Below, piece after piece: positions 1 through 64,000 of a DNA stretch of 64,000 bases. Origin of the DNA: Flavobacteriales bacterium (GTDB lineage: Bacteria > Bacteroidota > Bacteroidia > Flavobacteriales_F > PHOS-HE28). The notes under the pieces were generated by a model. That model was not told the origin of the DNA and did no database searches. It was given only the letters and a program-made list of their open reading frames with translations. The number at the start of each line of letters is the position of its first letter. Positions within the stretch are counted from its first letter, which is position 1. The translations under genes and the position numbers were made by a program. The stretch covers positions 53,744-117,743 of the forward strand of contig JAEUSV010000120.1 in the NCBI GenBank assembly GCA_016788485.1, given 5' to 3'.

Positions 1-211
1 TGATGTTCTGGGTCGCGGCGCCGGTGCTCCAGAGGTAGTTCGACCAGCCGGGAGGGCCGAACAGGGTGGTGGTCTGGCCTTGGCAGATCGTCACGTCCGG
101 CCCGACGCTGATGGAACAGCCCGATTGGGCCGTGATGCCGCTGGCCCACCCCAACAGGGGCAGGATCAGGAGCTTCCTCCAGGTGAAGAAGGTATCGGTG
201 CGCAGGGGCAT
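1..211 (-). CDS. N-terminal fragment of a secreted protein; the gene continues past the window start
   Basis: The reverse complement of 1-211 reads MPLRTDTFFTWRKLLILPLLGWASGITAQSGCSISVGPDVTICQGQTTTLFGPPGWSNYLWSTGAATQNI. This is a signal-peptide-like N-terminus followed by a Cys-framed YLWSxGxTxQ motif that also occurs in the two T9SS cargo genes at 9959-14014. It has no stop in the window and so is absent from the ORF track. Confidence 0.35.
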   Translation of the reverse strand, partial: MPLRTDTFFTWRKLLILPLLGWASGITAQSGCSISVGPDVTICQGQTTTLFGPPGWSNYLWSTGAATQNI

Positions 212-286
212 GCGGTCGATCGGCGCAGTGCGTGCAAAGATCGCACCGAACCGCCTATGGCAGAGCAGGTTATCGTTAGGGGATCT

Positions 287-943
287 TCACCGGGCGATGA
301 ACACCGCGTTGGTTCCTTCCAACACTAGACGCTCCAACCGGTCGAATCGTTCCCTGAGGCCCCGTTCGATGCGGTCCACAAGCTCCTCTTGGGCACCTGC
401 CAAAGGCATGGTGTTGAACACCAGGGACCCGCCCGAACGGGTGGCCGAACGCAAGAGGTCGAGCGCGGAACGCGCCCCCAGCCAAGCAGGTACACGGTCG
501 TCCTCGAAGAGGTCCACCACCACCAGGTCGGCGGGCGGCGGGGCCGAAGCGAGCCAGGCCTCCGCATCGGCCTCCACGACCGTGAGGTCACGGTGCCTTC
601 CCAGCCCGAAATGCTCCCGGCCCCAGCGCAACATCAGCGGCTCGCGTTCCACACCGGTGATCGGGCCGTGGTGCCCGAGCTCGTCGCGGAGCACGTCGAC
701 CGCGCTGCCGGCGCCCAGCCCCAGGACCACCACGTGTTGCGGCAATGGTCCCCCGGCCATGGCAGTTCGCAGCGCCACGCGCATGATGCGGTGCAGGCTT
801 CCCTGGCTCTGGTTGGCGTTGGGGCTGTTCACCACGTAGCGGCCTCGCTCCAATGTCAGCTCCAAGGGACCGTGCAAGCCCATGCCCTCGGCGATGGGGA
901 TGGGGTGGAGGTGGCTGAGCAGACGCTGCGACCAATGGGCCAT
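287..943 (-). CDS. spermidine-synthase-like class I SAM-dependent methyltransferase
   Basis: This 218-aa ORF contains a VVVLGLGAGSAVDVL glycine-rich nucleotide/SAM-binding loop and the DLVVVDLFEDD motif typical of SpeE-like proteins. Its codon usage is coherent with the neighbouring genes. Confidence 0.5.
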   Translation of the reverse strand: MAHWSQRLLSHLHPIPIAEGMGLHGPLELTLERGRYVVNSPNANQSQGSLHRIMRVALRTAMAGGPLPQHVVVLGLGAGSAVDVLRDELGHHGPITGVEREPLMLRWGREHFGLGRHRDLTVVEADAEAWLASAPPPADLVVVDLFEDDRVPAWLGARSALDLLRSATRSGGSLVFNTMPLAGAQEELVDRIERGLRERFDRLERLVLEGTNAVFIAR

Positions 944-990
944 GCCGCAAAGTAGGCCGAACAGCCCCCGTACCTTCGCGCCCCTTTTCC

Positions 991-2034
991 ATGGCGCTCT
1001 CCTCCATCACCCGGTACAAGCTCCGCAAGGTGCTCAAGTACACCCTGGTCACGGTCGCCGTGGCCTGGGTGCTCACGCTGTTCAGCGGTGATGCGGTGCG
1101 CGGCTGGCTCGGCGCCTGGGCCTTGCTGGGCCTGTGGACCGGCGTGCTCGAGGAGTTCCTGTTCGGGCGTCGCTACCGGTCGCTGGCCGTTCCGCTGCAG
1201 TTCTTGGGCAAGGCGCTCGCGGTGAACGCGCTCACCATCGCCCTGGTGGCCCTTGCCTTCGCGTTCGATCGGGAGCAGAACCTGCCGCTGCGCTCCGAAG
1301 GTGCGTTCACCCCGTCGGAGATGCTCGCCATGTCTCAGTTCTACCGCTTGATCCTGCGGGTGGCGGTGGTCACCAGCGTGGCCATCCTCATCGTGCAGGT
1401 GGAGGAGCTCATCGGGCGCCGCCTCTTCCTGGGCATCGTGCTGGGGCGCTACGAGCGGCCGCTCGCCGAGCAACGCATCGTGCTGTCCATGGACCTGGTG
1501 GGAAGCACGGCCCTCGCGGAGCGCATGGGCGACCTGCGCTACTTCCGCTTCCTCAACACCACCTACTCGCTGATGACCGATGCCCTGCTCCGGAACGAGG
1601 CCGAGATCCACAAGTACGTGGGCGACGAGGTGATCTTCACCTGGCCGATGGAAGTGGGCTTGTCGCAGGGCAACTGCCTCGACCTCTATTTCGACATCAC
1701 CGAACGCATCGCCGCCCATGCGGAGGAGCTCCAGCAGGAGTTCGGTGCGGTGCCCCAGTTCCGCGGTGCCCTGCACGGTGGGCGCGTGATCGTGGCGCAG
1801 ATCGGCCACATCAAGCGGGCCGTTGACTTCAACGGGGACGTGATGAACAGCGTGTCGCGGATGCTCGGCGTGTGCAAGGACCTGAAGGAGGACCTGGTGG
1901 TGAGCGCCGAGATGTACGCCCGGTTCACCGCCTCGCGCGAGCGTTTCCGATTCGGGGCCGAGCGTACCATGCCCGTGAAAGGCCGCAAGCGCGAGGTGCG
2001 TGTGCACAGCGTGGAGCGCGTGGCCAAGGCCTGA
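991..2034 (+). CDS. membrane-anchored class III adenylate/guanylate cyclase
   Basis: The 347-aa ORF has an N-terminal hydrophobic multi-TM region followed by a cyclase homology domain. The domain is recognisable by SMDLVGSTALAE...YVGDEVIFTWP...GALHGGRVIVAQIG...NGDVMNSVSRM. Confidence 0.75.
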   Translation: MALSSITRYKLRKVLKYTLVTVAVAWVLTLFSGDAVRGWLGAWALLGLWTGVLEEFLFGRRYRSLAVPLQFLGKALAVNALTIALVALAFAFDREQNLPLRSEGAFTPSEMLAMSQFYRLILRVAVVTSVAILIVQVEELIGRRLFLGIVLGRYERPLAEQRIVLSMDLVGSTALAERMGDLRYFRFLNTTYSLMTDALLRNEAEIHKYVGDEVIFTWPMEVGLSQGNCLDLYFDITERIAAHAEELQQEFGAVPQFRGALHGGRVIVAQIGHIKRAVDFNGDVMNSVSRMLGVCKDLKEDLVVSAEMYARFTASRERFRFGAERTMPVKGRKREVRVHSVERVAKA

Positions 2035-2049
2035 TCGTAGTTTCGTGCC

Positions 2050-3141
2050 ATGCACCGGTCATTGGCCGCATCGACGCTGCTCATCGCCCTCTCGGCGGCA
2101 GGTCAGGCGCCGGCGCCGTTCACCACCCCCGGCGGGCGCCTCATGCTCTTCGATGCGGGACGCTTCCTCGAGGTGGATCCGCGTGAGCCCCGGCAGCTGG
2201 CCATGGCCCGTGACGTGGTGCTCTTCGTTGACCCCGCGAACGTGCTGCACGCCGCGGAGCAGGGACAGGTGCGGCACCTGGACGAGGGGCCTGCGATCCA
2301 GCTGGTGGGCCATGGCGATGCGCAGGCCTGGCGGAATGAAGGCGCATTGAAGGTGCTCCACAGGGGCGAGCCTGTCACACTGACGTCGGACGTGGGCGCC
2401 ATGACGGTGACGGACAGCATGCTCGCGTTCCACGACCGGACTGATAGGGCTTTGCGTGCATGGTGGAAGGACCGGTTGATGGATGTGACCGGGCTCGACA
2501 GCACCGGAGCGAAGGCACCATGGGCACAGGGGAGCAACACCTTGGTGTACCACGACCCCGCTGCGGAGAAGGTCATCCTCTTCCATCGGGGCATGAAGCA
2601 GGTGCTCTTCGACAGCACCAACATGGCGCTCGCAGAGCCCGGCGGCGACCTGGTGGCCTATTGGGACGATCGCCGCGCAACGTTCCGCGTGTGGGACCGG
2701 GGGCAACGGCACGACCTTGAGCCCATGCGCCCGCAGGCCTTCAAGGCCGGCGATGGACTGGTGGCCTATGTCTCGGCGGGCGGTTCGCTGAAAGTGTACC
2801 GGGATGGTCGGGTACTACCGCTCCTCGATCATGCACCGACCGAGCATTGGGTGCGCGACAGCCTGCTCGTGGTGGTGGATGCCGGAAGGACCTGGGTGGA
2901 GCACGATGGACGGCTGGTGGAGCTCGAACCTTACGTGCCGGAGCGTTGGGAGGTGCGCGATGGCACCATCACCTACCTCGACCTGGACAGAGGGGTCCGT
3001 CAATGGCGTGCCGGCGAGCGGACCGAGCTCGCCAAGGGCATGGCCACCGACCGGTTCGAGGTGTGGGGCGAGGTGGTCGTGTGGACCGGCACCGATGGCG
3101 TGGTGCGCTGTTGGTGGCGCGGTCGTACCTACGAATTCTGA
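2050..3141 (+). CDS. secreted hypothetical protein with internal W/D/R-rich beta-hairpin-like repeats
   Basis: The 363-aa ORF begins with a signal peptide (MHRSLAASTLLIALSAAGQA). It contains repeated ~40-aa units such as GDLVAYWDDRRATFRVWDRG, GDGLVAYVSAGGSLKVYRDGRV and VWGEVVVWTGTDGVVRCWWRGR. It starts 16 nt after the upstream cyclase on the same strand. Confidence 0.55.
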   Translation: MHRSLAASTLLIALSAAGQAPAPFTTPGGRLMLFDAGRFLEVDPREPRQLAMARDVVLFVDPANVLHAAEQGQVRHLDEGPAIQLVGHGDAQAWRNEGALKVLHRGEPVTLTSDVGAMTVTDSMLAFHDRTDRALRAWWKDRLMDVTGLDSTGAKAPWAQGSNTLVYHDPAAEKVILFHRGMKQVLFDSTNMALAEPGGDLVAYWDDRRATFRVWDRGQRHDLEPMRPQAFKAGDGLVAYVSAGGSLKVYRDGRVLPLLDHAPTEHWVRDSLLVVVDAGRTWVEHDGRLVELEPYVPERWEVRDGTITYLDLDRGVRQWRAGERTELAKGMATDRFEVWGEVVVWTGTDGVVRCWWRGRTYEF

Positions 3142-4211
3142 GCGGCGCGGTCCTCGCCCTTGAGCCCGATCGTCCACAGGCTCACCTCGTTCCGTTTCCC
3201 TTTCAGCGGGATCTCGCCGATGTGGCGCGTGGTATACAGGTGCTCGGGCAGGCGCAGCAGGTCGAGTAGGTCCTTGCTCACCAGGTTGTCGACCCCGTGG
3301 TCGTTGCAGCTGTTCTGGATGCGGGCGGCGGTGTTCACCACGTCGCCGGAGAAGATGGTCTCCTTCTTCACCAGGCCCACTTCGCCCGTGGTGACCTCCC
3401 CATAATGGAATCCTGCCTTGAACTGGGGCACGAGGCCGTAGCGCTCCTGGTAGTAGGCCGCGCGCTGTCCGAGCTTGCGGCGGATGTCGAAGAAGCAGCG
3501 GATGCAGCGCTGCTGGCGGATCCCCTTGTGCAGCGGCCAGCTCACGCTCACCTCATCGCCCACGTACTGGTACACCTCACCCTCCGAGTACACCACCGGG
3601 TCGGTGATGTCGGAGACCACGTCGTTGAGCAGCTCGAAGTAGCGCACGTGCCCGATGCGTTCGGCGATGGTGGTGCTGGAGCGCATGTCGAGGAACATGA
3701 AGATGCGGAGCTCCTGGCGCGGCTTGTAGTAACGGCCCAGGAGGAAGCCCACGCCGCCGCTGCCGTACTGGTCGTTCAAACGCACCATCAGCATGGTGCC
3801 GCCCATCATCAGGGTGTAGTAGAGGAACTGCCCGAGCTGGGTGAGGGAGAAGGCGCGCTGCGCGATCCCCTGGGCCACATCGCCGCCGACGGAGAGCGCA
3901 GGGAGCACGGCGTGCGTGAAGACCACCACGGGAAGCACCAGGCCGGCCATGATGGCGAAGGCCTGCAGGAAGGGGAGGACCCGCAGTCGGTCGCGGAGCA
4001 GGAAGATGTAGATGCCACCGCCGAAAAGGCCACCGAAAAGCCCGCGCCAGAAGTACGCGTTCACCTCGTCCTCCAGGGGCAGGTGCAGCCCGTTCGCGGT
4101 GAGCACGTTGTTCTCCAGCACCGCGGCCACCAGCCCCGCGGCCACCCAGACGATGGTGATCCGCAGGGTGCGCCTGGCGCGCCTCCGGTACTTCTCGATG
4201 GGGGTGGGCAT
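3129..4211 (-). CDS. membrane-anchored class III adenylate/guanylate cyclase, paralog of 991-2034
   Basis: The 360-aa ORF has an N-terminal TM region followed by FLDMRSSTTIAE...YVGDEVSVSWP...GFHYGEVTTGEVG...SGDVVNTAARI. It is about 35-40% identical to the first cyclase by eye. It converges on the 2050-3141 gene with a 13-nt overlap. Confidence 0.75.
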   Translation of the reverse strand: MPTPIEKYRRRARRTLRITIVWVAAGLVAAVLENNVLTANGLHLPLEDEVNAYFWRGLFGGLFGGGIYIFLLRDRLRVLPFLQAFAIMAGLVLPVVVFTHAVLPALSVGGDVAQGIAQRAFSLTQLGQFLYYTLMMGGTMLMVRLNDQYGSGGVGFLLGRYYKPRQELRIFMFLDMRSSTTIAERIGHVRYFELLNDVVSDITDPVVYSEGEVYQYVGDEVSVSWPLHKGIRQQRCIRCFFDIRRKLGQRAAYYQERYGLVPQFKAGFHYGEVTTGEVGLVKKETIFSGDVVNTAARIQNSCNDHGVDNLVSKDLLDLLRLPEHLYTTRHIGEIPLKGKRNEVSLWTIGLKGEDRAAQNS

Positions 4212-4235
4212 GCGGGGCGCGAAGATAACCGGCGT

Positions 4236-4589
4236 TCAGGCGGCACTTCCCCGGCCGCGGCGCGGACGCACGATGCCGTAGTACCAGGCCACGCAGCCCA
4301 GCCCCAACGCGAAGAAGACCGTGGCCAGCGGCCGTGTGGTGTCGTTGGCGAAGAACTCGCCCAGCATCCAGGTGGAGTTGGCCAGGATCCAGAACACCAC
4401 GGCCAGGCTGTGCAGCAGCTCGCCGATCTCGTCGCGGCTGCGCCAGGCGATCCAGATGGCCATGAGCACCGTGGGCACGATGAGCAGGGTGCCCAACAGG
4501 CGCAGGTCCTGCACCCAGCACAGGTCCTTGAAGAGCCAGAGCACGATGTGGAAGTTCTCGGTCGCGCGAAGGGAGGGGATCCGGGTCAT
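4236..4589 (-). CDS. small polytopic membrane protein, probably co-transcribed with the downstream cyclase
   Basis: The 117-aa ORF has three to four hydrophobic segments. It lies on the same strand as the cyclase, 25 nt upstream of its start. Confidence 0.45.
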   Translation of the reverse strand: MTRIPSLRATENFHIVLWLFKDLCWVQDLRLLGTLLIVPTVLMAIWIAWRSRDEIGELLHSLAVVFWILANSTWMLGEFFANDTTRPLATVFFALGLGCVAWYYGIVRPRRGRGSAA

Positions 4590-4650
4590 GCGTCGTCGGT
4601 TCGGTGCGAAGGTCGCACGGCGCGGGCCACTCTTTCACGAACTTTGGCGT

Positions 4651-5283
4651 ATGCGCTCCGCGCTGCGCCCCCTGCTCCTCGCCGCCCTGGCCTTCCTCCT
4701 GCATGCGGCAGTGCAGGGACAGAAGGTGCCGCAACGGTTCTATGTGAAACTGAGCGGGGTGGTCACCGATCACTTCTCCGGCGATCCGATCAAGGGGGCG
4801 CTCGTGCGCCTGCTCAAGGCGGGGAAGGTGGAGGCGGAAGTGGTGACACGCGGTGATGGACGATACAGCCTTGAGCTCGACCGCGGATGGCGCTATTCAG
4901 TGTGGTATAGCGCCGAAGGCCTGGTCACCAAGCACGTGAACGTCGACACGGAGGAGGTGCCACCCTATCCGGATGTCCCGTTCTACGAGATGGACGTGCA
5001 GATCGCCCTGTTCCCATGGATCGAGGGTTTCGACTTCAGCCCGTTCGACCAGCCCCTGGGCGAGGCCTCGTACAAGCAGAGCGTGCGCAACCTGAGCTGG
5101 GATGTGGAGTACACCGAGCAGCTGCGCCCCAAGCTGGCGCATGCGATGGACGAGTACGAGAAGACCTACAGCGGCTACTACAAGCGGCGCGCAGGACGCA
5201 GACCGGTGAAGCGGACCTTCGAACGGCCCGATGCCGATACCACCAAGGCCGCGCCGCTGGACGCCCTTCCGCAGGAGCCATGA
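4651..5283 (+). CDS. secreted protein, paralog A of a four-member family: CarbopepD_reg-like beta-sandwich plus a conserved C-terminal SWD-Y module
   Basis: The start was re-picked at MRSALRPLLLAALAFLLHAAVQG, a signal peptide. The N-terminal part (VKLSGVVTD...GDPIKGALVRL...GRYSLELD) resembles a carboxypeptidase-regulatory-like domain. The C-terminal part carries GLVTKHVNVDT...LFP...FDFSPFDQPLGEASY...LSWDVEYTEQLRPKLAHAM. Confidence 0.65.
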   Translation: MRSALRPLLLAALAFLLHAAVQGQKVPQRFYVKLSGVVTDHFSGDPIKGALVRLLKAGKVEAEVVTRGDGRYSLELDRGWRYSVWYSAEGLVTKHVNVDTEEVPPYPDVPFYEMDVQIALFPWIEGFDFSPFDQPLGEASYKQSVRNLSWDVEYTEQLRPKLAHAMDEYEKTYSGYYKRRAGRRPVKRTFERPDADTTKAAPLDALPQEP

Positions 5284-5801
5284 GGATGCTGATCGTCCTG
5301 TTGGCCCTGTTGACGGCCCCTGTATCCTCCTTCGCCCAGGAGTTGAAGGATGATGTGCTCGTGTATGGCCAGGTGAAGCGGCTGGCCGATCGCGCTCCCC
5401 TGGAAGGCGCCTGGATCGTTGTCCAGCGCGATGGCGTGAAAGTGGCCCAGCTGGTGACCGACAGCGCGGGCCGGTACGAGATCCACCTGGACTATGACGC
5501 TGTGTACCGCCTCTACTACATGCAGGGCGGCATGGTCACGAAGAACGTCACCATCGACCTCAACGGGATCCCCGTTCCGGAGCGGTACGGCGGGCATGGC
5601 ATGAGCATCGACGTGACCCTGTTCCAGGCCTACCCCTGCCTCGACGTGAGCGCCCTGGAGGAGCCCATCGGCAAGGCGCGGTACGAGCCGGCCGACAGCA
5701 CGGTCAGCTGGGACATCGGCTACACGGAGTCGGTGCGGAGCAGGATCGCCGATGCCATGCGCCGGCACGACAGCCTGCGGGTGGCGGGCGGTTGCCCTTA
5801 G
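5280..5801 (+). CDS. secreted protein, paralog B of the same family
   Basis: Its ATG overlaps the TGA of paralog A in an ATGA arrangement. It has a signal peptide (MRMLIVLLALLTAPVSSFA) and the same module order (GMVTKNVTID...LFQAYPCLDVSALEEPIGKARY...VSWDIGYTESVRSRIADAM). Confidence 0.65.
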   Translation: MRMLIVLLALLTAPVSSFAQELKDDVLVYGQVKRLADRAPLEGAWIVVQRDGVKVAQLVTDSAGRYEIHLDYDAVYRLYYMQGGMVTKNVTIDLNGIPVPERYGGHGMSIDVTLFQAYPCLDVSALEEPIGKARYEPADSTVSWDIGYTESVRSRIADAMRRHDSLRVAGGCP

Positions 5802-6628
5802 TGCCGAAGGCGTTCCACGAGCCTCACGGCCTCGGCCGCCTCCTTCACATCGTGCACGCGCAGCACGGCCGCCCCGTTCAGCAGGGCGACGGTGTTGAGC
5901 ACGGTGGTGCCGTTGAGCGCATCGGCCGCGGTGATGCCGAGCACCTCGTTGATCATGCGCTTGCGCGAAACGCCCACCAGCACCGGCGCGCCCAGCGCTG
6001 CGATGCGCGGCAGCTCACTTAGCAGGGCGTAGTTGTGGTCCGTGGTCTTGCCGAAGCCGAAGCCCGGGTCGAGCCATACATCGGCGATGCCCGCCGCACG
6101 GCAGGCGTTGAGGCGTTCGCTGAGGAACCGGGTCACCTCCACGGCCACATCAGTGTAATGGGGCGCCTGTTGCATGGTCGCCGGCGTGCCCTGCATGTGC
6201 ATGGCGATGTACGGTACGCCGAGCGCCGCCACGGTGCGCAGCATGTCCGTGTCCAGGAGCCCCGCACCGATGTCGTTCACCAACCCCGCGCCGGCCTCCA
6301 CGGCCGCACGCGCCACCACCGCGCGCCAGGTGTCCACGCTGATGAGCGCGTCGGGAAAGCGGGCATGCACCGCAGCGATCACCGGTACCACGCGCCGCAG
6401 CTCTTCCGAGGCATCCACTTCGCTCGAGCCGGGGCGTGAACTGGCGCCGCCGATGTCGAGCACCGAGGCACCCCCGGCCAGCATTCGTTCCGCCAGCCGC
6501 AACGCGACGTCCACATCCACCCTGCTCGCGCCATGGAAGGAATCGGGTGTGGCGTTGAGGATGCCCATCACCAGCGGTGCATGCAGCTCCACGAGGCGGT
6601 CCTTGATGCGCAGGGTGAGGGTGTCCAT
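5798..6628 (-). CDS. folP: dihydropteroate synthase
   Basis: The 276-aa ORF has a full-length pterin-binding domain. It is recognisable by MGILNATPDSFHGASR...LDIGGASSRPG...GVPYIAMHMQGTP...DPGFGFGKT. Confidence 0.9.
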   Translation of the reverse strand: MDTLTLRIKDRLVELHAPLVMGILNATPDSFHGASRVDVDVALRLAERMLAGGASVLDIGGASSRPGSSEVDASEELRRVVPVIAAVHARFPDALISVDTWRAVVARAAVEAGAGLVNDIGAGLLDTDMLRTVAALGVPYIAMHMQGTPATMQQAPHYTDVAVEVTRFLSERLNACRAAGIADVWLDPGFGFGKTTDHNYALLSELPRIAALGAPVLVGVSRKRMINEVLGITAADALNGTTVLNTVALLNGAAVLRVHDVKEAAEAVRLVERLRH

Positions 6629-6652
6629 GGTGCGGAACGCGAAATTCGCACA

Positions 6653-8113
6653 ATGCTCCGGTTACGGCATTTCCTGTTCGCATTCCTGCTCGTGTACGCA
6701 TCCACATGTGAGGCGGTCGAGGTGGCGGGCTTTGTGCGTGATGGCATCACTGGTCTGCCACTGCGCGGTGCCATCGTTACGCTGGAGGGGGCAGGCACCG
6801 CTTCGAAGCAACAGGTCACACGCATCGACGGCTTCTATAGCTTCGACGTGCGGGCAGGTCAGCGCGTTGTGATCCGGTTCGCGGCCGACGGTCGGAACGG
6901 GCGTTATGTGGTCTTCGACGCCATGGCGGTCCCCAGGGAGTGGAACGATGCCCTCGTGAACGAACTGCACATTCGGCTGTTCCCGCCCATGGAAGGGGTG
7001 GATAGCGCAATCCTTGCAGCGCCTGCGGCCAGCTTCGCGTGGAACGAGGAGAAGGAGGCGGTACTGTGGGACACGGCTGGTGCCGATGCGCTCGCGGAGC
7101 GATGGAAGGCGATCGCGGAGGATCACCTTGCCCGGCATCCGGAGGACCGACCCACTACCGTGGAACGCTGTACGGCCGAAGTGTTCGATCGCATCGCCGA
7201 GGAGCGGTCCCATGCCAACAAGTGGCTCGTGGCAGCGGCGTTCGCGCTGGCCTGGGCGCTGTACGTGCTGCTCGACCGGCTGGTGCGCAAGCTGGCCATG
7301 CGGGCACGGCTTGCGGTCCTGGCGGCATTCCTGGCAGGTTCCATCGCGCTGATCATCGACCTGGCCTCCGTGGCCGGCCCCTTGCGTTTCCTCGCCTTCT
7401 TCGGCCTCCTGGCCGCGCTGGTCTCCGGGGGGCGGCTGGCGCTAGGTCTGCTATTGGGCACCGATGGAAGGACGGATCCGGATGTAGGTGCAGAGCTCCA
7501 CGACATGGAGGTGGCGATGCACGAGGAGGACATGCAGGAGGAGGAAGAGGACGTCGCGACCGACGCGGTCGATCACGCTTCACGGCCGGATGCACGCGCG
7601 CGGCTGCATGCCTGGGTGCCCCTGGGCGTTGCCTTGCTTGCCGGGTCGGCGCTGGTGGCCGAATGGTCGGTAGGCCTCGAGAACACCCTGCGTGTGTGGC
7701 GACTGGTGGGCGGTGGTGTGCTGCTTGGCCTGGCCATCGCGGCCCTTGTTGCCAGGGGCCGCACACCCGCGATGCTCCGCACGCGCCCCCAGGTCCTGTT
7801 CTGGAACGGCGGGGTCTGGTGGTTCGCCCTTCCCTTGCTGTGCGTGGCCGCCGCTTCGTTCGTCAACCGGTCCTTGCCGCAAGGCGAGGAGCATTGCGAC
7901 GTGTGGCCGGTGGTGGAGGTGTGGGATGGACGCAAGGGCATCCAGGTGCGCGTGGAGGTCGATGGCGAACGTGAACGTCTGGAGATGGACCGCGCGATCA
8001 AGGAGCAGCTCACGACGCTCGACAGCCTGCGATGCTGCCATCGGCGCGGTGCCCTGGGCCTCGACTTCGTCGAACGGATCGAGCCGGTGATCGCCGCCAG
8101 CGTTCCGCGTTGA
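6653..8113 (+). CDS. membrane protein whose N-terminus is paralog C of the CarbopepD_reg/SWD-Y family, followed by about 4 TM helices and a C-terminal Cys-containing domain
   Basis: The start was re-picked at MLRLRHFLFAFLLVYASTCEA. Residues ~20-160 align with paralogs A, B and D (GFVRDGITGLPLRGAIVTLEG...GFYSFDV...LFPPMEGVDSAILAAPAASFAWNEEKEAVLWDTAG). Several hydrophobic helices follow. The tail contains CDVWPVVEVWDGRKGIQVRVEVDGE and CCHRRG. Confidence 0.6.
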   Translation: MLRLRHFLFAFLLVYASTCEAVEVAGFVRDGITGLPLRGAIVTLEGAGTASKQQVTRIDGFYSFDVRAGQRVVIRFAADGRNGRYVVFDAMAVPREWNDALVNELHIRLFPPMEGVDSAILAAPAASFAWNEEKEAVLWDTAGADALAERWKAIAEDHLARHPEDRPTTVERCTAEVFDRIAEERSHANKWLVAAAFALAWALYVLLDRLVRKLAMRARLAVLAAFLAGSIALIIDLASVAGPLRFLAFFGLLAALVSGGRLALGLLLGTDGRTDPDVGAELHDMEVAMHEEDMQEEEEDVATDAVDHASRPDARARLHAWVPLGVALLAGSALVAEWSVGLENTLRVWRLVGGGVLLGLAIAALVARGRTPAMLRTRPQVLFWNGGVWWFALPLLCVAAASFVNRSLPQGEEHCDVWPVVEVWDGRKGIQVRVEVDGERERLEMDRAIKEQLTTLDSLRCCHRRGALGLDFVERIEPVIAASVPR

Positions 8114-8133
8114 GGTCGTTCCTTTGCGTTCGC

Positions 8134-8676
8134 ATGGAACGGACCCTGGAGCAATACGATGCAGTGATCGCCGAGTGCATGGCGCTCTTCTCCAAGAAGG
8201 CGCACGACTATGGCACGGCCTGGCGCATCCTGCGCGTACCCTCCCTCACGGACCAGATCCTCATCAAGGCCCAGCGCATCCGCACGCTGCAGACGGTGGG
8301 GGTGAGCAAGGTGGGCGAAGGGGTGCGTCCGGAGCTCATTGGCATCATCAACTACGCGGCCATGGCCCTTGTTCAGCTGGAACTGGGGGTGGTGGACGCG
8401 CCCGACCTCGATGCCACAGCCGCCTCGGAAAAGGTGCAGGCCGCCATGCAGCAGGCGCGCGACCTCATGCAGCGCAAGAACCACGACTACGGCGAGGCCT
8501 GGCGCAGCATGCGCGTGAGCTCGCTGGTGGACCTCATCCTCATGAAACTGCTGCGCATCAAGCAGATCGAGGACAACGCCGGCGCCACGCTGGTGAGCGA
8601 GGGCATCGATGCGAACTTCCTCGATATCGTGAACTACGGCGTGTTCGCGATGATACGCCTGGAGGAGGGGGCCTAG
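8134..8676 (+). CDS. DUF1599-family protein
   Basis: The start was re-picked at MERTLEQYD. The protein has two internal repeats of HDYG(T/E)AWR...SL(T/V)D(Q/L)IL(I/M)K..RI. From memory, DUF1599 is commonly found next to folP in Bacteroidota. Confidence 0.7.
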   Translation: MERTLEQYDAVIAECMALFSKKAHDYGTAWRILRVPSLTDQILIKAQRIRTLQTVGVSKVGEGVRPELIGIINYAAMALVQLELGVVDAPDLDATAASEKVQAAMQQARDLMQRKNHDYGEAWRSMRVSSLVDLILMKLLRIKQIEDNAGATLVSEGIDANFLDIVNYGVFAMIRLEEGA

Positions 8677-8680
8677 CGCC

Positions 8681-9205
8681 TTACTGTTCCAGCCACTTGA
8701 AGGAACCCAGGATCGCCTCTGCGATGTAGAGGGTGTCGTCCCAGGCATCGCGATGGGACGTGAACGTGACCAGATAGGCGCGACCACCACGCAGCCGCAC
8801 CTCCTGCTTGAAATGCAGCGGCAGGTCGTTCAAGGTGGCGGTGTATTCGAAGGTGTGGTATTCGCCGGTGCTGTTGCGTTGCGTGGCCGAGTGGATCAAT
8901 GCTCCTTTCACATCACGCACCTGTTGCTCGGTAAGGGCGATGTAGGCGGGCAGGTCCATGTCGCCGGTGGGCTGTACCAGCAGGTTCACATTCTCGCGGA
9001 ACACGTCCCCGCTGTCCAACGGGCTCAGGAAACCCACCACCATGCCCTTGTCGCGATCAACGTCCACCGTCCATGCTGTGGGATGGGAGAGGGCCACGCC
9101 TTCGCCCTTCCACGTGGTCCAGGCCGGGGCCTTGGTGGTGGTGTCCTGGGCTAGGCACACCAGGGTGAACAGGGAGACCGGAACGAGCAGAAGGCCGCGG
9201 AGCAT
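8681..9205 (-). CDS. secreted hypothetical protein
   Basis: The 174-aa ORF has a signal peptide (MLRGLLLVPVSLFTLVCLAQ). No recognisable catalytic motif was seen. Confidence 0.45.
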   Translation of the reverse strand: MLRGLLLVPVSLFTLVCLAQDTTTKAPAWTTWKGEGVALSHPTAWTVDVDRDKGMVVGFLSPLDSGDVFRENVNLLVQPTGDMDLPAYIALTEQQVRDVKGALIHSATQRNSTGEYHTFEYTATLNDLPLHFKQEVRLRGGRAYLVTFTSHRDAWDDTLYIAEAILGSFKWLEQ

Positions 9206-9343
9206 GACAGCAAGGTTGCTGCGAAGATGCGGAACCCGGAACGAAGCGGATAATGCTATTCACATCGACCTGTTGATCGATCGTCGCAGGAAAGCCCTCC
9301 GGACGCTTTGATCACGATCGGCGCGGGGATACGTTTGCCGCCG

Positions 9344-9889
9344 ATGCGAAAAGCCTTGATCGTCGCGGTGTTGGTCGGCCTGCAGCTGCCGGCGGCCGCG
9401 TTCAGCCTGAAGGTGAAGGGGGTGGTCACCGACTACCTCACCGGGCAGACCATGGAGCATGTGCTCGTGCGTGTGTACAAGGACGGGGCGAAGGTGTCCA
9501 CCGCGGAGACCGGTGCCATGGGCCACTACGCCGTGGAGTTGGAGAACAACCACGCATACGTGCTTCGCTTCAGCGGTCCCGGCCTTGTCACCAAGTGCTT
9601 CACCGTGGACACGCACGGCATGGAATGGGTGGGCGACGAACGCCGCAAGGAGCTGGAGGTGGAGATGACCATGCTGGAGCGCACCACGGCCATGGACCTC
9701 AGCCTCTTCGACATGCCCATGGGACGGGCCTCCTTCGAGCCGGCCACCGGGTTGGTGAGCTGGGATACCGATTACGACCGCACGCTGCGCCCCCAGGTGG
9801 AGGGCCTCATGAACGAGTATCAACGCCTGATGACCGCACAGGCGAGCGCCGCCGCCCCCCGCGAAGAGCGGACTGACGAACGACGCTGA
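9344..9889 (+). CDS. secreted protein, paralog D of the CarbopepD_reg/SWD-Y family
   Basis: The start was re-picked at MRKALIVAVLVGLQLPAAA. It has the same module order as A and B (VKGVVTDYLTGQTMEHVLVRVYKDG...GLVTKCFTVDT...LSLFDMPMGRASFEPATGLVSWDTDYDRTLRPQVEGLM). Confidence 0.6.
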   Translation: MRKALIVAVLVGLQLPAAAFSLKVKGVVTDYLTGQTMEHVLVRVYKDGAKVSTAETGAMGHYAVELENNHAYVLRFSGPGLVTKCFTVDTHGMEWVGDERRKELEVEMTMLERTTAMDLSLFDMPMGRASFEPATGLVSWDTDYDRTLRPQVEGLMNEYQRLMTAQASAAAPREERTDERR

Positions 9890-9958
9890 CAAGTTGGGTT
9901 GATGGGAACCACGGCCGCCGGCACCTACGGGTGTTGGTGGCCGCGGTGCTTTAGGGCC

Positions 9959-11995
9959 CTACCGGAGCACGGCCGCACGCCCCACCAAGCGCCGCCCTTC
10001 GCTGAGCGCTTCAATGGTCAGCACACCGGATGCGGCACCGCGGATCGGCAGCGTGGACCGATCACCTGTGGTACGGGAGGCGGCCAGCAGCGCGCCCTGC
10101 GCATCGAACACGCGGATCTCCCAAGGACCAACACCGGGCATCGCCACCACCAGCTGGTCGCCGATCACCGCACAGGTGAGCCCGTTCGTGGCAGCAAGGG
10201 AAGTGATGCCCGTGGCCGGGAACACATCCACCTGCTGCCACACCGTGTCCGTACCGCAGTCGTTGCCCACGATCAGGCCCACCACATAGTGGCCGTACTC
10301 GCCGAAGTCATGCGTGATCGAGTCGCCCGAGGCGATGGAGCTGCCGAGCAGCCAGGTGTTCCAGTCGGCGTTGGCGCTCGTATCGGTCAGCACCACCGTG
10401 GTGGAACCCGGCGGGTCCTGTGCCCAGGTGAAGTCCGCCACCGGCGGATCGCCGCCCCCGATGTGGATGGTGTCCGTGCGGGTGCAGCAGGCCACGGTCA
10501 CCTGCACCCAGTAGGTGCCGGTGTCGCCCAGCAGGGTCTGGCCGGTGCTGCCATCGCTCCACAGGTAGCTGGCGCCCGGGTTGCCGGCGTCGAGCAGCAC
10601 CGGGTCGCAGCTAGTGGTGTCGGGGCCCAGGTCGACCGCGGTGGCACAAGCATCCGTGATGCCGGAAACGCCAGCGCCCGCAGTGGGCAGCAGCGTGAAG
10701 CTGACCGGCGTGTAGATGGGTTGCATGTCGTAGGCCACAGGCGGAACGCTTGCTGTGGTGACGACCAGGTCGTTGGTCGCATGGCACGGAATGGTACCGT
10801 CGGCCTCGGCCCGCAGGAGCACCAGGTCCTCGTTGTTGAGGCTGTCCAGCGATCGTCCGGCCAGCCAGAAGTGGTCGTCCTCCAACACCAGGTTGGGAGC
10901 GATGCTGATCGGGCCTTCCTCGTTGGACAGTGCGCCATAGCTGCGGGCCCAGAGCAGCGTGCCCCCGCGGGACACCTCCATGGCGAAGAGGCCGCGATCA
11001 CCGCCGCCGATGGTGGCGCCCACCAGCAGGTAGCCCTGTGCCGTGGCCGCCACCGTGGTGGTCATCTCGATGTTGGATCCGGCGATATCGTACATACGGG
11101 CCCAGGCGATGGTGCCATTGCTGTCCAGTCGTGCCAGGCCGGCCCTGTAGTTGACGCTGCCCCCGCTCGGGTTCCCGAAGAACGACAGGGTGAGCGAGTC
11201 GTCATGGGCGATGACGTCGCTGCCGTACATGTTGGCCGCCACGTTGTTCGAGAAGAAGAGGTACTTCGACCAGAGGTGCGAGCCCAGCATGTCGTAGTGC
11301 GCGAGGGCCACCCGGCAGGTGCTCACCGAACTTCCGTCCGTGTACAGATAGCCCGTGGCATAATGACCGTTGCCGAGCGTGGTGGCCCCGCCGAGGTCAT
11401 CGATGTAGGGCAGGGGGGTGTATTGGTTGATCTTGGGGGAGAGCCACAGGATGTCGCCGGTGAGCGGATCGATCCGGGCGGTGAGCAGATCCGCCCACGT
11501 GCTGTTGCCCAGCGGGTAGGCACCACCGAACAGCAGGTACTCACCGTTCGGCAGCGGGATGATCCTTCGGGCGAAGAGCGGTTCGGTGTGGTCGGTCATC
11601 CGCAGCCATACCAGGTTGCCGTTCAGGTCCAGCTTGAAGTGGAACGCATCGTCGTACCGGTGCGGCGTCACGTAGGTGATGCCGCTGCCGCAGCCGATGA
11701 GGTGACCGTCGGTGGTGGTGGTGAGGTGCCATACGATCGCCTCCAGGTTGCCCGGCTTGAAGGCCCGGGTCCAGAGCACCTGCCCCAAGGTGTCGATGCG
11801 TTGCACGAAGGCACTGTCGCCGAGGGTTCCACCAATGAAGAGTTCTCCACCCGCCGCGCGGTGCATGGCGTGGCCGCGTTCCAGGCGTCCGGGATCGCCG
11901 ATCTGCCGATAGAACGATTGGGCGTTCGCGCCCCAGGTGATCAGCAGGGTCGCGATGCCGCAGAGGTTCCTGATAATGTCCATCCGTTCGATCAT
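9959..11995 (-). CDS. T9SS-sorted secreted protein: beta-propeller-like LW repeats, a PKD-like domain and a Por-type C-terminal sorting domain
   Basis: The 678-aa ORF starts with a signal peptide. It has six or more ~45-aa repeats ending in (V/I)LW(T/S/A)R (GQVLWTRAF, GNLVWLRMT, GTIAWARMY, GTLLWARSY). A PKD-like segment follows (FTWAQDPPGSTTVVLTDTS...GEYGHYVVGLIVGNDCGTDTV). The C-terminal ~80 aa (LVVAMPGVGPWEIRVFDAQGALL...GVLTIEA...) resemble a T9SS C-terminal domain. Confidence 0.7.
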   Translation of the reverse strand: MIERMDIIRNLCGIATLLITWGANAQSFYRQIGDPGRLERGHAMHRAAGGELFIGGTLGDSAFVQRIDTLGQVLWTRAFKPGNLEAIVWHLTTTTDGHLIGCGSGITYVTPHRYDDAFHFKLDLNGNLVWLRMTDHTEPLFARRIIPLPNGEYLLFGGAYPLGNSTWADLLTARIDPLTGDILWLSPKINQYTPLPYIDDLGGATTLGNGHYATGYLYTDGSSVSTCRVALAHYDMLGSHLWSKYLFFSNNVAANMYGSDVIAHDDSLTLSFFGNPSGGSVNYRAGLARLDSNGTIAWARMYDIAGSNIEMTTTVAATAQGYLLVGATIGGGDRGLFAMEVSRGGTLLWARSYGALSNEEGPISIAPNLVLEDDHFWLAGRSLDSLNNEDLVLLRAEADGTIPCHATNDLVVTTASVPPVAYDMQPIYTPVSFTLLPTAGAGVSGITDACATAVDLGPDTTSCDPVLLDAGNPGASYLWSDGSTGQTLLGDTGTYWVQVTVACCTRTDTIHIGGGDPPVADFTWAQDPPGSTTVVLTDTSANADWNTWLLGSSIASGDSITHDFGEYGHYVVGLIVGNDCGTDTVWQQVDVFPATGITSLAATNGLTCAVIGDQLVVAMPGVGPWEIRVFDAQGALLAASRTTGDRSTLPIRGAASGVLTIEALSEGRRLVGRAAVLR
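10215..10700. repeat. Near-identical ~480-bp block (copy 1) shared between the two tandem T9SS cargo genes
   Basis: Reading the two stretches side by side gives roughly 90+% nucleotide identity against 12255-12740. The rest of the two genes is only ~50-60% identical at protein level. Coordinates are approximate. Confidence 0.6.
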
Positions 11996-11998
11996 GGT

Positions 11999-14014
11999 TC
12001 AGGGACGGTGATAGGTGCGACCCACAGCGATGCCTTGGCCGTTGCTGGCCACCAGGAAGTAGATACCGGCGGCGTGATCGGCCATTGGTACATGCGCTCG
12101 ACCGTTGCTTCCGGTGTGCCGCTGCACGAGCAGGCCATTGCCGTTGTACACGTCAAGATGCCATGTGCCCTGGCCCGGCAACATCACCAGGATGCCCCCG
12201 GCCTCAGGGATGCAGGTGAGCCGGTGCCCCATCACCTGCGGAACACCCATGGCCGGGAACACGTCCACCTGCTGCCACACCGTGTCGGTTCCGCAGTCGT
12301 TGCCGACGATCAGGCCCACCACATAGTGTCCGTACTCGCCGAAGTCGTACGCAAGGGAGTCGGCCGAGGCGATGGAGCTTCCCAGCAGCCAGGTGTTCCA
12401 GTTGGCGTTGGCGCTGGTATCGGTCAGTGCCACCGTGGTGGATCCCGGCGGGTCCTGCGTCCAGGTGAAGCCCGCCACCGGTGGATCGCCGCCGCCGATG
12501 TGGATGGTGTCCGTGCGCGTGCAGCAGTCCACGGTCACCTGCACCCAGTAGGTGCCGGTGTCGGCCTGAAGTGTCTGGCCGGTGCTGCCATCGCTCCACA
12601 GGTAGCTGGCGCCCGGGTTGCCGGCGTCGAGCAGCAGCGGGTCGCAGCTGGTGGTGTCGGGGCCCAGGTCGACCGTTACGGCAGCGCAGGCCTCGGTGAT
12701 GCTGGAACCGGCCGAAGGCTGGGTGCTGCCCAGTGCGATGGTCAAGGGCGATGTGGACCAGGTGGAGGGGTAGGAGGTGGTGGGCAGCACAGTGGTGTTG
12801 AACGGGCTCAACGGCGTGGCGGCACAGCCTATGGTGCCGTCCGGCGCCAGCCGGATGAGGAGCTCGTTCTCGTCGTTCGTGTACTTGCGGCGGCCCACCA
12901 TCATCAGCTCATTGCCGTCGATGAGCATGTTGGGCGCATAATGGTAGGCCAGACCTTCCTCCACGATGTTGTTCCCATACGAGCGCGCCCACAGGAGCGT
13001 GCCTTCGCGCGACACCTCCAGCAGAAAGAAGTCCTTAGGCCCGGTATCGAAGCCATAACCGCTAACCAGGTAGCCATTGGCCGTGGCCACGATGCTGGAG
13101 GCATACTCGGAGGTTTGGGTAGCGAAGTCGTATACCCGCCCCCAGGCCACGTTGCCCGCCGTGTCGAGGCGGGCCACCCCCACCCTGTACACGCCGCTCG
13201 ACCCGGTGATGTTGCCGAAGAAGGCGATGGTCAGCGAGTCGTCGTGCGCGATGATGTCCGATCCGTACATCCTGCGGTCGGCGCTGTTCGGGTAGAACAG
13301 GTAGCGGGTCCACGCGAGCGCGCCGAGGCTGTCGTACCGGCTCACGTAGACCCGGCAGGTCGAGACGGACGCGCCGTTGGTGAAGATGCGTCCGGTGGCG
13401 TAATGCGCACCGCTCAGTTCGGCCGTGCTCGCGATATCGTCGATGTAGGGCACTGGCGCATACAGGTCGTAGAGGTCGGAATGCGCGGTCACATCACCGG
13501 TGGCCGCATCGATCTGCGCGGTGAACACGTCGGCGAAGGTGGATGAGCCCAGGTCGTACACATCGGCGAAGAGCAGGTAGCTGTTGGCGGACATGGGCAC
13601 GATGCGTTTGGAGTACACGGGCCGCGTGTCGACCCACCCCCGTACCCACAGCACGTTGCCCAGCGGGTCGATCTTGAAGTGGAACCCGTCGCGCAGGGCC
13701 ACACTACCAGTGGACATGCCGTTGCCGCAGCCGATGAGGAACCCGTCCGGTGTGCTGTTCAGGTGCATCACCAGGCACGGGTAGGTGGTGCTCGGCTTGA
13801 AGGCCCTCGACCACAGCACCTCACCGTTGGCGCCGATGCGCTGCACCAGGGCGCTGTCGCCCACCGAGCCCCCCACATACAGCTCGCCGGTGGGCGTACG
13901 GTGGATGGTCTGTCCACGCTCGACCCGCCCGGGTGAGCCGTGCTCCAGGAGATAGGTCTGGGCTGGCGCCACCACGGGCACCAGCAGCAGCATGAGCGGA
14001 AGCAGGATCTTCAT
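11999..14014 (-). CDS. T9SS-sorted secreted protein, tandem paralog of 9959-11995
   Basis: The start was re-picked at MKILLPLMLLLVPVVAPAQ. It has the same architecture as its neighbour, and its PKD-like segment is about 92% identical to the neighbour's at nucleotide level. The C-terminus (ILVMLPGQGTWHLDVYNGNGLLV...GIYFLVA...) is T9SS-CTD-like. The two genes are separated by only 3 nt. Confidence 0.7.
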   Translation of the reverse strand: MKILLPLMLLLVPVVAPAQTYLLEHGSPGRVERGQTIHRTPTGELYVGGSVGDSALVQRIGANGEVLWSRAFKPSTTYPCLVMHLNSTPDGFLIGCGNGMSTGSVALRDGFHFKIDPLGNVLWVRGWVDTRPVYSKRIVPMSANSYLLFADVYDLGSSTFADVFTAQIDAATGDVTAHSDLYDLYAPVPYIDDIASTAELSGAHYATGRIFTNGASVSTCRVYVSRYDSLGALAWTRYLFYPNSADRRMYGSDIIAHDDSLTIAFFGNITGSSGVYRVGVARLDTAGNVAWGRVYDFATQTSEYASSIVATANGYLVSGYGFDTGPKDFFLLEVSREGTLLWARSYGNNIVEEGLAYHYAPNMLIDGNELMMVGRRKYTNDENELLIRLAPDGTIGCAATPLSPFNTTVLPTTSYPSTWSTSPLTIALGSTQPSAGSSITEACAAVTVDLGPDTTSCDPLLLDAGNPGASYLWSDGSTGQTLQADTGTYWVQVTVDCCTRTDTIHIGGGDPPVAGFTWTQDPPGSTTVALTDTSANANWNTWLLGSSIASADSLAYDFGEYGHYVVGLIVGNDCGTDTVWQQVDVFPAMGVPQVMGHRLTCIPEAGGILVMLPGQGTWHLDVYNGNGLLVQRHTGSNGRAHVPMADHAAGIYFLVASNGQGIAVGRTYHRP
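12255..12740. repeat. Near-identical ~480-bp block (copy 2), partner of 10215-10700
   Basis: See copy 1. The same block encodes CDP(V/L)LLDAGNPGASYLWSDGSTGQTL...TYWVQVTV...CCTRTDTIHIGGGDPPVA in both genes. Confidence 0.6.
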
Positions 14015-14141
14015 GATCGGGAAGGGGTGGACCACCAATTTACCGGTCGTCTTGTTGACAGGATGCACTTGTTAATTCCGTGCTAAAGACGGGGAAGGGG
14101 CCGAACGGCTGCCTCTATCTTCGGCCACCACCCTGCATACC

Positions 14142-15509
14142 ATGCGCTACCTGCTCTTCCTCTGCCGCGTCCTGGTCGGCGCCACCTTCATCGTCTCGGG
14201 CCTGGTGAAGGCCAACGACCCGCTCGGCTTCAGCTACAAGCTCGAGGAGTACTTCGCCGAGAGCGCGCTCAACTGGCCGGCGCTGGATCCCTGGGCCCTC
14301 ACGCTGGCCATGCTCGCCTGCCTCGGCGAGATCGTGCTCGGCTTCGCCATCCTGGTGGGCGGCCGCATGCGCCTGGCCACCACCGCCACCCTCATCCTCA
14401 CCCTCTTCTTCGGCTGGCTCACCGCCTACACCGACCAGTGCAACCAGCGCCAGAAGGCCGGCGAGAAGATGACCTACACCGTGGTGGTGAACGGCAAGGA
14501 GGAGGTGCGCGACAAGACCTGCGTCACCGATTGCGGCTGCTTCGGCGATGCCATGAAGGGGTCCATCGGCCGCAGCCTCACCCCGCGCGAGAGCTTCTAC
14601 AAGGACCTCATCCTCTTCATCTTCCTGCTGCCCGTGTTCATCGCCAGCTGGCGCAAACCCGGCATCGCGTTCAACACGGCAGGTGACGACCTGCTCTTGC
14701 TGCCCCTCGGCCTGGTGGTGGTGGGCGTATGGAGCTGGGTCTTCGGCTGGAGCTTCTACCTCTGGTTCACCGTGGTGGGGCTGGCGGGCTACCTGCTCAT
14801 CAAGCGTTCCGTGGCCGGAGTGAAGGGCGAGTGGGCCACCGCCGGGCTCGTGTCGGTGCTCAGTGCCGTGTTCATGTGGTGGTGCCTCAACCACCTGCCC
14901 ATGAAGGACTACCGTCCCTTCGCCGTGGGCAAGAGCATCCCCGAAGGCATGGTGGTGCCCCCGGGGGAGAAGCCCGATGTGTACGAGACGGTGCTCACCT
15001 ACAAGAACATGAAGACCGGCGAGCTAAAGGACTTCTCCAGCGCCAACTACCCCTGGCAGGACAGCACCTGGGTGTGGCAGGCCACCGAGAACAAGCTGGT
15101 GCAGGAGGGCTACCACCCGCCCATCCACGACTTCGTGCTCACCGACAAGGACGGGGTCGATGTCACCGAGGGCATCCTGGCCGAGCCCGGCCCCGTGGTG
15201 CTGGTGGTGAGCAAGGACATCACCGAGGCCTCGGCCGCGTGTCAACCCGCCATCAACGCCCTGGCCGACGCCGCCTTCAAGAACGGCTGGTACGTGTACG
15301 GCGTCACCGCCAGCGGCTACGAGCAGATCGAGGAGTTCCGGCATACGCACCAGAACCCCTTCGATTACCTCCGCTGCGACGGCACGGTGCTCAAGACCGT
15401 GATCCGCAGCAACCCCGGCATCGTGCTGCTGCAGCAGGGCACCGTGCGCGGGCAGTGGCACTGCAACGATGTGCCCACCCTGGAGCAAGCGAAGGGGGCG
15501 TTGAAGTAA
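14142..15509 (+). CDS. DoxX-like membrane protein with a C-terminal Cys-containing (thioredoxin-like?) domain
   Basis: The 455-aa ORF has an N-terminus MRYLLFLCRVLVGATFIVSGLVKANDPLGFSYKLEEYF typical of DoxX/BT_3928-like proteins. It has about 6 TM segments. The C-terminal soluble part contains TCVTDCGCFGD and CQPAINALADAAF. Confidence 0.55.
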   Translation: MRYLLFLCRVLVGATFIVSGLVKANDPLGFSYKLEEYFAESALNWPALDPWALTLAMLACLGEIVLGFAILVGGRMRLATTATLILTLFFGWLTAYTDQCNQRQKAGEKMTYTVVVNGKEEVRDKTCVTDCGCFGDAMKGSIGRSLTPRESFYKDLILFIFLLPVFIASWRKPGIAFNTAGDDLLLLPLGLVVVGVWSWVFGWSFYLWFTVVGLAGYLLIKRSVAGVKGEWATAGLVSVLSAVFMWWCLNHLPMKDYRPFAVGKSIPEGMVVPPGEKPDVYETVLTYKNMKTGELKDFSSANYPWQDSTWVWQATENKLVQEGYHPPIHDFVLTDKDGVDVTEGILAEPGPVVLVVSKDITEASAACQPAINALADAAFKNGWYVYGVTASGYEQIEEFRHTHQNPFDYLRCDGTVLKTVIRSNPGIVLLQQGTVRGQWHCNDVPTLEQAKGALK

Positions 15510-15539
15510 TTGGCTGTTCCATGGACCAGCGTGCCGGAT

Positions 15540-16160
15540 CAAGTCTTCAACTCCAGTATTGAGTGACCGAACTTCTGGGAAGCCTACAGTTGCGCAGCCG
15601 ACAATCAGTCAACCTTGGAAGCGGTGGATGATTTTCTTGAGCAGCCCAAACCATGAAACCTCAAAATCGTAGCGCCATTGCACGGTCAGGATTGGATTGG
15701 GTGACCTTCGTGGTCATTTGCTTATCCCTCTTGATATTTTCAGTTGTTTTCATGAGGATCTTCGCTGGTAAGGGCATTTGGATTGGTGTAGTGATGGTGC
15801 CCATTGTTGCTTTGGGTCTTGCCTTACTGGGCGCTAGTTTGATACTTAAGCAGATCGTTCTCTTCAAGGAGTGTTTGGCGATTACTCATTCACTACCATC
15901 ACGTAAGGTCCTAATACCGTACGCGTGTGTTGAGCAAGCTGAGTACTTCCCCCATGTGTTCCGGGGAGGCCTCACCCTAGTCCTGCGCTATCGCAAAGAC
16001 CGAGTATCCCAGCGAGTCCTCGTTTCATTACGCGGCGACTCCGAGTTCTTCGTTGCCAAGCTTGAGGAATCTGGGGTAAGAGTTAAGGTACGCTAGGCCC
16101 TAACCTCGTGCAGGGTCTGCGCCTCGCGACCCTGCGGTCTGTGGCAACAATCCAAGTCTC
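15540..16160. other. Low-GC islet (~0.6 kb) between the DoxX-like gene and tpiA
   Basis: This stretch is visibly AT-richer (around 45% GC by eye) than the flanks. It carries a single ORF (15653-16096). An 8-bp stem hairpin, GCAGGGTC-N10-GACCCTGC, follows the ORF stop at about 16113-16138. Confidence 0.5.
15653..16096 (+). CDS. islet-borne two-TM membrane protein with a possible bacterial PH-like C-terminal domain
   Basis: The 147-aa ORF has two N-terminal hydrophobic helices. A ~70-aa soluble tail follows (VLIPYACVEQAEYFPHVFRGGLTLVLRYRKDRVSQRVLVSLRGDSEFFVAKLEE). Its codon usage is atypical (low GC) for this genome. Confidence 0.4.
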   Translation: MKPQNRSAIARSGLDWVTFVVICLSLLIFSVVFMRIFAGKGIWIGVVMVPIVALGLALLGASLILKQIVLFKECLAITHSLPSRKVLIPYACVEQAEYFPHVFRGGLTLVLRYRKDRVSQRVLVSLRGDSEFFVAKLEESGVRVKVR

Positions 16161-16326
16161 AGGCGAGGAAATGTAAGCCTCCCCATTCTTCGGCCGCCCG
16201 TTCGTAGGTTGGCGCTCCAGTGATCACAATCCCTTGTTGGATCTTGGTCCGGGGCCACAGCAGAAGGCCTGTATCCGGGGCCATCTTTGTCCTCCCACCG
16301 TGCGCACCAGCGGGCGGTGAAAGCGC

Positions 16327-17082
16327 ATGCGAACGATCGTGGCCGGTAACTGGAAGATGCACAAGGACAAGGCGGAGGCCCTGGCCCTGTTGAGTGAATT
16401 GGTGAAGGCGAACGCCGGGCAGCCTGCCGGTGTGGAGGTGGTCGTGTCGCCGCCCTATCCCTTCCTGGACCTTGCCGTGAACGCGGTGAAGGGTTCGGGC
16501 ATCCAGGTGGCGGCGCAGAACTGCCACGCCGCGGCCAGCGGCGCCTTCACCGGCGAGGTGAGCGTGCTCATGCTCAAGAGCCTCGGCGTCACCCATTGCA
16601 TCGTGGGGCACAGCGAGCGACGCCAGTACTTCGGCGAAACGGACGCCCAGGTGGCCGAGAAGCTGCGGACGCTGCTCTTTCACGGCCTCGCCCCGATCTA
16701 TTGCTGCGGCGAGCGGCGCGAGGAGCGCGAGGCCGGGCGCCATTTCCACGTGGTGGAGGCGCAGCTCAACGAGGCGCTCGCCGGGCTCACGGCCGACGAG
16801 CTCGAGCGCTGCATCGTGGCCTACGAACCGGTGTGGGCCATCGGCACCGGCCTCAACGCCACCGCGCAGCAGGCCCAGGATATGCACGCCTTCATCCGCG
16901 GTCTCCTGGCCGACCGGGGCGCTGCTTCGGTGCCCGTGCTCTACGGCGGCAGCTGCAAGCCCGACAACGCCGCCGAGCTCTTCGCCTGCCCCGATGTGAA
17001 CGGTGGGCTCATCGGCGGTGCCTCGCTCGATGCATCACAATTCTCCGCGCTCATCCGCATCGCCCGGGAGCGGAAAGCCTGA
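16327..17082 (+). CDS. tpiA: triosephosphate isomerase
   Basis: The 251-aa ORF reads MRTIVAGNWKMHK...AYEPVWAIGTG...GGS, a full-length TIM. Confidence 0.92.
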   Translation: MRTIVAGNWKMHKDKAEALALLSELVKANAGQPAGVEVVVSPPYPFLDLAVNAVKGSGIQVAAQNCHAAASGAFTGEVSVLMLKSLGVTHCIVGHSERRQYFGETDAQVAEKLRTLLFHGLAPIYCCGERREEREAGRHFHVVEAQLNEALAGLTADELERCIVAYEPVWAIGTGLNATAQQAQDMHAFIRGLLADRGAASVPVLYGGSCKPDNAAELFACPDVNGGLIGGASLDASQFSALIRIARERKA

Positions 17083-17131
17083 TCAGGCTGCCGCAGGATC
17101 CCACCAGTGCATCATACCTATCCGCAGGGCC

Positions 17132-17971
17132 ATGAACTACACCGAGGTCGACTTCCTCATCGCTCCGCTGGAGCCTTGGCGCGACATCCTCACCGCCGAG
17201 CTGGGCGAGCTGGGCTATGACAGCTTCGAGGAGACGCCCGGCGGACTGAAGGCCTACATCCTGAGCGAGCGCTTCGACCGGAAGGTGCTGCCCGAGCTGC
17301 TCACCCTGCGCGACCCGCATGCCTCGGTGAGCTACACGGTTCGTGCGGTGGAGCCGAGGAACTGGAACGCGGAGTGGGAGCGGAGCTTCACGCCGGTGGA
17401 GGTGGGGAAGGAGGTGCGCATCCGCGCCGAGTTCCATCCGTCGGTGCCGGGCTTCACGCACGAACTGGTCATCACACCGCGCATGGCCTTCGGCACGGGC
17501 CACCACGCCACCACGCGCATGATGGTGCAGGCCATGCTGGGCCTCGACCTGCACGGTCAGGCGGTGTGCGACCTGGGCTGCGGCACCGCGGTGCTGGCGG
17601 TGCTTGCCGAGAAGCGCGGGGCGAAGGAAGTGCTGGCCATCGACATCGACGCCCAGGCGGTCGACAACGCCCTGCACAACGTGGGGCTGAACGGTTGTCA
17701 CGCCATCACTGTGGAAAAGGGCACCGTGGCCGACCTGAGGGGCCGCAGGTACGGCACTATTTTGGCGAACATCGAGCGGAACACGCTGATGCGCGACATG
17801 GAGGCCATGCGCGACGCGCTGCTTCCCGGTGGTGCCTTGCTGCTCAGCGGTTTCGTGGTGGACGACCGCCACATGATGGCGCAGAGCGCGAAGCAGGCCG
17901 GGCTGCTCGTGGAGGAACGCTTGAACGAAGGCGAATGGGCCCTGATCGGATGCCGAAGACCACTTCCCTGA
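17132..17971 (+). CDS. prmA: ribosomal protein L11 methyltransferase
   Basis: The start was re-picked at MNYTEVDF. The C-terminal SAM-MTase motif is VCDLGCGTAVLAVLAEKRGAKEVLAIDID...LLLSGF. Confidence 0.85.
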   Translation: MNYTEVDFLIAPLEPWRDILTAELGELGYDSFEETPGGLKAYILSERFDRKVLPELLTLRDPHASVSYTVRAVEPRNWNAEWERSFTPVEVGKEVRIRAEFHPSVPGFTHELVITPRMAFGTGHHATTRMMVQAMLGLDLHGQAVCDLGCGTAVLAVLAEKRGAKEVLAIDIDAQAVDNALHNVGLNGCHAITVEKGTVADLRGRRYGTILANIERNTLMRDMEAMRDALLPGGALLLSGFVVDDRHMMAQSAKQAGLLVEERLNEGEWALIGCRRPLP

Positions 17972-20900
17972 TCCACCTGCTGCTGCGGGCCACCGCGGCG
18001 CTGCTGCTGTTCGCCTTCGCCGTGGCCGCGCAGGCGCAGACCAAGCCGTTCACCGACGACCAGGCCGTGTTCCTGGAGGAGGTCACCAACTTCCTCGTCG
18101 CCGCCGACAAGAAGGAGGGCAAGCCCTTCGTGGAGCAGGTGTTCGCCCCGGCCTGGAACGGCACCTACCTGTCGCCGGCGCAGCGCACCAAGGTCGTGGA
18201 GATGGCCAACTTCATGTTGAAGAAGCGCTACGAGGCCTTCCCGCATTTCCGCGACCTGCTTGCCGCCGTGGCCGCCTTCGCCAACAGCGGACGCCCCGCC
18301 GCCGAGTTCGACACCTGGATGCGCAGCCTCGACGCCATGGTGCAGAGCGGGCGCAAGAAGAACTTCACCGCCTTCGTCGAGATGTGCGCCGGTCTCTTCA
18401 AGGACAACACCCTGTTCAAGAGCCCCAGCACCCAGTGGCGCAGCAGCAGCGGCATCTTCACCTTCACCTACGACACCGTGCCCAAGGTGGTGTTCAACAA
18501 GCTCGATCTGGTGTGCCTGGCCAAGGGCGACAGCGCGGTGATCCGCAACACGAGCGGCACCTACTACCCGGTGGAGGAGATCTGGCGCGGCAAGGGGGGC
18601 CGGGTGGACTGGACGCGCGCCGGCCTGAAGCCCGAGGCCACCTTCGCCGAGTGGACGCACGACTATGCCATCAAGGTGAAGAGCGCGGCCTTCGAGATCG
18701 ATTCCGTCCAGTTCAACGACCCCTACTTCGAGAAGACGCTCTTCGGCAAGATCACCGACAAGGTGCTGGCCAACGTGGACGCCGATGAGGCGAGCTACCC
18801 GCGCTTCGAGAGCTACGACCGCCGCATGAAGATCCGCGACATCGTGGAGGGCATCGACTTCGAGGGCGGTTTCACCATGCAGGGCGCCAAGCTGCAGGGC
18901 TACGGCACCAAGGAGGAGCCCGCCTACCTCACCTTCTACCGCGACAAGCGCCCCTTCATCGTCACCCACGGCCTGCTCTACACCATCGAGCCCGAACGCG
19001 TGAGCAGCCAGGACGTCGCCGTCGCCATCCTGCTTGACAAGGACTCCATCTTCCACCCCAGCGTGAGCCTGCGTTTCCTGAAGGACAAGAAGCAGCTGAG
19101 CCTCATCAAGAAGGACGAGGGCCTGTCGAAGGGGCCGTTCTACGACACCTACCACAACCTCGACATGTACTTCGAGGTGCTCACGTGGAAGCAGGGCGAT
19201 CCCGTGGTCCAGCTCGGCAACCTGCAGGGCAGCTCGCAGACGCGCGCCTCGTTCGAGAGCTACAACTACTTCAAGGAGAAGCGCTACACCGCCATGCTCG
19301 GCGTGGACGCCGTGCATCCCCTGGTGCGGCTGCGCGACCACCAGAAGACCGCCGGCGACGTGTTCACCGCCACCGACTTCGCCGTGGCCACCCGCCTGCA
19401 GAAGCCCCAGGTGATCCCCATGCTCATCGACATGGCGAACAAGGGCTACATCGACTACGACCCCGAGGACGAGGTGGTGACCGTGAAGCCCCGCCTGCGC
19501 GAGCACGTGCTGGCCAGCGCCGGCAAGGTCGACTACGATGTGCTGCAGTTCAACAGCAACAGCGACGACGGGGTGAACGGCACCATCAACCTGCTCAACA
19601 ACGACCTCGCGCTCAAGGGTGTGGCCCGCATCATCCTCAGCGACTCGCAGGACGTGAAGATCTTCCCCAGCGAGAAGCTCGTGACCATCAAGAAGGACCG
19701 CGACTTCACCTTCGGCGGCGCGGTGCAGGCGGGCAAGCTCACCTTCCACGGCAAGGAGTACTACTTCCACTACCAGCCCTTCGTGATCGACCTGCTGAAC
19801 GTGGACTCGGTGAGCTTCATGGCCGACAGCTTCGACAAGGATGAGAACGGCCTGTCGCACCTGGTGCGGGTGAAGAACGTGCTGGAGAAGGTGAGCGGCA
19901 CCCTCGAGATCGACGCGCCCAGCAACAAGAGCGGGCTGCAGCAGGTGAAGGGGCCGGACGGCCGCATGACCGGCCGCTACCCCGAGTTCCCCAAGTTCAA
20001 CAGCGCCAAGGAGAGCTACGTGTTCTACGACCGCGGCGCGATCCAGAAGGGCGTGTACATCCGCGACAAGTTCTACTACCGCAGCGACCCCTTCCAGCTC
20101 GACAGCCTCGACGACTTCACCAACGACGGCCTCACCTTCACCGGTGTGCTCGTCTCCGCCGGCATCTTCCCCGACATCCGCGAGCCGCTGCGCTTGCAGA
20201 AGGACTACGCCCTCGGCTTCGTCCGGCCCACGGGCGCCGGCGGCCTGCCGTTGTACGGGCGCAAGGCCAACTTCACCAACACCATCAGCCTCAACTACAA
20301 GGGCCTGCAGGGCGATGGCGACATGACCTACCTCACCACCCAGGCCACCAGCACGGGCTTCGTGTTCTGCCCCGACAGCACCTTCGGCATCGTCGACACG
20401 CTCTTCAACCTCGCCGCCAAGGACCCCAAGCTCAACGTGCCCAACGTGAACGGCGCCAAGCTCTTCACCCGCCTGGAGCCGAAGAACGACGTGCTGCTGG
20501 CCGAGAAGCGCGAGCGTCCCATGACCATGTACGACGGGCAGGCCTTCCTGCACGGCCGCACCGAGCTCACCCCGAAGGGCATGACCGGCGCCGGGCTCGT
20601 GGACTTCACCAACGCCACGCTCGCCTCCAAGCTGTTCGACTTCCAGACGATGCGGATCCACGCCGACACCTCGGACTTCCGCCTCACCGAAGGGGACACC
20701 GCGAGCATCGCCTTCAAGACCGACAACGTGAACGCCACCGTGAAGCTCGACGAGCGGGTCGGCGAGTTCGTGAGCAACGGCACCGAGACCAAGGTGGAGT
20801 TCCCGGTGAACCAGTACATCTGCTTCATGGACCGCTTCAAGTGGTACATGGACCAGGGCGACCTGGAGCTGGAGAGCGACCGCACCGCCGCTGCGGCCAA

Positions 20901-22443
20901 CGAGGACCTCCAGCTGTCGGGCTCGAACTTCATCAGCATCCGGCCCGACCAGGACTCGCTCAGCTTCATGGCCCCCAAGGCGCGCTACGACCTGAAGAAG
21001 CACCTGATCACCGCGAACGACGTGCAGTACATCCAGGTGGCCGACGCGCTCGTGACCCCCGACAGCATGCGTGTGCGCATCCGCCGCAATGCCGAGATGG
21101 ACCCCCTTACCAACGCGGTCGTCACGGCCAACTTCGTCACCAAGCACCACCGCATCTACAACGCCACGGTCGACATCAAGGCCAAGCGCAACTACAGCGC
21201 CAACGGCGATTACGACTACGTCGACGAGGCCGGCAAGCCGTTCAAGATCAGGTTGCAGAACGTCAACGTCGACACCGCCTACCAGACCTACGCCAGGGGA
21301 CGCATCACCGAGGAGGAGGGCTTCCAGCTGAGCCCGGCCTTCGACTTCTTCGGCGATGTGCTGCTGCTGGCCAGCGAGAAGGAGCTCACCTTCACGGGCA
21401 CCACGCGCATCATGCACGACTGCCCGGGCCTCACCCGCAACTGGATGCGCTTCTCCGGCAAGGTGGACCCCGCGGAGGTGTTCATCCCCGTGGGCGACAC
21501 CCTCTCGGACGACAAGGGGCTGTCCATCGGCAACGGCGTGTTCCTCACCAACGACGACCCCTTCAAGACCTACGGCACCTTCCTGAGCCGCAAGCAGGAC
21601 AAGAACGACCGCACCATCATCGCCGGTCGCGGGCTGCTGTACTTCGACAAGGCCAAGCGTGAGTACCTCATCGGCCCCAAGGACAAGATCCGCCAGCGCA
21701 ACCTGCCGGGCGACCTGGTGAGCCTTTCCAATTCCGACTGCCGACTGAGCGCCGATGGCCACATCACCTACGGTGTGGACCTCGGCCGGGTGAAGCTCGA
21801 CGGCTACGGCACACTGGAGCAGACATCGGACAAGGGCACCACCGCCCGCACGGCGCTCTACGCCGACTTCCACTTCCTGGAGAACGCGCTGGAGAAGATG
21901 ACCGCCGACATCCTGGCCTACCCCGACCAGAAGCAGGTCGACATCACCAAGACCCCCTACGAGAAGTCCCTGCGCGAGATCCTGGGGCTGGAGCGCTCGG
22001 ACAAGCTGATCAGCGAGCTCAGCATCAAGGGCGAGATCAAGCGCCTGCCCGATGAGCTGCAGAAGGCACTCATGCTCTGCGACGTGGAGATGGCCTGGAA
22101 CAACGACGACCAGGCGTGGCAGAGCCAGGGCCTCATCGGGCTGGGCACCGTGCTCAAGAAGCCCGTGTTCCGCCAGCTGAAGGGCAAGGTGGAGGTGCAG
22201 CGCAAGCGCAGTGGCGACGTGATGACCATCCTGCTGATGCTCGACGACCAGACCTATTGGTTCTTCCAGTACTCACGGAACTACCTTTACGCATACAGCA
22301 GCAGCAGCGAGTTCAACACCATGCTCACCGAGGCGAAGGACGACAAGCGCGTGCTGGAATCGAAGAAGGATGAACCGGCCTACCAGTTCATCGTCACCAA
22401 CAAGCGGAAGGTGGACGAGTTCCGCGACCGTTTCGGCCTTTGA
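17950..22443 (+). CDS. large (1497-aa) secreted hypothetical protein
   Basis: The start was re-picked at MPKTTSLIHLLLRATAALLLFAFAVAAQAQT, a signal peptide. It overlaps the prmA 3' end by 22 nt. The frame has GC-coherent codon usage throughout. It has no low-complexity stretches and no recognisable catalytic motifs. Confidence 0.65.
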   Translation: MPKTTSLIHLLLRATAALLLFAFAVAAQAQTKPFTDDQAVFLEEVTNFLVAADKKEGKPFVEQVFAPAWNGTYLSPAQRTKVVEMANFMLKKRYEAFPHFRDLLAAVAAFANSGRPAAEFDTWMRSLDAMVQSGRKKNFTAFVEMCAGLFKDNTLFKSPSTQWRSSSGIFTFTYDTVPKVVFNKLDLVCLAKGDSAVIRNTSGTYYPVEEIWRGKGGRVDWTRAGLKPEATFAEWTHDYAIKVKSAAFEIDSVQFNDPYFEKTLFGKITDKVLANVDADEASYPRFESYDRRMKIRDIVEGIDFEGGFTMQGAKLQGYGTKEEPAYLTFYRDKRPFIVTHGLLYTIEPERVSSQDVAVAILLDKDSIFHPSVSLRFLKDKKQLSLIKKDEGLSKGPFYDTYHNLDMYFEVLTWKQGDPVVQLGNLQGSSQTRASFESYNYFKEKRYTAMLGVDAVHPLVRLRDHQKTAGDVFTATDFAVATRLQKPQVIPMLIDMANKGYIDYDPEDEVVTVKPRLREHVLASAGKVDYDVLQFNSNSDDGVNGTINLLNNDLALKGVARIILSDSQDVKIFPSEKLVTIKKDRDFTFGGAVQAGKLTFHGKEYYFHYQPFVIDLLNVDSVSFMADSFDKDENGLSHLVRVKNVLEKVSGTLEIDAPSNKSGLQQVKGPDGRMTGRYPEFPKFNSAKESYVFYDRGAIQKGVYIRDKFYYRSDPFQLDSLDDFTNDGLTFTGVLVSAGIFPDIREPLRLQKDYALGFVRPTGAGGLPLYGRKANFTNTISLNYKGLQGDGDMTYLTTQATSTGFVFCPDSTFGIVDTLFNLAAKDPKLNVPNVNGAKLFTRLEPKNDVLLAEKRERPMTMYDGQAFLHGRTELTPKGMTGAGLVDFTNATLASKLFDFQTMRIHADTSDFRLTEGDTASIAFKTDNVNATVKLDERVGEFVSNGTETKVEFPVNQYICFMDRFKWYMDQGDLELESDRTAAAANEDLQLSGSNFISIRPDQDSLSFMAPKARYDLKKHLITANDVQYIQVADALVTPDSMRVRIRRNAEMDPLTNAVVTANFVTKHHRIYNATVDIKAKRNYSANGDYDYVDEAGKPFKIRLQNVNVDTAYQTYARGRITEEEGFQLSPAFDFFGDVLLLASEKELTFTGTTRIMHDCPGLTRNWMRFSGKVDPAEVFIPVGDTLSDDKGLSIGNGVFLTNDDPFKTYGTFLSRKQDKNDRTIIAGRGLLYFDKAKREYLIGPKDKIRQRNLPGDLVSLSNSDCRLSADGHITYGVDLGRVKLDGYGTLEQTSDKGTTARTALYADFHFLENALEKMTADILAYPDQKQVDITKTPYEKSLREILGLERSDKLISELSIKGEIKRLPDELQKALMLCDVEMAWNNDDQAWQSQGLIGLGTVLKKPVFRQLKGKVEVQRKRSGDVMTILLMLDDQTYWFFQYSRNYLYAYSSSSEFNTMLTEAKDDKRVLESKKDEPAYQFIVTNKRKVDEFRDRFGL

Positions 22444-22446
22444 ACC

Positions 22447-23112
22447 ATGGACTTCCCCTGGGTGTACGGCATTTTCGGCATGAGCGCGGCCTACCTGTGC
22501 GGCAGCATCCCCACCAGCGTGTGGTGGGGGCGGGCGTTCCACGGGGTGGACGTGCGCGAGCATGGCAGCCGCAATGCAGGGGCCACGAACACCTTCCGGG
22601 TGCTGGGCTGGCGAGCGGGCCTGCCCGTGCTGCTCATCGATGTGCTCAAGGGCTTCCTGCCGGTGCGGCTCATCCCCAACTTCAGCGGGCTCGAGCCCGA
22701 CAGCGCGCCGTGGATGTGGTTCCGAGTGGCCCTGGTGCTCGCCGCGGTGATCGGGCACCTGTATCCGGTGTTCGCCGGCTTCAAGGGGGGCAAGGGCGTG
22801 GCCACCTCCCTCGGCGGTGTGCTGGCCGTGCACCCCGGTGCCGCCGCCATCTGCGTGTTGGTGTTCGCCGTGGTGTTCGGCCTGTCCAAGTATGTCTCCC
22901 TCGGCTCGCTCAGCGCCGCCCTGTCGTTCCCGCTGGCCGTGGTGCTGCTGTACCACGAGACGAGCCCGGTGAAGATCGGCTTCGCGGCGGTGCTCTGCGC
23001 CATGGTGTTCTACACGCACCGGCAGAATATCGGGCGCTTGTTGCGGGGGGAGGAGAACCGGATGAGCCTGTCGGCATCGCCTCCGGGCGCTGCGCGCGGC
23101 GGGAAAGCATGA
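22447..23112 (+). CDS. plsY: glycerol-3-phosphate acyltransferase PlsY
   Basis: The 221-aa ORF reads GSIPTSVWWG...HGSRNAGATNTFRVLG...FKGGKGVAT, a typical PlsY/YgiH signature. Confidence 0.88.
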   Translation: MDFPWVYGIFGMSAAYLCGSIPTSVWWGRAFHGVDVREHGSRNAGATNTFRVLGWRAGLPVLLIDVLKGFLPVRLIPNFSGLEPDSAPWMWFRVALVLAAVIGHLYPVFAGFKGGKGVATSLGGVLAVHPGAAAICVLVFAVVFGLSKYVSLGSLSAALSFPLAVVLLYHETSPVKIGFAAVLCAMVFYTHRQNIGRLLRGEENRMSLSASPPGAARGGKA

Positions 23113-26100
23113 AACCCTCTGGGCCTCTGGACCGTATACGCGCCCACTCTCAGTTGATGAACCGCTTCACGGGTATGCTCTTCGCCCTGGCGGTCCCCTT
23201 GTTGGGCCTGGCCCAGGGAGGTGACCTGCAGTTGCGCGCCAAGGCCGACGCCCTCTTCGCCGAGGGACGCTTCGCCGAGGCCTACCCGCTCTATTCCCAG
23301 CTCGTGAGCCTCACGCCCTCGGACCGTGAGCTCAATTACCGTTTCGGTGCCTGCACGCTCTACGGCGGCGACGACAAGGAGAAGGCCATCGGCCACCTGA
23401 AGTACGCCGTGGAGGGTCCTTCCGCCCCGCCGCTCGCTTGGTACTTCCTCGGGCGCAGCTACCACGTGTCCTACCGCTTCAAGGAGGCCTTGGTGGCCTA
23501 CGAGCGCTACAAGGGGACGGCCGACAAGAAGACCCTGACGCAGTACCCTGCCGACGCGCTCGAGCAGCAGTGCCGCAATGGCCAGCAGCTGCTCAGCAAC
23601 CTCAAGGACATCGAGGTCCACAGCAAGCTCGAGGTCGAAGCGGCGGAGTTCTTCCGCTTCTATGACCTGGCGGGCATCGGCGGGCGCATCGTGGTGACGC
23701 CGGACGAGCTGCGCTCCAGCCTCGACAAGAAGAGCGACTTCCGTTCACTGATCTACCTGCCGGAGAAGCCCGGCCCCATCTACTTCAGCAGCCTGGGCAA
23801 GGACGGCCGCACCGGCAAGGACATCTACCGCACCGAGTTGCTGGCCACGGGTCAGTTCGCCGAGCCGCAGAAGCTGGCCGGCTACGTGAACACCGATCAG
23901 GACGAGGACCATCCCTTCCTTTCCGCCGACGGGCGTTATTTCTACTTCGCCTCGAAGGGGCACAACAGCATGGGCGGCTACGACGTGTTCCGCGCCTCGT
24001 ACGACAAGGGCCTCGACGTGTTCGGAGCGCCGGAGAACCTCGATTTCGCGGTGAACACGCCCGACGACGACATCCTCTACATGGTCGACGCGGAAGGGAA
24101 GCAGGCCTGTTTCGCCAGCGGCCGCAGCAGCCACCAGGGCATGCTGCACGTGTACCGGGTAAGCACGGCGCAGACCCCGGTCAACATCACGGTGCTCAAG
24201 GGGACCTATGCTTCGCAGTACGACGCGAACGACCGCAAGGCCCACCTGGTGGTGGAGGATGCGCTCACCCGCGAGAAGGTGGCCGACGTGCGCACCGACC
24301 AGAACGGCAATTACGTGCTCGCACTGCCACGCAGCGGCCGCTATCGGTTCGTGGTGGAGGCCGGCCCTTCCGGGCGCACCCACGTGGGGCAGGTGGAGGT
24401 GCCGCGCAGCGATTCACCGAAGGCCTACCGCCAGGAGATGAGCCTGGTGGACCAGGCCGGCCAGGAGAAGCTGATGATCCGCAACTACTTCGAGGAGCCC
24501 CTGGCGGAGGACCTCATCGCCCTGGCCCTCGAGGAGATCAAGCGGCGCGCCGCATTGGATGTGACCGGAAGCAGGCCCGAAGTTCCCGCACCTGCGGCCG
24601 AGCCCGCGCCCGTGGCCGATGTGATGACCGCAGCGGGCTTCACGGGCGATGTGAGCAAGGAGCAGGCCGTTCAGCTCGCGAAGGACGATGCCCGCGCCCT
24701 TGAGCAGGAGACCGAGCAGCTCCAGGCGATGAGCGCTGAGGCTTTCCGCATCGCCGAGGCCAACGCCGCCGAAAGCGACCGCCTGGGCACCGAGGCCGCT
24801 TCGCTCGTCGCCCAAGCCTCCGCCGCCACCGATGAGCAGCAGCGCAATGGGCTGATGGCGCAGGCCGCCCGCACACGGCAGTTCGCCAACGAGGCCCGCC
24901 AGCGGTCGCAGGCCGCGCTGGGCGCCGCGCGCTCGCTCGACACGCGTCGCATGGCCACGGCCACCGCGGCGCAGAACGCGCAGCGGCTTTCCACTGAGCT
25001 CACCGCCGCGATCGGCGCCAACGACCGCGACCGCACCGTGGCCCAGCTTTCCGCGCTGAAGGCCCGCATGGACGTGAAGAACGGACCCGATGGCGGCATC
25101 GATGCGCGCGAGGAGGCCCGTCGCAGCGCCACCCAGGCCGCACAGGATGCCGACAAGGTGCTGCAGCGTTCGCAGAGCGTGAGCAACGAAGAGACCGAGC
25201 TCGTGGAACGCATCGATCGGCTGAAGCGCGAGCAGGCGGATGCCGGACGTGCCCGGAAGGAGGAGCTCGGACGCGAGATCACCACGCTCGAGGAGCAGCT
25301 GGGCTACCTGCGCGAGGAGAAGATGCAGGCGGTGGGCAAGGCCCGGGCCGCGCAGCAGCAGGCGGCCATCGCGCAAGGGCAGGCCACGCTCGTGGCCGCG
25401 CTCGCGGAGGGTACGCGCACCGCGGCTCCCGCCCCCGATGCGGCCCGCATGGCCGCGCTGGAGGGTACGCTCGGCAAGAACGCCCAGCGCATGCAGGACC
25501 TGGCCATCGACGAACGCTATGATGCGGCTGTGGCCGTGGAGCGGGCCGGTTCCGCGCAGCACACCTTCGATTGGAAGCTCCAGGGCGACGGACCTGCCAC
25601 TGCGCAAGGGAACATGCCTACGCAGACCGGCACAGGCCAGCGCGTGGACGGCGAGATGATGGCGGCCAACACCGTGACCATGGAGGCCCCCGCCGCTGGC
25701 GACCGCACGCTGAACACCGCCCAGGTACCCCCCGCGAACACCGGTGAGGTACCGGTGTCCGAAGTACGAGGTGAGGAGGGGGGGGGACGGCCGCCGACAC
25801 AACACGCTGAAGGCGCCCCTGCCGTGACCACCGCTGTGGTCGTGGCCACTGCTGTCGCGGCCAACGCGGCCTCCAACGGAGAACAGCAAGGCGAGGGGCG
25901 TCCGCCTGTGCAGGAGGAGCAACCTCCGGCAGGGGAGATCGCGGTGGCCGAGCCCGTGCCCTCGCGCACCGAAGAGGAGCTTGTGTCCATGCGTGGTGCG
26001 GGGCAGGTGGACACCTCCAGCGCCTCGGAGCCTCCCGTGGATGAAGCGTCGTTCATGGCGGCCAACGAGCTGGCCGAGCTGAAGCAGCTGCGCAACGCGG

Positions 26101-29100
26101 AGAAGAACCGGGCGCGGCGCGACAGCCTCGATCAGCGCATCGCTGCGATCGAGAAGGGCATGCAGGCCGACGATCGACCGGCCGTGGTGGAGCAGGCCAG
26201 CGATCGCGACGAGGAGCCGGTCACCGGCACGGCGCGTGCGTTCGAAGCATCGATCGCCTCTCCGCAGCTCGATGCATTGCTCGTTCCCGACCATGCGGCC
26301 GATGTGCAACGGATCGCGGAGGGAACGCTGGCACCCGCCGACAAGGCAGTGGTGCTGCACGGCCTGGAGCTCGTGGTGGTCGACAGCATCGAGGCCGAAA
26401 CGGCCCGGCAGCTCGCCCTGTTGGACACGGACCCCACGCTGGCGACCGAGGTCCTGCCGCGTGTGGAACGCCTGCGCCAGTTGAAGGAGGAGCATGTGAA
26501 GCGCGCGGACGAGATCCTCGCCGCATCGCAACAGCAATACGTGGCGCAGGAGTCCCGCACCATGGAGCAGCAGGCCCAGGCCGCCGTCGATGCGCAGGCC
26601 ACGCCTTCCGCCCAGCCTGTGGTGGTGCAGGCAGGGCAGGGCGGAGGCACCACGCATGTGGACCGCTACGTGAGCGTGTCACCGAGCACCGAGTTCGTCT
26701 ACGAGAGCGTGGTGGAGCACCGCAACCCCGCCGTTGCCGAGGCGGTGGCCGAGAAGGACCGCGACCTGATGCGCATCGCCGACCTCGGCGACCGGATCGA
26801 TTCGCTGGAGGATGTGCTGGAGGAGATGCCCAAGGGCAGGGAGTACGACAAGCTGCGCACCCAGGCCGATCGCATGATCGACGAAGAGGTGATCCTGCGC
26901 ACGGAACTGGGTCAGCGCATGGCCTACATCAGCCGCGAGGAGATGCGCCTGGCCGAGGACAGCCTGCGTGAAGTGGGGAGCCTCGTCACCGCGCGTGGCA
27001 TAGCTGCGGACGAGCCATTGGTGCTGCTGGCGGAGGAGTTCCGGAAGGAGGCCGCCGCGCAGACGCAGGAGGCCGCCACCAAGCGCAAGCAGGCCGACCG
27101 TTCCGAGGACATCCTGGAGCGCGACCGGCTCTACCGCGAGGCCTATGAAGCCGAGCTTCAGGCCCTCCGCAGCATGGACCAGGCCATCACCGTGAAGAAC
27201 CACCTGCTGGGCGCCGACCATGTCGCCGGTGAGCGCCTCACGTACGCGGAGGTGGAGCAGCGGATGTTCGCCTCGGCGGAGGCCGCGCCCATGGCCGACG
27301 GCAACGCGGCAGGAACGGTCGCACCGAAGGGGCTTGTGGAGACAGGTGTGAGGGTGGTCCCCACCACGGACACCACCGGCACGGACCCCGCCACGATGCC
27401 AGCCAACATGGCGCTCTATCAGCGCTTCCTCAGCGAGGACGAGCCTGCCTTGAAGCCCAGCGAGCTGATCACGGTGGACGCCAGCGCCATCGCCTTGGAG
27501 AGCAGCCAGGCGCGCCAGCAGGCCTCCGCGCTTGAGCAGCGCTCCAACGAGCTCGGCGACCGGGCCATCGCCCTGCGCGACAGCGCGGCCACCGCCCGCA
27601 AGCGCGACCGGGAGCAGCTGGAGACCGAGGCCCTGCGGGCGCAGCAGCTCAGCGATTCCCTGCACCAGGCCTCGCTCGCCATGGAGCAACGCGCACAGGT
27701 GCTCGACCAGCGCCAGCGCGAAGTGGAGGAGGCCCGTGCCTTCAACGAGCGCCTGAAGAAGTTCTATTACCTGGGCGGTGAGGAGCAGCTCGTGGTGATG
27801 AACGAGGCCGACCACAGCCGCTACTTCATGGCGCGCAGCCTCTCCCTCGAGCAGCAGCAGCGGGCCATGGCGGACGGTGAGGAGGCCCTGGCCGGCCGCC
27901 AGCTTTCCGATACGCTGGTGGCGCAGGCCGCACGCCTGTTGGCCGAGCCCGACCGCGCGGACGGCAGCTTGAGCCCCGAGCGCATGGCCCAGGCCCAGCG
28001 CCTGAACGAGCGTGCCGTGGAACTGCACGACCGCTCCGACTCGCTCAGCGCATCGGCCGAGCGGTTGAAGAGCGCCGCCGACCTGAACGATCGCCAGGCC
28101 ACCTTGCTGTTGCAGGGCATGGCCACCGACCGTTCCACCGAGGTGATGGCCCTGGAACAACGCACGCGTCGCGTTGACCCGCTGATCGCACGTTCGCGCG
28201 CGCTGATCGCCCAGGTCGATTCGATCAAGGCCCGTGAGGCCGCGCTGGCCCAACAGCAGGGCGGTGCCCCGGCCGGTGCCGCACCCGCGAACGCCGCGCA
28301 GGCTCCCGCTGGTGCCGTGGCGCAGGAGGCCGTGCGCCCGCCCGCCGGAGCCCCGGGCACCGATGTCGCCGCTGTGACACGTCCGACGGAGCCTGTGGTG
28401 CCGGCAGCGACCGAACGCGCGGTGCCCGACCCGGTGGCTCCGGCCCCTGGAGCGTTCGTCGCGCCCGAGGTGCTCACCACGGACATCTTCGGCTTCAAGG
28501 AGGCCGGTGCCGCCCCCGCCCCGATCGCCAAGGACCAGCCCATGCCGAAAGGTGTGGTGTTCAAGGTGCAGGTCGGCGCCTTCAAGAACGATATCCCGCA
28601 GGAGCTCTTCAGCGACATGATGCCGGTGATGGGGGAGACGACCGCTTCCGGCGTCACCCGTTACACCGCAGGTCTTTTCAACACGCCCGAGGCGGCCGAG
28701 AAGGCCCGTGCGTTGGTGCGTGAGCGCGGCTACCGCGATGCCTTCGTCGTGGCCTACATCGATGGTGGCCGCGTGCCGATGACACAGGCCGTGAAGGCGA
28801 TGGCCCCGCTGCCGGGAGCTGTGGCCGCGGCCCAGCCTGAACCGGCCACGCGCCCCGCCGCCGTGATCCAGGCCCCGGCCACCGCGGTCGCCGCACCGGA
28901 CGACGCCCAGGTGCTCGCTACGTACCCGCCCACCGCGGAGGAGCTGCTGGGCCAGTTCGCGCCGCCTGCCGATGCCACGGCCTACTACAACGACCCGACC
29001 GCCGCCCCCGCCCGCCAGGTGGAGACCGTGAAGGGCCTCTTCTTCACGGTGCAGGTGGGCGTGTACAGCAAGCCCACCGCGCTGGACAAGCTCTTCAATA

Positions 29101-29336
29101 TCACCCCGCTCAACAGCGAACGCACCGAGACCGGCAAGATCCGCTACACCACGGGTGTGTTCCTCGACCTGGACAAGGCCCGTACGCGCAAGGATGAGGC
29201 GGTGGGGCTCGGTGTGAAGGACGCCTTCATCACGGCCTACCTCAACGGCAAGCGCATCCCCATGCGCGATGCACGGGCCCTGCTGCAGAAGTTCGGCCCG
29301 AGCGTGCTCGCCGATCCGTCCATCGCCACCCGCTGA
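23109..29336 (+). CDS. giant (2075-aa) envelope protein: signal peptide, TPR, TolB/PD40-like repeats, CarbopepD_reg-like domain, ~1300-aa Ala/Gln/Glu/Arg-rich coiled-coil, and two C-terminal SPOR-like repeats
   Basis: Its ATG at 23109 overlaps the plsY TGA in an ATGA arrangement; an alternative in-frame ATG lies at 23157. The N-terminal ~440 aa resemble the TPR + PD40 + CarbopepD_reg part of Bacteroidota OmpA-family proteins (IYFSSLGKDGRTGKDIY, ADGRYFYFASKGHNSMGGYDVF, VNITVLKGTY...NGNYVLALPRSGRYRFVVEA). Residues ~480-1800 are heptad-like charged and Ala-rich sequence. The C-terminus carries two ~75-aa repeats of VFKVQVGAF.../LFFTVQVGVY... form, at about 28551-28775 and 29033-29270. Confidence 0.7.
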   Translation: MKPSGPLDRIRAHSQLMNRFTGMLFALAVPLLGLAQGGDLQLRAKADALFAEGRFAEAYPLYSQLVSLTPSDRELNYRFGACTLYGGDDKEKAIGHLKYAVEGPSAPPLAWYFLGRSYHVSYRFKEALVAYERYKGTADKKTLTQYPADALEQQCRNGQQLLSNLKDIEVHSKLEVEAAEFFRFYDLAGIGGRIVVTPDELRSSLDKKSDFRSLIYLPEKPGPIYFSSLGKDGRTGKDIYRTELLATGQFAEPQKLAGYVNTDQDEDHPFLSADGRYFYFASKGHNSMGGYDVFRASYDKGLDVFGAPENLDFAVNTPDDDILYMVDAEGKQACFASGRSSHQGMLHVYRVSTAQTPVNITVLKGTYASQYDANDRKAHLVVEDALTREKVADVRTDQNGNYVLALPRSGRYRFVVEAGPSGRTHVGQVEVPRSDSPKAYRQEMSLVDQAGQEKLMIRNYFEEPLAEDLIALALEEIKRRAALDVTGSRPEVPAPAAEPAPVADVMTAAGFTGDVSKEQAVQLAKDDARALEQETEQLQAMSAEAFRIAEANAAESDRLGTEAASLVAQASAATDEQQRNGLMAQAARTRQFANEARQRSQAALGAARSLDTRRMATATAAQNAQRLSTELTAAIGANDRDRTVAQLSALKARMDVKNGPDGGIDAREEARRSATQAAQDADKVLQRSQSVSNEETELVERIDRLKREQADAGRARKEELGREITTLEEQLGYLREEKMQAVGKARAAQQQAAIAQGQATLVAALAEGTRTAAPAPDAARMAALEGTLGKNAQRMQDLAIDERYDAAVAVERAGSAQHTFDWKLQGDGPATAQGNMPTQTGTGQRVDGEMMAANTVTMEAPAAGDRTLNTAQVPPANTGEVPVSEVRGEEGGGRPPTQHAEGAPAVTTAVVVATAVAANAASNGEQQGEGRPPVQEEQPPAGEIAVAEPVPSRTEEELVSMRGAGQVDTSSASEPPVDEASFMAANELAELKQLRNAEKNRARRDSLDQRIAAIEKGMQADDRPAVVEQASDRDEEPVTGTARAFEASIASPQLDALLVPDHAADVQRIAEGTLAPADKAVVLHGLELVVVDSIEAETARQLALLDTDPTLATEVLPRVERLRQLKEEHVKRADEILAASQQQYVAQESRTMEQQAQAAVDAQATPSAQPVVVQAGQGGGTTHVDRYVSVSPSTEFVYESVVEHRNPAVAEAVAEKDRDLMRIADLGDRIDSLEDVLEEMPKGREYDKLRTQADRMIDEEVILRTELGQRMAYISREEMRLAEDSLREVGSLVTARGIAADEPLVLLAEEFRKEAAAQTQEAATKRKQADRSEDILERDRLYREAYEAELQALRSMDQAITVKNHLLGADHVAGERLTYAEVEQRMFASAEAAPMADGNAAGTVAPKGLVETGVRVVPTTDTTGTDPATMPANMALYQRFLSEDEPALKPSELITVDASAIALESSQARQQASALEQRSNELGDRAIALRDSAATARKRDREQLETEALRAQQLSDSLHQASLAMEQRAQVLDQRQREVEEARAFNERLKKFYYLGGEEQLVVMNEADHSRYFMARSLSLEQQQRAMADGEEALAGRQLSDTLVAQAARLLAEPDRADGSLSPERMAQAQRLNERAVELHDRSDSLSASAERLKSAADLNDRQATLLLQGMATDRSTEVMALEQRTRRVDPLIARSRALIAQVDSIKAREAALAQQQGGAPAGAAPANAAQAPAGAVAQEAVRPPAGAPGTDVAAVTRPTEPVVPAATERAVPDPVAPAPGAFVAPEVLTTDIFGFKEAGAAPAPIAKDQPMPKGVVFKVQVGAFKNDIPQELFSDMMPVMGETTASGVTRYTAGLFNTPEAAEKARALVRERGYRDAFVVAYIDGGRVPMTQAVKAMAPLPGAVAAAQPEPATRPAAVIQAPATAVAAPDDAQVLATYPPTAEELLGQFAPPADATAYYNDPTAAPARQVETVKGLFFTVQVGVYSKPTALDKLFNITPLNSERTETGKIRYTTGVFLDLDKARTRKDEAVGLGVKDAFITAYLNGKRIPMRDARALLQKFGPSVLADPSIATR

Positions 29337-29385
29337 CCGCAAAGGGTGCCCGGGCCTTATTTTTGGGCTTTCATCCCTGGCGCCC

Positions 29386-29667
29386 ATGGGTCACCTGTTC
29401 TCACCGGAGGAAGCGCTGCTCGAGGAGGTCCTTTGCGAGACCGGCCCCGTGCGCGAGCTCATCCTGCACAACGACGATGTGAACACCTTCGATCATGTGA
29501 TCGAATGCCTGGTCGAGATCTGCGGGCACGACCCCATCCAGGCCGAGCAGTGCGCGTGGATCGTGCATTACAATGGCAAGTGCAGTGTGAAGCGCGGCAC
29601 GTTCGACAACCTCGAGCCCCGGTGCACCGCCCTGCTCGACCGCGGGCTCAGCGCCACCATCCAATGA
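29386..29667 (+). CDS. clpS: ATP-dependent Clp protease adaptor ClpS
   Basis: The start was re-picked at MGHLFSPEE. The ~93-aa protein reads ILHNDDVNTFDHVIECLVEICGH...AEQCAWIVHYNGKCSV. Confidence 0.85.
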   Translation: MGHLFSPEEALLEEVLCETGPVRELILHNDDVNTFDHVIECLVEICGHDPIQAEQCAWIVHYNGKCSVKRGTFDNLEPRCTALLDRGLSATIQ

Positions 29668-30473
29668 GCGGCGTCCGCACCTTCCGCGTGGCCGCCGTGC
29701 TGGCCCTCGTGCTGCTGGTGCATGCCTGTGCCAAGGTGCCCATCACCGGGCGCCGCCAGCTGCACCTGATCGATGAGGGGCAGATGATGGGCATGGCGCT
29801 CACCCAGTACGAGGCCTTCCTTCAGGAGCATCCGCCGCTGCCGGACAGCGACGCGCGCGTGAAACAGGTGCGCCGCATCGGCGAGCGCCTGGCCGCGGCC
29901 GCCACCACCTACCTGAACGAGCACCGCGCCGGCTCGCGCGTGGAGGGCTTCCAGTGGTCCTTCAACGTCGTGAACGATGCCACCGTGAACGCCTGGTGCA
30001 TGCCCGGCGGCAAGGTGGTGGTGTACACCGGGATCCTGCCGGTGACACAGGACGAGGCCGGGCTGGCCGTGGTGATGGGGCACGAGATCGCGCACGCCAT
30101 CGCACGCCATGGCAACGAGCGCATGAGCCAGGCCATGGCCGTGGAGGGCGCGGGCACCACGCTCGACGTGTTCACCTCCCAGAAGCCCGGTTACGCGCGC
30201 GACCTTTTCATGCAGAGCTACGGCATCGGTTCGCAGCTGGGCATGCTGGCCTACAGCCGCAAGCACGAGACCGAGGCCGACAAGATGGGGCTCGTGTTCA
30301 TGGCCATGGCGGGGTACGACCCGCGCACCGCCCCCACCTTCTGGCAGCGCATGGCAGCCCAGGGCGGTGGTGGCCAGCCGGAGTTCCTGAGCACGCACCC
30401 GAGCGACGAGACCCGGGTGCGCGACCTGGAGGCCTTCATGCCCGAGGCCTTGAAGTACTACAAGCAGCCCTGA
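29664..30473 (+). CDS. M48-family zinc metallopeptidase (lipoprotein)
   Basis: Its ATG overlaps the clpS TGA in an ATGA arrangement. It has a signal peptide with a Cys (LLVHAC). The HEIAHAIARH zincin motif is present, followed by a downstream E(TEADK). Confidence 0.8.
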   Translation: MSGVRTFRVAAVLALVLLVHACAKVPITGRRQLHLIDEGQMMGMALTQYEAFLQEHPPLPDSDARVKQVRRIGERLAAAATTYLNEHRAGSRVEGFQWSFNVVNDATVNAWCMPGGKVVVYTGILPVTQDEAGLAVVMGHEIAHAIARHGNERMSQAMAVEGAGTTLDVFTSQKPGYARDLFMQSYGIGSQLGMLAYSRKHETEADKMGLVFMAMAGYDPRTAPTFWQRMAAQGGGGQPEFLSTHPSDETRVRDLEAFMPEALKYYKQP

Positions 30474-30495
30474 TCAACGGGCGCCCACCTGCACC

Positions 30496-31245
30496 ATGCG
30501 CGGCACGCTCCACCGGTCGTTCGCCCGTGTGCGGCAGTGGGCGACATCGGCGCTGTGGCCGTTCTTCCTGCGGAGCCTCCGCCTCACCGTGAAGGTGGCC
30601 GGCACCGCAGCCCTGGTGCTGATCGTCCTGGCCTGCACCCGGCTGCCGTTCGATGCCCACCGGGCCCTGGGTACGTCCTGTGCCTGCACGCAGGAGCCGC
30701 AGGCCGTGGTGGTACTGGGCGGAAGCGGCATGCCTTCGGGACCGGAACTGCGCCGCCTGCAGCATGGCGCCATGCTGGCGAACGCGTTGCCCGCGGTACC
30801 GGTGTTCGTCGTCCACCCGCCCGACACCGGCGTCATGCGGCAGATGGTGGACGAGCTCGTGCTGCGAGGGGTGGAACGCGGGCGGATCACCGCTGTGCTG
30901 CACGGGACCAACACGCGCGAGCAGGCCCTGGCCATGGTGCGGCTGCATCCGGAGCTTGCCGGACGCCGGATCGCCCTGGTGACGGCACCGGAGAACATGT
31001 TCCGCAGTGTGCGCACCTTCCGCCGGGCAGGATGCCCGCAGGTCTGTGGCGAGCCGGCCTGGGACAACCCCATGTTCATCGACCTGGCCTATGGCCACAG
31101 GCGCATCGGCGGCAAGGCCTGGATGCCCGATGTGAGCGGGGAGACCGGCCTGCGCTACACCTTCTGGAACTACCTGAAACTGGAGGTGACCTGCCTGCGG
31201 GAGTACGTGGCCATCGGCTACTACTGGTTGAACGGGTGGATCTGA
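30496..31245 (+). CDS. YdcF/ElyC/SanA-family (DUF218) protein
   Basis: The 249-aa ORF has an N-terminal TM segment and a DUF218-like core (VVVLGGSGMPSGPE...IALVTAPENMFRSVRTF). Confidence 0.65.
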   Translation: MRGTLHRSFARVRQWATSALWPFFLRSLRLTVKVAGTAALVLIVLACTRLPFDAHRALGTSCACTQEPQAVVVLGGSGMPSGPELRRLQHGAMLANALPAVPVFVVHPPDTGVMRQMVDELVLRGVERGRITAVLHGTNTREQALAMVRLHPELAGRRIALVTAPENMFRSVRTFRRAGCPQVCGEPAWDNPMFIDLAYGHRRIGGKAWMPDVSGETGLRYTFWNYLKLEVTCLREYVAIGYYWLNGWI

Positions 31246-31298
31246 AGCCCACTTGTGATCATTTCAGGAGGATGTCTATCTTCGCAGCCGCTTTTCAA

Positions 31299-31372
31299 GG
31301 ACCCGTAGCTCAATTGGATAGAGCATCTGACTACGGATCAGAAGGTTTGGGGTTCGAATCCCTACGGGTCCG
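31299..31372 (+). tRNA. tRNA-Arg (anticodon ACG)
   Basis: Cloverleaf by eye: acceptor GGACCCG/CGGGTCC, D-arm TAGCTCAATTGGATAGAGCA, anticodon stem TCTGA/TCAGA with loop CTACGGA, and T-arm GGGGTTCGAATCCCT. No CCA is encoded. Confidence 0.85.
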
Positions 31373-31381
31373 CTGAAGCAG

Positions 31382-31415
31382 GAAGGCCTCCACATCGGAG
31401 GCCTTCTTCGTTCCT
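31382..31415 (+). terminator. Rho-independent terminator after tRNA-Arg
   Basis: A perfect 10-bp stem GAAGGCCTCC with loop ACATC and partner GGAGGCCTTC is followed by a T-rich tract (TTCGTTCCTT). Confidence 0.6.
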
Positions 31416-31421
31416 TGCGGC

Positions 31422-32846
31422 GTGGTCCGCACCGAAGGCGCCCCTTCCGGCCCCCTGGTCCGCAGCGCCTGGCCGCTGCCGCCGCTGCTCGCCCTGGCCT
31501 GGTGCCTGGCCGTGGGGCATCAGGGCCTGCACGGACAGGACGGCCACGACTACCTGCGGGTGGCGCGTGCCTGGGCCGCCTGGCTTCATGGAGGGCCCAC
31601 GCCCGAAGCGACCGAGCATCCGCAGGCCTTTCCCTTCCTCGGAGCGCTGCTCGGCACCACTACCGGTGACCCCTTGAGCGCCTTGCGGATCCTGGCCTTC
31701 GCCGCCCTGCCGGCCATCGTACTGCTCATGGGACGGACCCTGCGCCGGCAGGCTGGCGGACCGTGGGCCGGCATGCTGCTGCTGGTGGCCTCGAGCCCCT
31801 TCCTGCTGCGCCACGCCTGCACGGTGATGAGCGACCTGCCCGCCCTCGCCTGGTGCGCGGGCGGCTGGGCCTGCCTGGTGCGGTGGGACCAAGAACGCCG
31901 ACCGCTGAGCGCGCTGCTTTTCGTCCTGCTCGCCGCCGCGGCCTGCCTTACGCGGTACGCCGCGGCACCCCTTCTGGTGGGCGGTGTCGTGGCCGTGCTG
32001 TGGCCGCACGTGCGCCCGGTGGTGCGATGGGCGGGTGTCGCGGTGCTCCTTGTCGGGTTCACGCTGCTCGCGGCGATGGCCGAGGAGCATGTGTGGCGCT
32101 TCACCCGCACCGATACCCCCCTGGTCGGCTGGTCTCCGCTCAACGCGTTGCGCACCGTGCTTCACAGCGATGATGGCGAGCTGCGGTATGCCGTGCCCAA
32201 TGCCATCAACGTGCTCAAGGTGTTCGTGCATCCGGGCTTCCTGCTGCTGGGTCCGGTGCTCCTGCCGTTCGTTCGTCGAGGCGACCTGCGGGCCGGTCCG
32301 CAGCGGATCGCCCTGGGCATGACGGTGGGCTACCTCCTGTTCGTCGCGGGCATTCCGTTCCAGAACGACCGTGTGCTGCTGTTGGCCCAGCCCTTCGTGG
32401 CCGTGCTGTTCATGCCGGCGTTGCACCGGGCGGTCGCCTGGACCCGCGACCGGTGGAAGGCAGCGAGGCTGCTGCTGGTCGCGGTGGTGCTGGTGCAATC
32501 CGCCCTGTTCGTTCGTGCCATGCTGCCGTTCATGCGGCAGGAGCTGCTGGAGCGCCATTGGGCGTCGGCGGTGTGTGCGACCGGGGCATCGCGGGTCTAC
32601 ACCCATGGCCTGGGCGGTGCGATCACCTCATGGTGCCCGCGGATCCAGGTCACCGAGCTGTGGTATGCGCCCATCGAGCGGTTCGAGCCCGGGGCGCTGG
32701 TGCTCGTGCAGCCCTTTGTGCTGCGCCACCAATGGACGGGCCTCAACCCATGGACCAACTACCTGCGCGCGCAGCGACAAGGGCTACGCACGATGGTGGA
32801 AGGTCCGGACGGATGGGCGCTGTTCGAGGTGAGGGCGGTGCGCTGA
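31422..32846 (+). CDS. polytopic membrane protein, possibly a GT-C-type (ArnT/PMT-like) glycosyltransferase
   Basis: The 474-aa ORF has 10 or more hydrophobic helices. The assignment rests on architecture only; no catalytic motif was confidently seen. Confidence 0.4.
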   Translation: MVRTEGAPSGPLVRSAWPLPPLLALAWCLAVGHQGLHGQDGHDYLRVARAWAAWLHGGPTPEATEHPQAFPFLGALLGTTTGDPLSALRILAFAALPAIVLLMGRTLRRQAGGPWAGMLLLVASSPFLLRHACTVMSDLPALAWCAGGWACLVRWDQERRPLSALLFVLLAAAACLTRYAAAPLLVGGVVAVLWPHVRPVVRWAGVAVLLVGFTLLAAMAEEHVWRFTRTDTPLVGWSPLNALRTVLHSDDGELRYAVPNAINVLKVFVHPGFLLLGPVLLPFVRRGDLRAGPQRIALGMTVGYLLFVAGIPFQNDRVLLLAQPFVAVLFMPALHRAVAWTRDRWKAARLLLVAVVLVQSALFVRAMLPFMRQELLERHWASAVCATGASRVYTHGLGGAITSWCPRIQVTELWYAPIERFEPGALVLVQPFVLRHQWTGLNPWTNYLRAQRQGLRTMVEGPDGWALFEVRAVR

Positions 32847-32850
32847 GCGT

Positions 32851-33462
32851 TCATCCCCACACCAGCTCCGTGGGCGGCTGCTTCCAGCGCTTCCACACGA
32901 AGGCGGCGAACAAGGCCGAGATCAGCAGCCCGATGACCAGGCTGCCCACAGGGCCGAGCGTTTCGGCCACGCCCCAGATGATCACCTTCAACCAGGCCCT
33001 GCGTCCGCCCACATGGATGTTGCCGCCGGCCTCGATCTGCTTCGCCGCGCTGTAGGTGATGCCTGTGAGCGCCAGGCTCACCAGCAGCCCGATGACCCCG
33101 TTGCCGATGGCGCGCCAACGCCCGGCCGCACGCTCCATCGGCCGCAGGTTGCGGGCTGCGGCCACATGTTCCGCCAGGCGGCGCGCATCTTCCTCCGAAC
33201 TGCACTCCAAGGCGATCTTGTCCGAGCCGCCCTTTTCCGCCAGCCACTCGAACCGCACGGTATCGTCGCCATGCAGCATGCTCACCTGGCCGATGGCGGC
33301 GATGGGGATGCGCTTCTGGCTTTCGAGCATTCCTTTCTTCTCCAGTGCATCGAGGAACGACACCGGCGAGTCGTGCCGTTTGGAGCTCAGGTTGATGTTG
33401 CCTTGGGCCACCATCAGGGCCTTCCACTTGTCGTCGTCGAGCCGGATCACCAGGTTCTCCAT
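32851..33462 (-). CDS. hypothetical membrane protein (soluble N-domain plus two C-terminal TM helices)
   Basis: The 203-aa ORF lies 20 nt downstream of the small membrane ORF at 33482-33718 on the same strand. Confidence 0.45.
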   Translation of the reverse strand: MENLVIRLDDDKWKALMVAQGNINLSSKRHDSPVSFLDALEKKGMLESQKRIPIAAIGQVSMLHGDDTVRFEWLAEKGGSDKIALECSSEEDARRLAEHVAAARNLRPMERAAGRWRAIGNGVIGLLVSLALTGITYSAAKQIEAGGNIHVGGRRAWLKVIIWGVAETLGPVGSLVIGLLISALFAAFVWKRWKQPPTELVWG

Positions 33463-33481
33463 GGTCGTTGTTCCGAGGGGT

Positions 33482-33718
33482 TCAGTGTTCGCGTTTCAGG
33501 GCGCGCACCAGGTTGGGCAGGGTGAACACGCACCACGCGCATTCGAGGATGATGAAGCCCCACTGCATGGCGCGCACCGCATCGTAGGCGAGCAGCGCGG
33601 CGCCCACGAGGTTCAGGCCGAGGTAGGGCACCGAATCGCCCTTCAAGCGGCCCGTCTGCAACAGGGCATAGGCGAGCAGCAGCAGGGCCGCACCGATGAG
33701 CTGGGGGAGCTGGGACAT
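33482..33718 (-). CDS. small two-TM membrane protein
   Basis: The 78-aa ORF contains LIGAALLLLAYALL and LVGAALLAYDAV helices. It is divergent from ychF. Confidence 0.4.
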   Translation of the reverse strand: MSQLPQLIGAALLLLAYALLQTGRLKGDSVPYLGLNLVGAALLAYDAVRAMQWGFIILECAWCVFTLPNLVRALKREH

Positions 33719-33778
33719 GCGGCCAAGATAGCCGGGCGTGGGAAGGGCCTATCTTCGCGCGATTTTTTTCCAAGGACC

Positions 33779-34876
33779 ATGGGATTGAAATGCGGCATCG
33801 TCGGCCTGCCCAACGTGGGCAAGAGCACCCTGTTCAACTGCCTCAGCAACGCGAAAGCGCAGGCGGCGAACTTCCCCTTCTGCACCATTGAGCCCAACGT
33901 GGGCACCATCACCGTGCCCGATGCGCGCCTCAACAAGCTCGCCGAGCTGGTGAAGCCCCAGCGCATCGTGCCCACCACCGTGGAGATCGTCGACATCGCC
34001 GGCCTGGTGAAGGGCGCCAGCAAGGGCGAGGGCCTGGGCAACCAGTTCCTCGGCAACATCCGCGAGTGCGATGCCATCCTGCACGTGCTCCGCTGCTTCG
34101 ACGACCCCAACGTGGTGCACGTGGACGGCAGCGTGGACCCCGTGCGCGACAAGGAGGTGATCGACATCGAGCTGCAGCTGAAGGACCTGGAGACCGTTGA
34201 GCAGCGCATCAAGAAGGTGGAGAAGCAGGCCCAGATCGGGGAGAAGGAGGCCAAGCGCCGCTTCGACCTGCTGAGCCGGATCCGCGAGGCCCTGCTGAAG
34301 GGACAGAGCGCCCGCACGGTGATCACCGGCAACGACGACCCCGCGCTGGTCAACGAGTTCCAGCTGCTCACCACCAAGCCCGTGCTCTACGTGTGCAACG
34401 TGGAGGAGAAGAGCGCGCTCACCGGCAATGCCTACGTGGACAAGGTGAAGGCCGCCGTGGCCAACGAGAACGCCGAGGTCATCTTCGTCACCGCCGCCAT
34501 CGAGGCCGAGATCGCCAGCCTGGAGACGCCCGAGGAGCGCGAGATGTTCCTGAAGGACATGGGCCTCGATGAGCCCGGGGTGAACAAGCTGATCCGCGCC
34601 GCCTACCACCTGCTGAAGCTGCAGACCTACTTCACCGCCGGCGTACAGGAGGTGCGCGCCTGGACCATCCACCAGGGCGACACGGGCCCCAAGGCGGCCG
34701 GGGTGATCCACACCGATTTCGAGAAGGGCTACATCCGCGCCGAGGTGATCGGCTACGACGACTATGTGGCCCTGGGCAGCGAGGCCGCCTGCCGCGCCGC
34801 CGGCAAGCTGCGCACCGAAGGGAAGGAGTACATCGTGAAGGACGGGGATGTGATGCACTTCCTCTTCAACGTGTAG
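33779..34876 (+). CDS. ychF: redox-regulated ribosome-binding ATPase YchF
   Basis: The start was re-picked at MGLKCGIVGLPNVGKSTLFN. G1-G4 motifs and the C-terminal TGS domain (KDGDVMHFLFNV) are present. Confidence 0.9.
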   Translation: MGLKCGIVGLPNVGKSTLFNCLSNAKAQAANFPFCTIEPNVGTITVPDARLNKLAELVKPQRIVPTTVEIVDIAGLVKGASKGEGLGNQFLGNIRECDAILHVLRCFDDPNVVHVDGSVDPVRDKEVIDIELQLKDLETVEQRIKKVEKQAQIGEKEAKRRFDLLSRIREALLKGQSARTVITGNDDPALVNEFQLLTTKPVLYVCNVEEKSALTGNAYVDKVKAAVANENAEVIFVTAAIEAEIASLETPEEREMFLKDMGLDEPGVNKLIRAAYHLLKLQTYFTAGVQEVRAWTIHQGDTGPKAAGVIHTDFEKGYIRAEVIGYDDYVALGSEAACRAAGKLRTEGKEYIVKDGDVMHFLFNV

Positions 34877-35017
34877 GTCCGGACCACAGACATTCCTGCC
34901 CGTGAACGGTCCGTGTTCGGGCCACGCGGAGCGCTGCAGGCTTCACCGACCTGTGCATGGCAGGTCATGGCGCGAGGGCTTTCGGCGCGGTTACCTTGCG
35001 GGCCATTTTCCGGAACC

Positions 35018-37147
35018 ATGCAACGAACGCTCCTGCCGATCACGGCCGTGATCCTGCTGGCCGCCTGTTCCCAGGCCCCTGAAACCGCGAAGAACACCAT
35101 GGAGACCTCCACCGCCAACCCCCTGCTCGTCCCCAGCGACCTGCCGTTCCACGCCCCCGACTTCCGCACGTTCAAGGATGCCGACTTCCGGCCGGCGATC
35201 CTGGAGGCCATGGAGCGCCACATGGCCGAGATCGACGCCATTGCGAACAGCGCCGAGCCGCCCACGTTCGAGAACACCATCGTGGCCTTGGAGAAGAGCG
35301 GTCAGGACCTGGGCCGTGTGACGGCCATCTTTTATAACCTCACGGGCAGCGCCACGAACGACAGCCTGCAGGCCGTGAAGGCCGACCTGGCCCCGAGGCT
35401 CACCGCCCACGGTGATGCGATCACCCTCAACGCCAAGCTCTTCGCGCGCATCAAGGCCGTGCACGACCAGCGCCCATCGATGGCCATGGAACCGGTGGAT
35501 GCCCGCTTGCTCGAGCGGTACTACACCCGTTTCGTGCGCGCCGGTGCCCTGCTCGACGATGCCGGCAAGGAGCGGATGAAGAAGCTGAACGAGGAGGAGG
35601 CCAACCTCATCGCCAAGTTCGAGGACAACATCCTGAAGGAGCGCTCGGCCTCGTCCATCGTCGTCGACGATGTGAAGCAGCTGGAGGGCATGAGCCCCGA
35701 GGGCATCGATGCCGCCGCCGCCGCCGCGAAGGCGAAAGGGCAGGAGGGCAAGTGGCTCATCGACCTGCGCAACACCACCACGCAGCCGGCCCTCGCCGAG
35801 CTGAAGGACCGCGCCCTGCGCGAGCGCATCATGCAGGCCTCGCTCGCCCGCAACGGCCGTGGGAATGCGTTCGACAACAAGGCCATCATCGCCCGACTTG
35901 CCCAACTGCGCTCGCAGAAAGCCAAGCTGTTGGGCTTCCCCAGCTGGGCGCATTACGTGATGGACGACCAGATGGCCAAGGGCCCGGACCAGGCGCTGAA
36001 GCTCATGGCCGACATGGCGCCCGCCGCAGCGGCCAATGCCCGCAAGGAGGCCGCCAAGCTGCAGGCCATCGTGGACCGCCAGGGCGGGGGCTTCAAGGTG
36101 TCCGCGGCCGATTGGGACCTGTACGCCGAGCAGGTGCGCAAGGCCGAGTTCGACCTCGATGAGGCGGCCGTGAAACCCTACCTCGAGTTCGAGAGCGTGC
36201 TGCAGAACGGCGTGTTCTTCGCGGCCAACAAGCTCTTCGGCCTCAGCTTCAAGGAGCGGAAGGACCTGCCGGTGTACCACCCGGACGTGCGCGTGTTCGA
36301 CATCATCGACACCAACGGCACCGCGATTGGCCTGTTCTACGGCGATTACTACGCCCGCGACAACAAGAACGGCGGTGCGTGGATGAGCAGCTTCATCGAC
36401 CAGAGCACCCTGCTGGGCCAGCAGCCCGTGATCACTCAGAACTGCAACTACGTGAAGCCCGCCGCGGGCCAGCCCTGCCTGCTGAGCTGGGACGACGTGA
36501 CCACGCTCTTCCACGAGTTCGGCCACGCCCTGCACGGCATGCTCAGCGCGCAGAAGTACCCGAAGTTCGCCGGCACCAACACCAGCACCGACTTCGTGGA
36601 GTTCCCCAGCCAGGTGAACGAGAACTGGGCCCTGCTGCCCGAGGTGCTCAACAACTACGCGAAGCACTGGAGGACCGGGGAGGTGATGCCCGAGGCCCTC
36701 TCGGCGAAGCTGCGCAAGGCGAAGACCTTCAACCAGGGCTACGCCACCACCGAGTACCTGGCCGCCGCCCTGCTCGACCTGGAGTGGCACAGCCTGAGCG
36801 CGGACGCCCCGTTGGTGACCGACGTCGACGCCTTCGAGAAGGCCGCGCTGCAGAAGTACGGGCTCGACATCGCGGAGGTGCCTCCGCGCTACCGCAGCGC
36901 ATACTTCAGCCACTGCTGGACCGGTTATGCCGCCAACTACTACGCCTACCTCTGGAGCGAGGTGATGGACGCCGACGCCTTCGCCTGGTTCATGGCCAAC
37001 GGCGGCATGACCCGCGCCAACGGCGACAAGCTGCGCAACACCGTGCTGAGCCAGGGGGGCAGCAAGCCCGAGGCCGAGCTCTACCGCGACCTCACCGGAC
37101 GCGATCCCGCCGTGGAGCCGCTGCTGGTGAAGCGGGGGCTGAGGTAG
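35018..37147 (+). CDS. dcp: M3-family peptidyl-dipeptidase (Dcp / oligopeptidase A-like)
   Basis: The start was re-picked at MQRTLLPITAVILLAAC, a lipoprotein-type signal. The HEFGHALH zinc motif is present, and the length is ~700 aa. Confidence 0.85.
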   Translation: MQRTLLPITAVILLAACSQAPETAKNTMETSTANPLLVPSDLPFHAPDFRTFKDADFRPAILEAMERHMAEIDAIANSAEPPTFENTIVALEKSGQDLGRVTAIFYNLTGSATNDSLQAVKADLAPRLTAHGDAITLNAKLFARIKAVHDQRPSMAMEPVDARLLERYYTRFVRAGALLDDAGKERMKKLNEEEANLIAKFEDNILKERSASSIVVDDVKQLEGMSPEGIDAAAAAAKAKGQEGKWLIDLRNTTTQPALAELKDRALRERIMQASLARNGRGNAFDNKAIIARLAQLRSQKAKLLGFPSWAHYVMDDQMAKGPDQALKLMADMAPAAAANARKEAAKLQAIVDRQGGGFKVSAADWDLYAEQVRKAEFDLDEAAVKPYLEFESVLQNGVFFAANKLFGLSFKERKDLPVYHPDVRVFDIIDTNGTAIGLFYGDYYARDNKNGGAWMSSFIDQSTLLGQQPVITQNCNYVKPAAGQPCLLSWDDVTTLFHEFGHALHGMLSAQKYPKFAGTNTSTDFVEFPSQVNENWALLPEVLNNYAKHWRTGEVMPEALSAKLRKAKTFNQGYATTEYLAAALLDLEWHSLSADAPLVTDVDAFEKAALQKYGLDIAEVPPRYRSAYFSHCWTGYAANYYAYLWSEVMDADAFAWFMANGGMTRANGDKLRNTVLSQGGSKPEAELYRDLTGRDPAVEPLLVKRGLR

Positions 37148-37337
37148 GGGACGCGCGTCGGGGTGGGAAGCACCGGCCATCTGCCGGGAAGGCCCGCCGT
37201 TCCTGGTGATCGTGTTGAAAACTACCCCCGATCGTTGATAAGCCGGTCGGGAGCAGGCAGCAAGCCCCTACGGGGTGGGGCTAACTTCGCTGCGTCCTTA
37301 CGGAACCCTTGACACCAGCGGGTTTCCAGCACGAACG

Positions 37338-39248
37338 ATGAGCGAGACGAACTACAGTGAGGAGCATATCCGGTCGCTGGACTGGAAGGAGCACATCCGC
37401 CTGCGCCCGGGCATGTACATCGGCAAGCTGGGCGACGGCTCGGCGTACGACGACGGCATCTACATCCTGCTGAAGGAGGTGCTGGACAACTGCATCGACG
37501 AGTACGTGATGGGCCACGGCAAGAAGGTGGAGATCACCATCGAGGGGCCGCGCGTCACCGTGCGCGACTTCGGCCGCGGCGTGCCCCTGGGCAAGGTGGT
37601 GGACGTGGTGAGCAAGATCAACACCGGCGCCAAATACGACAGCAAGGCCTTCAAGAAGAGCGTGGGCCTGAACGGTGTGGGCACCAAGGCCGTGAACGCC
37701 CTCAGCACGTACTTCAAGATCGAGAGCGTGCGCGACGGGCAGTTGAAGAAGGCCGAGTTCGACACCGGCGTGCTGCGCAAGGATGAGAAGCTCGTGACCA
37801 CGCAGGAGCCCAACGGCACGCGCGTCACCTTCGAGCCGGACGAGGGCATCTTCCGCCATTTCCAGTACCGCGAGCAGCACATCGAGCGCCTGCTGTGGAA
37901 CTACTGCTACCTGAACACCGGCCTCACCATCGTCTACAACGGCCAGAAGTTCCAGAGCAAGAACGGGCTGCTGGACCTGCTGACCACCAAGATGGACGGG
38001 GAGCCGCTGTACCCGATCATCCACCTGGTGGGCGACGACATCGAGGTGGCGATGACCCACGCCAACCACTACGGCGAGGAGTATTACAGCTTCGTCAACG
38101 GCCAGCACACCACCCAGGGCGGCACCCACCAGGGCGCCTTCCGCGAGGCGGTGGCCAAGGTGATCCGCGATCACTTCAAGAAGGATTGGGAGGCCACCGA
38201 CATCCGCACCGGCATCGTGGCCGCCGTGAGCGTGAAGGTGATCGAGCCGGTGTTCGAGAGCCAGACCAAGACCAAGCTCGGCAGCCTGGAGATCGAGCCC
38301 GGCGGCCAGAGCATGCGCAGCTTCGTGGGCGACTTCCTCGCCACCAAGCTCGACAACTTCCTGCACAAGCACCCCGAGACGGTGCAGGCCCTGCAGGGCA
38401 AGATCCTGGAGAGCGAGCGCGAGCGCAAGGAGCTCAGCGGCATCCGCAAGCTCGCCCGTGAGCGCGCCAAGAAGGCCAGCCTGCACAACCGCAAGCTGCG
38501 CGACTGCCGCGTGCACCTCGACGATGCGAAGAACGACCCCCGCAAGCTCGAGACCACCCTCTTCATCACCGAGGGCGACAGCGCCAGCGGCAGCATCACC
38601 AAGAGCCGCGACGTGAACACGCAGGGCGTCTTCAGCCTCAAGGGCAAGCCCCTCAACGCCTACGGCCTCACCAAGAAGGGGGTGTACGAGAACGAGGAGT
38701 TCAACCTCATCCAGGCCGCGCTCAACATCGAGGACGGCATGGACGGGCTGCGCTACAACCGCATCGTCATCGCCACCGATGCCGATGTGGACGGCATGCA
38801 CATCCGGCTGCTGCTGATGACCTTCTTCCTGCAGTTCTTCCCCGACCTCATCAAGAACGACCACCTGTACATCCTGCAGACGCCGCTCTTCCGCGTGCGC
38901 AACAAGAAGGAGACCATCTACTGCTACAGCGACGAGGAGCGCCAGCGCGCCATCCTCAAGCTGGGCAAGAGCGCCGAGATCACCCGCTTCAAGGGCCTGG
39001 GCGAGATCAGCCCCGATGAGTTCAAGAACTTCATCGGTCCGGACATGCGCCTGGAGCCCGTGCAGATCACCAAGGACGCCTCGGTGCACGACCTGCTCGA
39101 GTTCTACATGGGCAAGAACACGCCCCAGCGCCAGGACTTCATCATCGGCAACCTGAAGGTGGAGAAGGACCTGGTGAAGGAGGAGGGCAAGGCCGATCCG
39201 CTCGGCGACATCGCACGGAAGCTCGAGGAGAACGAGGTGGAGGTGTAA
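37338..39248 (+). CDS. parE: DNA topoisomerase IV subunit B (type IIA topoisomerase ATPase subunit)
   Basis: The start was re-picked at [16 protein letters not shown]. It has a GHKL ATPase N-terminus ([12 protein letters not shown]) and Toprim region ([12 protein letters not shown]). It is called ParE rather than GyrB because a ParC-like gene follows and the protein is only 636 aa. Confidence 0.8.
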
Positions 39249-39289
39249 GGAACGTGGCAATGGGTGAACCTGGAAATGACGGGCATACG

Positions 39290-40042
39290 ATGAGGACGCT
39301 GAGCATGAACGGACGGTCCGCGGTCCTGCGCCAATTCGCGCTCGCCGCGTTCGCGCACGTCCTGCTGGCCACTTCGACCTACGGTCAATCCACCGGCACG
39401 CTGCGCCTGCTCGTGGACCCCGGCGACAGCTACCAGTTCGTGCTCGACGGCAAGTACCGCATGCAGGAGCGCGAGGTGAAGCTGCTCGAGGGCCCGCACA
39501 CCTTCACTTTCTGGGCGCCCACCCGCAGCATGGTGGACACGGTGCTCCGCGTGCTGCCCGAGCGCACCACCGATGTGGTGATCCGGCTGCCGCACAGCCC
39601 TGAGTACATGGCCTACACGCGTGAGCTCCAGCAGCTGAAGAAGGAGCAGTGGCTGGGCCGCGTGCTCCCGTCGGCCGTCACCCTGGGCACCGGCATCTGG
39701 GCCGTTTCGGGCTTCGGCAACTACAAGGACGCCCACGAACAGCTCGAGGCCGATGAGGCCCTGTACACCAGCAGCGCCACGCCGCGCGAGCTGGAGCAGC
39801 TCAAGTCCACCGAACTGCCCCGCCACCAGCAGGAGTTCAAGGACGCGCGCACCATGTTCTACGTGAGCGGTGGTGTCTTCCTGGCCTCCGCCGCCTTCAC
39901 CACCTGGTCGATCATCAAGGCCTCGCGCAAGCCGGCCCCCACCTTCGAGGACAAGGAGAAGGTGCGCTTCGAGGGCCTGGTGTGGGTGCCCGGCCGACAG
40001 GGCGGTTCACTGGCCATGGGCCTTACCATCCCCATCCGATGA
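39290..40042 (+). CDS. hypothetical secreted/membrane protein between parE and parC
   Basis: A signal-like N-terminus (MRTLSMNGRSAVLRQFALAAFAHVLLATSTYGQ) is followed by a C-terminal hydrophobic helix. Alternative GTG/ATG starts exist at 39254 and 39260. Confidence 0.45.
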   Translation: MRTLSMNGRSAVLRQFALAAFAHVLLATSTYGQSTGTLRLLVDPGDSYQFVLDGKYRMQEREVKLLEGPHTFTFWAPTRSMVDTVLRVLPERTTDVVIRLPHSPEYMAYTRELQQLKKEQWLGRVLPSAVTLGTGIWAVSGFGNYKDAHEQLEADEALYTSSATPRELEQLKSTELPRHQQEFKDARTMFYVSGGVFLASAAFTTWSIIKASRKPAPTFEDKEKVRFEGLVWVPGRQGGSLAMGLTIPIR

Positions 40043-40464
40043 AACGCACGCTGATCCTCCTCCTGCCCGCGGTCCTGGCACTTTCCGGCTGCTACAAGGA
40101 CGAGACCGACGTGGCCTCCTGGACGAACAACCCCTTCGATCCGGGCTACACGGGCCCCAACGTGTTCAGTGTGGACACCACCTACATCGAGACGGGGGGC
40201 GTGCCACCGAACACCTTCATCCGCCAGGTGGTGGAGTTCCGCGTCAACAGCGGCCTCTTCCTGGCGCCCAACGCCTACCAGGTGCGCGTGAAGGACCTGG
40301 ACAACGGACAGGAGCAGTTGCTGAGCCAATACCCGGTGGGCAGCGACCTGTTCCGTTACTACAAGCTTGATTTCACCGTAGGGCAGGAGCTGTGCCTTGA
40401 AGCAGCGCTCTCCAACGAGCTCAGCGATGGGCGCCCTGAAACGATCTGTGCCACGCTGCAATGA
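40039..40464 (+). CDS. small lipoprotein
   Basis: The start MKRTLILLLPAVLALSGC is a lipobox. ATGA overlaps link it to both the upstream gene and the parC start. Confidence 0.55.
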   Translation: MKRTLILLLPAVLALSGCYKDETDVASWTNNPFDPGYTGPNVFSVDTTYIETGGVPPNTFIRQVVEFRVNSGLFLAPNAYQVRVKDLDNGQEQLLSQYPVGSDLFRYYKLDFTVGQELCLEAALSNELSDGRPETICATLQ

Positions 40465-43229
40465 GCGACAACATCGACGAACCGAGGGAAGGCGCCGGGG
40501 AGGCCGGCATGAACGAAGGCCAGGGCCACGAGGACCACGGCGCGGGCCACAAGGGCGTGCCGGGCGCGGGCCAGGCGGGCAGCTTCAGCGTGAGCGGCAT
40601 GTACCGCGAGTGGTTCCTGGACTACGCCAGCTACGTGATCTTGGAGCGTGCGGTGCCCGCGCTGTACGACGGCCTCAAGCCCGTGCAGCGGCGCATCCTG
40701 CACAGCATGAAGGTGCTCGATGACGGCCGCTACAACAAGGTGGCCAACATCATCGGCAACACCATGCAGTACCACCCGCATGGCGATGCCAGCATCGGTG
40801 ATGCGCTGGTGCAGCTGGGCCAGAAGGACCTGCTGATCGACTGCCAGGGCAACTGGGGCAACACGCTCACCGGCGACAGTGCGGCGGCGCCCCGTTACAT
40901 CGAGGCGCGCCTGAGCAAGTTCGCGCTCGACGTGGTCTTCAACCCCAAGACCACCGACTGGCAGCTCAGCTACGACGGCCGCAACAAGGAGCCCATCTTC
41001 CTGCCGGTGAAGTTCCCGCTGCTGCTCGCCCAGGGCGCCGAGGGCATCGCCGTGGGCCTGAGCTGCAAGATCCTCCCGCACAACTTCAACGAGCTCATCG
41101 ACGCCAGCATCGCCGTGCTGCGCAAGCGCTCGTTCGACCTGGTGCCCGACTTCCCCACGGGCGGCCTGGCCGATGTGAGCAACTACAACGAGGGCGAGCG
41201 CGGCGGCCGCGTGCGTTGCAGGGCGCGGATCCGCAAGGAGGACAACAAGACCCTGGTGATCAACGAGATCCCCTTCGGCACCACCACCTCCTCGCTCATC
41301 GAGAGCATCATCAAGGCCAACGACAAGGGCAAGATCAAGGTCCGCCACATCGAGGACAACACCGCCGAGAACGCCGAGATCCTCATCCACCTCGCCGCCG
41401 GGGTGAGCCCCGACACCACCATCGACGCGCTCTACGCCTTCACCGATTGCGAGGTGAGCATCGCGCCCAACGCGGTGGTGATCGAGAACGACAAGCCCCG
41501 CTTCGTGAGCGTGAAGGAGCTCCTGCGCATCAGCACGGAGAACACCCTTCGCCTGCTGAAGCTCGAGCTCGAGATCAAGCTGGAGGAGCTGGAGGCCCAA
41601 TGGCACTTCAGCTCGCTGGAGCGCATCTTCATCGAGAAGAAGGTGTACCGCAAGATCGAGGAGGCCGAGACCTGGGAGGAGGTGCTCAGCTTCATCGACA
41701 AGGGCCTGAAGCCCCACATCAAGGAGCTGCGGCGTCCCGTCACCGAGGAGGACATCCTCCGCCTCACCGAGATCCGCATCAAGCGCATCTCCAAGTACGA
41801 CAGCTTCAAGGCCGATGAGCACATCCGCGGCCTCGAGGACCAGATCGCCGAGGTGAAGGACAAGCTGGCCAACCTGGTGGACCACGCGGTGGACCACTTC
41901 AAGGAGCTGAAGCGCAAGTACGGCGCGGGCCGCGAGCGGCGCACCGAGCTGCGCACCTTCGACACCATCGTGGCCGCCAAGGTGGCCGTGGCCAACAAGA
42001 AGCTCTACTTCGACCGCGAGGAGGGCTTCATGGGCTGGAGCCTGCGCAACAACGAGCTCGTCACCGAGTGCTCCGAGATCGACGACATCATCGTGTTCCG
42101 CCTCAACGGCACCATGATGGTGACCAAGGTGGCCGACAAGAAGTTCATCGGCAAGGGCGTGATCCACATCGGCGTATTCAAGAAGAACGACGAGCGCACG
42201 ATCTACCACATGATCTACCAGGACGGGCCGAAGGGCGCCTTCTTCATGAAGCGCTTCGCCGTCACCGGTGTCACGCGTGACAAGGAGTACGACCTGACGG
42301 CCGGCACACCGGGCAGCAGCGTGGAGTACTTCACCTGCAACCCCGACGGTGCCAGCGAGACGGTGACCGTGGTGCTGCGGCCGAAGCCCAACCTGCGCAA
42401 GACCAAGTTCGACATCGACTTCGCGCAGCTCGGCGTGAAGGGGCGCAGCAGCCGCGGCAACCTGCTCACGCGGTACAGCGTGCAGAAGGTCACGCAGAAG
42501 GAGCGGGGCGGCAGCACGCTCGGCGCCATCCCCATCTGGTTCGATGAGACCGTGCGCCGCCTGAACGACGCGGGCCACGGCCGCTACCTGGGCCGCTTCG
42601 CCGGCGAGGACCGCATCCTGGCCATCATGGCCAACGGCACCTACCAGCTCTTCCCCTTCGTGCTCAGTACCCACTTCCCCGACAACGCCCTCACCGTGGT
42701 GAAGTGGAACCCCAAGGACGTGGTGACCGCTGTGTACTGGGAAGGGGAGAAGCAGCAGCTCAACGTGAAGCGCTTCGAGGTCGAGCCCGCGCGCGACCCC
42801 GTGCTCTTCATCACCGAGCACCCGGAAAGCAAGCTGCTCGCGCACAGCCTGGTGGCCGACCCCGTGCTGCACGTGGCCTACGACAAGCGCAGCACCAGCC
42901 GCGAGGACGAGGACGTGGCCCTGCGCGAGTTCATCGCCGTGAAGGGCGTGAAGGCCTTGGGCAACCGCCTCACCCCGCACAAGGTGAAGGACGTGAGCCT
43001 GCTCACTCCGGTCTTCGTGCCCATGACCCCCGAGCTGGAGGAGGTGCAGGGCATGCTCATCAGCGAGGACGAGATCGGCAACCTGGAGGCGCCCGAGGAG
43101 GAGGGCCTGGAGGAGAGCCCGGTGAAGCAGTTCAAGAAGGCGCAGAGCACCGACGACGTGGAGCGTTCGCCCGAGGACCCCATCATCGGCTACGAGCCCG
43201 GCAAGCAGATCACGCTGGGGCTCGACTGA
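40461..43229 (+). CDS. parC: DNA topoisomerase IV subunit A
   Basis: The 922-aa ORF reads ASYVILERAVPALYDGLKPVQRRILHSM...AAPRYIEARL (active-site Tyr region). It has an extended C-terminal domain. Confidence 0.88.
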   Translation: MSDNIDEPREGAGEAGMNEGQGHEDHGAGHKGVPGAGQAGSFSVSGMYREWFLDYASYVILERAVPALYDGLKPVQRRILHSMKVLDDGRYNKVANIIGNTMQYHPHGDASIGDALVQLGQKDLLIDCQGNWGNTLTGDSAAAPRYIEARLSKFALDVVFNPKTTDWQLSYDGRNKEPIFLPVKFPLLLAQGAEGIAVGLSCKILPHNFNELIDASIAVLRKRSFDLVPDFPTGGLADVSNYNEGERGGRVRCRARIRKEDNKTLVINEIPFGTTTSSLIESIIKANDKGKIKVRHIEDNTAENAEILIHLAAGVSPDTTIDALYAFTDCEVSIAPNAVVIENDKPRFVSVKELLRISTENTLRLLKLELEIKLEELEAQWHFSSLERIFIEKKVYRKIEEAETWEEVLSFIDKGLKPHIKELRRPVTEEDILRLTEIRIKRISKYDSFKADEHIRGLEDQIAEVKDKLANLVDHAVDHFKELKRKYGAGRERRTELRTFDTIVAAKVAVANKKLYFDREEGFMGWSLRNNELVTECSEIDDIIVFRLNGTMMVTKVADKKFIGKGVIHIGVFKKNDERTIYHMIYQDGPKGAFFMKRFAVTGVTRDKEYDLTAGTPGSSVEYFTCNPDGASETVTVVLRPKPNLRKTKFDIDFAQLGVKGRSSRGNLLTRYSVQKVTQKERGGSTLGAIPIWFDETVRRLNDAGHGRYLGRFAGEDRILAIMANGTYQLFPFVLSTHFPDNALTVVKWNPKDVVTAVYWEGEKQQLNVKRFEVEPARDPVLFITEHPESKLLAHSLVADPVLHVAYDKRSTSREDEDVALREFIAVKGVKALGNRLTPHKVKDVSLLTPVFVPMTPELEEVQGMLISEDEIGNLEAPEEEGLEESPVKQFKKAQSTDDVERSPEDPIIGYEPGKQITLGLD

Positions 43230-44017
43230 TGCGCCCCTGGCTGTTCGTTGCGCTTTGGGCCATCGCCTGCCAGGCCATCGGTCAGGTGACGGTGCTGGTC
43301 GACACGGCGCGCGCCGTGCAGCCCTGGCCTCCCTACGAGACCTACTCCTTCCCGCGGATCAGGCTGCCCCAACATCCCGCCGTCGCCGCCCGGATCGACC
43401 ACGACCTGTGCATCGACGTCCTCGAAGTGGACCCCGATACGGCCAATGGTCATCTCTTCGACAGGGTGTGGGGCGATACCGTGGGCTGGACAACGCCGCG
43501 GCTCAGTTACCTGGAATGGAGCGTCCGGCGACCCTTCCCCGGGGTGCTGGAGGTGGAGTTGAGCGCTGAAGGCTGCGGGGCGTATTGCGAAGGCTTCACC
43601 ACGCACTACCAGTACGACCTGCGCACGGGGCGACGGCTCGACTACGACAGCCTGTTCACCCCGCAGGGCATCGCGACGCTCAACGACACGCTGTACAAGG
43701 CCTGGACCGCCCTGCTCAACGGGCACATCGCCGGCGTGGTGGACAGCCTGGCCGATTCCGAGATCGACCCGGAATACGTCGAGTTCCTGCGCGCCGAGCT
43801 GGAGTTGTACCGCAACTGCCTGGGGGAGCGCACCGACGATCCCTACGTGGAGGACCTCATGTTCGAAGCGGAAGGTGTGAGGTTCTTCATCTCGCGCTGT
43901 GCAGGTCATGTGGACCTGGCGCTTGATGAGCTTGATCCGGTGAGCTTCGTGCTGCCCTACGGATGGTGCGGCCGCTGGATGCGGCCCGACCTGCGGCCGC
44001 TGTTCCCACGGCCTTGA
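43229..44017 (+). CDS. secreted hypothetical protein
   Basis: The start was re-picked at MRPWLFVALWAIACQAIGQ, overlapping the parC stop (TGATG). The ~262-aa product is Cys-containing and has no recognised domain. Confidence 0.5.
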   Translation: MRPWLFVALWAIACQAIGQVTVLVDTARAVQPWPPYETYSFPRIRLPQHPAVAARIDHDLCIDVLEVDPDTANGHLFDRVWGDTVGWTTPRLSYLEWSVRRPFPGVLEVELSAEGCGAYCEGFTTHYQYDLRTGRRLDYDSLFTPQGIATLNDTLYKAWTALLNGHIAGVVDSLADSEIDPEYVEFLRAELELYRNCLGERTDDPYVEDLMFEAEGVRFFISRCAGHVDLALDELDPVSFVLPYGWCGRWMRPDLRPLFPRP

Positions 44018-44117
44018 AATGGCAGGACCCGGTCCTCCGCAGAGGCCGGGTCCAGGAAGAGGTGCGCCCAACTTGCTCCGGTACGGGCCGACCAGCCGCT
44101 CCAGACCGGTCCACACC

Positions 44118-44246
44118 TCAATGCGCCAGTACGAACTCGAACAGCACCACCCCCAGCAGACAGGCGACCGACGTGGCCAAGGCCAACCACCAGAGCAGTC
44201 CGCTCCAGGAGAATCGTTCCTTCCGTCTGTTCGCTTGGGAGATCAT
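44118..44246 (-). CDS. candidate 42-aa single-TM small protein (below the ORF-track cutoff)
   Basis: The reverse complement reads MISQANRRKERFSWSGLLWWLALATSVACLLGVVLFEFVLAH. It sits in a 350-bp tail-to-tail gap, downstream of usp on the same strand. A palindromic AT-rich element lies about 50 nt upstream. Confidence 0.25.
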   Translation of the reverse strand: MISQANRRKERFSWSGLLWWLALATSVACLLGVVLFEFVLAH

Positions 44247-44292
44247 GTCCGGGTACGGCCACAAAGTGAGCGCACCCGAAAAGGCCGTACAA

Positions 44293-44329
44293 GGTGAAAT
44301 TTCACAGTATCATACTGTGTTTTTTCACC
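44293..44329. promoter_or_regulatory. AT-rich inverted repeat, either an operator or a bidirectional terminator
   Basis: The sequence is GGTGAAATTTCACAGTAT-C-ATACTGTGTTTTTTCACC. It has an 8-bp perfect inner palindrome CACAGTAT/ATACTGTG and outer GGTGAAA/TTTCACC arms. A T6 run follows on the + strand. It is the only strongly AT-rich segment in this gap. Confidence 0.4.
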
Positions 44330-44368
44330 TTTTACAGGTTTGAGAAATTTCGTATAGAAGCCCCCCGG

Positions 44369-45151
44369 TCAGGGTACGCAGAGCACCGGGATGCCGTGCG
44401 CATTGGTGAGCACACGCTCCTTTTCGGCATCGGCGATCCAGCGATGGTCGTCGCTGGCGTGGGCCATGATGGCGATGCAGCCGGCGCCCGCCTCGTGGGC
44501 GTGGCGGATGGTCTGCTCGGCGAATCCCGCGCTGAACACGGTGGACGGTTCGTTGACCTCCTTCACCGGCACACCCACGGCCTCAAGGCGCTGGAGCATC
44601 ATCACCTTGTTGGTCAGCAGGTGCTCGGAGGGCTGGTCGCCCGGGCGCATCACCTGGTACACCTCCACGGAAGACCCACAGACCTTGGCCAGGCGCGCCA
44701 CGGCCTCGATCAGCTTGTCCGCGTCGCTGTGCGAGGCCACCGGCATCACGATGCGCTTCAGCGCCACCGGAACCGGGCTGTGCTCCTGCACTACCAACGT
44801 GGGCACGGCCGAGCGGCGCACCAGCTTCAGGATGTCGGCGCCCAGCAATGACTGCCGCAGCCCGCGGGGGCCGTGCGTGGCGCAAACCATGAACGAGTGG
44901 CCGTGCGCGGATTCCCGTGCGATCTGGTCCAGCGGGTCGCCCGAGCGGAGCACCTCCCGCACCGTGCGCCCCCCGCTCTCCGAGCCCACCAGCTCCGCCG
45001 CCTGGTGCAGCACCTCGGCGCTGCGCGGCTCCTTGTCCACCACGTGCAACAGCGTGATGGACGCGTTCAACTGGGCCCCCAGGGCCGCCGCGTAGTGCAG
45101 CGCCGTTCCCGATGCGGGGGTGAGGTCGGTGGGGCAGAGGATGTCGTTCAT
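44369..45151 (-). CDS. universal stress protein (tandem UspA domains)
   Basis: The 260-aa ORF has two Usp-like halves (ITLLHVVD..., GCIAIMAHASDDHRW...IPVLCVP). Confidence 0.8.
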   Translation of the reverse strand: MNDILCPTDLTPASGTALHYAAALGAQLNASITLLHVVDKEPRSAEVLHQAAELVGSESGGRTVREVLRSGDPLDQIARESAHGHSFMVCATHGPRGLRQSLLGADILKLVRRSAVPTLVVQEHSPVPVALKRIVMPVASHSDADKLIEAVARLAKVCGSSVEVYQVMRPGDQPSEHLLTNKVMMLQRLEAVGVPVKEVNEPSTVFSAGFAEQTIRHAHEAGAGCIAIMAHASDDHRWIADAEKERVLTNAHGIPVLCVP

Positions 45152-45296
45152 GGACAGGTGCGGAAAAGTAAGATAACGCCGCCGCTCACCGGGGCGACTT
45201 GCCTTCTCCCGTGGAAGGCTGACCGTTCCCTCCCACAGAGGCGCCCTTGCACGTGGTGCGGACCGGAAAGCCGTGGAATGCCGTTACTTGCAGGCC

Positions 45297-47666
45297 ATGA
45301 TCCGTCCGCTCTTCGCGTTCGCAGCGCTCCTTCCCTCCATCGGTCTCCTGGCCCAGGTGAACATCACCCAGGTGGGGCAGTACGACTACCAGGCCGCCCG
45401 CAACAGCGACCTCAGCAACCTCTGGGGCTACGTGGATGAACTGGGGAACGAGTACGCCCTTGTGGGCGTGAACGGCGACCCCAATGTGCCCGGTTCCGGC
45501 GGGTTCTCCGTGGTGGACGTCACCGATCCGGCCAATCCGGTCGAGGTCTACTTCACCCCGGGGCCCAACAGCATCTGGCGCGAGATCAAGACCTGGGGCG
45601 ACTTCGCCTACATGACCACCGAGGCCCAGGCAGGCCTGTACATCATCGACCTGACGCCGCTGCCCGGCGGAACACCGACGGTGACCCTGTTCAACGGCAA
45701 TGGATGGGACACCTCCCACAGCCTCTTCATCGATGAGAACGGCCGCCTCTACCTGCATGGCGCCAACCGCGGCAACGGTGGGGTGATCATGTACGACCTG
45801 ACCCAGGACCCCAACAACCCCGTGGAGGTCGGCGAGTTCGACCAGTGGTACTGCCACGACAGCTATGCGCGCGGCGACACCCTATATGCCGCCCACATCA
45901 ACGACGGCTTCTTCAGCATCGTGGACGTGAGCGACCCGGCCAACCCGGTGTTGCTGGGCACCCAGTTCACCCCCAACAACTTCACGCACAACACCTGGCT
46001 CGACGACAGCGGCCAGTACCTCTTCACCACCGACGAGAAGCCCAACAGCTACGTGGCGGCCTACGATGTGAGCGACCCCACCGACATCCAGGAGGTGGAC
46101 CGCCTGCAGACCTCCCCGGGCAGCCAGGCCATCGTGCATAACACCTACTGGCTGAACGACTACGTGGTGCAGAGCTACTACACCGAAGGCGTATCGATCT
46201 ACGACGTGCAGGACCCCACCAACATGGTGGAGGTGGGGCATTACGATTCCTCGCCGTTCACCGGTTCGGGCTTCAACGGCGCCTGGGGCGTCTATCCCTA
46301 CCTGCCCAGCGGCCGCCTGCTGGTGAGCGACATCGAGGAGGGCCTCTTCATCCTGGAGCCCACCTACGTGCGCGGCTGCTACCTCGAAGGCACGGTGACC
46401 AACGCGGTGACCCTTGCCGCCGTGAACAATGCCACGGTCAACATCCTGGCCACCGGGGTCTCCACGCTTTCCGGTTTCGCCGGTGGCTTCGCCATGGGCT
46501 ACCACACCGCAGGCACCTACACCGTGGAGGTGAGCGCTCCCGGCTACTTCCCGGCCACGGTGCCGGGCGTGGTGCTGCAGAACGGCGTGCTCACCGTGCA
46601 GGACGTGCAGCTCGATCCCATCCCGACCTCGGTCGTGGCGGGTGATGTCGTTGGCCCGGCCCCCGGGCAGGCAGGCGCCGTGGTCGTGCTCGACAACGGT
46701 ACCCAGCAGTACACCGGCACCACCGCGGCCGACGGTACGTTCACCATCACCGGTGTCACCTATGGCACTTATGACGTGGCGGTGGGGCTGTGGGGCTTCC
46801 AGCCCCTGTGCATCACCGGCCTGGTGGTGGATGCGAACACCCCTGCGCAGACCTTCACCCTGCTGGCCGGCTATGCCGACGATTTCAGCCTCGACCTGGG
46901 CTGGCAACAGGTCACCGGTGGCTCCTCCGGCACCTGGGTGCGCGAAGCACCGGTGGGCACCACCAACCAGGGCCAGCCTTGTGCGCCCGGCACCGATGTC
47001 ACCGGTGATTGCGGTGAACAGGCCTACGTGACGGGTAATGGCGGAGGCGCGCCGGGGGACGATGACGTGGACGGAGGGGCCCAGGAGCTCACCTCCCCGG
47101 CGTTCGATGCCTCGCAGATGGCCGACCCGCACGTGCGCTTCAGCTACTGGTTCTTCAACGGCGGTGGCCAGGGGACCCTGCCCAACGACACCCTGCGTGT
47201 GGCGCTGATCAACGGCACCGATACCATCGACATCCTGCAGCGCACCCTGTACAACGGACCGGTGGGCCAGTGGATCGATACCCTGGTGCGGATCAGTGAT
47301 GTGACCAGCCCCGGTGCCGCCATGCGGCTCTACGTCAATGCGGCCGACCGGCAGCCCGGCCACCTCGTGGAGGGCGGGATCGATGCGTTCGAGGTGCTGG
47401 CCGATCCCTTCGCGGGCGTGGCTCTGTTGCGCGGTGAAGGTGCGCTGCGCCTTTGGCCGAACCCCGGTGCCGACCGTTTCGCGGTGGATGCACGCGCGAA
47501 CGAGGTGCTGCGCATCCTCGATGTGCAAGGCAGGACGGTGCTCGGCCCGGTGGTGATGACCACCGGAGCGAACGCTGTTGCTGCCGACCTGGCCGAAGGC
47601 GTCTACCTGGTGCGGATCGAAGGGGCGGAAGGCGTACGTGCCGCCCGCTGGGTGGTGCAGCGCTGA
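45297..47666 (+). CDS. T9SS-sorted LVIVD-repeat (choice-of-anchor-B-like) beta-propeller protein with CarbopepD_reg-like domains
   Basis: It has a signal peptide (MIRPLFAFAALLPSIGLLAQ). LVIVD-like repeats are present (GLYIIDLTP, GGVIMYDLTQDPNNP, GFFSIVDVSDPANP, YVAAYDVSDPTDI, GVSIYDVQDPTNM). Two GTVTNA.../GDVVGPA... beta-sandwich-like domains follow. The C-terminus (LWPNPGADRFAVDA...GVYLVRIEGAEG) is a T9SS CTD. Confidence 0.7.
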   Translation: MIRPLFAFAALLPSIGLLAQVNITQVGQYDYQAARNSDLSNLWGYVDELGNEYALVGVNGDPNVPGSGGFSVVDVTDPANPVEVYFTPGPNSIWREIKTWGDFAYMTTEAQAGLYIIDLTPLPGGTPTVTLFNGNGWDTSHSLFIDENGRLYLHGANRGNGGVIMYDLTQDPNNPVEVGEFDQWYCHDSYARGDTLYAAHINDGFFSIVDVSDPANPVLLGTQFTPNNFTHNTWLDDSGQYLFTTDEKPNSYVAAYDVSDPTDIQEVDRLQTSPGSQAIVHNTYWLNDYVVQSYYTEGVSIYDVQDPTNMVEVGHYDSSPFTGSGFNGAWGVYPYLPSGRLLVSDIEEGLFILEPTYVRGCYLEGTVTNAVTLAAVNNATVNILATGVSTLSGFAGGFAMGYHTAGTYTVEVSAPGYFPATVPGVVLQNGVLTVQDVQLDPIPTSVVAGDVVGPAPGQAGAVVVLDNGTQQYTGTTAADGTFTITGVTYGTYDVAVGLWGFQPLCITGLVVDANTPAQTFTLLAGYADDFSLDLGWQQVTGGSSGTWVREAPVGTTNQGQPCAPGTDVTGDCGEQAYVTGNGGGAPGDDDVDGGAQELTSPAFDASQMADPHVRFSYWFFNGGGQGTLPNDTLRVALINGTDTIDILQRTLYNGPVGQWIDTLVRISDVTSPGAAMRLYVNAADRQPGHLVEGGIDAFEVLADPFAGVALLRGEGALRLWPNPGADRFAVDARANEVLRILDVQGRTVLGPVVMTTGANAVAADLAEGVYLVRIEGAEGVRAARWVVQR

Positions 47667-47675
47667 TCAGCGCTG
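47658..47675. repeat. 18-bp perfect palindrome spanning both convergent stop codons
   Basis: The sequence CAGCGCTGA|TCAGCGCTG places the TGA of 45297-47666 and the TCA (reverse-strand TGA) of 47667-48611 in direct contact. Both proteins end in QR. Confidence 0.6.
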
Positions 47676-48611
47676 GGGGGCGGTGCCCCCACAGTGCTCC
47701 AGCAGCATGGCCTCCACCTCGGGCACATCGCCCATGATGCGGGCCAATCCCAGGTCCGCGCAGGCCTTGCTGCGTTCACCCTTGCGGAGGTGGAGCAGTG
47801 CGCGCGTACGAAGCGCGTAGGGGTTCGCCGGATAACTGCGCAGGCTGCGTTCAACGTCCTGCATGGCCTCCTTCTCGCGTCCCAACTTCAACAGCGCATA
47901 GGCGCGGTTGCTCAGCGCCACCGGTTCGTCCTTGTCCAGTTCCAAGGCCTTGTCGCACATGGCGAGCGACTCGTCGTAACGGCCCAGGGCGGCAAGCTCG
48001 AACCCGCGGTTCGACCAATGGCCGATGTTGGCGGGCTCGATGGTGCACAAGGTCTCCAGCACGGTGAGGGCGCTGGCGTGGTCGCCCACAGCGTCATACT
48101 GGCGGGCCAGGGTGCGCATCGCCTCGGGGTCACTGTTGGTGTTCCCCAGTCCCTCGGTAAGGTCCTTGATGGACGCCTCGTGACGCTTCAGTTCAGCACG
48201 GGCCTCCCCGCGCAGGATCAGCAGTTTCTGGCGAAGGCCGCCGTAGGCCCCATGGTCGAGGCCGCGGGTGGCCAGCCGTTCCGCGTGCGACCAGTCCTCG
48301 CCACGGTAGGCGTAGAGCGCCCGCTGGTAGTTGGCCTCCACGCAGGTGGTGTCCAGCTGAAGCGCCTTCTCCGCATCGAGCAGGTAGCGGTCCATGCGGT
48401 CGAGGGCGTACCAGGCCCGTGCCCTGGCGGCATAGGAGGCCGCGTTCGGGCGTACCCGGATGGCGGCATCGTAGGAATCGAGCGCCTTTTGCGGGCGATC
48501 GGCCAGCAACAGGCTGTCGCCCTCCGCGATGTACCGGTCGGCATCCTGGGCGCGCAGGCCTGGCAAGCCCAGGCATATGGCGGCGAGCAGCACGAACGCG
48601 GTCCGGAGCAT
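47667..48611 (-). CDS. secreted TPR-repeat protein
   Basis: The start was re-picked at MLRTAFVLLAAICLGLPGLRAQ. Multiple 34-aa TPR-like units follow (A..Y..A...). Confidence 0.7.
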   Translation of the reverse strand: MLRTAFVLLAAICLGLPGLRAQDADRYIAEGDSLLLADRPQKALDSYDAAIRVRPNAASYAARARAWYALDRMDRYLLDAEKALQLDTTCVEANYQRALYAYRGEDWSHAERLATRGLDHGAYGGLRQKLLILRGEARAELKRHEASIKDLTEGLGNTNSDPEAMRTLARQYDAVGDHASALTVLETLCTIEPANIGHWSNRGFELAALGRYDESLAMCDKALELDKDEPVALSNRAYALLKLGREKEAMQDVERSLRSYPANPYALRTRALLHLRKGERSKACADLGLARIMGDVPEVEAMLLEHCGGTAPQR

Positions 48612-48658
48612 CGGCACAAAAGTAGGCCATGGCCGACCTGCACGAAGCATGCCGCGGC

Positions 48659-49663
48659 TCAGAGGGAAGCCTTCGGCACGATGTCCAACGGGGCGGTGCG
48701 CCCAGCCTCCAGTAGGAAGGCCCCGCCCACGGCGATCATGGCGGCGTTGTCCGTGCAGTAGGCGAGGGGCGGGATGAAGGTGCGCCAGCCCTCGCGCTCA
48801 CCGAGCTCCACCAAGGCCTGTCGCAATCCGCTGTTGGCGCTCACTCCGCCGGCGATGCCAACTCGGGCAAGGCCGTGCGCCTTCATCGCCTGCCGCGTTC
48901 GGGCCAGCAACTGGTCGATGATGGCCTGTTGCAGCACCGCGCACAGGTGGGGCCGCTCCCGTTCCAAGGCCTCCGGTGCCTCGGCCTCCACATTGCGCAC
49001 AAGGTTCAGGAAGGCGGTCTTCACCCCGCTGAAGCTCATGTCGAGCCCGGGAACGGAAGGCATGGGCAGCTTGTACCGTCGTGGGTCGCCCTCCCGCGCC
49101 AGCTTGTCCACCAAGGGCCCTCCGGGGTAGGCCAGTCCCAGCACCTTGGCGCCCTTGTCGAAGGCCTCGCCTGCGGCGTCATCGGTGGTGGAGCCGATCA
49201 CCTCCATGTCCAACGGGGAGCGCACCAGCACCAGCTGGGTATGACCGCCGCTCACGGTGAGGTTCAGGAAGGGGAAGCCGGGCACGGGCCGCGGGTCGCC
49301 ATCACGGACGAAATGCGCCAGCACGTGGGCCTGCACATGGTCCACGGCGAGCAGTGGCACCTTGAGCGCCTGGGCCATGGAGCGGGCGAAGCAGGCACCC
49401 ACGAGCAGGGCGCCGATGAGGCCGGGGCCCTGGGTGAAGGCCACCCCGGAAAGCTGCTGCCGCGCCACACCGGCCTGGCGCAAGGCCTCGTCCACCACCG
49501 GTACGATGTTCTCCTGGTGCGCCCGGGAGGCGAGCTCGGGCACCACACCGCCCCAGGTGCGATGCACTTCCTGGCCGGCGATCACGTTGCTCCTGAGCAC
49601 CCCGTCCACCAGCACGGCGGCAGCGGTCTCGTCGCACGAGCTCTCGATGCCGAGCACGATCAC
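48659..49663 (-). CDS. tsaD: tRNA N6-adenosine threonylcarbamoyltransferase TsaD
   Basis: The start was re-picked at a GTG giving MIVLGIESSCDETAAAV. The track start 49804 adds a non-conserved 47-aa extension. It reads HxxH...GGVSAN...YCTDNAAMIA and is 334 aa long. Confidence 0.85.
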   Translation of the reverse strand: MIVLGIESSCDETAAAVLVDGVLRSNVIAGQEVHRTWGGVVPELASRAHQENIVPVVDEALRQAGVARQQLSGVAFTQGPGLIGALLVGACFARSMAQALKVPLLAVDHVQAHVLAHFVRDGDPRPVPGFPFLNLTVSGGHTQLVLVRSPLDMEVIGSTTDDAAGEAFDKGAKVLGLAYPGGPLVDKLAREGDPRRYKLPMPSVPGLDMSFSGVKTAFLNLVRNVEAEAPEALERERPHLCAVLQQAIIDQLLARTRQAMKAHGLARVGIAGGVSANSGLRQALVELGEREGWRTFIPPLAYCTDNAAMIAVGGAFLLEAGRTAPLDIVPKASL

Positions 49664-49782
49664 CGGTGGTTGCTGGGGCACAGGGTTACCTTTGAAGCTG
49701 CCGGCGCGATGCTTGCACCAGCGCCCAAAACTACGATCACCTGAAGAAGGCCAGGGCCATACTCCGCTGGGCCGGTCGCCTT

Positions 49783-52700
49783 GTGCGCTGGTCGTTCTGG
49801 ACAACGGCTTCCTTCCTGTTCCTGGTGCTGGTGCTGCTGTCCCTGCTGCTCTATCCGACCGTGCAGACCTGGCTCGCCGAGCGGCTCGGGGAGCGGATCT
49901 CCCGAGAACTGGGTGTCACCGTGCACATCGATCGGGTGCAACTGCGGCCCTTCGGCGCGAACCGGCTGCGCGGGGTGTACGTCACCGACCTGCACGGCGA
50001 CACCCTGCTCCATGCCGACGACCTGCGCATCGCGGGCCTCCGCTTCAGGCCGCGGGCCCGGCGCATCGAGCTGCGCAGCCTGGAGCTCCACGATGCCCGT
50101 TTCGCCCTGCGCATGGCCCCGGGCGACAGCACCAGCAACCTCACCCAGCTCCTGGCCCGGATCTCCGGCGAGGACACCACGGCGGCGGGTGAACCGTGGA
50201 CGGTGACCTGCCGTGCCATCGACATCGCCGGACTGCACTTCAGCTTCCACAATGCCAACGTGCCCGTGGCCCCATACGGCGTCGACTTCGAGCACATTGA
50301 TGTCACGAACGCCGTGGTGCTCGGCAGCGATCTGCGCGTGGCCGGGGATTCGGTGCAGGCCGAGCTCGAGCGCGTGAGCCTGCGCGAGCGGAGCGGGTTC
50401 GACCTGCGCGAGCTGCACGGCAGCACCACCGTGAGCCCCCGCGGCATACGCATCGAAGGCATGCGCATCCGCACCCCGGGAACCGCCCTCAACGGTCGCC
50501 TGGCCTTCCAAACACGGAGCTGGGCCGATTACGATGAGTTCACCTCCCGCGTGGACATGCGGCTGGACCTCGACAGCTCGCGGCTGGAGTTCGCGGACGT
50601 GGCGCTCTTCGCCACGGACCTGGAAGGCGTGCAGCTGCCCATCCATGTGCGGGGACGCTTCCGGGGTACCGTGAACGAGCTCAAGGGACGCCAGGTCGAG
50701 ATCGGCTTCGGCAGGCGCTCGTTGTTCCGGGGCAATGCCGACATGAGCGGCCTGCCCGACATCGAGGGCACCTTCATGCTGGTGGACGTGGAGGACCTGC
50801 GCACCAACGCCGGCGACCTGGCCGGGCTGCCCGTGCCGCCCTTCACCAGCGGTGAGCGGCTCAGCGTGCCCGAGGAGGTCGACAGGCTCGGGGACCTGGC
50901 GTTCACCGGGAGCTTCACCGGCTTCGTGAACTCCTTCACCGCCTATGGCCGCACACGCACCGCGGCGGGCACGTTGCGCAGCGACATCACCTACGACAAG
51001 GACACCGTCACCGACGTGGTGCGCTTCAACGGGCGCGTGGCCACGGACGGCTTCGATCTCGGAGCCATGCTGGCCACGCCGTCCCTTGGCCCGCTCGCCT
51101 GCGACCTCAAGCTCGAGGCCTCGGGCCGCGACCTCCGCTCCATGCGCGCCGACCTGGAGGGCGAAGTGCCGCGCTTCACCTTCAACGGCAACGAGGTGAG
51201 CGGCATCACGGTGAAGGGCCGGCTCGAACGCGACCTGTTCAACGGCACGCTCAGCGCGCGCGACAACGACCTCTACCTCGACTTCGATGGACTCGCCGAC
51301 CTGCGCGGCCGCTGGCCGAAGGTGGACTTCAAGGCCGAGGTGCAGCACGCCGACCTGCGCGCCTTCGGCATCATCGGTGGCGAGGGCTACAACAGTGTGA
51401 ACATGCGCGTGGAGGCCCGCGGCGAGCTCGCGCCCGACAGCCTCAAGGGCCAGCTCCACCTGGAGGATGTCACCTATTGCGATGGCGGCATCGACCTGTG
51501 GCTCGGCGACCTCGACCTGCGGAGCGACCGCGTGGCCGGCATGCCCCTGCTCGAGCTCCGCAGCACTGTGTGCGACGCCACCGTCACGGGCGAGTTCCTG
51601 CCCACGCGGTTGCCCGACGCGGCCAAGAGCGTGCTGCTGAGCGTGTTCCCCGCGCTATCGAGCGAGGTGTCCTTCGTGCACGAGGAGCAGCGCTTCGACT
51701 TCGATGTGCGCGTGAAGGAAGCGCAACCCCTGCTCGACCTGGTGGTTCCCGGCCTCACGCTCGCTCCCGGCATGCAGGCCAGTGGGCGCTTCGACAGCCG
51801 GGTCTTCGACCTCGGCATCGATGCACGCATCCCCTTCATCCGCTACGGCGCCCTCAGCGGCGACAGCGTGCATGTGATCCTGGACAAGACCCTTGATGTG
51901 CTTGCGTTCAGTTTCCGCAGCGCGCGGCAGACGATCTCCGACAGCACCTACCTCAGCGGCATCGAGGTCACGGGCAAGGCCTACCAGGACGAGTTCGAGC
52001 TGCTAGCGGGCTGGAGCGGCTCGGACCATGGCACCGAGGGTGAGCTGAACCTCGTGGGCCAGGTGATGGGTCTCCGTTCGCTGGAGATGGACCTGCTGCC
52101 CTCCAAGCTCTACTTCGGCCGGGGGCTCTGGACCAACGATCGCAGGGCGCATGTGCGCCTGGACAGCAGCACGGTGGTGGTGGATTCGCTGGTGATGCGC
52201 AACGAAGGCCAGGAGGTGGTGCTCCACGGCGCCGTATCGCGCGATCCGTCCAAGGCACTGGCCTACGGGCTGCGCGACCTGCGGCTCGAGAACATCATGC
52301 CCTTCTATGATGGGCCGCAGCTGCGTGGCGCCATCAATGGCACCGGGCGGGCCTTCGACCTGTACAATGCACCCCTGGTGATGAGCGAGCTGCGGCTCGA
52401 CAGCTTCATGGTCGGGGAGCGGCGCGTGGGCGACATCCGGGTGAGCGCGGCCTGGAACGAGGAGCAGCGGTACATCGACGTGTCCGGGGCCCTCCAGCGC
52501 GACACGCTCAAGGCCCTCGACTTCGTGGGCATGGTCTCGCCCGGTCACGAGGAGGAGCTCGACCTCACCCTGCTCTTCGACCGGTTCGACCTTTCGTTCA
52601 TCGAGCCCTGGATGCCCGAAGGCCTGAGCCAGGTGGGCGGCAAGCTCACCGGCGATGTGAAGGTGAACGGCAAGCTCGCCGACCCGCAGCTCAACGGCTC

Positions 52701-54183
52701 GCTCATGCTCCAGGACGCCGGCCTGCGGATCGACTACATCAACACACGCTACACGTTCTCGCACCGCATCGACATCCGGCCCACCTACTTCGCCTTCGAC
52801 CTGGTGAAGCTCCGCGACGAGGAGGGCAACACCGGCGTGGCCGTGGGCACGGTGATGCACCGCGCCTTCGGCGATTGGAGCTTCGATGTCACCGTGGACA
52901 TGGAGCGCATGCTCGTGCTCAACACCTCGCTCAGCGACAACGAGCTGTACTACGGCAAGGCCTACGCCAGTGGCAGGCTGGGCTTGGGCGGCTTCGCGGA
53001 CAACATGGAGCTCACGGTGCAGGCCCGCAGCGAGCCGGGCACCAACATCCACTTCCCCTTGGGCGGCAGCCTCGAGGTGGGCAACATCAGTTACGTACGC
53101 TTCCTCAACTACGGCACCTTCGCCGATACCGTGAGCAGCGAGGTGGACCTTTCCGGTGTGCGCCTCGACATGAACGTGGAGGTGACCCCCGACGCCCAGT
53201 TCGAGCTCATCTTCGACCCCACCGTGGGCGACGTGCTCAGCGGGCGCGGCAAGGGCAACCTGGAGATGAGCGTGACCCCTTCCGGCGAGTTCAGCATGAT
53301 GGGCGATGTGGAGGTGGTGGGCGGGGATTACCTCTTCACCCTGCGCAACCTCGTGAACAAGCGCTTCGGCGTGGATCCCGGCGGGCACATCACCTGGTAC
53401 GGCGACCCCTTCGATGCCAGCCTCAACCTGAACGCTGTGTACAAGCTGCGCACCGCGCTCTACGACGTGATGCTCGAGAAGAGCGAGGCCTACAAGAAGC
53501 GTGTGCCGGTGGAGGTGGTGATGCAACTCAAGGACAAGTTGTTGAACCCCGATATCCGCTTCGACGTGCGCCTGCCCAGCGTGGACGAAGGGGTACGCAC
53601 CCAGGTGAACAGCGTGCTCAGCGACCCCGACGAGATGAACAAGCAGGTGTTCTCGCTGATCGTGATGAACAAGTTCACCCCGCCGAGCACCGTGAGCACC
53701 GGGCAGGGCACCGGTGGAGGCACCTTCGCCCAGACCACGGGCAGCGAGATGCTCAGCAACCAGGTGAGCAACTGGCTGAACCGCCTCAGCAACGATTTCG
53801 ACCTCGGGGTCAACTACAGGCCGGGCAACCAGATCACGCAGGACGAACTGGAGGTGGCGGTGAGCACCCAGCTGTTCAACGAGCGCCTGCAACTGAGCAC
53901 CAACGTGGGCTACCAGTCGGCCGCCAGCGCCCGCGACCAGAACCAGTTCATCGGCGACTTCGCGGTGGAGTACCTGCTCACCGATGCGGGCAAGCTGCGC
54001 CTGAAGGCCTTCAGCCAGAGCAACGACCGCAACCTGAACCAGGCGGACCAGGCGCCCACCACGCAGGGCTTCGGCCTGCGCTACCAGGAGGAGTTCGACA
54101 CGCTCCGCGAGTTCTGGCGCAAGATCACCGGGCGGGCACGCAAGCCCGAGGAGGTGAAGGTGCCCGCGGAGGCCGGTCAGTGA
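49783..54183 (+). CDS. tamB: translocation/assembly module TamB-like (DUF490/AsmA-like) protein
   Basis: The 1466-aa ORF has an N-terminal TM anchor ([18 protein letters not shown]) and a long beta-rich body. The C-terminal region has a DUF490-like character. It is divergent from tsaD, as is common in Bacteroidota (from memory). Confidence 0.75.
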
Positions 54184-55400
54184 CCGCCCTCCAGCCGCAG
54201 GCTGTGCCCCAGCTTGAGCTTCTTGGTGAGGAGGTAGCCGCGGTTGTGCTCGTTGGCCTGCACCTCGATGGGCACGTTCTCCACGATCTCCAGGCCGTAA
54301 CCCACCAGGCCCGTGCGCTTGCGCGGGTTGTTGGTGAGCAGGCGCATCTTGCGCACGCCCAGGTCGAAGAGGATCTGGGCCCCCACACCGTAGTCGCGGG
54401 CGTCCATGTCGAAGCCGAGCATCTGGTTGGCCTCCACGGTGTCGGCGCCGCCCTCCTGCAGCTTGTAGGCGCGCAGCTTGTTCACCAGGCCGATGCCGCG
54501 GCCCTCCTGCTGCATGTACACCACCACGCCGCGGCCCTCCTGCTCGATCATGCGCATGGCCGCGTGCAGCTGCGGGCCGCAGTCGCAGCGCTGGCTGCCG
54601 AAGATGTCGCCGGTGACGCAGCTGCTGTGCACGCGCACCAGCACGGGCTCGTCGGGGCCCCAGCTGCCCTTCACCAGCGCCAGGTGCTCCTCACCGGTGT
54701 TCACCTGCCGGTAGGCGATGAGGTCGAAGTCGCCGTGCTCGGTGGGCAGCTTCACGTCCACCACGCGCTCCACCAGGCGCTCCGTGCGCATGCGGTAGGC
54801 CACGAGGTCGGCGATGCTGATGAGCTTGAGGCCGAAGCGCACGGCGATCTCGCGCAGCTCGGGCAGGCGCGCCATGGTGCCGTCGTCGTTCATGATCTCC
54901 ACGATCATGCCGGCGGGCTCGAGGCCGGCCAGGCGCGCCAGGTCCACGGCGGCCTCGGTGTGGCCGGTGCGCCGCAGCACGCCGCCGTTCCGTGCCTTCA
55001 GGGGGAAGATGTGGCCGGGGCGGGCGAGGTCGTCGGGGCGGGTGGCCGGATCGATCAGGGCCATCATGGTGGCGCTGCGGTCGCTCGCGCTGATGCCGGT
55101 GGTGGTGCCGCGTCCCTTCACGTCCACGCTCACGGTGAAGGGGGTGTGGTGCAGCGCGGTGTTGTCCTGCACCATCAGCTCCAGGCCGAGCTCCTCGCAG
55201 CGCTGCTCGGTGAGCGGGGCGCAGATGAGGCCGCGCCCGTGCTTGGCCATGAAGTTGACCACCTCGGGCGTGGCGTTGCGCGCGGCCGTGAGGAAGTCGC
55301 CCTCGTTCTCGCGGTCCTCATCATCCACCACGATCACCACCTTGCCCTGGCGGATGTCCTCAATGGCGTCCTCGATGCGGTCGAACTCGATCTTGTTCAT
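54177..55400 (-). CDS. ribBA: bifunctional 3,4-dihydroxy-2-butanone-4-phosphate synthase / GTP cyclohydrolase II
   Basis: The 407-aa ORF has a RibB half ([18 protein letters not shown]) and a RibA half ([17 protein letters not shown]). Confidence 0.92.
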
Positions 55401-55458
55401 GGGTGCGGCGCTCGCGGCGGAGCGGGTGCAAAGGTACCGCTGCGCAGGGCCCCGGCGT

Positions 55459-56640
55459 TCACCCGTTGCGGCCGGCGCGGAGCAGCTCCTCCACCATGCC
55501 CGCGCTGCGGTCCCAATCGAACCGGTCGCGCACGAAGCGAAGGCCGCTTTCGGCCAGCCGCGCCCGCTCGTCCTCGTGCTCGAGCAGCCGCAGGATGTGC
55601 GCGGCGTAGTCCTCGGGGTTCTCGCCGATGAGGATGGCCTCGCCGGGCGGGGCGCCCACCGCGTTGTTGGCCAGCGCGGAGGTGATGCAGGGCACGCCCA
55701 TGGCCAGCGCCTCCAGCAGCTTGTTCTGCAGGCCGGTGCCGATCTGCATGGGGGCGCAGAAAAGGCGGGCGCTGGCGTAGCTGTCGCGGATGTCCTTCAC
55801 CCAGCCGCTCACGGTGATCAGCGGGTCGCGGCGCGCCAGCTCGCGCACCTGCGGACTGGGGTCCACGCCGCTGATGAGCAGGGTGGTGCCGGGACGCTTG
55901 CGCCGCACCAGCGGAAGCACACGCCGGGCCAGGTACACCACGCTGTCGATGTTGGGCGGGTAGTTCATGTTGCCCGTGAACAGCAGGTCGTGGGTCTTCG
56001 GGGCCTCACGCGGGCTGAAGTGCTCCAGGTCCACGCCGTTGGGGATCACGGCCACCGAGCCCCGCTCGGGGTGGTAGAGGTACTCGCGGTCCTGGGCCGA
56101 GATGATGATGTTGTGGTCGAACAGGTCGAACATCAGGTTCTCGTAGGCGATCAGGCGGCGGGTCTCGGCGCGGAAGATGGGGCGCAGGTGGAAGGGCGCG
56201 GTCTCCGTGCGGCGCTCCATGCCCTTGCTCAGGGTGTCCATGAAGTCGAGCGTGCGCGGCAGGTCGTGGCGGTGCCGCACGTACTCGGTGGTGCGCACCA
56301 GCTGGCACAGCACGTGGTCGGGGCGGAAGGTGGCGAGCACGCTGTCCATGCGGCGCTGGGCGTGCCGGTGGTGGAAGTAGGCCACCTGGTAGGGCAGGCG
56401 CACGAAGGGGGCGGTGAGCAGGCGCAGGAGCAGGCGCCAGCGCGGGATCCGCACCACCTCGATGTGGTGGCAGATGCCCTTCAGGTGCTCGACGTGCTCG
56501 GCGGCCACGGGCTGGTCGCTCAGGCAGAAGAGATAGATCTCGTGGCGCCGGGCGAGCCGCGACACCAGGTGGTAGGCGCGGAGCTTGTCGCCCTTCTCCA
56601 GCGGATAGGGCACGCGTGAGAGCACCACCAGCAGCTTCAT
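55459..56640 (-). CDS. GT4-family glycosyltransferase
   Basis: The start was re-picked at [23 protein letters not shown]. The C-terminal GT-B half is present. The track start 57135 is a GC-driven extension. Confidence 0.8.
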
Positions 56641-57836
56641 GCCTTCAGCAGGGTGCGGTAGAAGGCCACCAGTCCGTCGATGATGGGCTTGTCGGAGTAG
56701 CGTTCGTCGATGAGCCTGCGCGCCGCCTGGCCGATGCGGGCCACGCGTGCCGGCTCGTCGAGCAGGGCGGTGATGTGCGCCGCGAAGGCCGCCGGGGTGT
56801 CGGCCAGCAGGATGTCGGTGCCGTCGGTGTGGTCGATGCCTTCCGCGCCCATGTGCGTGCTGATGACGCAACGGCCCATGGCCATGCCCTCCACGATCTT
56901 CACGCGCATGCCGCCCGCGCTGAACAGGGGCACCACCATCACGTGGCGCGCGGCCATGTAGGCGTTGGCGCTCTTCACGCGGCCCTGCACCGTCACACCG
57001 GGCAGGTCGGTGTCCAGCAGGTCCTTGGGCATCTTGTTGCCGGCCAGCTGCAGTTTCGCCTTGGGATGGGTGCGCAGCACACGGGGCCATACCTCCTTCA
57101 GCAGCCAGCGCACGCCCTCCTCGTTGGGCAGCCAATCCATGCTGCCGAGGTGGAAGAAGACGGGGTCGCCCCCGGGCAGGTCAGCCTCGTACTCGGCGGG
57201 GTCCACGCCGAAGGGCACGGTGGTGATGGGCGTGCGGGTGCCGTGCGCGCGGTAGTGCTCCGCGTCCGAAGGGGTGATGGCGGCCACGCCGTCCACGCGG
57301 TCGAGCATCTCCAGCTCGTAGGTCTTGAGCTGCTTGGCGAGGTACTTCCGGTAGGGCTTCTTCAGGAAGTGCCGCTCGCCCGAGGCGATGCGCTCCTGCA
57401 GCACGTGCTCCAGGTTGTGCGAGCGCAGCACGATGGGGGCCCTGGAGTAGCGCCGGATATTGGGGATGTACGGCGTCATGAACAGGCTCTCGAGCTGCAC
57501 GATGTCGAAGGTCTCCTGCGAGAGCAGCCGGATGAGCCGGATGTCGAGGTCGGGGGAGAAGAACCGGCTCACATTGTAGTTCTCGGCGGTGAGCAGGTCG
57601 GTGAAGGCGTCGACCACGTTGATGCTGGTGTCCACGAACACGCCTTCGATGCCGGTGGCCTTGCGGAACGGCTCCGGCACATCGTCGGGCACCAGGGGAT
57701 GCTTGGGGGTGCTCAGGCAGATCACCTTCACCGAGTGCCCGGCGGCGAGCAGGCCGCGGGTGATGTTGTGCATGGCCTTGCTGCCTCCGTCGATTGGAGG
57801 GAAGGGGGGCTTATTGCACAGCTGCAGGATCCGCAT
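56637..57836 (-). CDS. GT4-family glycosyltransferase
   Basis: The start was re-picked at MRILQLCNKPPFPPIDGGSKAM. An ATGA overlap links it to the downstream GT4 gene. It contains EGMAMGRCVIST. Confidence 0.75.
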   Translation of the reverse strand: MRILQLCNKPPFPPIDGGSKAMHNITRGLLAAGHSVKVICLSTPKHPLVPDDVPEPFRKATGIEGVFVDTSINVVDAFTDLLTAENYNVSRFFSPDLDIRLIRLLSQETFDIVQLESLFMTPYIPNIRRYSRAPIVLRSHNLEHVLQERIASGERHFLKKPYRKYLAKQLKTYELEMLDRVDGVAAITPSDAEHYRAHGTRTPITTVPFGVDPAEYEADLPGGDPVFFHLGSMDWLPNEEGVRWLLKEVWPRVLRTHPKAKLQLAGNKMPKDLLDTDLPGVTVQGRVKSANAYMAARHVMVVPLFSAGGMRVKIVEGMAMGRCVISTHMGAEGIDHTDGTDILLADTPAAFAAHITALLDEPARVARIGQAARRLIDERYSDKPIIDGLVAFYRTLLKA

Positions 57837-59256
57837 GGCGGCCGAACCGACGACGGAGCCGGTACCAGCCGCGATAATACGCATCGCGTTCAAAGAGGGG
57901 GCTGTCGGTGGCCGCGCTCCAGGTGAGCCACACGCCGATGGGCAGCAGGCTCAGGGTGCTGATCCACATGCCGGGCCAGGCCTGCAGCTCGCCGGCCACC
58001 ACGAGCTTCTCGGTGCTGAAGCTGATGATGTGGTACACGAGGAAGAAGAGGATGGCGGCCACTGCGGGCAGGCCCATGCCCCCCTTGCGGATGATGGCGC
58101 CGAGCGGCGCGCCGATGAAGAAGAACACCACGCAGGCGAAGGCGAGCTGCAGCTTGCGGTGCCATTCGATGCGGAACTTGGCGATGGTGCGCCGCCGCTC
58201 GCGGTCCTCCTCGGCGATGCGGCCCAGGTGGTCGATGTTGTTGCGCACCAGGTTGCGGGCCGCCTCGTACAGGTCGTGGTGGGCCGCGGCGGCCAGCGCG
58301 GCGGGGTGCGGTGCGGCCTTCGCCAGGGCGGCCTCCGTGCGCCGGTCGGCGCGCAGCACCGACAGCCCGTTGCGCAGGTTGGTCACCTGCTGCTCCATGC
58401 GCTCGGCGTGGCGCAGGCTCAGGCTGTCCTCGGTTCGGCCCAGCTGCCCCAGGGTCAGCATCTTGTAATGGTCCTTGAACAGGTCCTCTTCGGTGCGCTT
58501 CAGCCTCAGCCCGCTCAGGTCGATGCGGATCTCGTCGCGCACGAACCGGCCTTGCAGCATGGGCTGCACACCGCCCTCCAGGCCCGGCTGCTGGTCGCGC
58601 TCGTCGTAGAGCACGCCGTCCTCCAGGGTCAGCAGCATGTACTGGCCGTCGGTGCTGCGCTGCATGCGTCCGCGCTTGGCGCGCAGCACGGTGCGGTTGG
58701 CCTGGAAGGCCTCGCGGTGGTCGTAGATCAGCACGTCCTCCAGCTCACCGCTCTCCTCGTCGCGCGCGCCCACCCGCATGCTGAAGCCCTCGATGCCGTT
58801 GAAGAAGACCCCGGGCTTCAGGGTGAGCGCGGGCTTCTTCCGGGTCACGTCGTACAGCAAGCTCTGGCTCTTGAGGTTGATGACGGGCAGCAGGTTGTTG
58901 CTGAAGAGGAAGGAGAGCCCGGCGATGCCCAGGGTCATCAGGAACAGCGGGAGCATGATGCGGGGCAGGCCCAGCCCGGCGCTCTTCATGGGGGTGAGCT
59001 CGCTGTGCTCGCCCAGGCCGCCCATGGTCATGATGGAGGCGAGCAGCACGGCCAGCGGCATCACCACGGGCACGAAGCCGCAGGTGGCGTACACGATGAG
59101 CTCGGTGAGCACGGTCCACGGCAGGCCCTTGCCCATCAGCTCGTCCACCCACTTCCACAGCCATTGCATGCTGAAGAGGAAGAGGACGATGACGAAGGTG
59201 ATGGAGAGGGGGCCCCAGAAGGCCCCGATGAGCATGCGGTGAAGCCGTTTCATCAA
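57811..59256 (-). CDS. LptF/LptG-family (YjgP/YjgQ) LPS-export permease
   Basis: The 481-aa ORF has N-terminal TM helices, a periplasmic beta-jellyroll-like middle and C-terminal TM helices. Confidence 0.75.
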   Translation of the reverse strand: MMKRLHRMLIGAFWGPLSITFVIVLFLFSMQWLWKWVDELMGKGLPWTVLTELIVYATCGFVPVVMPLAVLLASIMTMGGLGEHSELTPMKSAGLGLPRIMLPLFLMTLGIAGLSFLFSNNLLPVINLKSQSLLYDVTRKKPALTLKPGVFFNGIEGFSMRVGARDEESGELEDVLIYDHREAFQANRTVLRAKRGRMQRSTDGQYMLLTLEDGVLYDERDQQPGLEGGVQPMLQGRFVRDEIRIDLSGLRLKRTEEDLFKDHYKMLTLGQLGRTEDSLSLRHAERMEQQVTNLRNGLSVLRADRRTEAALAKAAPHPAALAAAAHHDLYEAARNLVRNNIDHLGRIAEEDRERRRTIAKFRIEWHRKLQLAFACVVFFFIGAPLGAIIRKGGMGLPAVAAILFFLVYHIISFSTEKLVVAGELQAWPGMWISTLSLLPIGVWLTWSAATDSPLFERDAYYRGWYRLRRRFGRHADPAAVQ

Positions 59257-59277
59257 CGCTCGGAACGCGCGGGGTGC

Positions 59278-60408
59278 TCAGGCCCCCAACACCCGTGCCA
59301 GGTTGGCCACCTGGCTCTCCCACAGGGCGCGGGCCTCGGGCATGTCGGCCGGCCAGGCATGGTCGGTCACCACCAGGGCCACGTCGTTGGTCATGGGGTC
59401 GATGCGGATGCGCAGCTCGAAGTAGGCGCCCGGGTCATCGTCCTCCTCCCAGTGGAAGCGCATGAGCTCGCCGTACTTGCGGCCGATGCAGATGGCACGC
59501 TGGATGTCGTTGCCCCAGCGGAAGGCGAACTCGTCGCCGCGCACGTTCACATCGTCGCAGAACCACTCGCTGAAGCCGCTGGGCGTGCTCAGCATCTCGT
59601 AGAGCGCGTTGATCGTGGTGCGCATGTAGTGCTCGAGCACGAAGCGCTCCTTGGTGGCGCGCTTGGTGAGCCGCGCCGGACCGCTCAAGGGGTCCACGCC
59701 GGTCATCACGGCCTGGATCGGCGCCTTCTCCTTCACGGGCTTGCCGGCTTTCGGAGCGGGCTTGGGTGCAGGAGAAGTGGCAGGAGCGGGAGCAGGAACA
59801 GGAACAGGAGCAGGGGCGGCAGCTTTCGGTGCGGCCTTTGGGGCGGGAGCGGGAGCTGGGGCAGGCGCGGGGGCCTTGGCCGGTGTGGCTTTCGCCGCAG
59901 GCTTCGCAGGTTCAGGCTTCGGAGCAGGCTTGGCCGGAGCGGCCGCCTTCACCGGGGCCTTGGCCACGGGCTTCTTTCCTGTGGCCACCGCAGCCTTCGC
60001 GGGCGCCTTGGTCGCGGGCTTGGCCGGGGCTTTCGCCACAGGCTTCTTCGCAGCGCTCTTGGGCGCGGGCTTCGCCGGGGCCTTGGCCTTCTTGGCAACG
60101 GGCTTCGCCAACGGCTTGGCGGGCTTGCGGGCCGGGGCCTTGGTCGCGGGCTTGGCGGGCTTGCGCACCGGCGCTTTCGCGGCCGGCTTGGCGGCCTTGC
60201 GCGGTGCGGGCTTGGTGGCCTTCTTCGGCTTGGGGGCCGCCTTCTTCGCCACGCTCTTCTTGGGGGCGGGCTTGGCGGACTTGCCCTTCTTCGGGGCGGA
60301 CTTCGCAACGGGCGCCTTCTTCTTGGGCGCCGGGGCCTTCCGGGCGGCCGGCTTGCTGGTCTTCTTGCTGGCCGCGGCCTTTTGGGTCGGGCGTTTCTTC
60401 TGGGCCAT
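59278..60408 (-). CDS. histone-H1-like Lys/Ala/Pro-rich protein fused to a C-terminal SRPBCC (START/AHSA1-like) domain
   Basis: The start was re-picked at MAQKKRPTQKAAASKK. Roughly 260 aa of KAPAKPA/AKKPVAK repeats are followed by a ~120-aa globular domain (VLEHYMRTTINALYEMLSTPSGFSEWFCDD...ELRIRIDPM...VVTDHAWP). Confidence 0.6.
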   Translation of the reverse strand: MAQKKRPTQKAAASKKTSKPAARKAPAPKKKAPVAKSAPKKGKSAKPAPKKSVAKKAAPKPKKATKPAPRKAAKPAAKAPVRKPAKPATKAPARKPAKPLAKPVAKKAKAPAKPAPKSAAKKPVAKAPAKPATKAPAKAAVATGKKPVAKAPVKAAAPAKPAPKPEPAKPAAKATPAKAPAPAPAPAPAPKAAPKAAAPAPVPVPAPAPATSPAPKPAPKAGKPVKEKAPIQAVMTGVDPLSGPARLTKRATKERFVLEHYMRTTINALYEMLSTPSGFSEWFCDDVNVRGDEFAFRWGNDIQRAICIGRKYGELMRFHWEEDDDPGAYFELRIRIDPMTNDVALVVTDHAWPADMPEARALWESQVANLARVLGA

Positions 60409-60503
60409 CGTCGCGTTGCGGGTCGTTAAGGGTCCGGGGAAAGGTAGGGAAAAGAGCTTCCCTCGCAAGTCGAACAGCCCTGTCGCCGGATCACCGCTCC
60501 GGC

Positions 60504-60511
60504 TATATTTG
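60504..60511 (+). promoter_or_regulatory. Bacteroidota-type -7 promoter box (TAnnTTTG) upstream of tRNA-Met
   Basis: TATATTTG lies about 45 nt upstream of the tRNA 5' end. No clean -33 TTG was seen. Confidence 0.3.
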
Positions 60512-60555
60512 CGGCCCGTTCGCCAGGGGTGGTGCACGCCACTTCCGGCACGTAC

Positions 60556-60629
60556 GGCGCGGTAGCTCAGCTGGTTAGAGCGCAGGATTCATAATCCTGA
60601 GGTCGAGAGTTCAAGTCTCTCCCGCGCTA
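60556..60629 (+). tRNA. tRNA with CAT anticodon (elongator Met, or Ile2/lysidine type)
   Basis: Acceptor GGCGCGG/CCGCGCT with a G1-U72 wobble pair. D-arm TAGCTCAGCTGGTTAGAGCG. Anticodon stem CAGGA/TCCTG with loop TTCATAA. T-arm GAGAGTTCAAGTCTCTC. Confidence 0.75.
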
Positions 60630-60631
60630 CG

Positions 60632-60665
60632 AAAGCCCTCCAGTGTTCCTGGGGGGCTTTGTCGT
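60632..60665 (+). terminator. putative terminator hairpin after tRNA-Met
   Basis: AAGCCCTCC-agtgttcct-GGGGGGCTTT forms an imperfect stem of about 9 bp. It is followed by TGTCGTT. Confidence 0.35.
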
Positions 60666-60793
60666 TCGGGGGGTAGGTCGAACGAAAAGGGGAGAGGGAG
60701 CCAGGGGGCGGGAAAAAAGAGCAAGAGGAATGGACTGTACTCGCTCATTCAAGGTCAGAGCGTTGAAGGCATGCAGACCAAAGCCCATCGAAC

Positions 60794-61276
60794 TTAGCGA
60801 ATGGGGACATCATCTACCCGGTCAGAACTGCTAGCATTCGGAGGTCCTGACGTGGCTACTGAAATTGTCGGGCGTGAAAAGCTCGGAGACGATCCACCTC
60901 CGAATACATGGAAGGCGAGGAATCGCTGAAGCTCATAGATATTGACCGATCGGTTAAAGCGTTTCTGAATACTCGGGCTTGCCTCGCTGGTAATCCAAAT
61001 CTTCAGATCAGCATCAAGGTCAAATGTGCCTGCAGTTTCAACGCTGAAACGGGAAATGCTACGGTATGGAATGGAGATGTACTCAATCTTCTTTCCAGTT
61101 AAGCCCTGAACATCGACTAAAATTAGCCGCGCATTGGTGAAGATAAACATGTCCCTCACCAACTTAAAACCTGCTTCCACAGTCTCTCCATCTACAAAAA
61201 GTTGAGCGTACTCTCTTTGAATTCCACCGGGGTCAGTGGAGGAAGCGTTGCCGAGGAATGCGTCAAGTAAGCCCAT
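60794..61276 (-). CDS. bacterial PH-domain (bPH_1/YvbH-like) protein
   Basis: It reads MGLLDAFLGNAS...FKLVRDMFIFTNARLILVDVQGLTGKKIEYISIPYRSISRFSVETAGTFDLDADLKIW. This strongly resembles the YvbH-type bacterial PH family as recalled. The last ~35 aa read through GC-richer DNA and may be a fortuitous extension. Confidence 0.6.
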   Translation of the reverse strand: MGLLDAFLGNASSTDPGGIQREYAQLFVDGETVEAGFKLVRDMFIFTNARLILVDVQGLTGKKIEYISIPYRSISRFSVETAGTFDLDADLKIWITSEASPSIQKRFNRSVNIYELQRFLAFHVFGGGSSPSFSRPTISVATSGPPNASSSDRVDDVPIR

Positions 61277-61277
61277 G

Positions 61278-61805
61278 TTACTGTTCCACTTCTATGCCGT
61301 CGTCTAGACCGTACGCTTTGCTAATGCTGTCGAGTTCACGTCTCGTTTCTCTGTGTCGCCTTGCCATCAACGAATCTTTCCAAGCTATTTGGGAGAGATC
61401 TTCTACCGGCATGCCTTCGACATCGAGCGGTCCAGATTCTTCGTCTGCTAGCAAATACCCCCTCACCCAAAACAGGCTGTCATGTCTACAAATAAAGTGA
61501 GCCATGAGATGAACTCGGTCTTTCACACCAAAGGAGTTGACGGCATCAGCAGCAAGTGCCACGTGTATGGAATCACCTTCAGACCTGATGCTAGCTTCGT
61601 GTAGGCTATCAATATCGCTTGCATCCGGGTGTTTGAGGGCTAGCCGAAGCTCTGAGTAAGCCCCGTGATATGCAGCCTCTTGGGAACAACCCTGTCCTAT
61701 CGAAACTAGAGCTAGGCGATGGGCCTCTGCTTGTTTCTCTTTAGCACTGGGTCCGCAACCAACAGTTAGGGCGGCCAGGACAACAATCCAAGACGCATAC
61801 TTCAT
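61278..61805 (-). CDS. islet lipoprotein, hypothetical
   Basis: The start MKYASWIVVLAALTVGCG is a lipobox. The gene is low-GC and ends 2 nt before the PH-domain gene start. Confidence 0.5.
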   Translation of the reverse strand: MKYASWIVVLAALTVGCGPSAKEKQAEAHRLALVSIGQGCSQEAAYHGAYSELRLALKHPDASDIDSLHEASIRSEGDSIHVALAADAVNSFGVKDRVHLMAHFICRHDSLFWVRGYLLADEESGPLDVEGMPVEDLSQIAWKDSLMARRHRETRRELDSISKAYGLDDGIEVEQ

Positions 61806-62081
61806 TCGGCTTCAAATAGGTGCGTCCAAGATAAACACATCTGACATTCTTTAGGAAACGTGCGGCTCTCATCCTCTGGTGATAAATTAAAACCCTAGGC
61901 ATTATGGCCCTTGAAGAAACTCTTGGTCAATATCCGACCAGCGCTCTGCTGTCTCGAGCGCCCATTTCTCCCCCGGCCTCCAGCTGCATGCTCATCCTTG
62001 CACCTTTCGAACATACGCCACGCACCTTCCTCCTTCAAGCTTCATTTCCCGCCATCCCCCCGTTCTCCCCATCTTCAGCCC

Positions 62082-62504
62082 ATGAAGCAGCTGCTCCCCA
62101 TTCTTGCCGCGCTGGTCCTGATCGCCGCCTGCGGGCAGCCTTCCTTCCAGGCCGATGAGCAGGCCATCCGCGCGGTGATGGCCGACCAGGAGAAGGCCTG
62201 GGACGCCGGCGATGTGCGCGCCTTCATGGACGGTTACGCGGACAGCGTGTGCTTCATCGGCTCACGCGGCAGGACCTGCGGGCGCGAAGCGGTGACGGCC
62301 AACTACCTGAAGACCTACCCGGACAAGGCCGCGATGGGCGACCTCTCCTTCACGCAGCTGGAGGTGCTGCCCGCCGGCACGGACCACGCCTGGTGCACCG
62401 GCCGGTGGACCATTAGCCGCGCCGATACCGTGGGCGGCGGCTTCAGCCTGCTGTGGGTGCGCACGGCGCAGGGCTGGCGCATCCTGCGCGACCATTCCTA
62501 CTGA
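62082..62504 (+). CDS. lipoprotein with a SnoaL-like / DUF4440 (NTF2-fold) domain
   Basis: The start was re-picked at MKQLLPILAALVLIAAC. It contains AVMADQEKAWDAGDVRAFMDGYADSVCF...GWRIL. Confidence 0.55.
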   Translation: MKQLLPILAALVLIAACGQPSFQADEQAIRAVMADQEKAWDAGDVRAFMDGYADSVCFIGSRGRTCGREAVTANYLKTYPDKAAMGDLSFTQLEVLPAGTDHAWCTGRWTISRADTVGGGFSLLWVRTAQGWRILRDHSY

Positions 62505-62545
62505 GGACGCTGGGCTATCTTCGGCGCCCCGCGCCGGGAGCGTCC

Positions 62546-63148
62546 ATGAACACCGCCATCATCGCCTTCACCGTGGTCATCAGCCTGCTGGGGCTGCAGG
62601 ACCGCCGCGTGTTCGAGCAGCTGGTGTTCGAGCCCTTCACCATCCACGCCCGCAAGGACTGGTTCCGGTTCCTCACGCACGCCTTCCTGCACGCGCACAT
62701 CCCGCACCTGCTGGTGAACATGTTCGTGCTGTGGAGCTTCGGCCGCGTGCTGGAGCCCAGCATGCGCGGGTTGTTGGGCAGCAGCAGCTCGCTGCCCTAC
62801 CTGCTGCTCTACCTGGGCGGTGCGGCCTTCGCTGCGCTGCCCAGCTACAAGCGCCACCTGTGGGACCCGTCATACCGCGCGGTGGGCGCCTCCGGGGCCG
62901 TGGCCGCGGTGCTCTTCGCCACGGTGCTGCTGTACCCCATGGACAGGCTTTACATCTTCGGCGTGCTGCCCATGCCGGGCTACCTCTTCGCACCGCTGTA
63001 CCTGGCCTACGAGTACTACCTGGACAAGCGCGGGCAGGACAACGTGGCCCACGATGCGCACTTCTACGGTGCGCTGTTCGGCCTGGCCTTCATCACCGTG
63101 CTGCGGCCCACCGTATGGCCCGACCTGTTCCACCAGCTGATCGGGTGA
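62546..63148 (+). CDS. rhomboid-family intramembrane serine protease
   Basis: The start was re-picked at MNTAIIAF. It has the GASGAV catalytic Ser motif and a downstream His (AHDAHFYGALFG), with 6 TM helices. Confidence 0.8.
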   Translation: MNTAIIAFTVVISLLGLQDRRVFEQLVFEPFTIHARKDWFRFLTHAFLHAHIPHLLVNMFVLWSFGRVLEPSMRGLLGSSSSLPYLLLYLGGAAFAALPSYKRHLWDPSYRAVGASGAVAAVLFATVLLYPMDRLYIFGVLPMPGYLFAPLYLAYEYYLDKRGQDNVAHDAHFYGALFGLAFITVLRPTVWPDLFHQLIG

Positions 63149-63645
63149 TGGCGCAGCGCACGGCCGTTTTCCTGGACCGCGACGGGGTGCTGAACCGCGA
63201 GCGCGGCGAGCACACGTGGCGCCTGCCCGACTTCGAGGTGCTGCCCGGCGTGCCCGAGGCGCTGCGCCGGTTGAAGGACGCGGGGCACCTGCTGGTGGTG
63301 GTGAGCAACCAGAGCGGCATCGGCCTGGGGCTTTACGGCCACGCCGATGTGGCGGTGGTGCATGGCTATCTTCACGACCGCCTCGCCGAAGCGGGCGTGG
63401 CGCTCGATGCCGTGTACTACTGTCCGCACCATCCCACCCAGGGCCGCTGCCTGTGCCGCAAGCCCGGCGCGCTGCTGCTGGAGAAGGCCATGGCCCGGTT
63501 CGGCATCGCCGCCGGGGCCTCGTGGTTCATCGGCGACCGCGAGCGCGATGTGGAGGCGGCCCATGCCGTGGGGGTGCGGCCCATCCTGGTGCCGTCGAAC
63601 GCCCCGTTGAAGGAAGTGGTGGACCAGATCCTGAAGAACGCATGA
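63148..63645 (+). CDS. gmhB: D,D-heptose 1,7-bisphosphate phosphatase (HAD-IIIA)
   Basis: The start MAQRTAVFLDRDGVLN is the DxDGT-type motif I. It also has CPHHPTQGRCLCRKP Zn-binding Cys residues and GDRERD. TGATG overlaps the rhomboid stop. Confidence 0.75.
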   Translation: MAQRTAVFLDRDGVLNRERGEHTWRLPDFEVLPGVPEALRRLKDAGHLLVVVSNQSGIGLGLYGHADVAVVHGYLHDRLAEAGVALDAVYYCPHHPTQGRCLCRKPGALLLEKAMARFGIAAGASWFIGDRERDVEAAHAVGVRPILVPSNAPLKEVVDQILKNA

Positions 63646-64000
63646 CCCCGCACGTCATCATCAACGGCGAACTGCGCGAGGCGGACAAGCCGGTGATCAC
63701 CCTCGACAACCGCGCGTACCATTACGGTGATGGCGTGTTCGAGACCATCCGCGTGGTGAACGGCACCCCCTGCTTCCTCGACGCGCACTGGGCGCGCATC
63801 ACCGAGGGCATGAAGGTGCTGCGCATCCAGCCGCCGCAGGGCCTCGACCGGCAGAGCCTGGAGCGCCACCTGGTGCAGCTCGTGGCCCGCTGCGGGCTGC
63901 CCAACGGGCGCGCGCGCCTCACCGTGTTCCGCGATTCGCCCGGCTACTACCGGCCCCAGCACCACGCGGGCGGCTACACGATCGAGCTCAAGCCCATCCC
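63642..64000 (+). CDS. fold-type IV PLP enzyme (aminodeoxychorismate lyase / class IV aminotransferase), 5' partial
   Basis: The frame reads MTPHVIINGELREADKPVITLDNRAYHYGDGVFETIRVVNG...RARLTVF. An ATGA overlap links it to gmhB. It runs off the window end and so is not in the ORF track. Confidence 0.7.
   Translation, partial: MTPHVIINGELREADKPVITLDNRAYHYGDGVFETIRVVNGTPCFLDAHWARITEGMKVLRIQPPQGLDRQSLERHLVQLVARCGLPNGRARLTVFRDSPGYYRPQHHAGGYTIELKPI

Follow-up and report, generated by a model that had tools for sequence, protein, structure and literature searches.

A paralogous family of predicted exported beta-sandwich proteins with a family-specific extension encoded near folP in Flavobacteriales

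In a 64,000-nt stretch of DNA (the window) from an uncultured Flavobacteriales MAG, four genes were found to encode members of one unnamed protein family, here termed A, B, C and D, which by their sequences are old, true paralogs. We regard it as somewhat better than an even bet (probability about 0.55) that these proteins are paralogous Sec-exported heads with a binding or adaptor role in the cell envelope, that they arose by old local duplications, and that they are not tied to the neighbouring folP and DUF1599 genes. A, B, D and the N-terminus of C would represent a single Sec-exported domain, a sandwich with a family-specific extension, acting as a modular head directly after the signal peptide.

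The four ORFs, A (4651..5283, 210 aa), B (5280..5801, 173 aa), C (6653..8113, 486 aa) and D (9344..9889, 181 aa), were confirmed as genes, all on the + strand. A and C are each identical (100%) to a database protein, P0001 (210 aa) and P0121 (486 aa), respectively, and homologs of 173 aa and 181 aa match B and D in length. The stop of A and the start of B share 4 nt, suggesting that the two genes are co-transcribed. The stop of B overlaps that of the convergent folP (5798..6628, - strand), a dihydropteroate synthase gene (TIGR01496, 308 bits) that belongs to the backbone of the locus and lies outside the family. The DUF1599 gene (8134..8676, + strand; PF07659, 6.6e-59), likewise a backbone gene and context only, starts 20 nt downstream of C on the same strand. 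It is followed by a gene for a PsbP-like exported protein (8681..9205, - strand; PF01789, 24 bits), also context, from which D is divergent.

Pairwise BLASTP linked A with D (2e-30), A with B (4e-24), B with D (7e-23), A with C (2e-16) and C with D (2e-5), at 22-33% identity; no significant direct match was obtained between B and C, which are connected via A and D. When the 89-aa C-module was compared by itself, matches of 1e-16 to 3e-18 were obtained among A, B and D and of 5e-5 between A and C, and the ~55-aa extension by itself gave 5e-14 to 1e-12 and 0.003, respectively, indicating that the likeness among the four proteins does not come from the generic sandwich only. Of 28 C-type proteins tested, 26 were matched (E 3e-10 to 4e-3) by an HMM built from A-, B- and D-type modules only. 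Neither the C protein of the window nor its identical entry P0121 was among those matched, and thus the assignment of the extension to this C rests on the A-C matches and on the fold. Identity is at least 38% within a type and at most 39% between types (medians 20-31%), and orthologs specific to each of the four proteins occur in other genomes (62-93% identity for the B type). The preliminary description of this locus, which had proposed four ORFs of one two-part architecture and old paralogs diverged to below 40% identity, is upheld by the all-against-all and isolated-module comparisons, and the shared motifs on which it had made the family depend are present in the alignments. A search for the module across the window returned zero copies besides A, B, C and D.

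As had been proposed, the N-terminal part is a CarboxypepD_reg/transthyretin-like beta-sandwich of seven strands, supported by both Pfam and structural matches; in A it spans residues 31-120 (nt 4741-5010). The ~90-aa C-module that had been described behind it (residues 82-169 in B, nt 5523-5786; residues 78-166 in D, nt 9575-9841) is indeed conserved and unnamed, but it is not a separate domain; residues 88-120 of A, at its start, are strands 6-7 of the sandwich. According to the structure models, the part that is specific to the family, an extension packed onto the sandwich, amounts to only ~55 aa. This extension (residues 121-176 in A, nt 5011-5178) comprises a short helix (130-133), a beta-hairpin (138-150) ending in the invariant W-D of the SWD motif, and a long alpha-helix (152-173), and the helix/hairpin/helix arrangement after the sandwich is common to the AF2 models of A and C. 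In the alignments, two residues, D99 and W150 (A numbering), never vary, and each of D128, P135, G137 and D151 is shared by 90% or more of the sequences. Our guess is that D99, D128, W150 and D151 might either form or stabilise a binding site or coordinate a structural metal. Conservation is weak in the C-termini, which are short and charged; the tail of A beyond the extension is basic and modelled at low confidence.

Against PF13620 (CarboxypepD_reg), A scored 38.2, D 29.2, B 26.7 and C 20.8 bits (E of D, B and C, 1e-6 to 5e-4), only A lying above the gathering cut-off of 32.3 bits, and the seven-stranded sandwich of that family is present. Different from CarboxypepD_reg domains, which are peptidase-attached, the members of this family stand alone, in tandem, or fused to a 6-TM protein or TPR repeats, and they carry the SWD helix/hairpin/helix extension, which is absent from all structural neighbours; structural matches were confined to the sandwich and did not cover the extension. 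The 89-aa module found nothing below E 0.02 in Pfam (22 members) and nothing below E 0.88 among PDB sequences, in agreement with the preliminary description, in which it was not recognised as a named family, and scans of the whole proteins, rather than the isolated module, against NCBIfam, PHROGs and PADLOC returned nothing relevant. No sequence match to PF00576 (transthyretin / 5-hydroxyisourate hydrolase) was found, and an HIUase-like enzymatic role was rejected on that ground. Kustc1130, the hydrazine dehydrogenase 'assembly factor' (PDB 6hif chain Y), is alike at the level of fold only; it has 86 aa, lacks the extension, and is unrelated in both lineage and context.

An exhaustive HMM search found the module in some 970 representative clusters (counted at 50% identity), comprising four orthologous subtypes. 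All sampled members with a named source are from Flavobacteriales, and many of the carriers are wastewater and freshwater MAGs. The module lies at residues ~85-175 in proteins of 170-220, 300-350, 455-495 and 1100-1770 aa, either by itself, in tandem, as part of the 6-TM protein C, or at the N-terminus of the longest members (1100-1770 aa), which carry TPR repeats. These TPR-fused members are encoded elsewhere in the genome, and other members also occur in unrelated contexts. The variety of architectures points to a reusable binding head. We infer that the head is not catalytic and that its role in the cell envelope is that of a binding or adaptor module, whose ligand could be a partner protein or an envelope glycan; it would be free in A, B and D, repeated in the tandem proteins, tethered to the inner membrane via C, or placed N-terminally on very large TPR scaffolds.

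Every type begins with an N-terminal K/R followed by a hydrophobic run, and the Sec signal peptides predicted for A, B and D are in line with their earlier description as small signal-peptide proteins. In A, the signal peptide covers approximately residues 1-22, and the residue that follows the predicted cleavage site is Q. An [ASG]-Q pair occurs at this site in 92 of 108 A-type and all 8 B-type proteins, consistent with the Bacteroidetes Q-rule for signal peptidase I substrates (PMC5837995). A lipobox is not conserved, Cys being found within the last 12 residues before the first strand in only 26/108 A-, 1/8 B-, 9/27 C- and 23/64 D-type proteins. The free copies A, B and D are probably periplasmic.

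In C, a signal peptide is followed by the sandwich and extension (residues 22-165, nt 6716-7147), and then by six predicted TM helices (AF2, pLDDT 79; hydropathy) within residues 189-405 (nt 7217-7867), interrupted by an acidic disordered loop (268-313). The fusion to a polytopic membrane part and the Cys-bearing tail noted in the preliminary description were recovered, with six helices instead of about four. The fused form is conserved, as its 30 matches are mostly full-length orthologs. The C-terminus is a folded, conserved beta-domain of ~70 aa (within residues 408-486, nt 7874-8110) that includes C415, C461 and C462. The six helices and the K/R-rich loops at 212-219 and 370-382 suggest, by the positive-inside rule, that both the N-domain and the C-terminal beta-domain of C are periplasmic. 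Conserved motifs in C are GPLRFLAF, GLENTL, ASFLNRSF and LDSLRCC, and the best-conserved residues of the membrane part (P243-R245, G341-L346, S402-R406 and C415) lie at the predicted periplasmic face. No known fold or family was found for the TM part or the tail.

Several other readings of these proteins were weighed. The closest solved relative by sequence is the SusC NTE (PF13715; PDB 8aa4, 9hfj), also a Bacteroidota domain that is exported across the inner membrane and stands directly after a signal peptide, and whose function is likewise unresolved (PMC7782687); a literature search for newer work on it found nothing. The head could be a SusC-NTE-like domain for periplasmic docking to an energising or signalling partner in the inner membrane, for instance a TonB-ExbBD-like system, in which case the free copies might modulate the contact and C might be the membrane partner. 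We consider this improbable, since the NTE lacks the extension, the likeness is restricted to the generic sandwich, PF13715 scores only 19-21 bits against a cut-off of 32.2, the family has no TonB box, plug or barrel (no Plug/TonB_dep_Rec matches), and the conserved locus contains no TonB, ExbB, ExbD or TBDT genes. That the proteins are instead cell-surface or secreted components (adhesins, S-layer-like proteins or matrix components) also seems a long shot, as a conserved lipobox and a T9SS C-terminal sorting domain are both absent (no Pfam or NCBIfam match of the Por_Secre_tail / TIGR04183 type at E <= 1), and C anchors the same domain through six TM helices to what is presumably the inner membrane. 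The invariant polar residues of C at the periplasmic ends of TM helices or loops (R245, E343/N344/T345, N405/R406 and C415), together with the conserved CC pair in its tail, would fit a periplasmic-face inner-membrane enzyme or transporter, for example for a lipid-linked substrate, with the soluble paralogs as substrate-binding accessories; for C, and by extension for the family, this is unlikely.

A functional coupling of A-D to folP/DUF1599, in which they might for instance be exported proteins that assist folate or nucleotide-modification metabolism, is suggested by the locus itself, in which C lies so close upstream of DUF1599, and by the gene order A-(B)-folP-(C)-DUF1599-(PsbP-like)-D, conserved across 80 species-level loci. 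These loci hold 1 to 4 family members each (5 counting weak extra copies), in the architectures AD (37), A (23), ACD (8), ABCD (3) and others. The D type is present in most of them, and the PsbP-like gene is syntenic with D in many, not all. As the survey was seeded with an A-type motif, the constant presence of A is circular. The neighbours also include two membrane cyclases and a small TM protein besides the PsbP-like protein. Against a coupling, the family is exported whereas folP and DUF1599 encode cytoplasmic proteins, copy number ranges from 1 to 5, and further members occur in unrelated contexts. Moreover, folP and DUF1599 are directly adjacent, without C, in most genomes (gap of 0-90 bp in most loci), and elsewhere the gap is filled by TPR proteins or unrelated proteins of 1100-1300 aa, so that no link to folate metabolism is indicated. 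Synteny in this single-order survey may simply be inherited, although taken by itself it is also compatible with a functional link to the neighbours. A literature search on DUF1599 together with folP found nothing. Overall, a coupling is highly improbable, and the family is probably independent of both genes: the interleaving that had been called unusual is a conserved feature of the lineage, but it seems to be positional and to have come about by chance through local gene duplication. Under the preferred account, the four copies would descend from old local duplications and have been kept adjacent in an insertion-tolerant locus.

Some homologs lie on phage-like contigs and carry an extra C-terminal domain. 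We speculate, with little expectation of being right, that the head is the recognition domain common to the parts of an envelope system specific to Flavobacteriales, in which A/B/D, C and the giant TPR scaffolds dock one ligand (peptidoglycan or an outer-membrane component), and that mobile, possibly phage, elements captured an A-type head with the extra domain to exploit or mask this ligand. A SPOR identity for the extra domain was not borne out (Pfam SPOR E 0.14, in one member only); its profile found no SPOR protein among PDB sequences, and hhalign against an FtsN SPOR sequence was negative. The contigs are possibly of phage origin; they gave no tblastn match among 50,697 GenBank phage records, no IMG/VR relative, only housekeeping-like PHROG matches, and no tRNAs.

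Taken as a whole, the finding is of a new family rather than a new kind of system, and it neither establishes a new mechanism nor resolves an open question. This unnamed family, whose fold is confidently modelled, whose boundaries are clear and which comprises four subtypes, is sufficiently defined to seed a Pfam/InterPro entry. It marks envelope proteins specific to abundant uncultured Flavobacteriales, and the partner of the putative binding head is open to experimental search.

Four open reading frames on the + strand, A (4651-5283), B (5280-5801), C (6653-8113) and D (9344-9889), were confirmed where the preliminary description had placed them, and its start codons gave protein lengths agreeing with database entries. 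A is identical to P0001 (210 aa, 100% identity), a protein from a Flavobacteriales MAG that NCBI annotates only as 'carboxypeptidase regulatory-like domain-containing protein', C equals the database entry P0121 (486 aa), and the homologs of B and D have 173 and 181 aa, respectively. Pairwise BLASTP linked A with D (2e-30), B (4e-24) and C (2e-16), and D with B (7e-23) and C (2e-5), the kinship of B and C being found only via A and D. The 89-aa C-terminal module alone gave 1e-16 to 3e-18 among A, B and D and 5e-5 between A and C, and its last ~55 aa alone gave 5e-14 to 1e-12 and 0.003, respectively. Since both stretches score by themselves, the likeness among A-D is more than that of a generic sandwich. 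The shared motifs described earlier were seen in two alignments of the family, and the window holds four copies of the module and no more. A profile made without C-type sequences matched 26 of 28 tested C-type proteins and did not pick up the window's C or the identical P0121, so that for this protein the extension is supported by the A-C matches and by the fold.

Pfam recognised a single family in these proteins, PF13620 (CarboxypepD_reg) at the N-terminus, with only A passing the gathering cut-off, and NCBIfam gave no match. The AlphaFold2 model of A, built on a 56-sequence alignment, was confident (pLDDT 90) and comprises a seven-stranded sandwich (residues 31-120), after which come a short helix (130-133), a hairpin formed by 138-142 and 147-150, and a long helix (152-173). 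The strand positions in this model indicate that the module is not the single unit it had been taken for: its first third or so (GxVTKxVxxD ... LF) forms sandwich strands 6 and 7, and the remaining ~55 aa are a family-specific extension, the hairpin of which terminates in an invariant W-D. The view that the module has no named family held, as its profile found no match in Pfam or among PDB sequences.

Over the shared domain of 222 family sequences, identity was at least 38% inside one type (medians 57-70%) and at most 39% across types (medians 20-31%), and the type assignment of every sequence was clear by 15 points or more. These values bear out the idea of old paralogs, and show the four types to be orthologous groups whose separation predates the divergence of the sampled species.

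With the module profile, exhaustive HMMER searching across 1.84 billion representative proteins matched 970 clusters at E <= 1e-3, and 251 at the stricter E <= 1e-10. The matches comprise single-module (170-220 aa), two-module (315-330 aa) and C-type (455-495 aa) architectures, and proteins of 1100-1770 aa with the module at residues ~85-175 followed by TPR repeats; one TPR-type member shares a MAG with the surveyed locus L007, at a separate locus. All source-named members are from Flavobacteriales, Vicingaceae among them, and 80 of 80 GTDB species loci belong to uncultured Flavobacteriales-type MAGs.

The membrane fusion in C is conserved, as shown by 30 matches, mostly full-length, with 38-89% identity. 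Instead of the ~4 transmembrane helices first proposed, the AlphaFold2 model (pLDDT 79) and hydropathy gave six (about 190-211, 216-237, 244-267, 318-340, 348-369 and 383-405), together with an acidic disordered loop (268-313) and a folded beta-domain (410-479) bearing conserved C415, C461 and C462. By the positive-inside rule, the K/R-rich loops at 212-219 and 370-382 would put both the N-terminal and the C-terminal domain on the periplasmic side. In the membrane part, the invariant residues (P243-L244-R245, G341-L342-x-N344-T345-L346, S402, N405 and R406) lie at the predicted periplasmic face. The TM part and the tail resemble no known family or fold searched.

In all four types an N-terminal K/R precedes a hydrophobic run. 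The predicted cleavage site reads [ASG]-Q in 92 of 108 A-type and 8 of 8 B-type proteins, a pattern that marks signal peptidase I substrates under the Bacteroidetes 'Q-rule' (PMC5837995).

The neighbourhood was surveyed by an ORF scan with the window's proteins in 80 GTDB species loci, three further loci and the window. The conserved order is cyclase(+), [10-blade propeller], cyclase(-), small TM protein(-), A(+), [B(+)], folP(-), [C(+)], DUF1599(+), [PsbP-like(-)], D(+), [weak extra copy], DoxX/MauE, tpiA, prmA. Family content was AD in 37 loci, A alone in 23, ACD in eight, and ABCD, ABD and ABDB in three each, the presence of A everywhere being circular because the locus scan was seeded on the A-type motif. 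In most loci folP and DUF1599 adjoin directly and divergently (gap 0-90 bp). The gap contains C in about 14 loci, a TPR protein in L001, L049 and L011, and elsewhere unrelated 1100-1300-aa proteins. Its occupant differs by species, and the gap looks like a hot-spot for insertions (L001, L011, L049, L053, L058, L061, L062 and L074). In our reading, the A-D arrangement arose when a gene for an exported protein was duplicated locally in an insertion-tolerant locus, and does not represent a functional operon that includes folP.

Upstream of A in the window, two polytopic class III adenylate/guanylate cyclase genes flank a 10-bladed beta-propeller gene (991-2034 (+), 2050-3141 (+) and 3129-4211 (-)), followed by a 117-aa TM protein gene (4236-4589 (-)) that diverges from A; most surveyed loci have this block in synteny with A. 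Two tandem paralogs (678 and 689 aa; 9959-11995 (-) and 11999-14068 (-)), inserted between D and the backbone genes DoxX/MauE-tpiA-prmA, have no Pfam match and are 53% identical overall; their near-identity over ~150 aa (about residues 455-595) suggests gene conversion. Two very long candidate ORFs come after prmA (17374-22443 (+), 1689 aa, without Pfam match; 22440-29336 (+), 2298 aa), with long ORFs present on the opposite strand too; L001 and L002 have called genes of about 1480-1500 aa at this position, with no Pfam match.

A (T/G)AnnTT(T/C)G motif stands 4-6 nt 5' of the ATG of A (GAACTTTG, 4637-4644), C (GAAATTCG, 6639-6646) and D (TACGTTTG, 9330-9337), the last being an exact TAnnTTTG. 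TAnnTTTG is the Bacteroidota -7 promoter box, and its exact form occurs 7 times in the window (3.1 expected). Provided that these motifs are -7 boxes, transcripts of the three genes would have little or no leader.

Two other loci (L085 8001-8909 and L088 8001-8999; proteins P0228 and P0402/P0264) encode A-type homologs that have a signal peptide and, at the C-terminus, an additional domain of ~90 aa (GLFFTVQVGxYS...RYTxGxF...DAFVxAY). Their contigs, gene-dense, ORFan-rich and up to 127 kb, also encode ClpP, RtcB, Macro, NT5C, a GlnRS-like synthetase, GatB_Yqey, TnpB and GIY-YIG; they look phage-like, but had no match in GenBank phages or IMG/VR. The searches made did not support a SPOR-like reading of the extra domain.

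The closest known counterparts are the carboxypeptidase D transthyretin-like domain, the N-terminal extension of SusC (PF13715) and the stand-alone Kustc1130 subunit (PDB 6hif chain Y). The family has the sandwich in common with all three, but differs from them in its extension and architectures. In membership tests, it fell outside transthyretin/HIUase, the SusC extension, T9SS cargo and lipoproteins, and we classify it as an unnamed, lineage-restricted domain family. A docking role like that of the SusC extension, the function of which is itself unresolved (PMC7782687), is a weaker reading. Coupling to folP and DUF1599 is also weaker, as the proteins of these two genes are cytoplasmic whereas the family is exported. 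The same grade applies to a surface protein; the family proteins lack a conserved lipobox, and Pfam and NCBIfam showed no T9SS C-terminal domain in them. The reading in which C is the core of an enzymatic or transport function is weaker as well.

The exported sandwich with its conserved extension serves as the N-terminal head of several architectures. The usual roles of the fold, the lack of an enzyme-family match, the fusions to TPR scaffolds and to a membrane anchor, and a handful of conserved residues argue, with a probability of about 0.55, for a non-catalytic binding or adaptor module of the envelope. These residues, D99, D128, W150 and D151 (A numbering), may form a small candidate binding or metal site.

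Follow-up and report, generated by a model that had tools for sequence, protein, structure and literature searches.

The gene lying directly downstream of plsY in the 64,000 nucleotides of Flavobacteriales DNA analysed here (the window) encodes a protein of more than 2,000 residues, which raises the question of what a protein of this size and composition does in the cell envelope. A preliminary description had proposed a head of TPR, PD40 and CarbopepD_reg parts, a continuous coiled-coil stalk of about 1300 residues and two SPOR-like C-terminal repeats in the place of an OmpA domain, with translation coupled to plsY and an envelope role involving peptidoglycan binding. The composition of the two ends was borne out and the envelope role is still the best reading; the stalk and the coupling were not supported.

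Start codon and promoter-like motif

The features at the start of the gene are:
22447–23112, + strand: plsY, glycerol-3-phosphate acyltransferase (Pfam G3P_acyltransf, E 1.9e-56)
23109–29336, + strand: giant-gene ORF as first read, open over 2075 codons
23157–29336, + strand: giant gene from its most likely start, 2059 aa plus stop; the NCBI copy begins here
23110–23156, + strand: conserved 44-nt intergenic stretch, ECF-sigma promoter-like (alignment of 48 junctions)

The frame is real over its whole length, and an identical protein of 2059 aa, annotated as 'PD40 domain-containing protein [Flavobacteriales bacterium]', is present at NCBI. It starts at M17 (23157), 16 residues inside the frame that opens at 23109. 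The assignment of plsY, immediately upstream as described, was supported by TIGR00023 (176 bits, cutoff 137). The ATGA sequence in which the end of plsY overlaps the 23109 start is also present, but translational coupling through it was not supported. An in-frame ATG was found 41–44 nt past the plsY stop in 28 of 30 ortholog junctions, while the codon corresponding to 23109 was out of frame in four of the 30. Conservation at the junctions points to the ATG at 23157, 48 nt downstream of 23109, as most likely the working start, and the ATGA overlap is probably not used as such.

The junction consists of the plsY stop TGA followed by AAC(C)-N17-(C/G)GTA(C/T)AAG-GCCCACTCTC, up to the conserved ATG. 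ECF promoters of Bacillus subtilis have TGAAAC at −35 and CGTA at −10 (PMC5758882). The pattern TGAAAC-N16-18-SGTAYA occurred once in the window, against 0.02 occurrences expected, and in 20 loci it was found once, at the junction. A scan of the junction for sigma-70 promoters and terminators found nothing. Because the geometry and spacing of the motif differ in a distant locus (L081), its reading as a candidate ECF-sigma promoter is kept tentative.

Gene neighbourhood

Three further genes accompany plsY and the giant gene:
17950–22443, + strand: 1497-aa protein with a signal peptide, ending 3 nt before plsY
29346–30473, + strand: M48 metalloprotease, BepA/LoiP-like (Pfam Peptidase_M48, E 1.1e-33), 9 nt downstream of the giant gene
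30496–31245, + strand: DUF218-domain protein (Pfam, E 1.1e-12)

The order 1497-aa protein, plsY, giant gene, M48 protease and, often, DUF218 gene is conserved across species. Nearly all loci that extended far enough had plsY upstream of the giant gene, the 1497-aa protein was syntenic in 52 orthologous loci, the protease in nearly all and the DUF218 gene in 34. Both the 1497-aa protein and the protease were also found in L081. No Pfam, NCBIfam or PDB match was detected for the 1497-aa protein, and all 120 of its homologs listed are unnamed or 'hypothetical'. Sorting domains of the type found in type IX secretion system (T9SS) cargo were also seen within the window (a weak match) and beside relatives of the gene.

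C-terminal SPOR-like repeats

The C-terminus contains two repeats (residues here and below are numbered from 23109):
28545–28808, + strand: SPOR-like repeat 1, aa 1813–1900 (Pfam SPOR, CwlC profile match, AlphaFold, Foldseek)
29028–29303, + strand: SPOR-like repeat 2, aa 1974–2065 (homology to repeat 1, AlphaFold topology)

The two repeats are homologous to one another (hhalign probability 99.5%, E 5e-23) and share a predicted topology in the AlphaFold models. Repeat 1 scored 26.2–28.5 bits with Pfam SPOR (PF05036; gathering threshold 21) in 19 of 20 orthologs, and the profile of the region matched the full length of the CwlC SPOR domain (1x60, E 0.01). Its AlphaFold model (pLDDT ~90) was closest in Foldseek to the same CwlC domain, with a probability of 0.99 and a weak E value of 0.067, and the best structural matches were the SPOR domains of CwlC, RlpA and DedD. 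Conservation within the protein peaks in repeat 2, where orthologs are 74–90% identical. Searched alone against PDB sequences and Pfam, repeat 2 found no SPOR match, and is tied to SPOR through repeat 1 only.

In complexes of SPOR domains with glycan, a key Gln on the face of the sheet and an Arg patch contact the denuded strand (PMC6895207). Each repeat carries an invariant Gln in its VQVG strand (Q1821 and Q1982), and R1851, R1871 and R1888 in repeat 1 and R2012 and R2049 in repeat 2 are invariant as well. This conservation would fit such a contact patch, and from the sequence pattern the two glutamines are the putative equivalents of RlpA Q270. The SPOR domain has an RNP-type fold, in which two helices flank an antiparallel sheet of four strands, and the predicted folds show departures from it. 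The first SPOR helix has shrunk to a single turn in each of the repeats and a conserved strand–helix extension has been added, and the Pfam alignment covers the second half of the SPOR model only. With a shortened helix and a half-model alignment, glycan binding could be altered or lost.

Alternatively, the repeats may be ferredoxin-like domains that have lost peptidoglycan binding, making the protein a periplasmic hub for protein–protein contacts. The 1497-aa protein and the M48 protease, both in tight synteny with it, would be candidate contacts. The missing first helix and added extension, the failure of repeat 2 to match SPOR directly and the appearance of PII, ACT and similar ferredoxin-like folds among the Foldseek matches are in keeping with this. 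We consider it unlikely, though still credible, as repeat 1 exceeds the SPOR threshold in nearly all orthologs, its top structural match is a SPOR domain and the SPOR-type Gln is invariant.

Signal peptide and head

The N-terminal part of the protein contains:
23157–23219, + strand: Sec signal peptide, predicted cut LGLA|QGGD
23220–23618, + strand: TPR region, aa 38–170 (PDB consensus TPR matches, Pfam TPR_14)
23619–24188, + strand: PD40/TolB-like beta-propeller region, aa 171–360 (Pfam PD40)
24189–24533, + strand: CarboxypepD_reg-like domain and conserved tail of ~40 aa, aa 361–475 (PF13620, PorE/CHU_0125 match)

The signal peptide has no lipobox cysteine, nor do those of the orthologs, and Q36 is invariant in 22 orthologs. 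An invariant Gln with no Cys is consistent with the Q-rule for signal peptide cleavage in Bacteroidetes (PMC5837995), and the signal peptide is probably cut before this Gln. A lipoprotein was rejected, since the signal peptide ends LGLAQGGD with no Cys. A T9SS cargo protein was likewise rejected, as there is no C-terminal sorting domain.

The three parts proposed for the head were recovered in the order TPR, beta-propeller, CRD, which is the N-terminal order of PorE. Consensus TPR proteins in the PDB matched aa 47–133 with E values down to 7e-14, and Pfam TPR_14 (27 bits, cutoff 23.5) and PD40 (27.8 bits, cutoff 20.9; detected in 21 of 22 orthologs) were both above their cutoffs. CarboxypepD_reg (PF13620) scored 20.7 bits, under its cutoff of 32.3. 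The corresponding region, aa 361–475, is 59–75% identical among orthologs and also lies within the PorE/CHU_0125 match. Over aa 224–415, the best NCBIfam match was CHU_0125_OmpA (NF053607; E 3.5e-23, 82 bits, cutoff 620), followed by PorE (NF052230; E 9e-22, 77.1 bits, cutoff 600). Neither the query nor any of 22 orthologs gave an OmpA match, in agreement with the reported absence of this domain. On these matches the head of ~440 residues is a homolog of the portion of PorE and CHU_0125 that comprises their TPR, beta-propeller and CRD domains. As it scores 77–82 bits against cutoffs of 600–620, the partner of either protein cannot be transferred to it.

In PorE (PG1058), a component of type IX secretion in Porphyromonas gingivalis, the WD40 domain binds PorP and peptidoglycan binding by OmpA_C is essential (PMC12773672). 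The giant protein might be a PorE paralog serving type IX secretion or gliding as an accessory, docking a PorP/SprF-type barrel with its head while the SPOR pair anchors it to the wall. The head matches the PorE model as well as that of CHU_0125, the PorE propeller binds PorP, and the cargo-type sorting domains in the window and beside relatives would suit this role. However, the PorE score is far below its cutoff, the lipoprotein signal and the OmpA_C domain essential in PorE are both missing, and the conserved neighbourhood of plsY, M48 and DUF218 genes includes no T9SS core gene. A T9SS or gliding accessory is therefore improbable.

Middle region

The middle of the protein is made up of:
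24651–25544, + strand: helical-bundle module M1, aa 515–812 (AlphaFold)
25584–26033, + strand: variable disordered linker, aa 826–975 (pLDDT ~28; rich in A, G, E, P, V and T)
26034–26198, + strand: helical hairpin module M2, aa 976–1030 (AlphaFold, ortholog conservation)
26256–26603, + strand: helical module M3, aa 1050–1165 (AlphaFold, ortholog conservation)
26655–27278, + strand: helical-bundle module M4, aa 1183–1390 (AlphaFold, ortholog conservation)
27279–27446, + strand: variable disordered linker, aa 1391–1446 (pLDDT <50, low conservation)
27456–28208, + strand: helical-bundle module M5, aa 1450–1700 (AlphaFold, ortholog conservation)
28209–28508, + strand: Ala/Pro-rich linker, aa 1701–1800 (29% Ala, 14% Pro, poorly conserved)

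The region is rich in A, Q, E and R, as described (45% of residues), and ~69% helical. Together with short stretches of 3.5-residue periodicity, this composition is what speaks for a continuous dimeric coiled-coil stalk spanning the periplasm between outer membrane and wall. Heptad periodicity is, however, weak and patchy, with power at period 3.5 above 5 in few 42-residue windows, and neither the sustained periodicity nor the unbroken helices of a long canonical coiled coil were found. AlphaFold instead predicted five separate helical-bundle modules and four disordered, poorly conserved linkers of 16–150 residues. The helices are 30–60 residues long (46–61 in M1) with tight turns and pLDDT >90, as in antiparallel bundles that fold back on themselves. 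In the longest linker, aa 826–975, orthologs share 6–16% identity with many gaps. A single helix of 1300 residues would also measure ~195 nm, and the periplasm is far narrower. We regard a continuous stalk as very improbable.

Comparison of a profile of the middle with PDB sequences gave no meaningful match, and the Foldseek matches of its model were limited to F-BAR domains and helical bundles of a generic kind (E at least 0.095). All-against-all profile comparison detected no internal repeats among the modules; the only suggestion of one linked M1b with M2 (34 columns, 77% probability). M1 is the only middle module common to the wider superfamily, where it follows the head in distant relatives of 1,700–3,000 aa. 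Six D-S-[L/I/A] motifs, at aa 1092, 1231, 1284, 1491, 1516 and 1644, are kept in 87–100% of orthologs. As this is the O-glycosylation sequon of Bacteroidota (PMC12871550), their conservation would fit a non-cytoplasmic location.

Distribution and integrity of the gene

More than 950 protein clusters, without exception from uncultured Flavobacteriales, contain full-length orthologs of 2,000–2,400 aa, and the gene is present in 241 species genomes. The local DNA has a G+C content of 65–72%, and its other strand contains long shadow ORFs, but a fusion or frameshift artefact in GC-rich low-complexity DNA has practically no chance of being correct and was rejected, because more than 950 independent full-length clusters, including long-read assemblies, hold the same parts in the same order with the middle modules conserved too, and 241 species genomes carry the gene. 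The wider superfamily comprises proteins of 1,700–3,000 residues with a common head, M1 and 2–4 SPOR-like repeats. Its distant members keep both ends while most of the middle has changed, which marks the ends as the constrained functional parts. When P0224, a distant relative, and the 1497-aa protein encoded upstream were used as queries, every protein matched came from an uncultured genome and was unnamed or 'hypothetical', with no cultured or studied member among the matches. The family has not been studied previously, and is restricted to uncultured Flavobacteriales and related Bacteroidia.

Proposed role

The SPOR-type C-terminus and the PorE/Pal-like head make an envelope role with peptidoglycan binding the best reading. 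We give an even chance to an exported, soluble periplasmic protein, built as beads on a string, that serves as a peptidoglycan-anchored scaffold or as a tether or organiser of the outer membrane. It would be exported by Sec and cleaved before the invariant Gln with no lipid anchor, and the SPOR pair would hold its C-terminus on peptidoglycan. The target would probably be glycan strands whose peptides have been removed by amidases, which are concentrated at sites of division; from what is known of SPOR domains, localisation to these sites may reasonably be inferred. The head would dock an outer-membrane protein partner, as the PorE propeller does with PorP, and the flexible modular middle would extend the reach of the protein and offer more surfaces for binding. 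The analysis itself establishes the integrity of the gene, the domain composition, the export signal, the predicted folds, the conservation of the family and the synteny, whereas in this model we infer the binding to peptidoglycan, the outer-membrane partner and the localisation. The envelope theme shared by the neighbours (plsY, the BepA-like M48 protease and DUF218) supports a tether, while the five conserved, non-repetitive middle modules argue against it, suggesting specific functions beyond tethering.

A more ambitious, and improbable, proposal is that this lineage-specific giant scaffold is a new device for coordinating the envelope. The tandem SPOR tail would read amidase-processed septal peptidoglycan, the head would grip outer-membrane complexes and the five helical modules would recruit factors, with the 1497-aa protein and the M48 protease as candidates. 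Such a device, which may be under the control of an ECF (envelope-stress) promoter, would take the part that Tol-Pal and FtsN-type proteins have in Proteobacteria.

How the outer membrane of Bacteroidota is attached to the wall and pulled inward at division is poorly understood, and their Pal-like and PorE-like proteins already depart from Proteobacterial models. Here SPOR takes the place of OmpA_C, and the PorE/CHU_0125-type head is joined to it by a conserved middle that is modular and very long. The family, which spans hundreds of uncultured species that are abundant in wastewater and freshwater metagenomes, is a concrete candidate for tethering of the outer membrane directed to the septum. 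With it come ~1,200 residues of conserved helical modules that have no known relatives, and a conserved envelope cluster of five genes, one of which encodes the large, functionally uncharacterised 1497-aa protein.

Comparison with known systems

The Tol-Pal system includes the TolB propeller, the TPRs of CpoB and the helical domain II of TolA. The giant protein unites comparable parts, its propeller being of the PD40 type and its TPRs being accompanied by a long helical region rich in A, E, R and Q, but has no inner-membrane anchor or link to the TolQR motor, and no match to the TolA, TolB_N or CpoB models of Pfam/NCBIfam was seen in it. With FtsN, DamX, DedD, RlpA and CwlC it shares the SPOR signature strand VQVGAF and its invariant Gln. 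The known SPOR proteins of division are small, are either lipoproteins or bitopic in the membrane, and as a rule carry a single SPOR domain, whereas here two (2–4 in relatives) end a soluble protein of 2,000 residues. Its cleavable signal peptide, tandem SPOR domains and 2,059 residues set it apart from the FtsN/DamX/DedD type.

Deletion of CHU_0125 in Cytophaga hutchinsonii weakens the outer membrane and increases vesicle release (PMC5891637), and this role in outer-membrane integrity, like the TPR and PD40 head of this Pal-like protein, resembles what is proposed here. CHU_0125 differs in its length (656 aa) and in its OmpA_C end, 40% identical to Escherichia coli Pal, which is replaced in the giant protein; the latter has neither the OmpA_C domain nor the score of that family (82 bits against 620). 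The likeness to PorE lies in the same N-terminal order of TPR, beta-propeller (WD40/PD40) and CarboxypepD_reg-like domain (E 9e-22), and in a periplasmic protein ending in a peptidoglycan-binding module, which for the giant protein is predicted. The OmpA domain, the lipobox cysteine and the 600-bit score of the PorE family are absent, and ~1300 residues of helical modules and two SPOR-like domains are added. PorE and CHU_0125 both link outer-membrane partners to peptidoglycan.

Two C-terminal SPOR-type repeats

The product of the ORF at 23109..29336 (+), here called the giant protein, is numbered in its 2075-codon frame and was divided as follows.

aa 38–475: head, with TPR, PD40 propeller and CarboxypepD_reg-like domains
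aa 515–812 (M1), 976–1030, 1050–1165, 1183–1390 and 1450–1700: five helical modules (AlphaFold)
aa 826–975, 1024–1039, 1164–1180 and 1389–1446: segments between modules with pLDDT below 50 (AlphaFold)
aa 1813–1900 and 1974–2065: repeat 1 and repeat 2

Repeats 1 and 2 are homologs of one another: hhalign aligned them over 88 columns at 32% identity, with a probability of 99.5% and E 5e-23. The preliminary description had called both SPOR-like, and this was borne out directly for repeat 1, which exceeds the Pfam SPOR gathering score (26.2–28.5 versus 21), as in 19 of 20 orthologs, with an alignment covering the second half of the model only. In addition, a family profile aligned with the complete SPOR domain of CwlC (1x60) at E 0.01. 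Repeat 2 on its own matched no SPOR model; at 74–90% identity, no segment of the giant protein is more conserved. An AlphaFold model of aa 1790–2075, a check proposed in that description, was confident (mean pLDDT 83.5, about 90 in both repeats), and its best Foldseek match in the PDB was the SPOR domain of CwlC (probability 0.99, target TM-score 0.64). The RlpA and DedD SPOR domains were also listed, with weak E-values and other ferredoxin-like folds among the matches. In both repeats the predicted topology begins with a strand, a short turn and two further strands, continues with a helix and another strand, and ends with an additional short strand and helix. We conclude that they are divergent SPOR-type domains without the first helix.

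Both repeats have an invariant Gln in the VQVG strand, together with several invariant arginines. The critical contacts of SPOR-glycan complexes are made by a conserved Gln and a patch of Arg (PMC6895207); glycan binding by the two repeats is likely. Considered beside these invariant residues and the mixed Foldseek matches, the possibility that ferredoxin-like repeats have lost peptidoglycan binding and now serve in a protein-interaction hub seems unlikely.

A head related to PorE and CHU_0125

The proposed OmpA-family-like head was correct. TPRs at aa 47–133 match consensus TPR proteins. PD40 clears its Pfam cutoff, and does so in 21 of 22 orthologs; CarboxypepD_reg falls below its own (20.7 versus 32.3). 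Local NCBIfam matches over aa 224–415 to CHU_0125_OmpA (E 3.5e-23) and T9SS PorE (E 9e-22) correspond to the propeller and CRD portion of those models. The reported lack of an OmpA domain was also confirmed by domain search, in the giant protein and all 22 orthologs. PorE, a TPR-WD40-CRD-OmpA_C lipoprotein, depends on its WD40 domain for binding to PorP, an outer-membrane protein, and its peptidoglycan-binding residues are essential (PMC12773672). CHU_0125 is a 'Pal' of 656 aa with TPR-PD40-OmpA_C organisation, and outer-membrane integrity suffers when it is lost (PMC5891637). Membership of either family was ruled out because whole-protein scores are 77–82 bits against cutoffs of 600–620 and both OmpA_C and a lipobox are missing. 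With these scores set beside the local PorE match, a T9SS-specific PorE paralog is a distinctly improbable identity for the giant protein.

Helical modules in place of a stalk

The middle (aa about 500–1800) had been described as a coiled-coil stalk of ~1300 aa. Its A/Q/E/R content (45%) is indeed high and about 69% of it is helical, but it does not form one continuous coiled coil. In the AlphaFold model (aa 501–1700, 18 sequences, mean pLDDT 75.8), helices of 30–60 residues with tight turns (pLDDT above 90) form the five modules, and the low-pLDDT segments coincide with gap-rich, weakly conserved stretches of the ortholog alignment. A rigid stalk would suit the composition but is very improbable, as the helices fold back, low-pLDDT segments intervene, and the 3.5-residue hydrophobic periodicity, averaged over the family, is weak and patchy. 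The modules are not repeats of each other, and no Pfam, PDB-sequence or specific PDB-fold relatives were found. The middle profile gave only 171 matches at E ≤0.001 among 1.84 billion representative proteins.

Below the core family, this search recovered proteins of 1,700–3,019 aa matching M1 alone, at the same position after the head. Profiles built for this analysis showed that these relatives (proteins P0181–P0256; loci L081 and L082), from other uncultured Bacteroidia, share the TPR-propeller-CRD head and M1, have a long middle of unrelated sequence and carry two to four SPOR-like repeats. The architecture's conserved core is thus its two ends and M1. A search from one relative, P0224, returned 1,907 clusters, every one of them from uncultured Bacteroidota, Bacteroidia or Flavobacteriales, with Parvicellaceae among them.

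Export

A typical Sec signal peptide lacking a lipobox cysteine forms the N-terminus (MNRFTGMLFALAVPLLGLA, with QGGD after the predicted cleavage site). The residue right after cleavage, a Gln, is invariant among 22 diverse orthologs, in agreement with the 'Q-rule' described for signal peptidase I substrates in Bacteroidetes (PMC5837995). A type IX secretion C-terminal sorting domain is absent because repeat 2 occupies the C-terminus. Taken together, these features indicate that the giant protein is most likely soluble and periplasmic.

The helical modules contain six D-S-[L/I/A] tripeptides that 87–100% of 119 orthologs retain and that rank among the few invariant positions there.

26382–26390: aa 1092
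26799–26807: aa 1231
26958–26966: aa 1284
27579–27587: aa 1491
27654–27662: aa 1516
28038–28046: aa 1644

The middle has nine such motifs where 3.9 would be expected (P about 0.02). The tripeptides fit D-S/T-A/L/V/I/M/T, the motif at which Bacteroidota O-glycosylate non-cytoplasmic proteins (PMC12871550), but the conserved sites could equally be a structural motif.

Gene neighbourhood and the plsY junction

The giant gene belongs to a cluster of five genes, all on the same strand, that share an envelope theme.

17950–22443 (+): 1497-aa signal-peptide protein, ending 3 nt before plsY
22447..23112: plsY (Pfam E 1.9e-56; TIGR00023 above cutoff)
23110–23156 (+): conserved intergenic motif, xTGAAACC-N17-(C/G)GTA(C/T)AAG-GCCCACTCTC
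29346–31245 (+): M48 metalloprotease (partial BepA/LoiP-like match), then DUF218 protein, syntenic in many species

The gaps along this order are 3, 44, 9 and 22 nt. Orthologs were, as the preliminary description had suggested looking for, found in the same neighbourhood: the order, often including the DUF218 gene, is kept in nearly all loci extending far enough. It is also kept around the distant 3,019-aa relative, with ClpS inserted, but not around P0224. The 1497-aa protein had no Pfam, NCBIfam or PDB match, is 64–89% identical among orthologs (more conserved than the giant protein) and is syntenic in 52 loci and one distant relative; all 120 homologs listed are unnamed or 'hypothetical'.

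Elsewhere in the window, two adjacent ~680-aa ORFs (9959–14068 (-)), possibly paralogous secreted proteins, match SBBP beta-propellers weakly, and one of them also gave a weak hit to a T9SS sorting domain. A 455-aa protein (14142–15509 (+)) has an N-terminal MauE/DoxX membrane domain and a strong BT_3928-family match (372 bits).

The identity of plsY and the ATGA at its end (23109–23112, containing the TGA stop) were as described, and the close same-strand linkage to the giant gene is real and conserved. Translational coupling through the ATGA was not supported. The upstream codon is ATG, GTG or TTG among orthologs and out of frame in 4 of 30 junctions, while an in-frame ATG, the NCBI start, lies 41–44 nt past the plsY stop in 28 of 30, immediately preceding the hydrophobic core (MNR/MTR...). 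The apparent conservation of the peptide 'MKP...SAHS' therefore seems to be that of intergenic DNA. A single copy of the motif pattern is present in the 64-kb window, where 0.02 would be expected, and 20 loci each have one copy, located at the junction. It resembles B. subtilis ECF-sigma promoters (-35 TGAAAC, -10 CGTA; PMC5758882). As this comparison crosses phyla and the spacing is not preserved in the distant locus L081, a candidate ECF-sigma-like promoter is recorded as a lead. A scan of the junction found no sigma-70-type promoter or intrinsic terminator.

Integrity and extent of the family

The ORF is one uninterrupted frame in a region of 64–72% G+C, and NCBI has an entry for a 2059-aa protein whose sequence is the same from residue 17 onward ('MAG: PD40 domain-containing protein [Flavobacteriales bacterium]'). 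A protein search yielded 954 related clusters; the 120 listed all measure 2,011–2,391 aa, and every named homolog among the matches listed comes from uncultured Flavobacteriales. When genomes were scanned, one for each species, relatives turned up in 241 of them, and the 80 loci retained are all from metagenome-assembled genomes, some of them long-read assemblies. These full-length relatives settle the earlier concern over a frameshift or fusion: the gene is real and complete, and the chance of an assembly or annotation artefact is negligible. Antisense ORFs of 747, 902 and 1391 aa opposite the giant and upstream genes (24414–29387 (-), 17698–21873 (-)) are most likely shadow ORFs arising from high G+C, not genes. 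The family is deposited solely under 'PD40 domain-containing' or 'hypothetical' names, and a paper describing it was not found.

A possible envelope scaffold

The most economical reading, which we consider about evenly balanced between right and wrong, is a periplasmic, peptidoglycan-anchored scaffold. It builds on the observed domains, export signal, conservation and synteny, from which we infer binding, partner and localisation. The SPOR tail would rest on the wall, with denuded glycans as its probable site, and would thus be enriched at septa. The PorE/Pal-like head would rest on an outer-membrane partner, and between the two the flexible modular middle would provide reach and further binding surfaces. 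The family is a good experimental lead for Bacteroidota envelope and division biology. It stays within known categories, and its novelty is the recombination of a PorE/Pal-type head with SPOR domains and with helical modules, specific to this family, that span about 1,300 residues.
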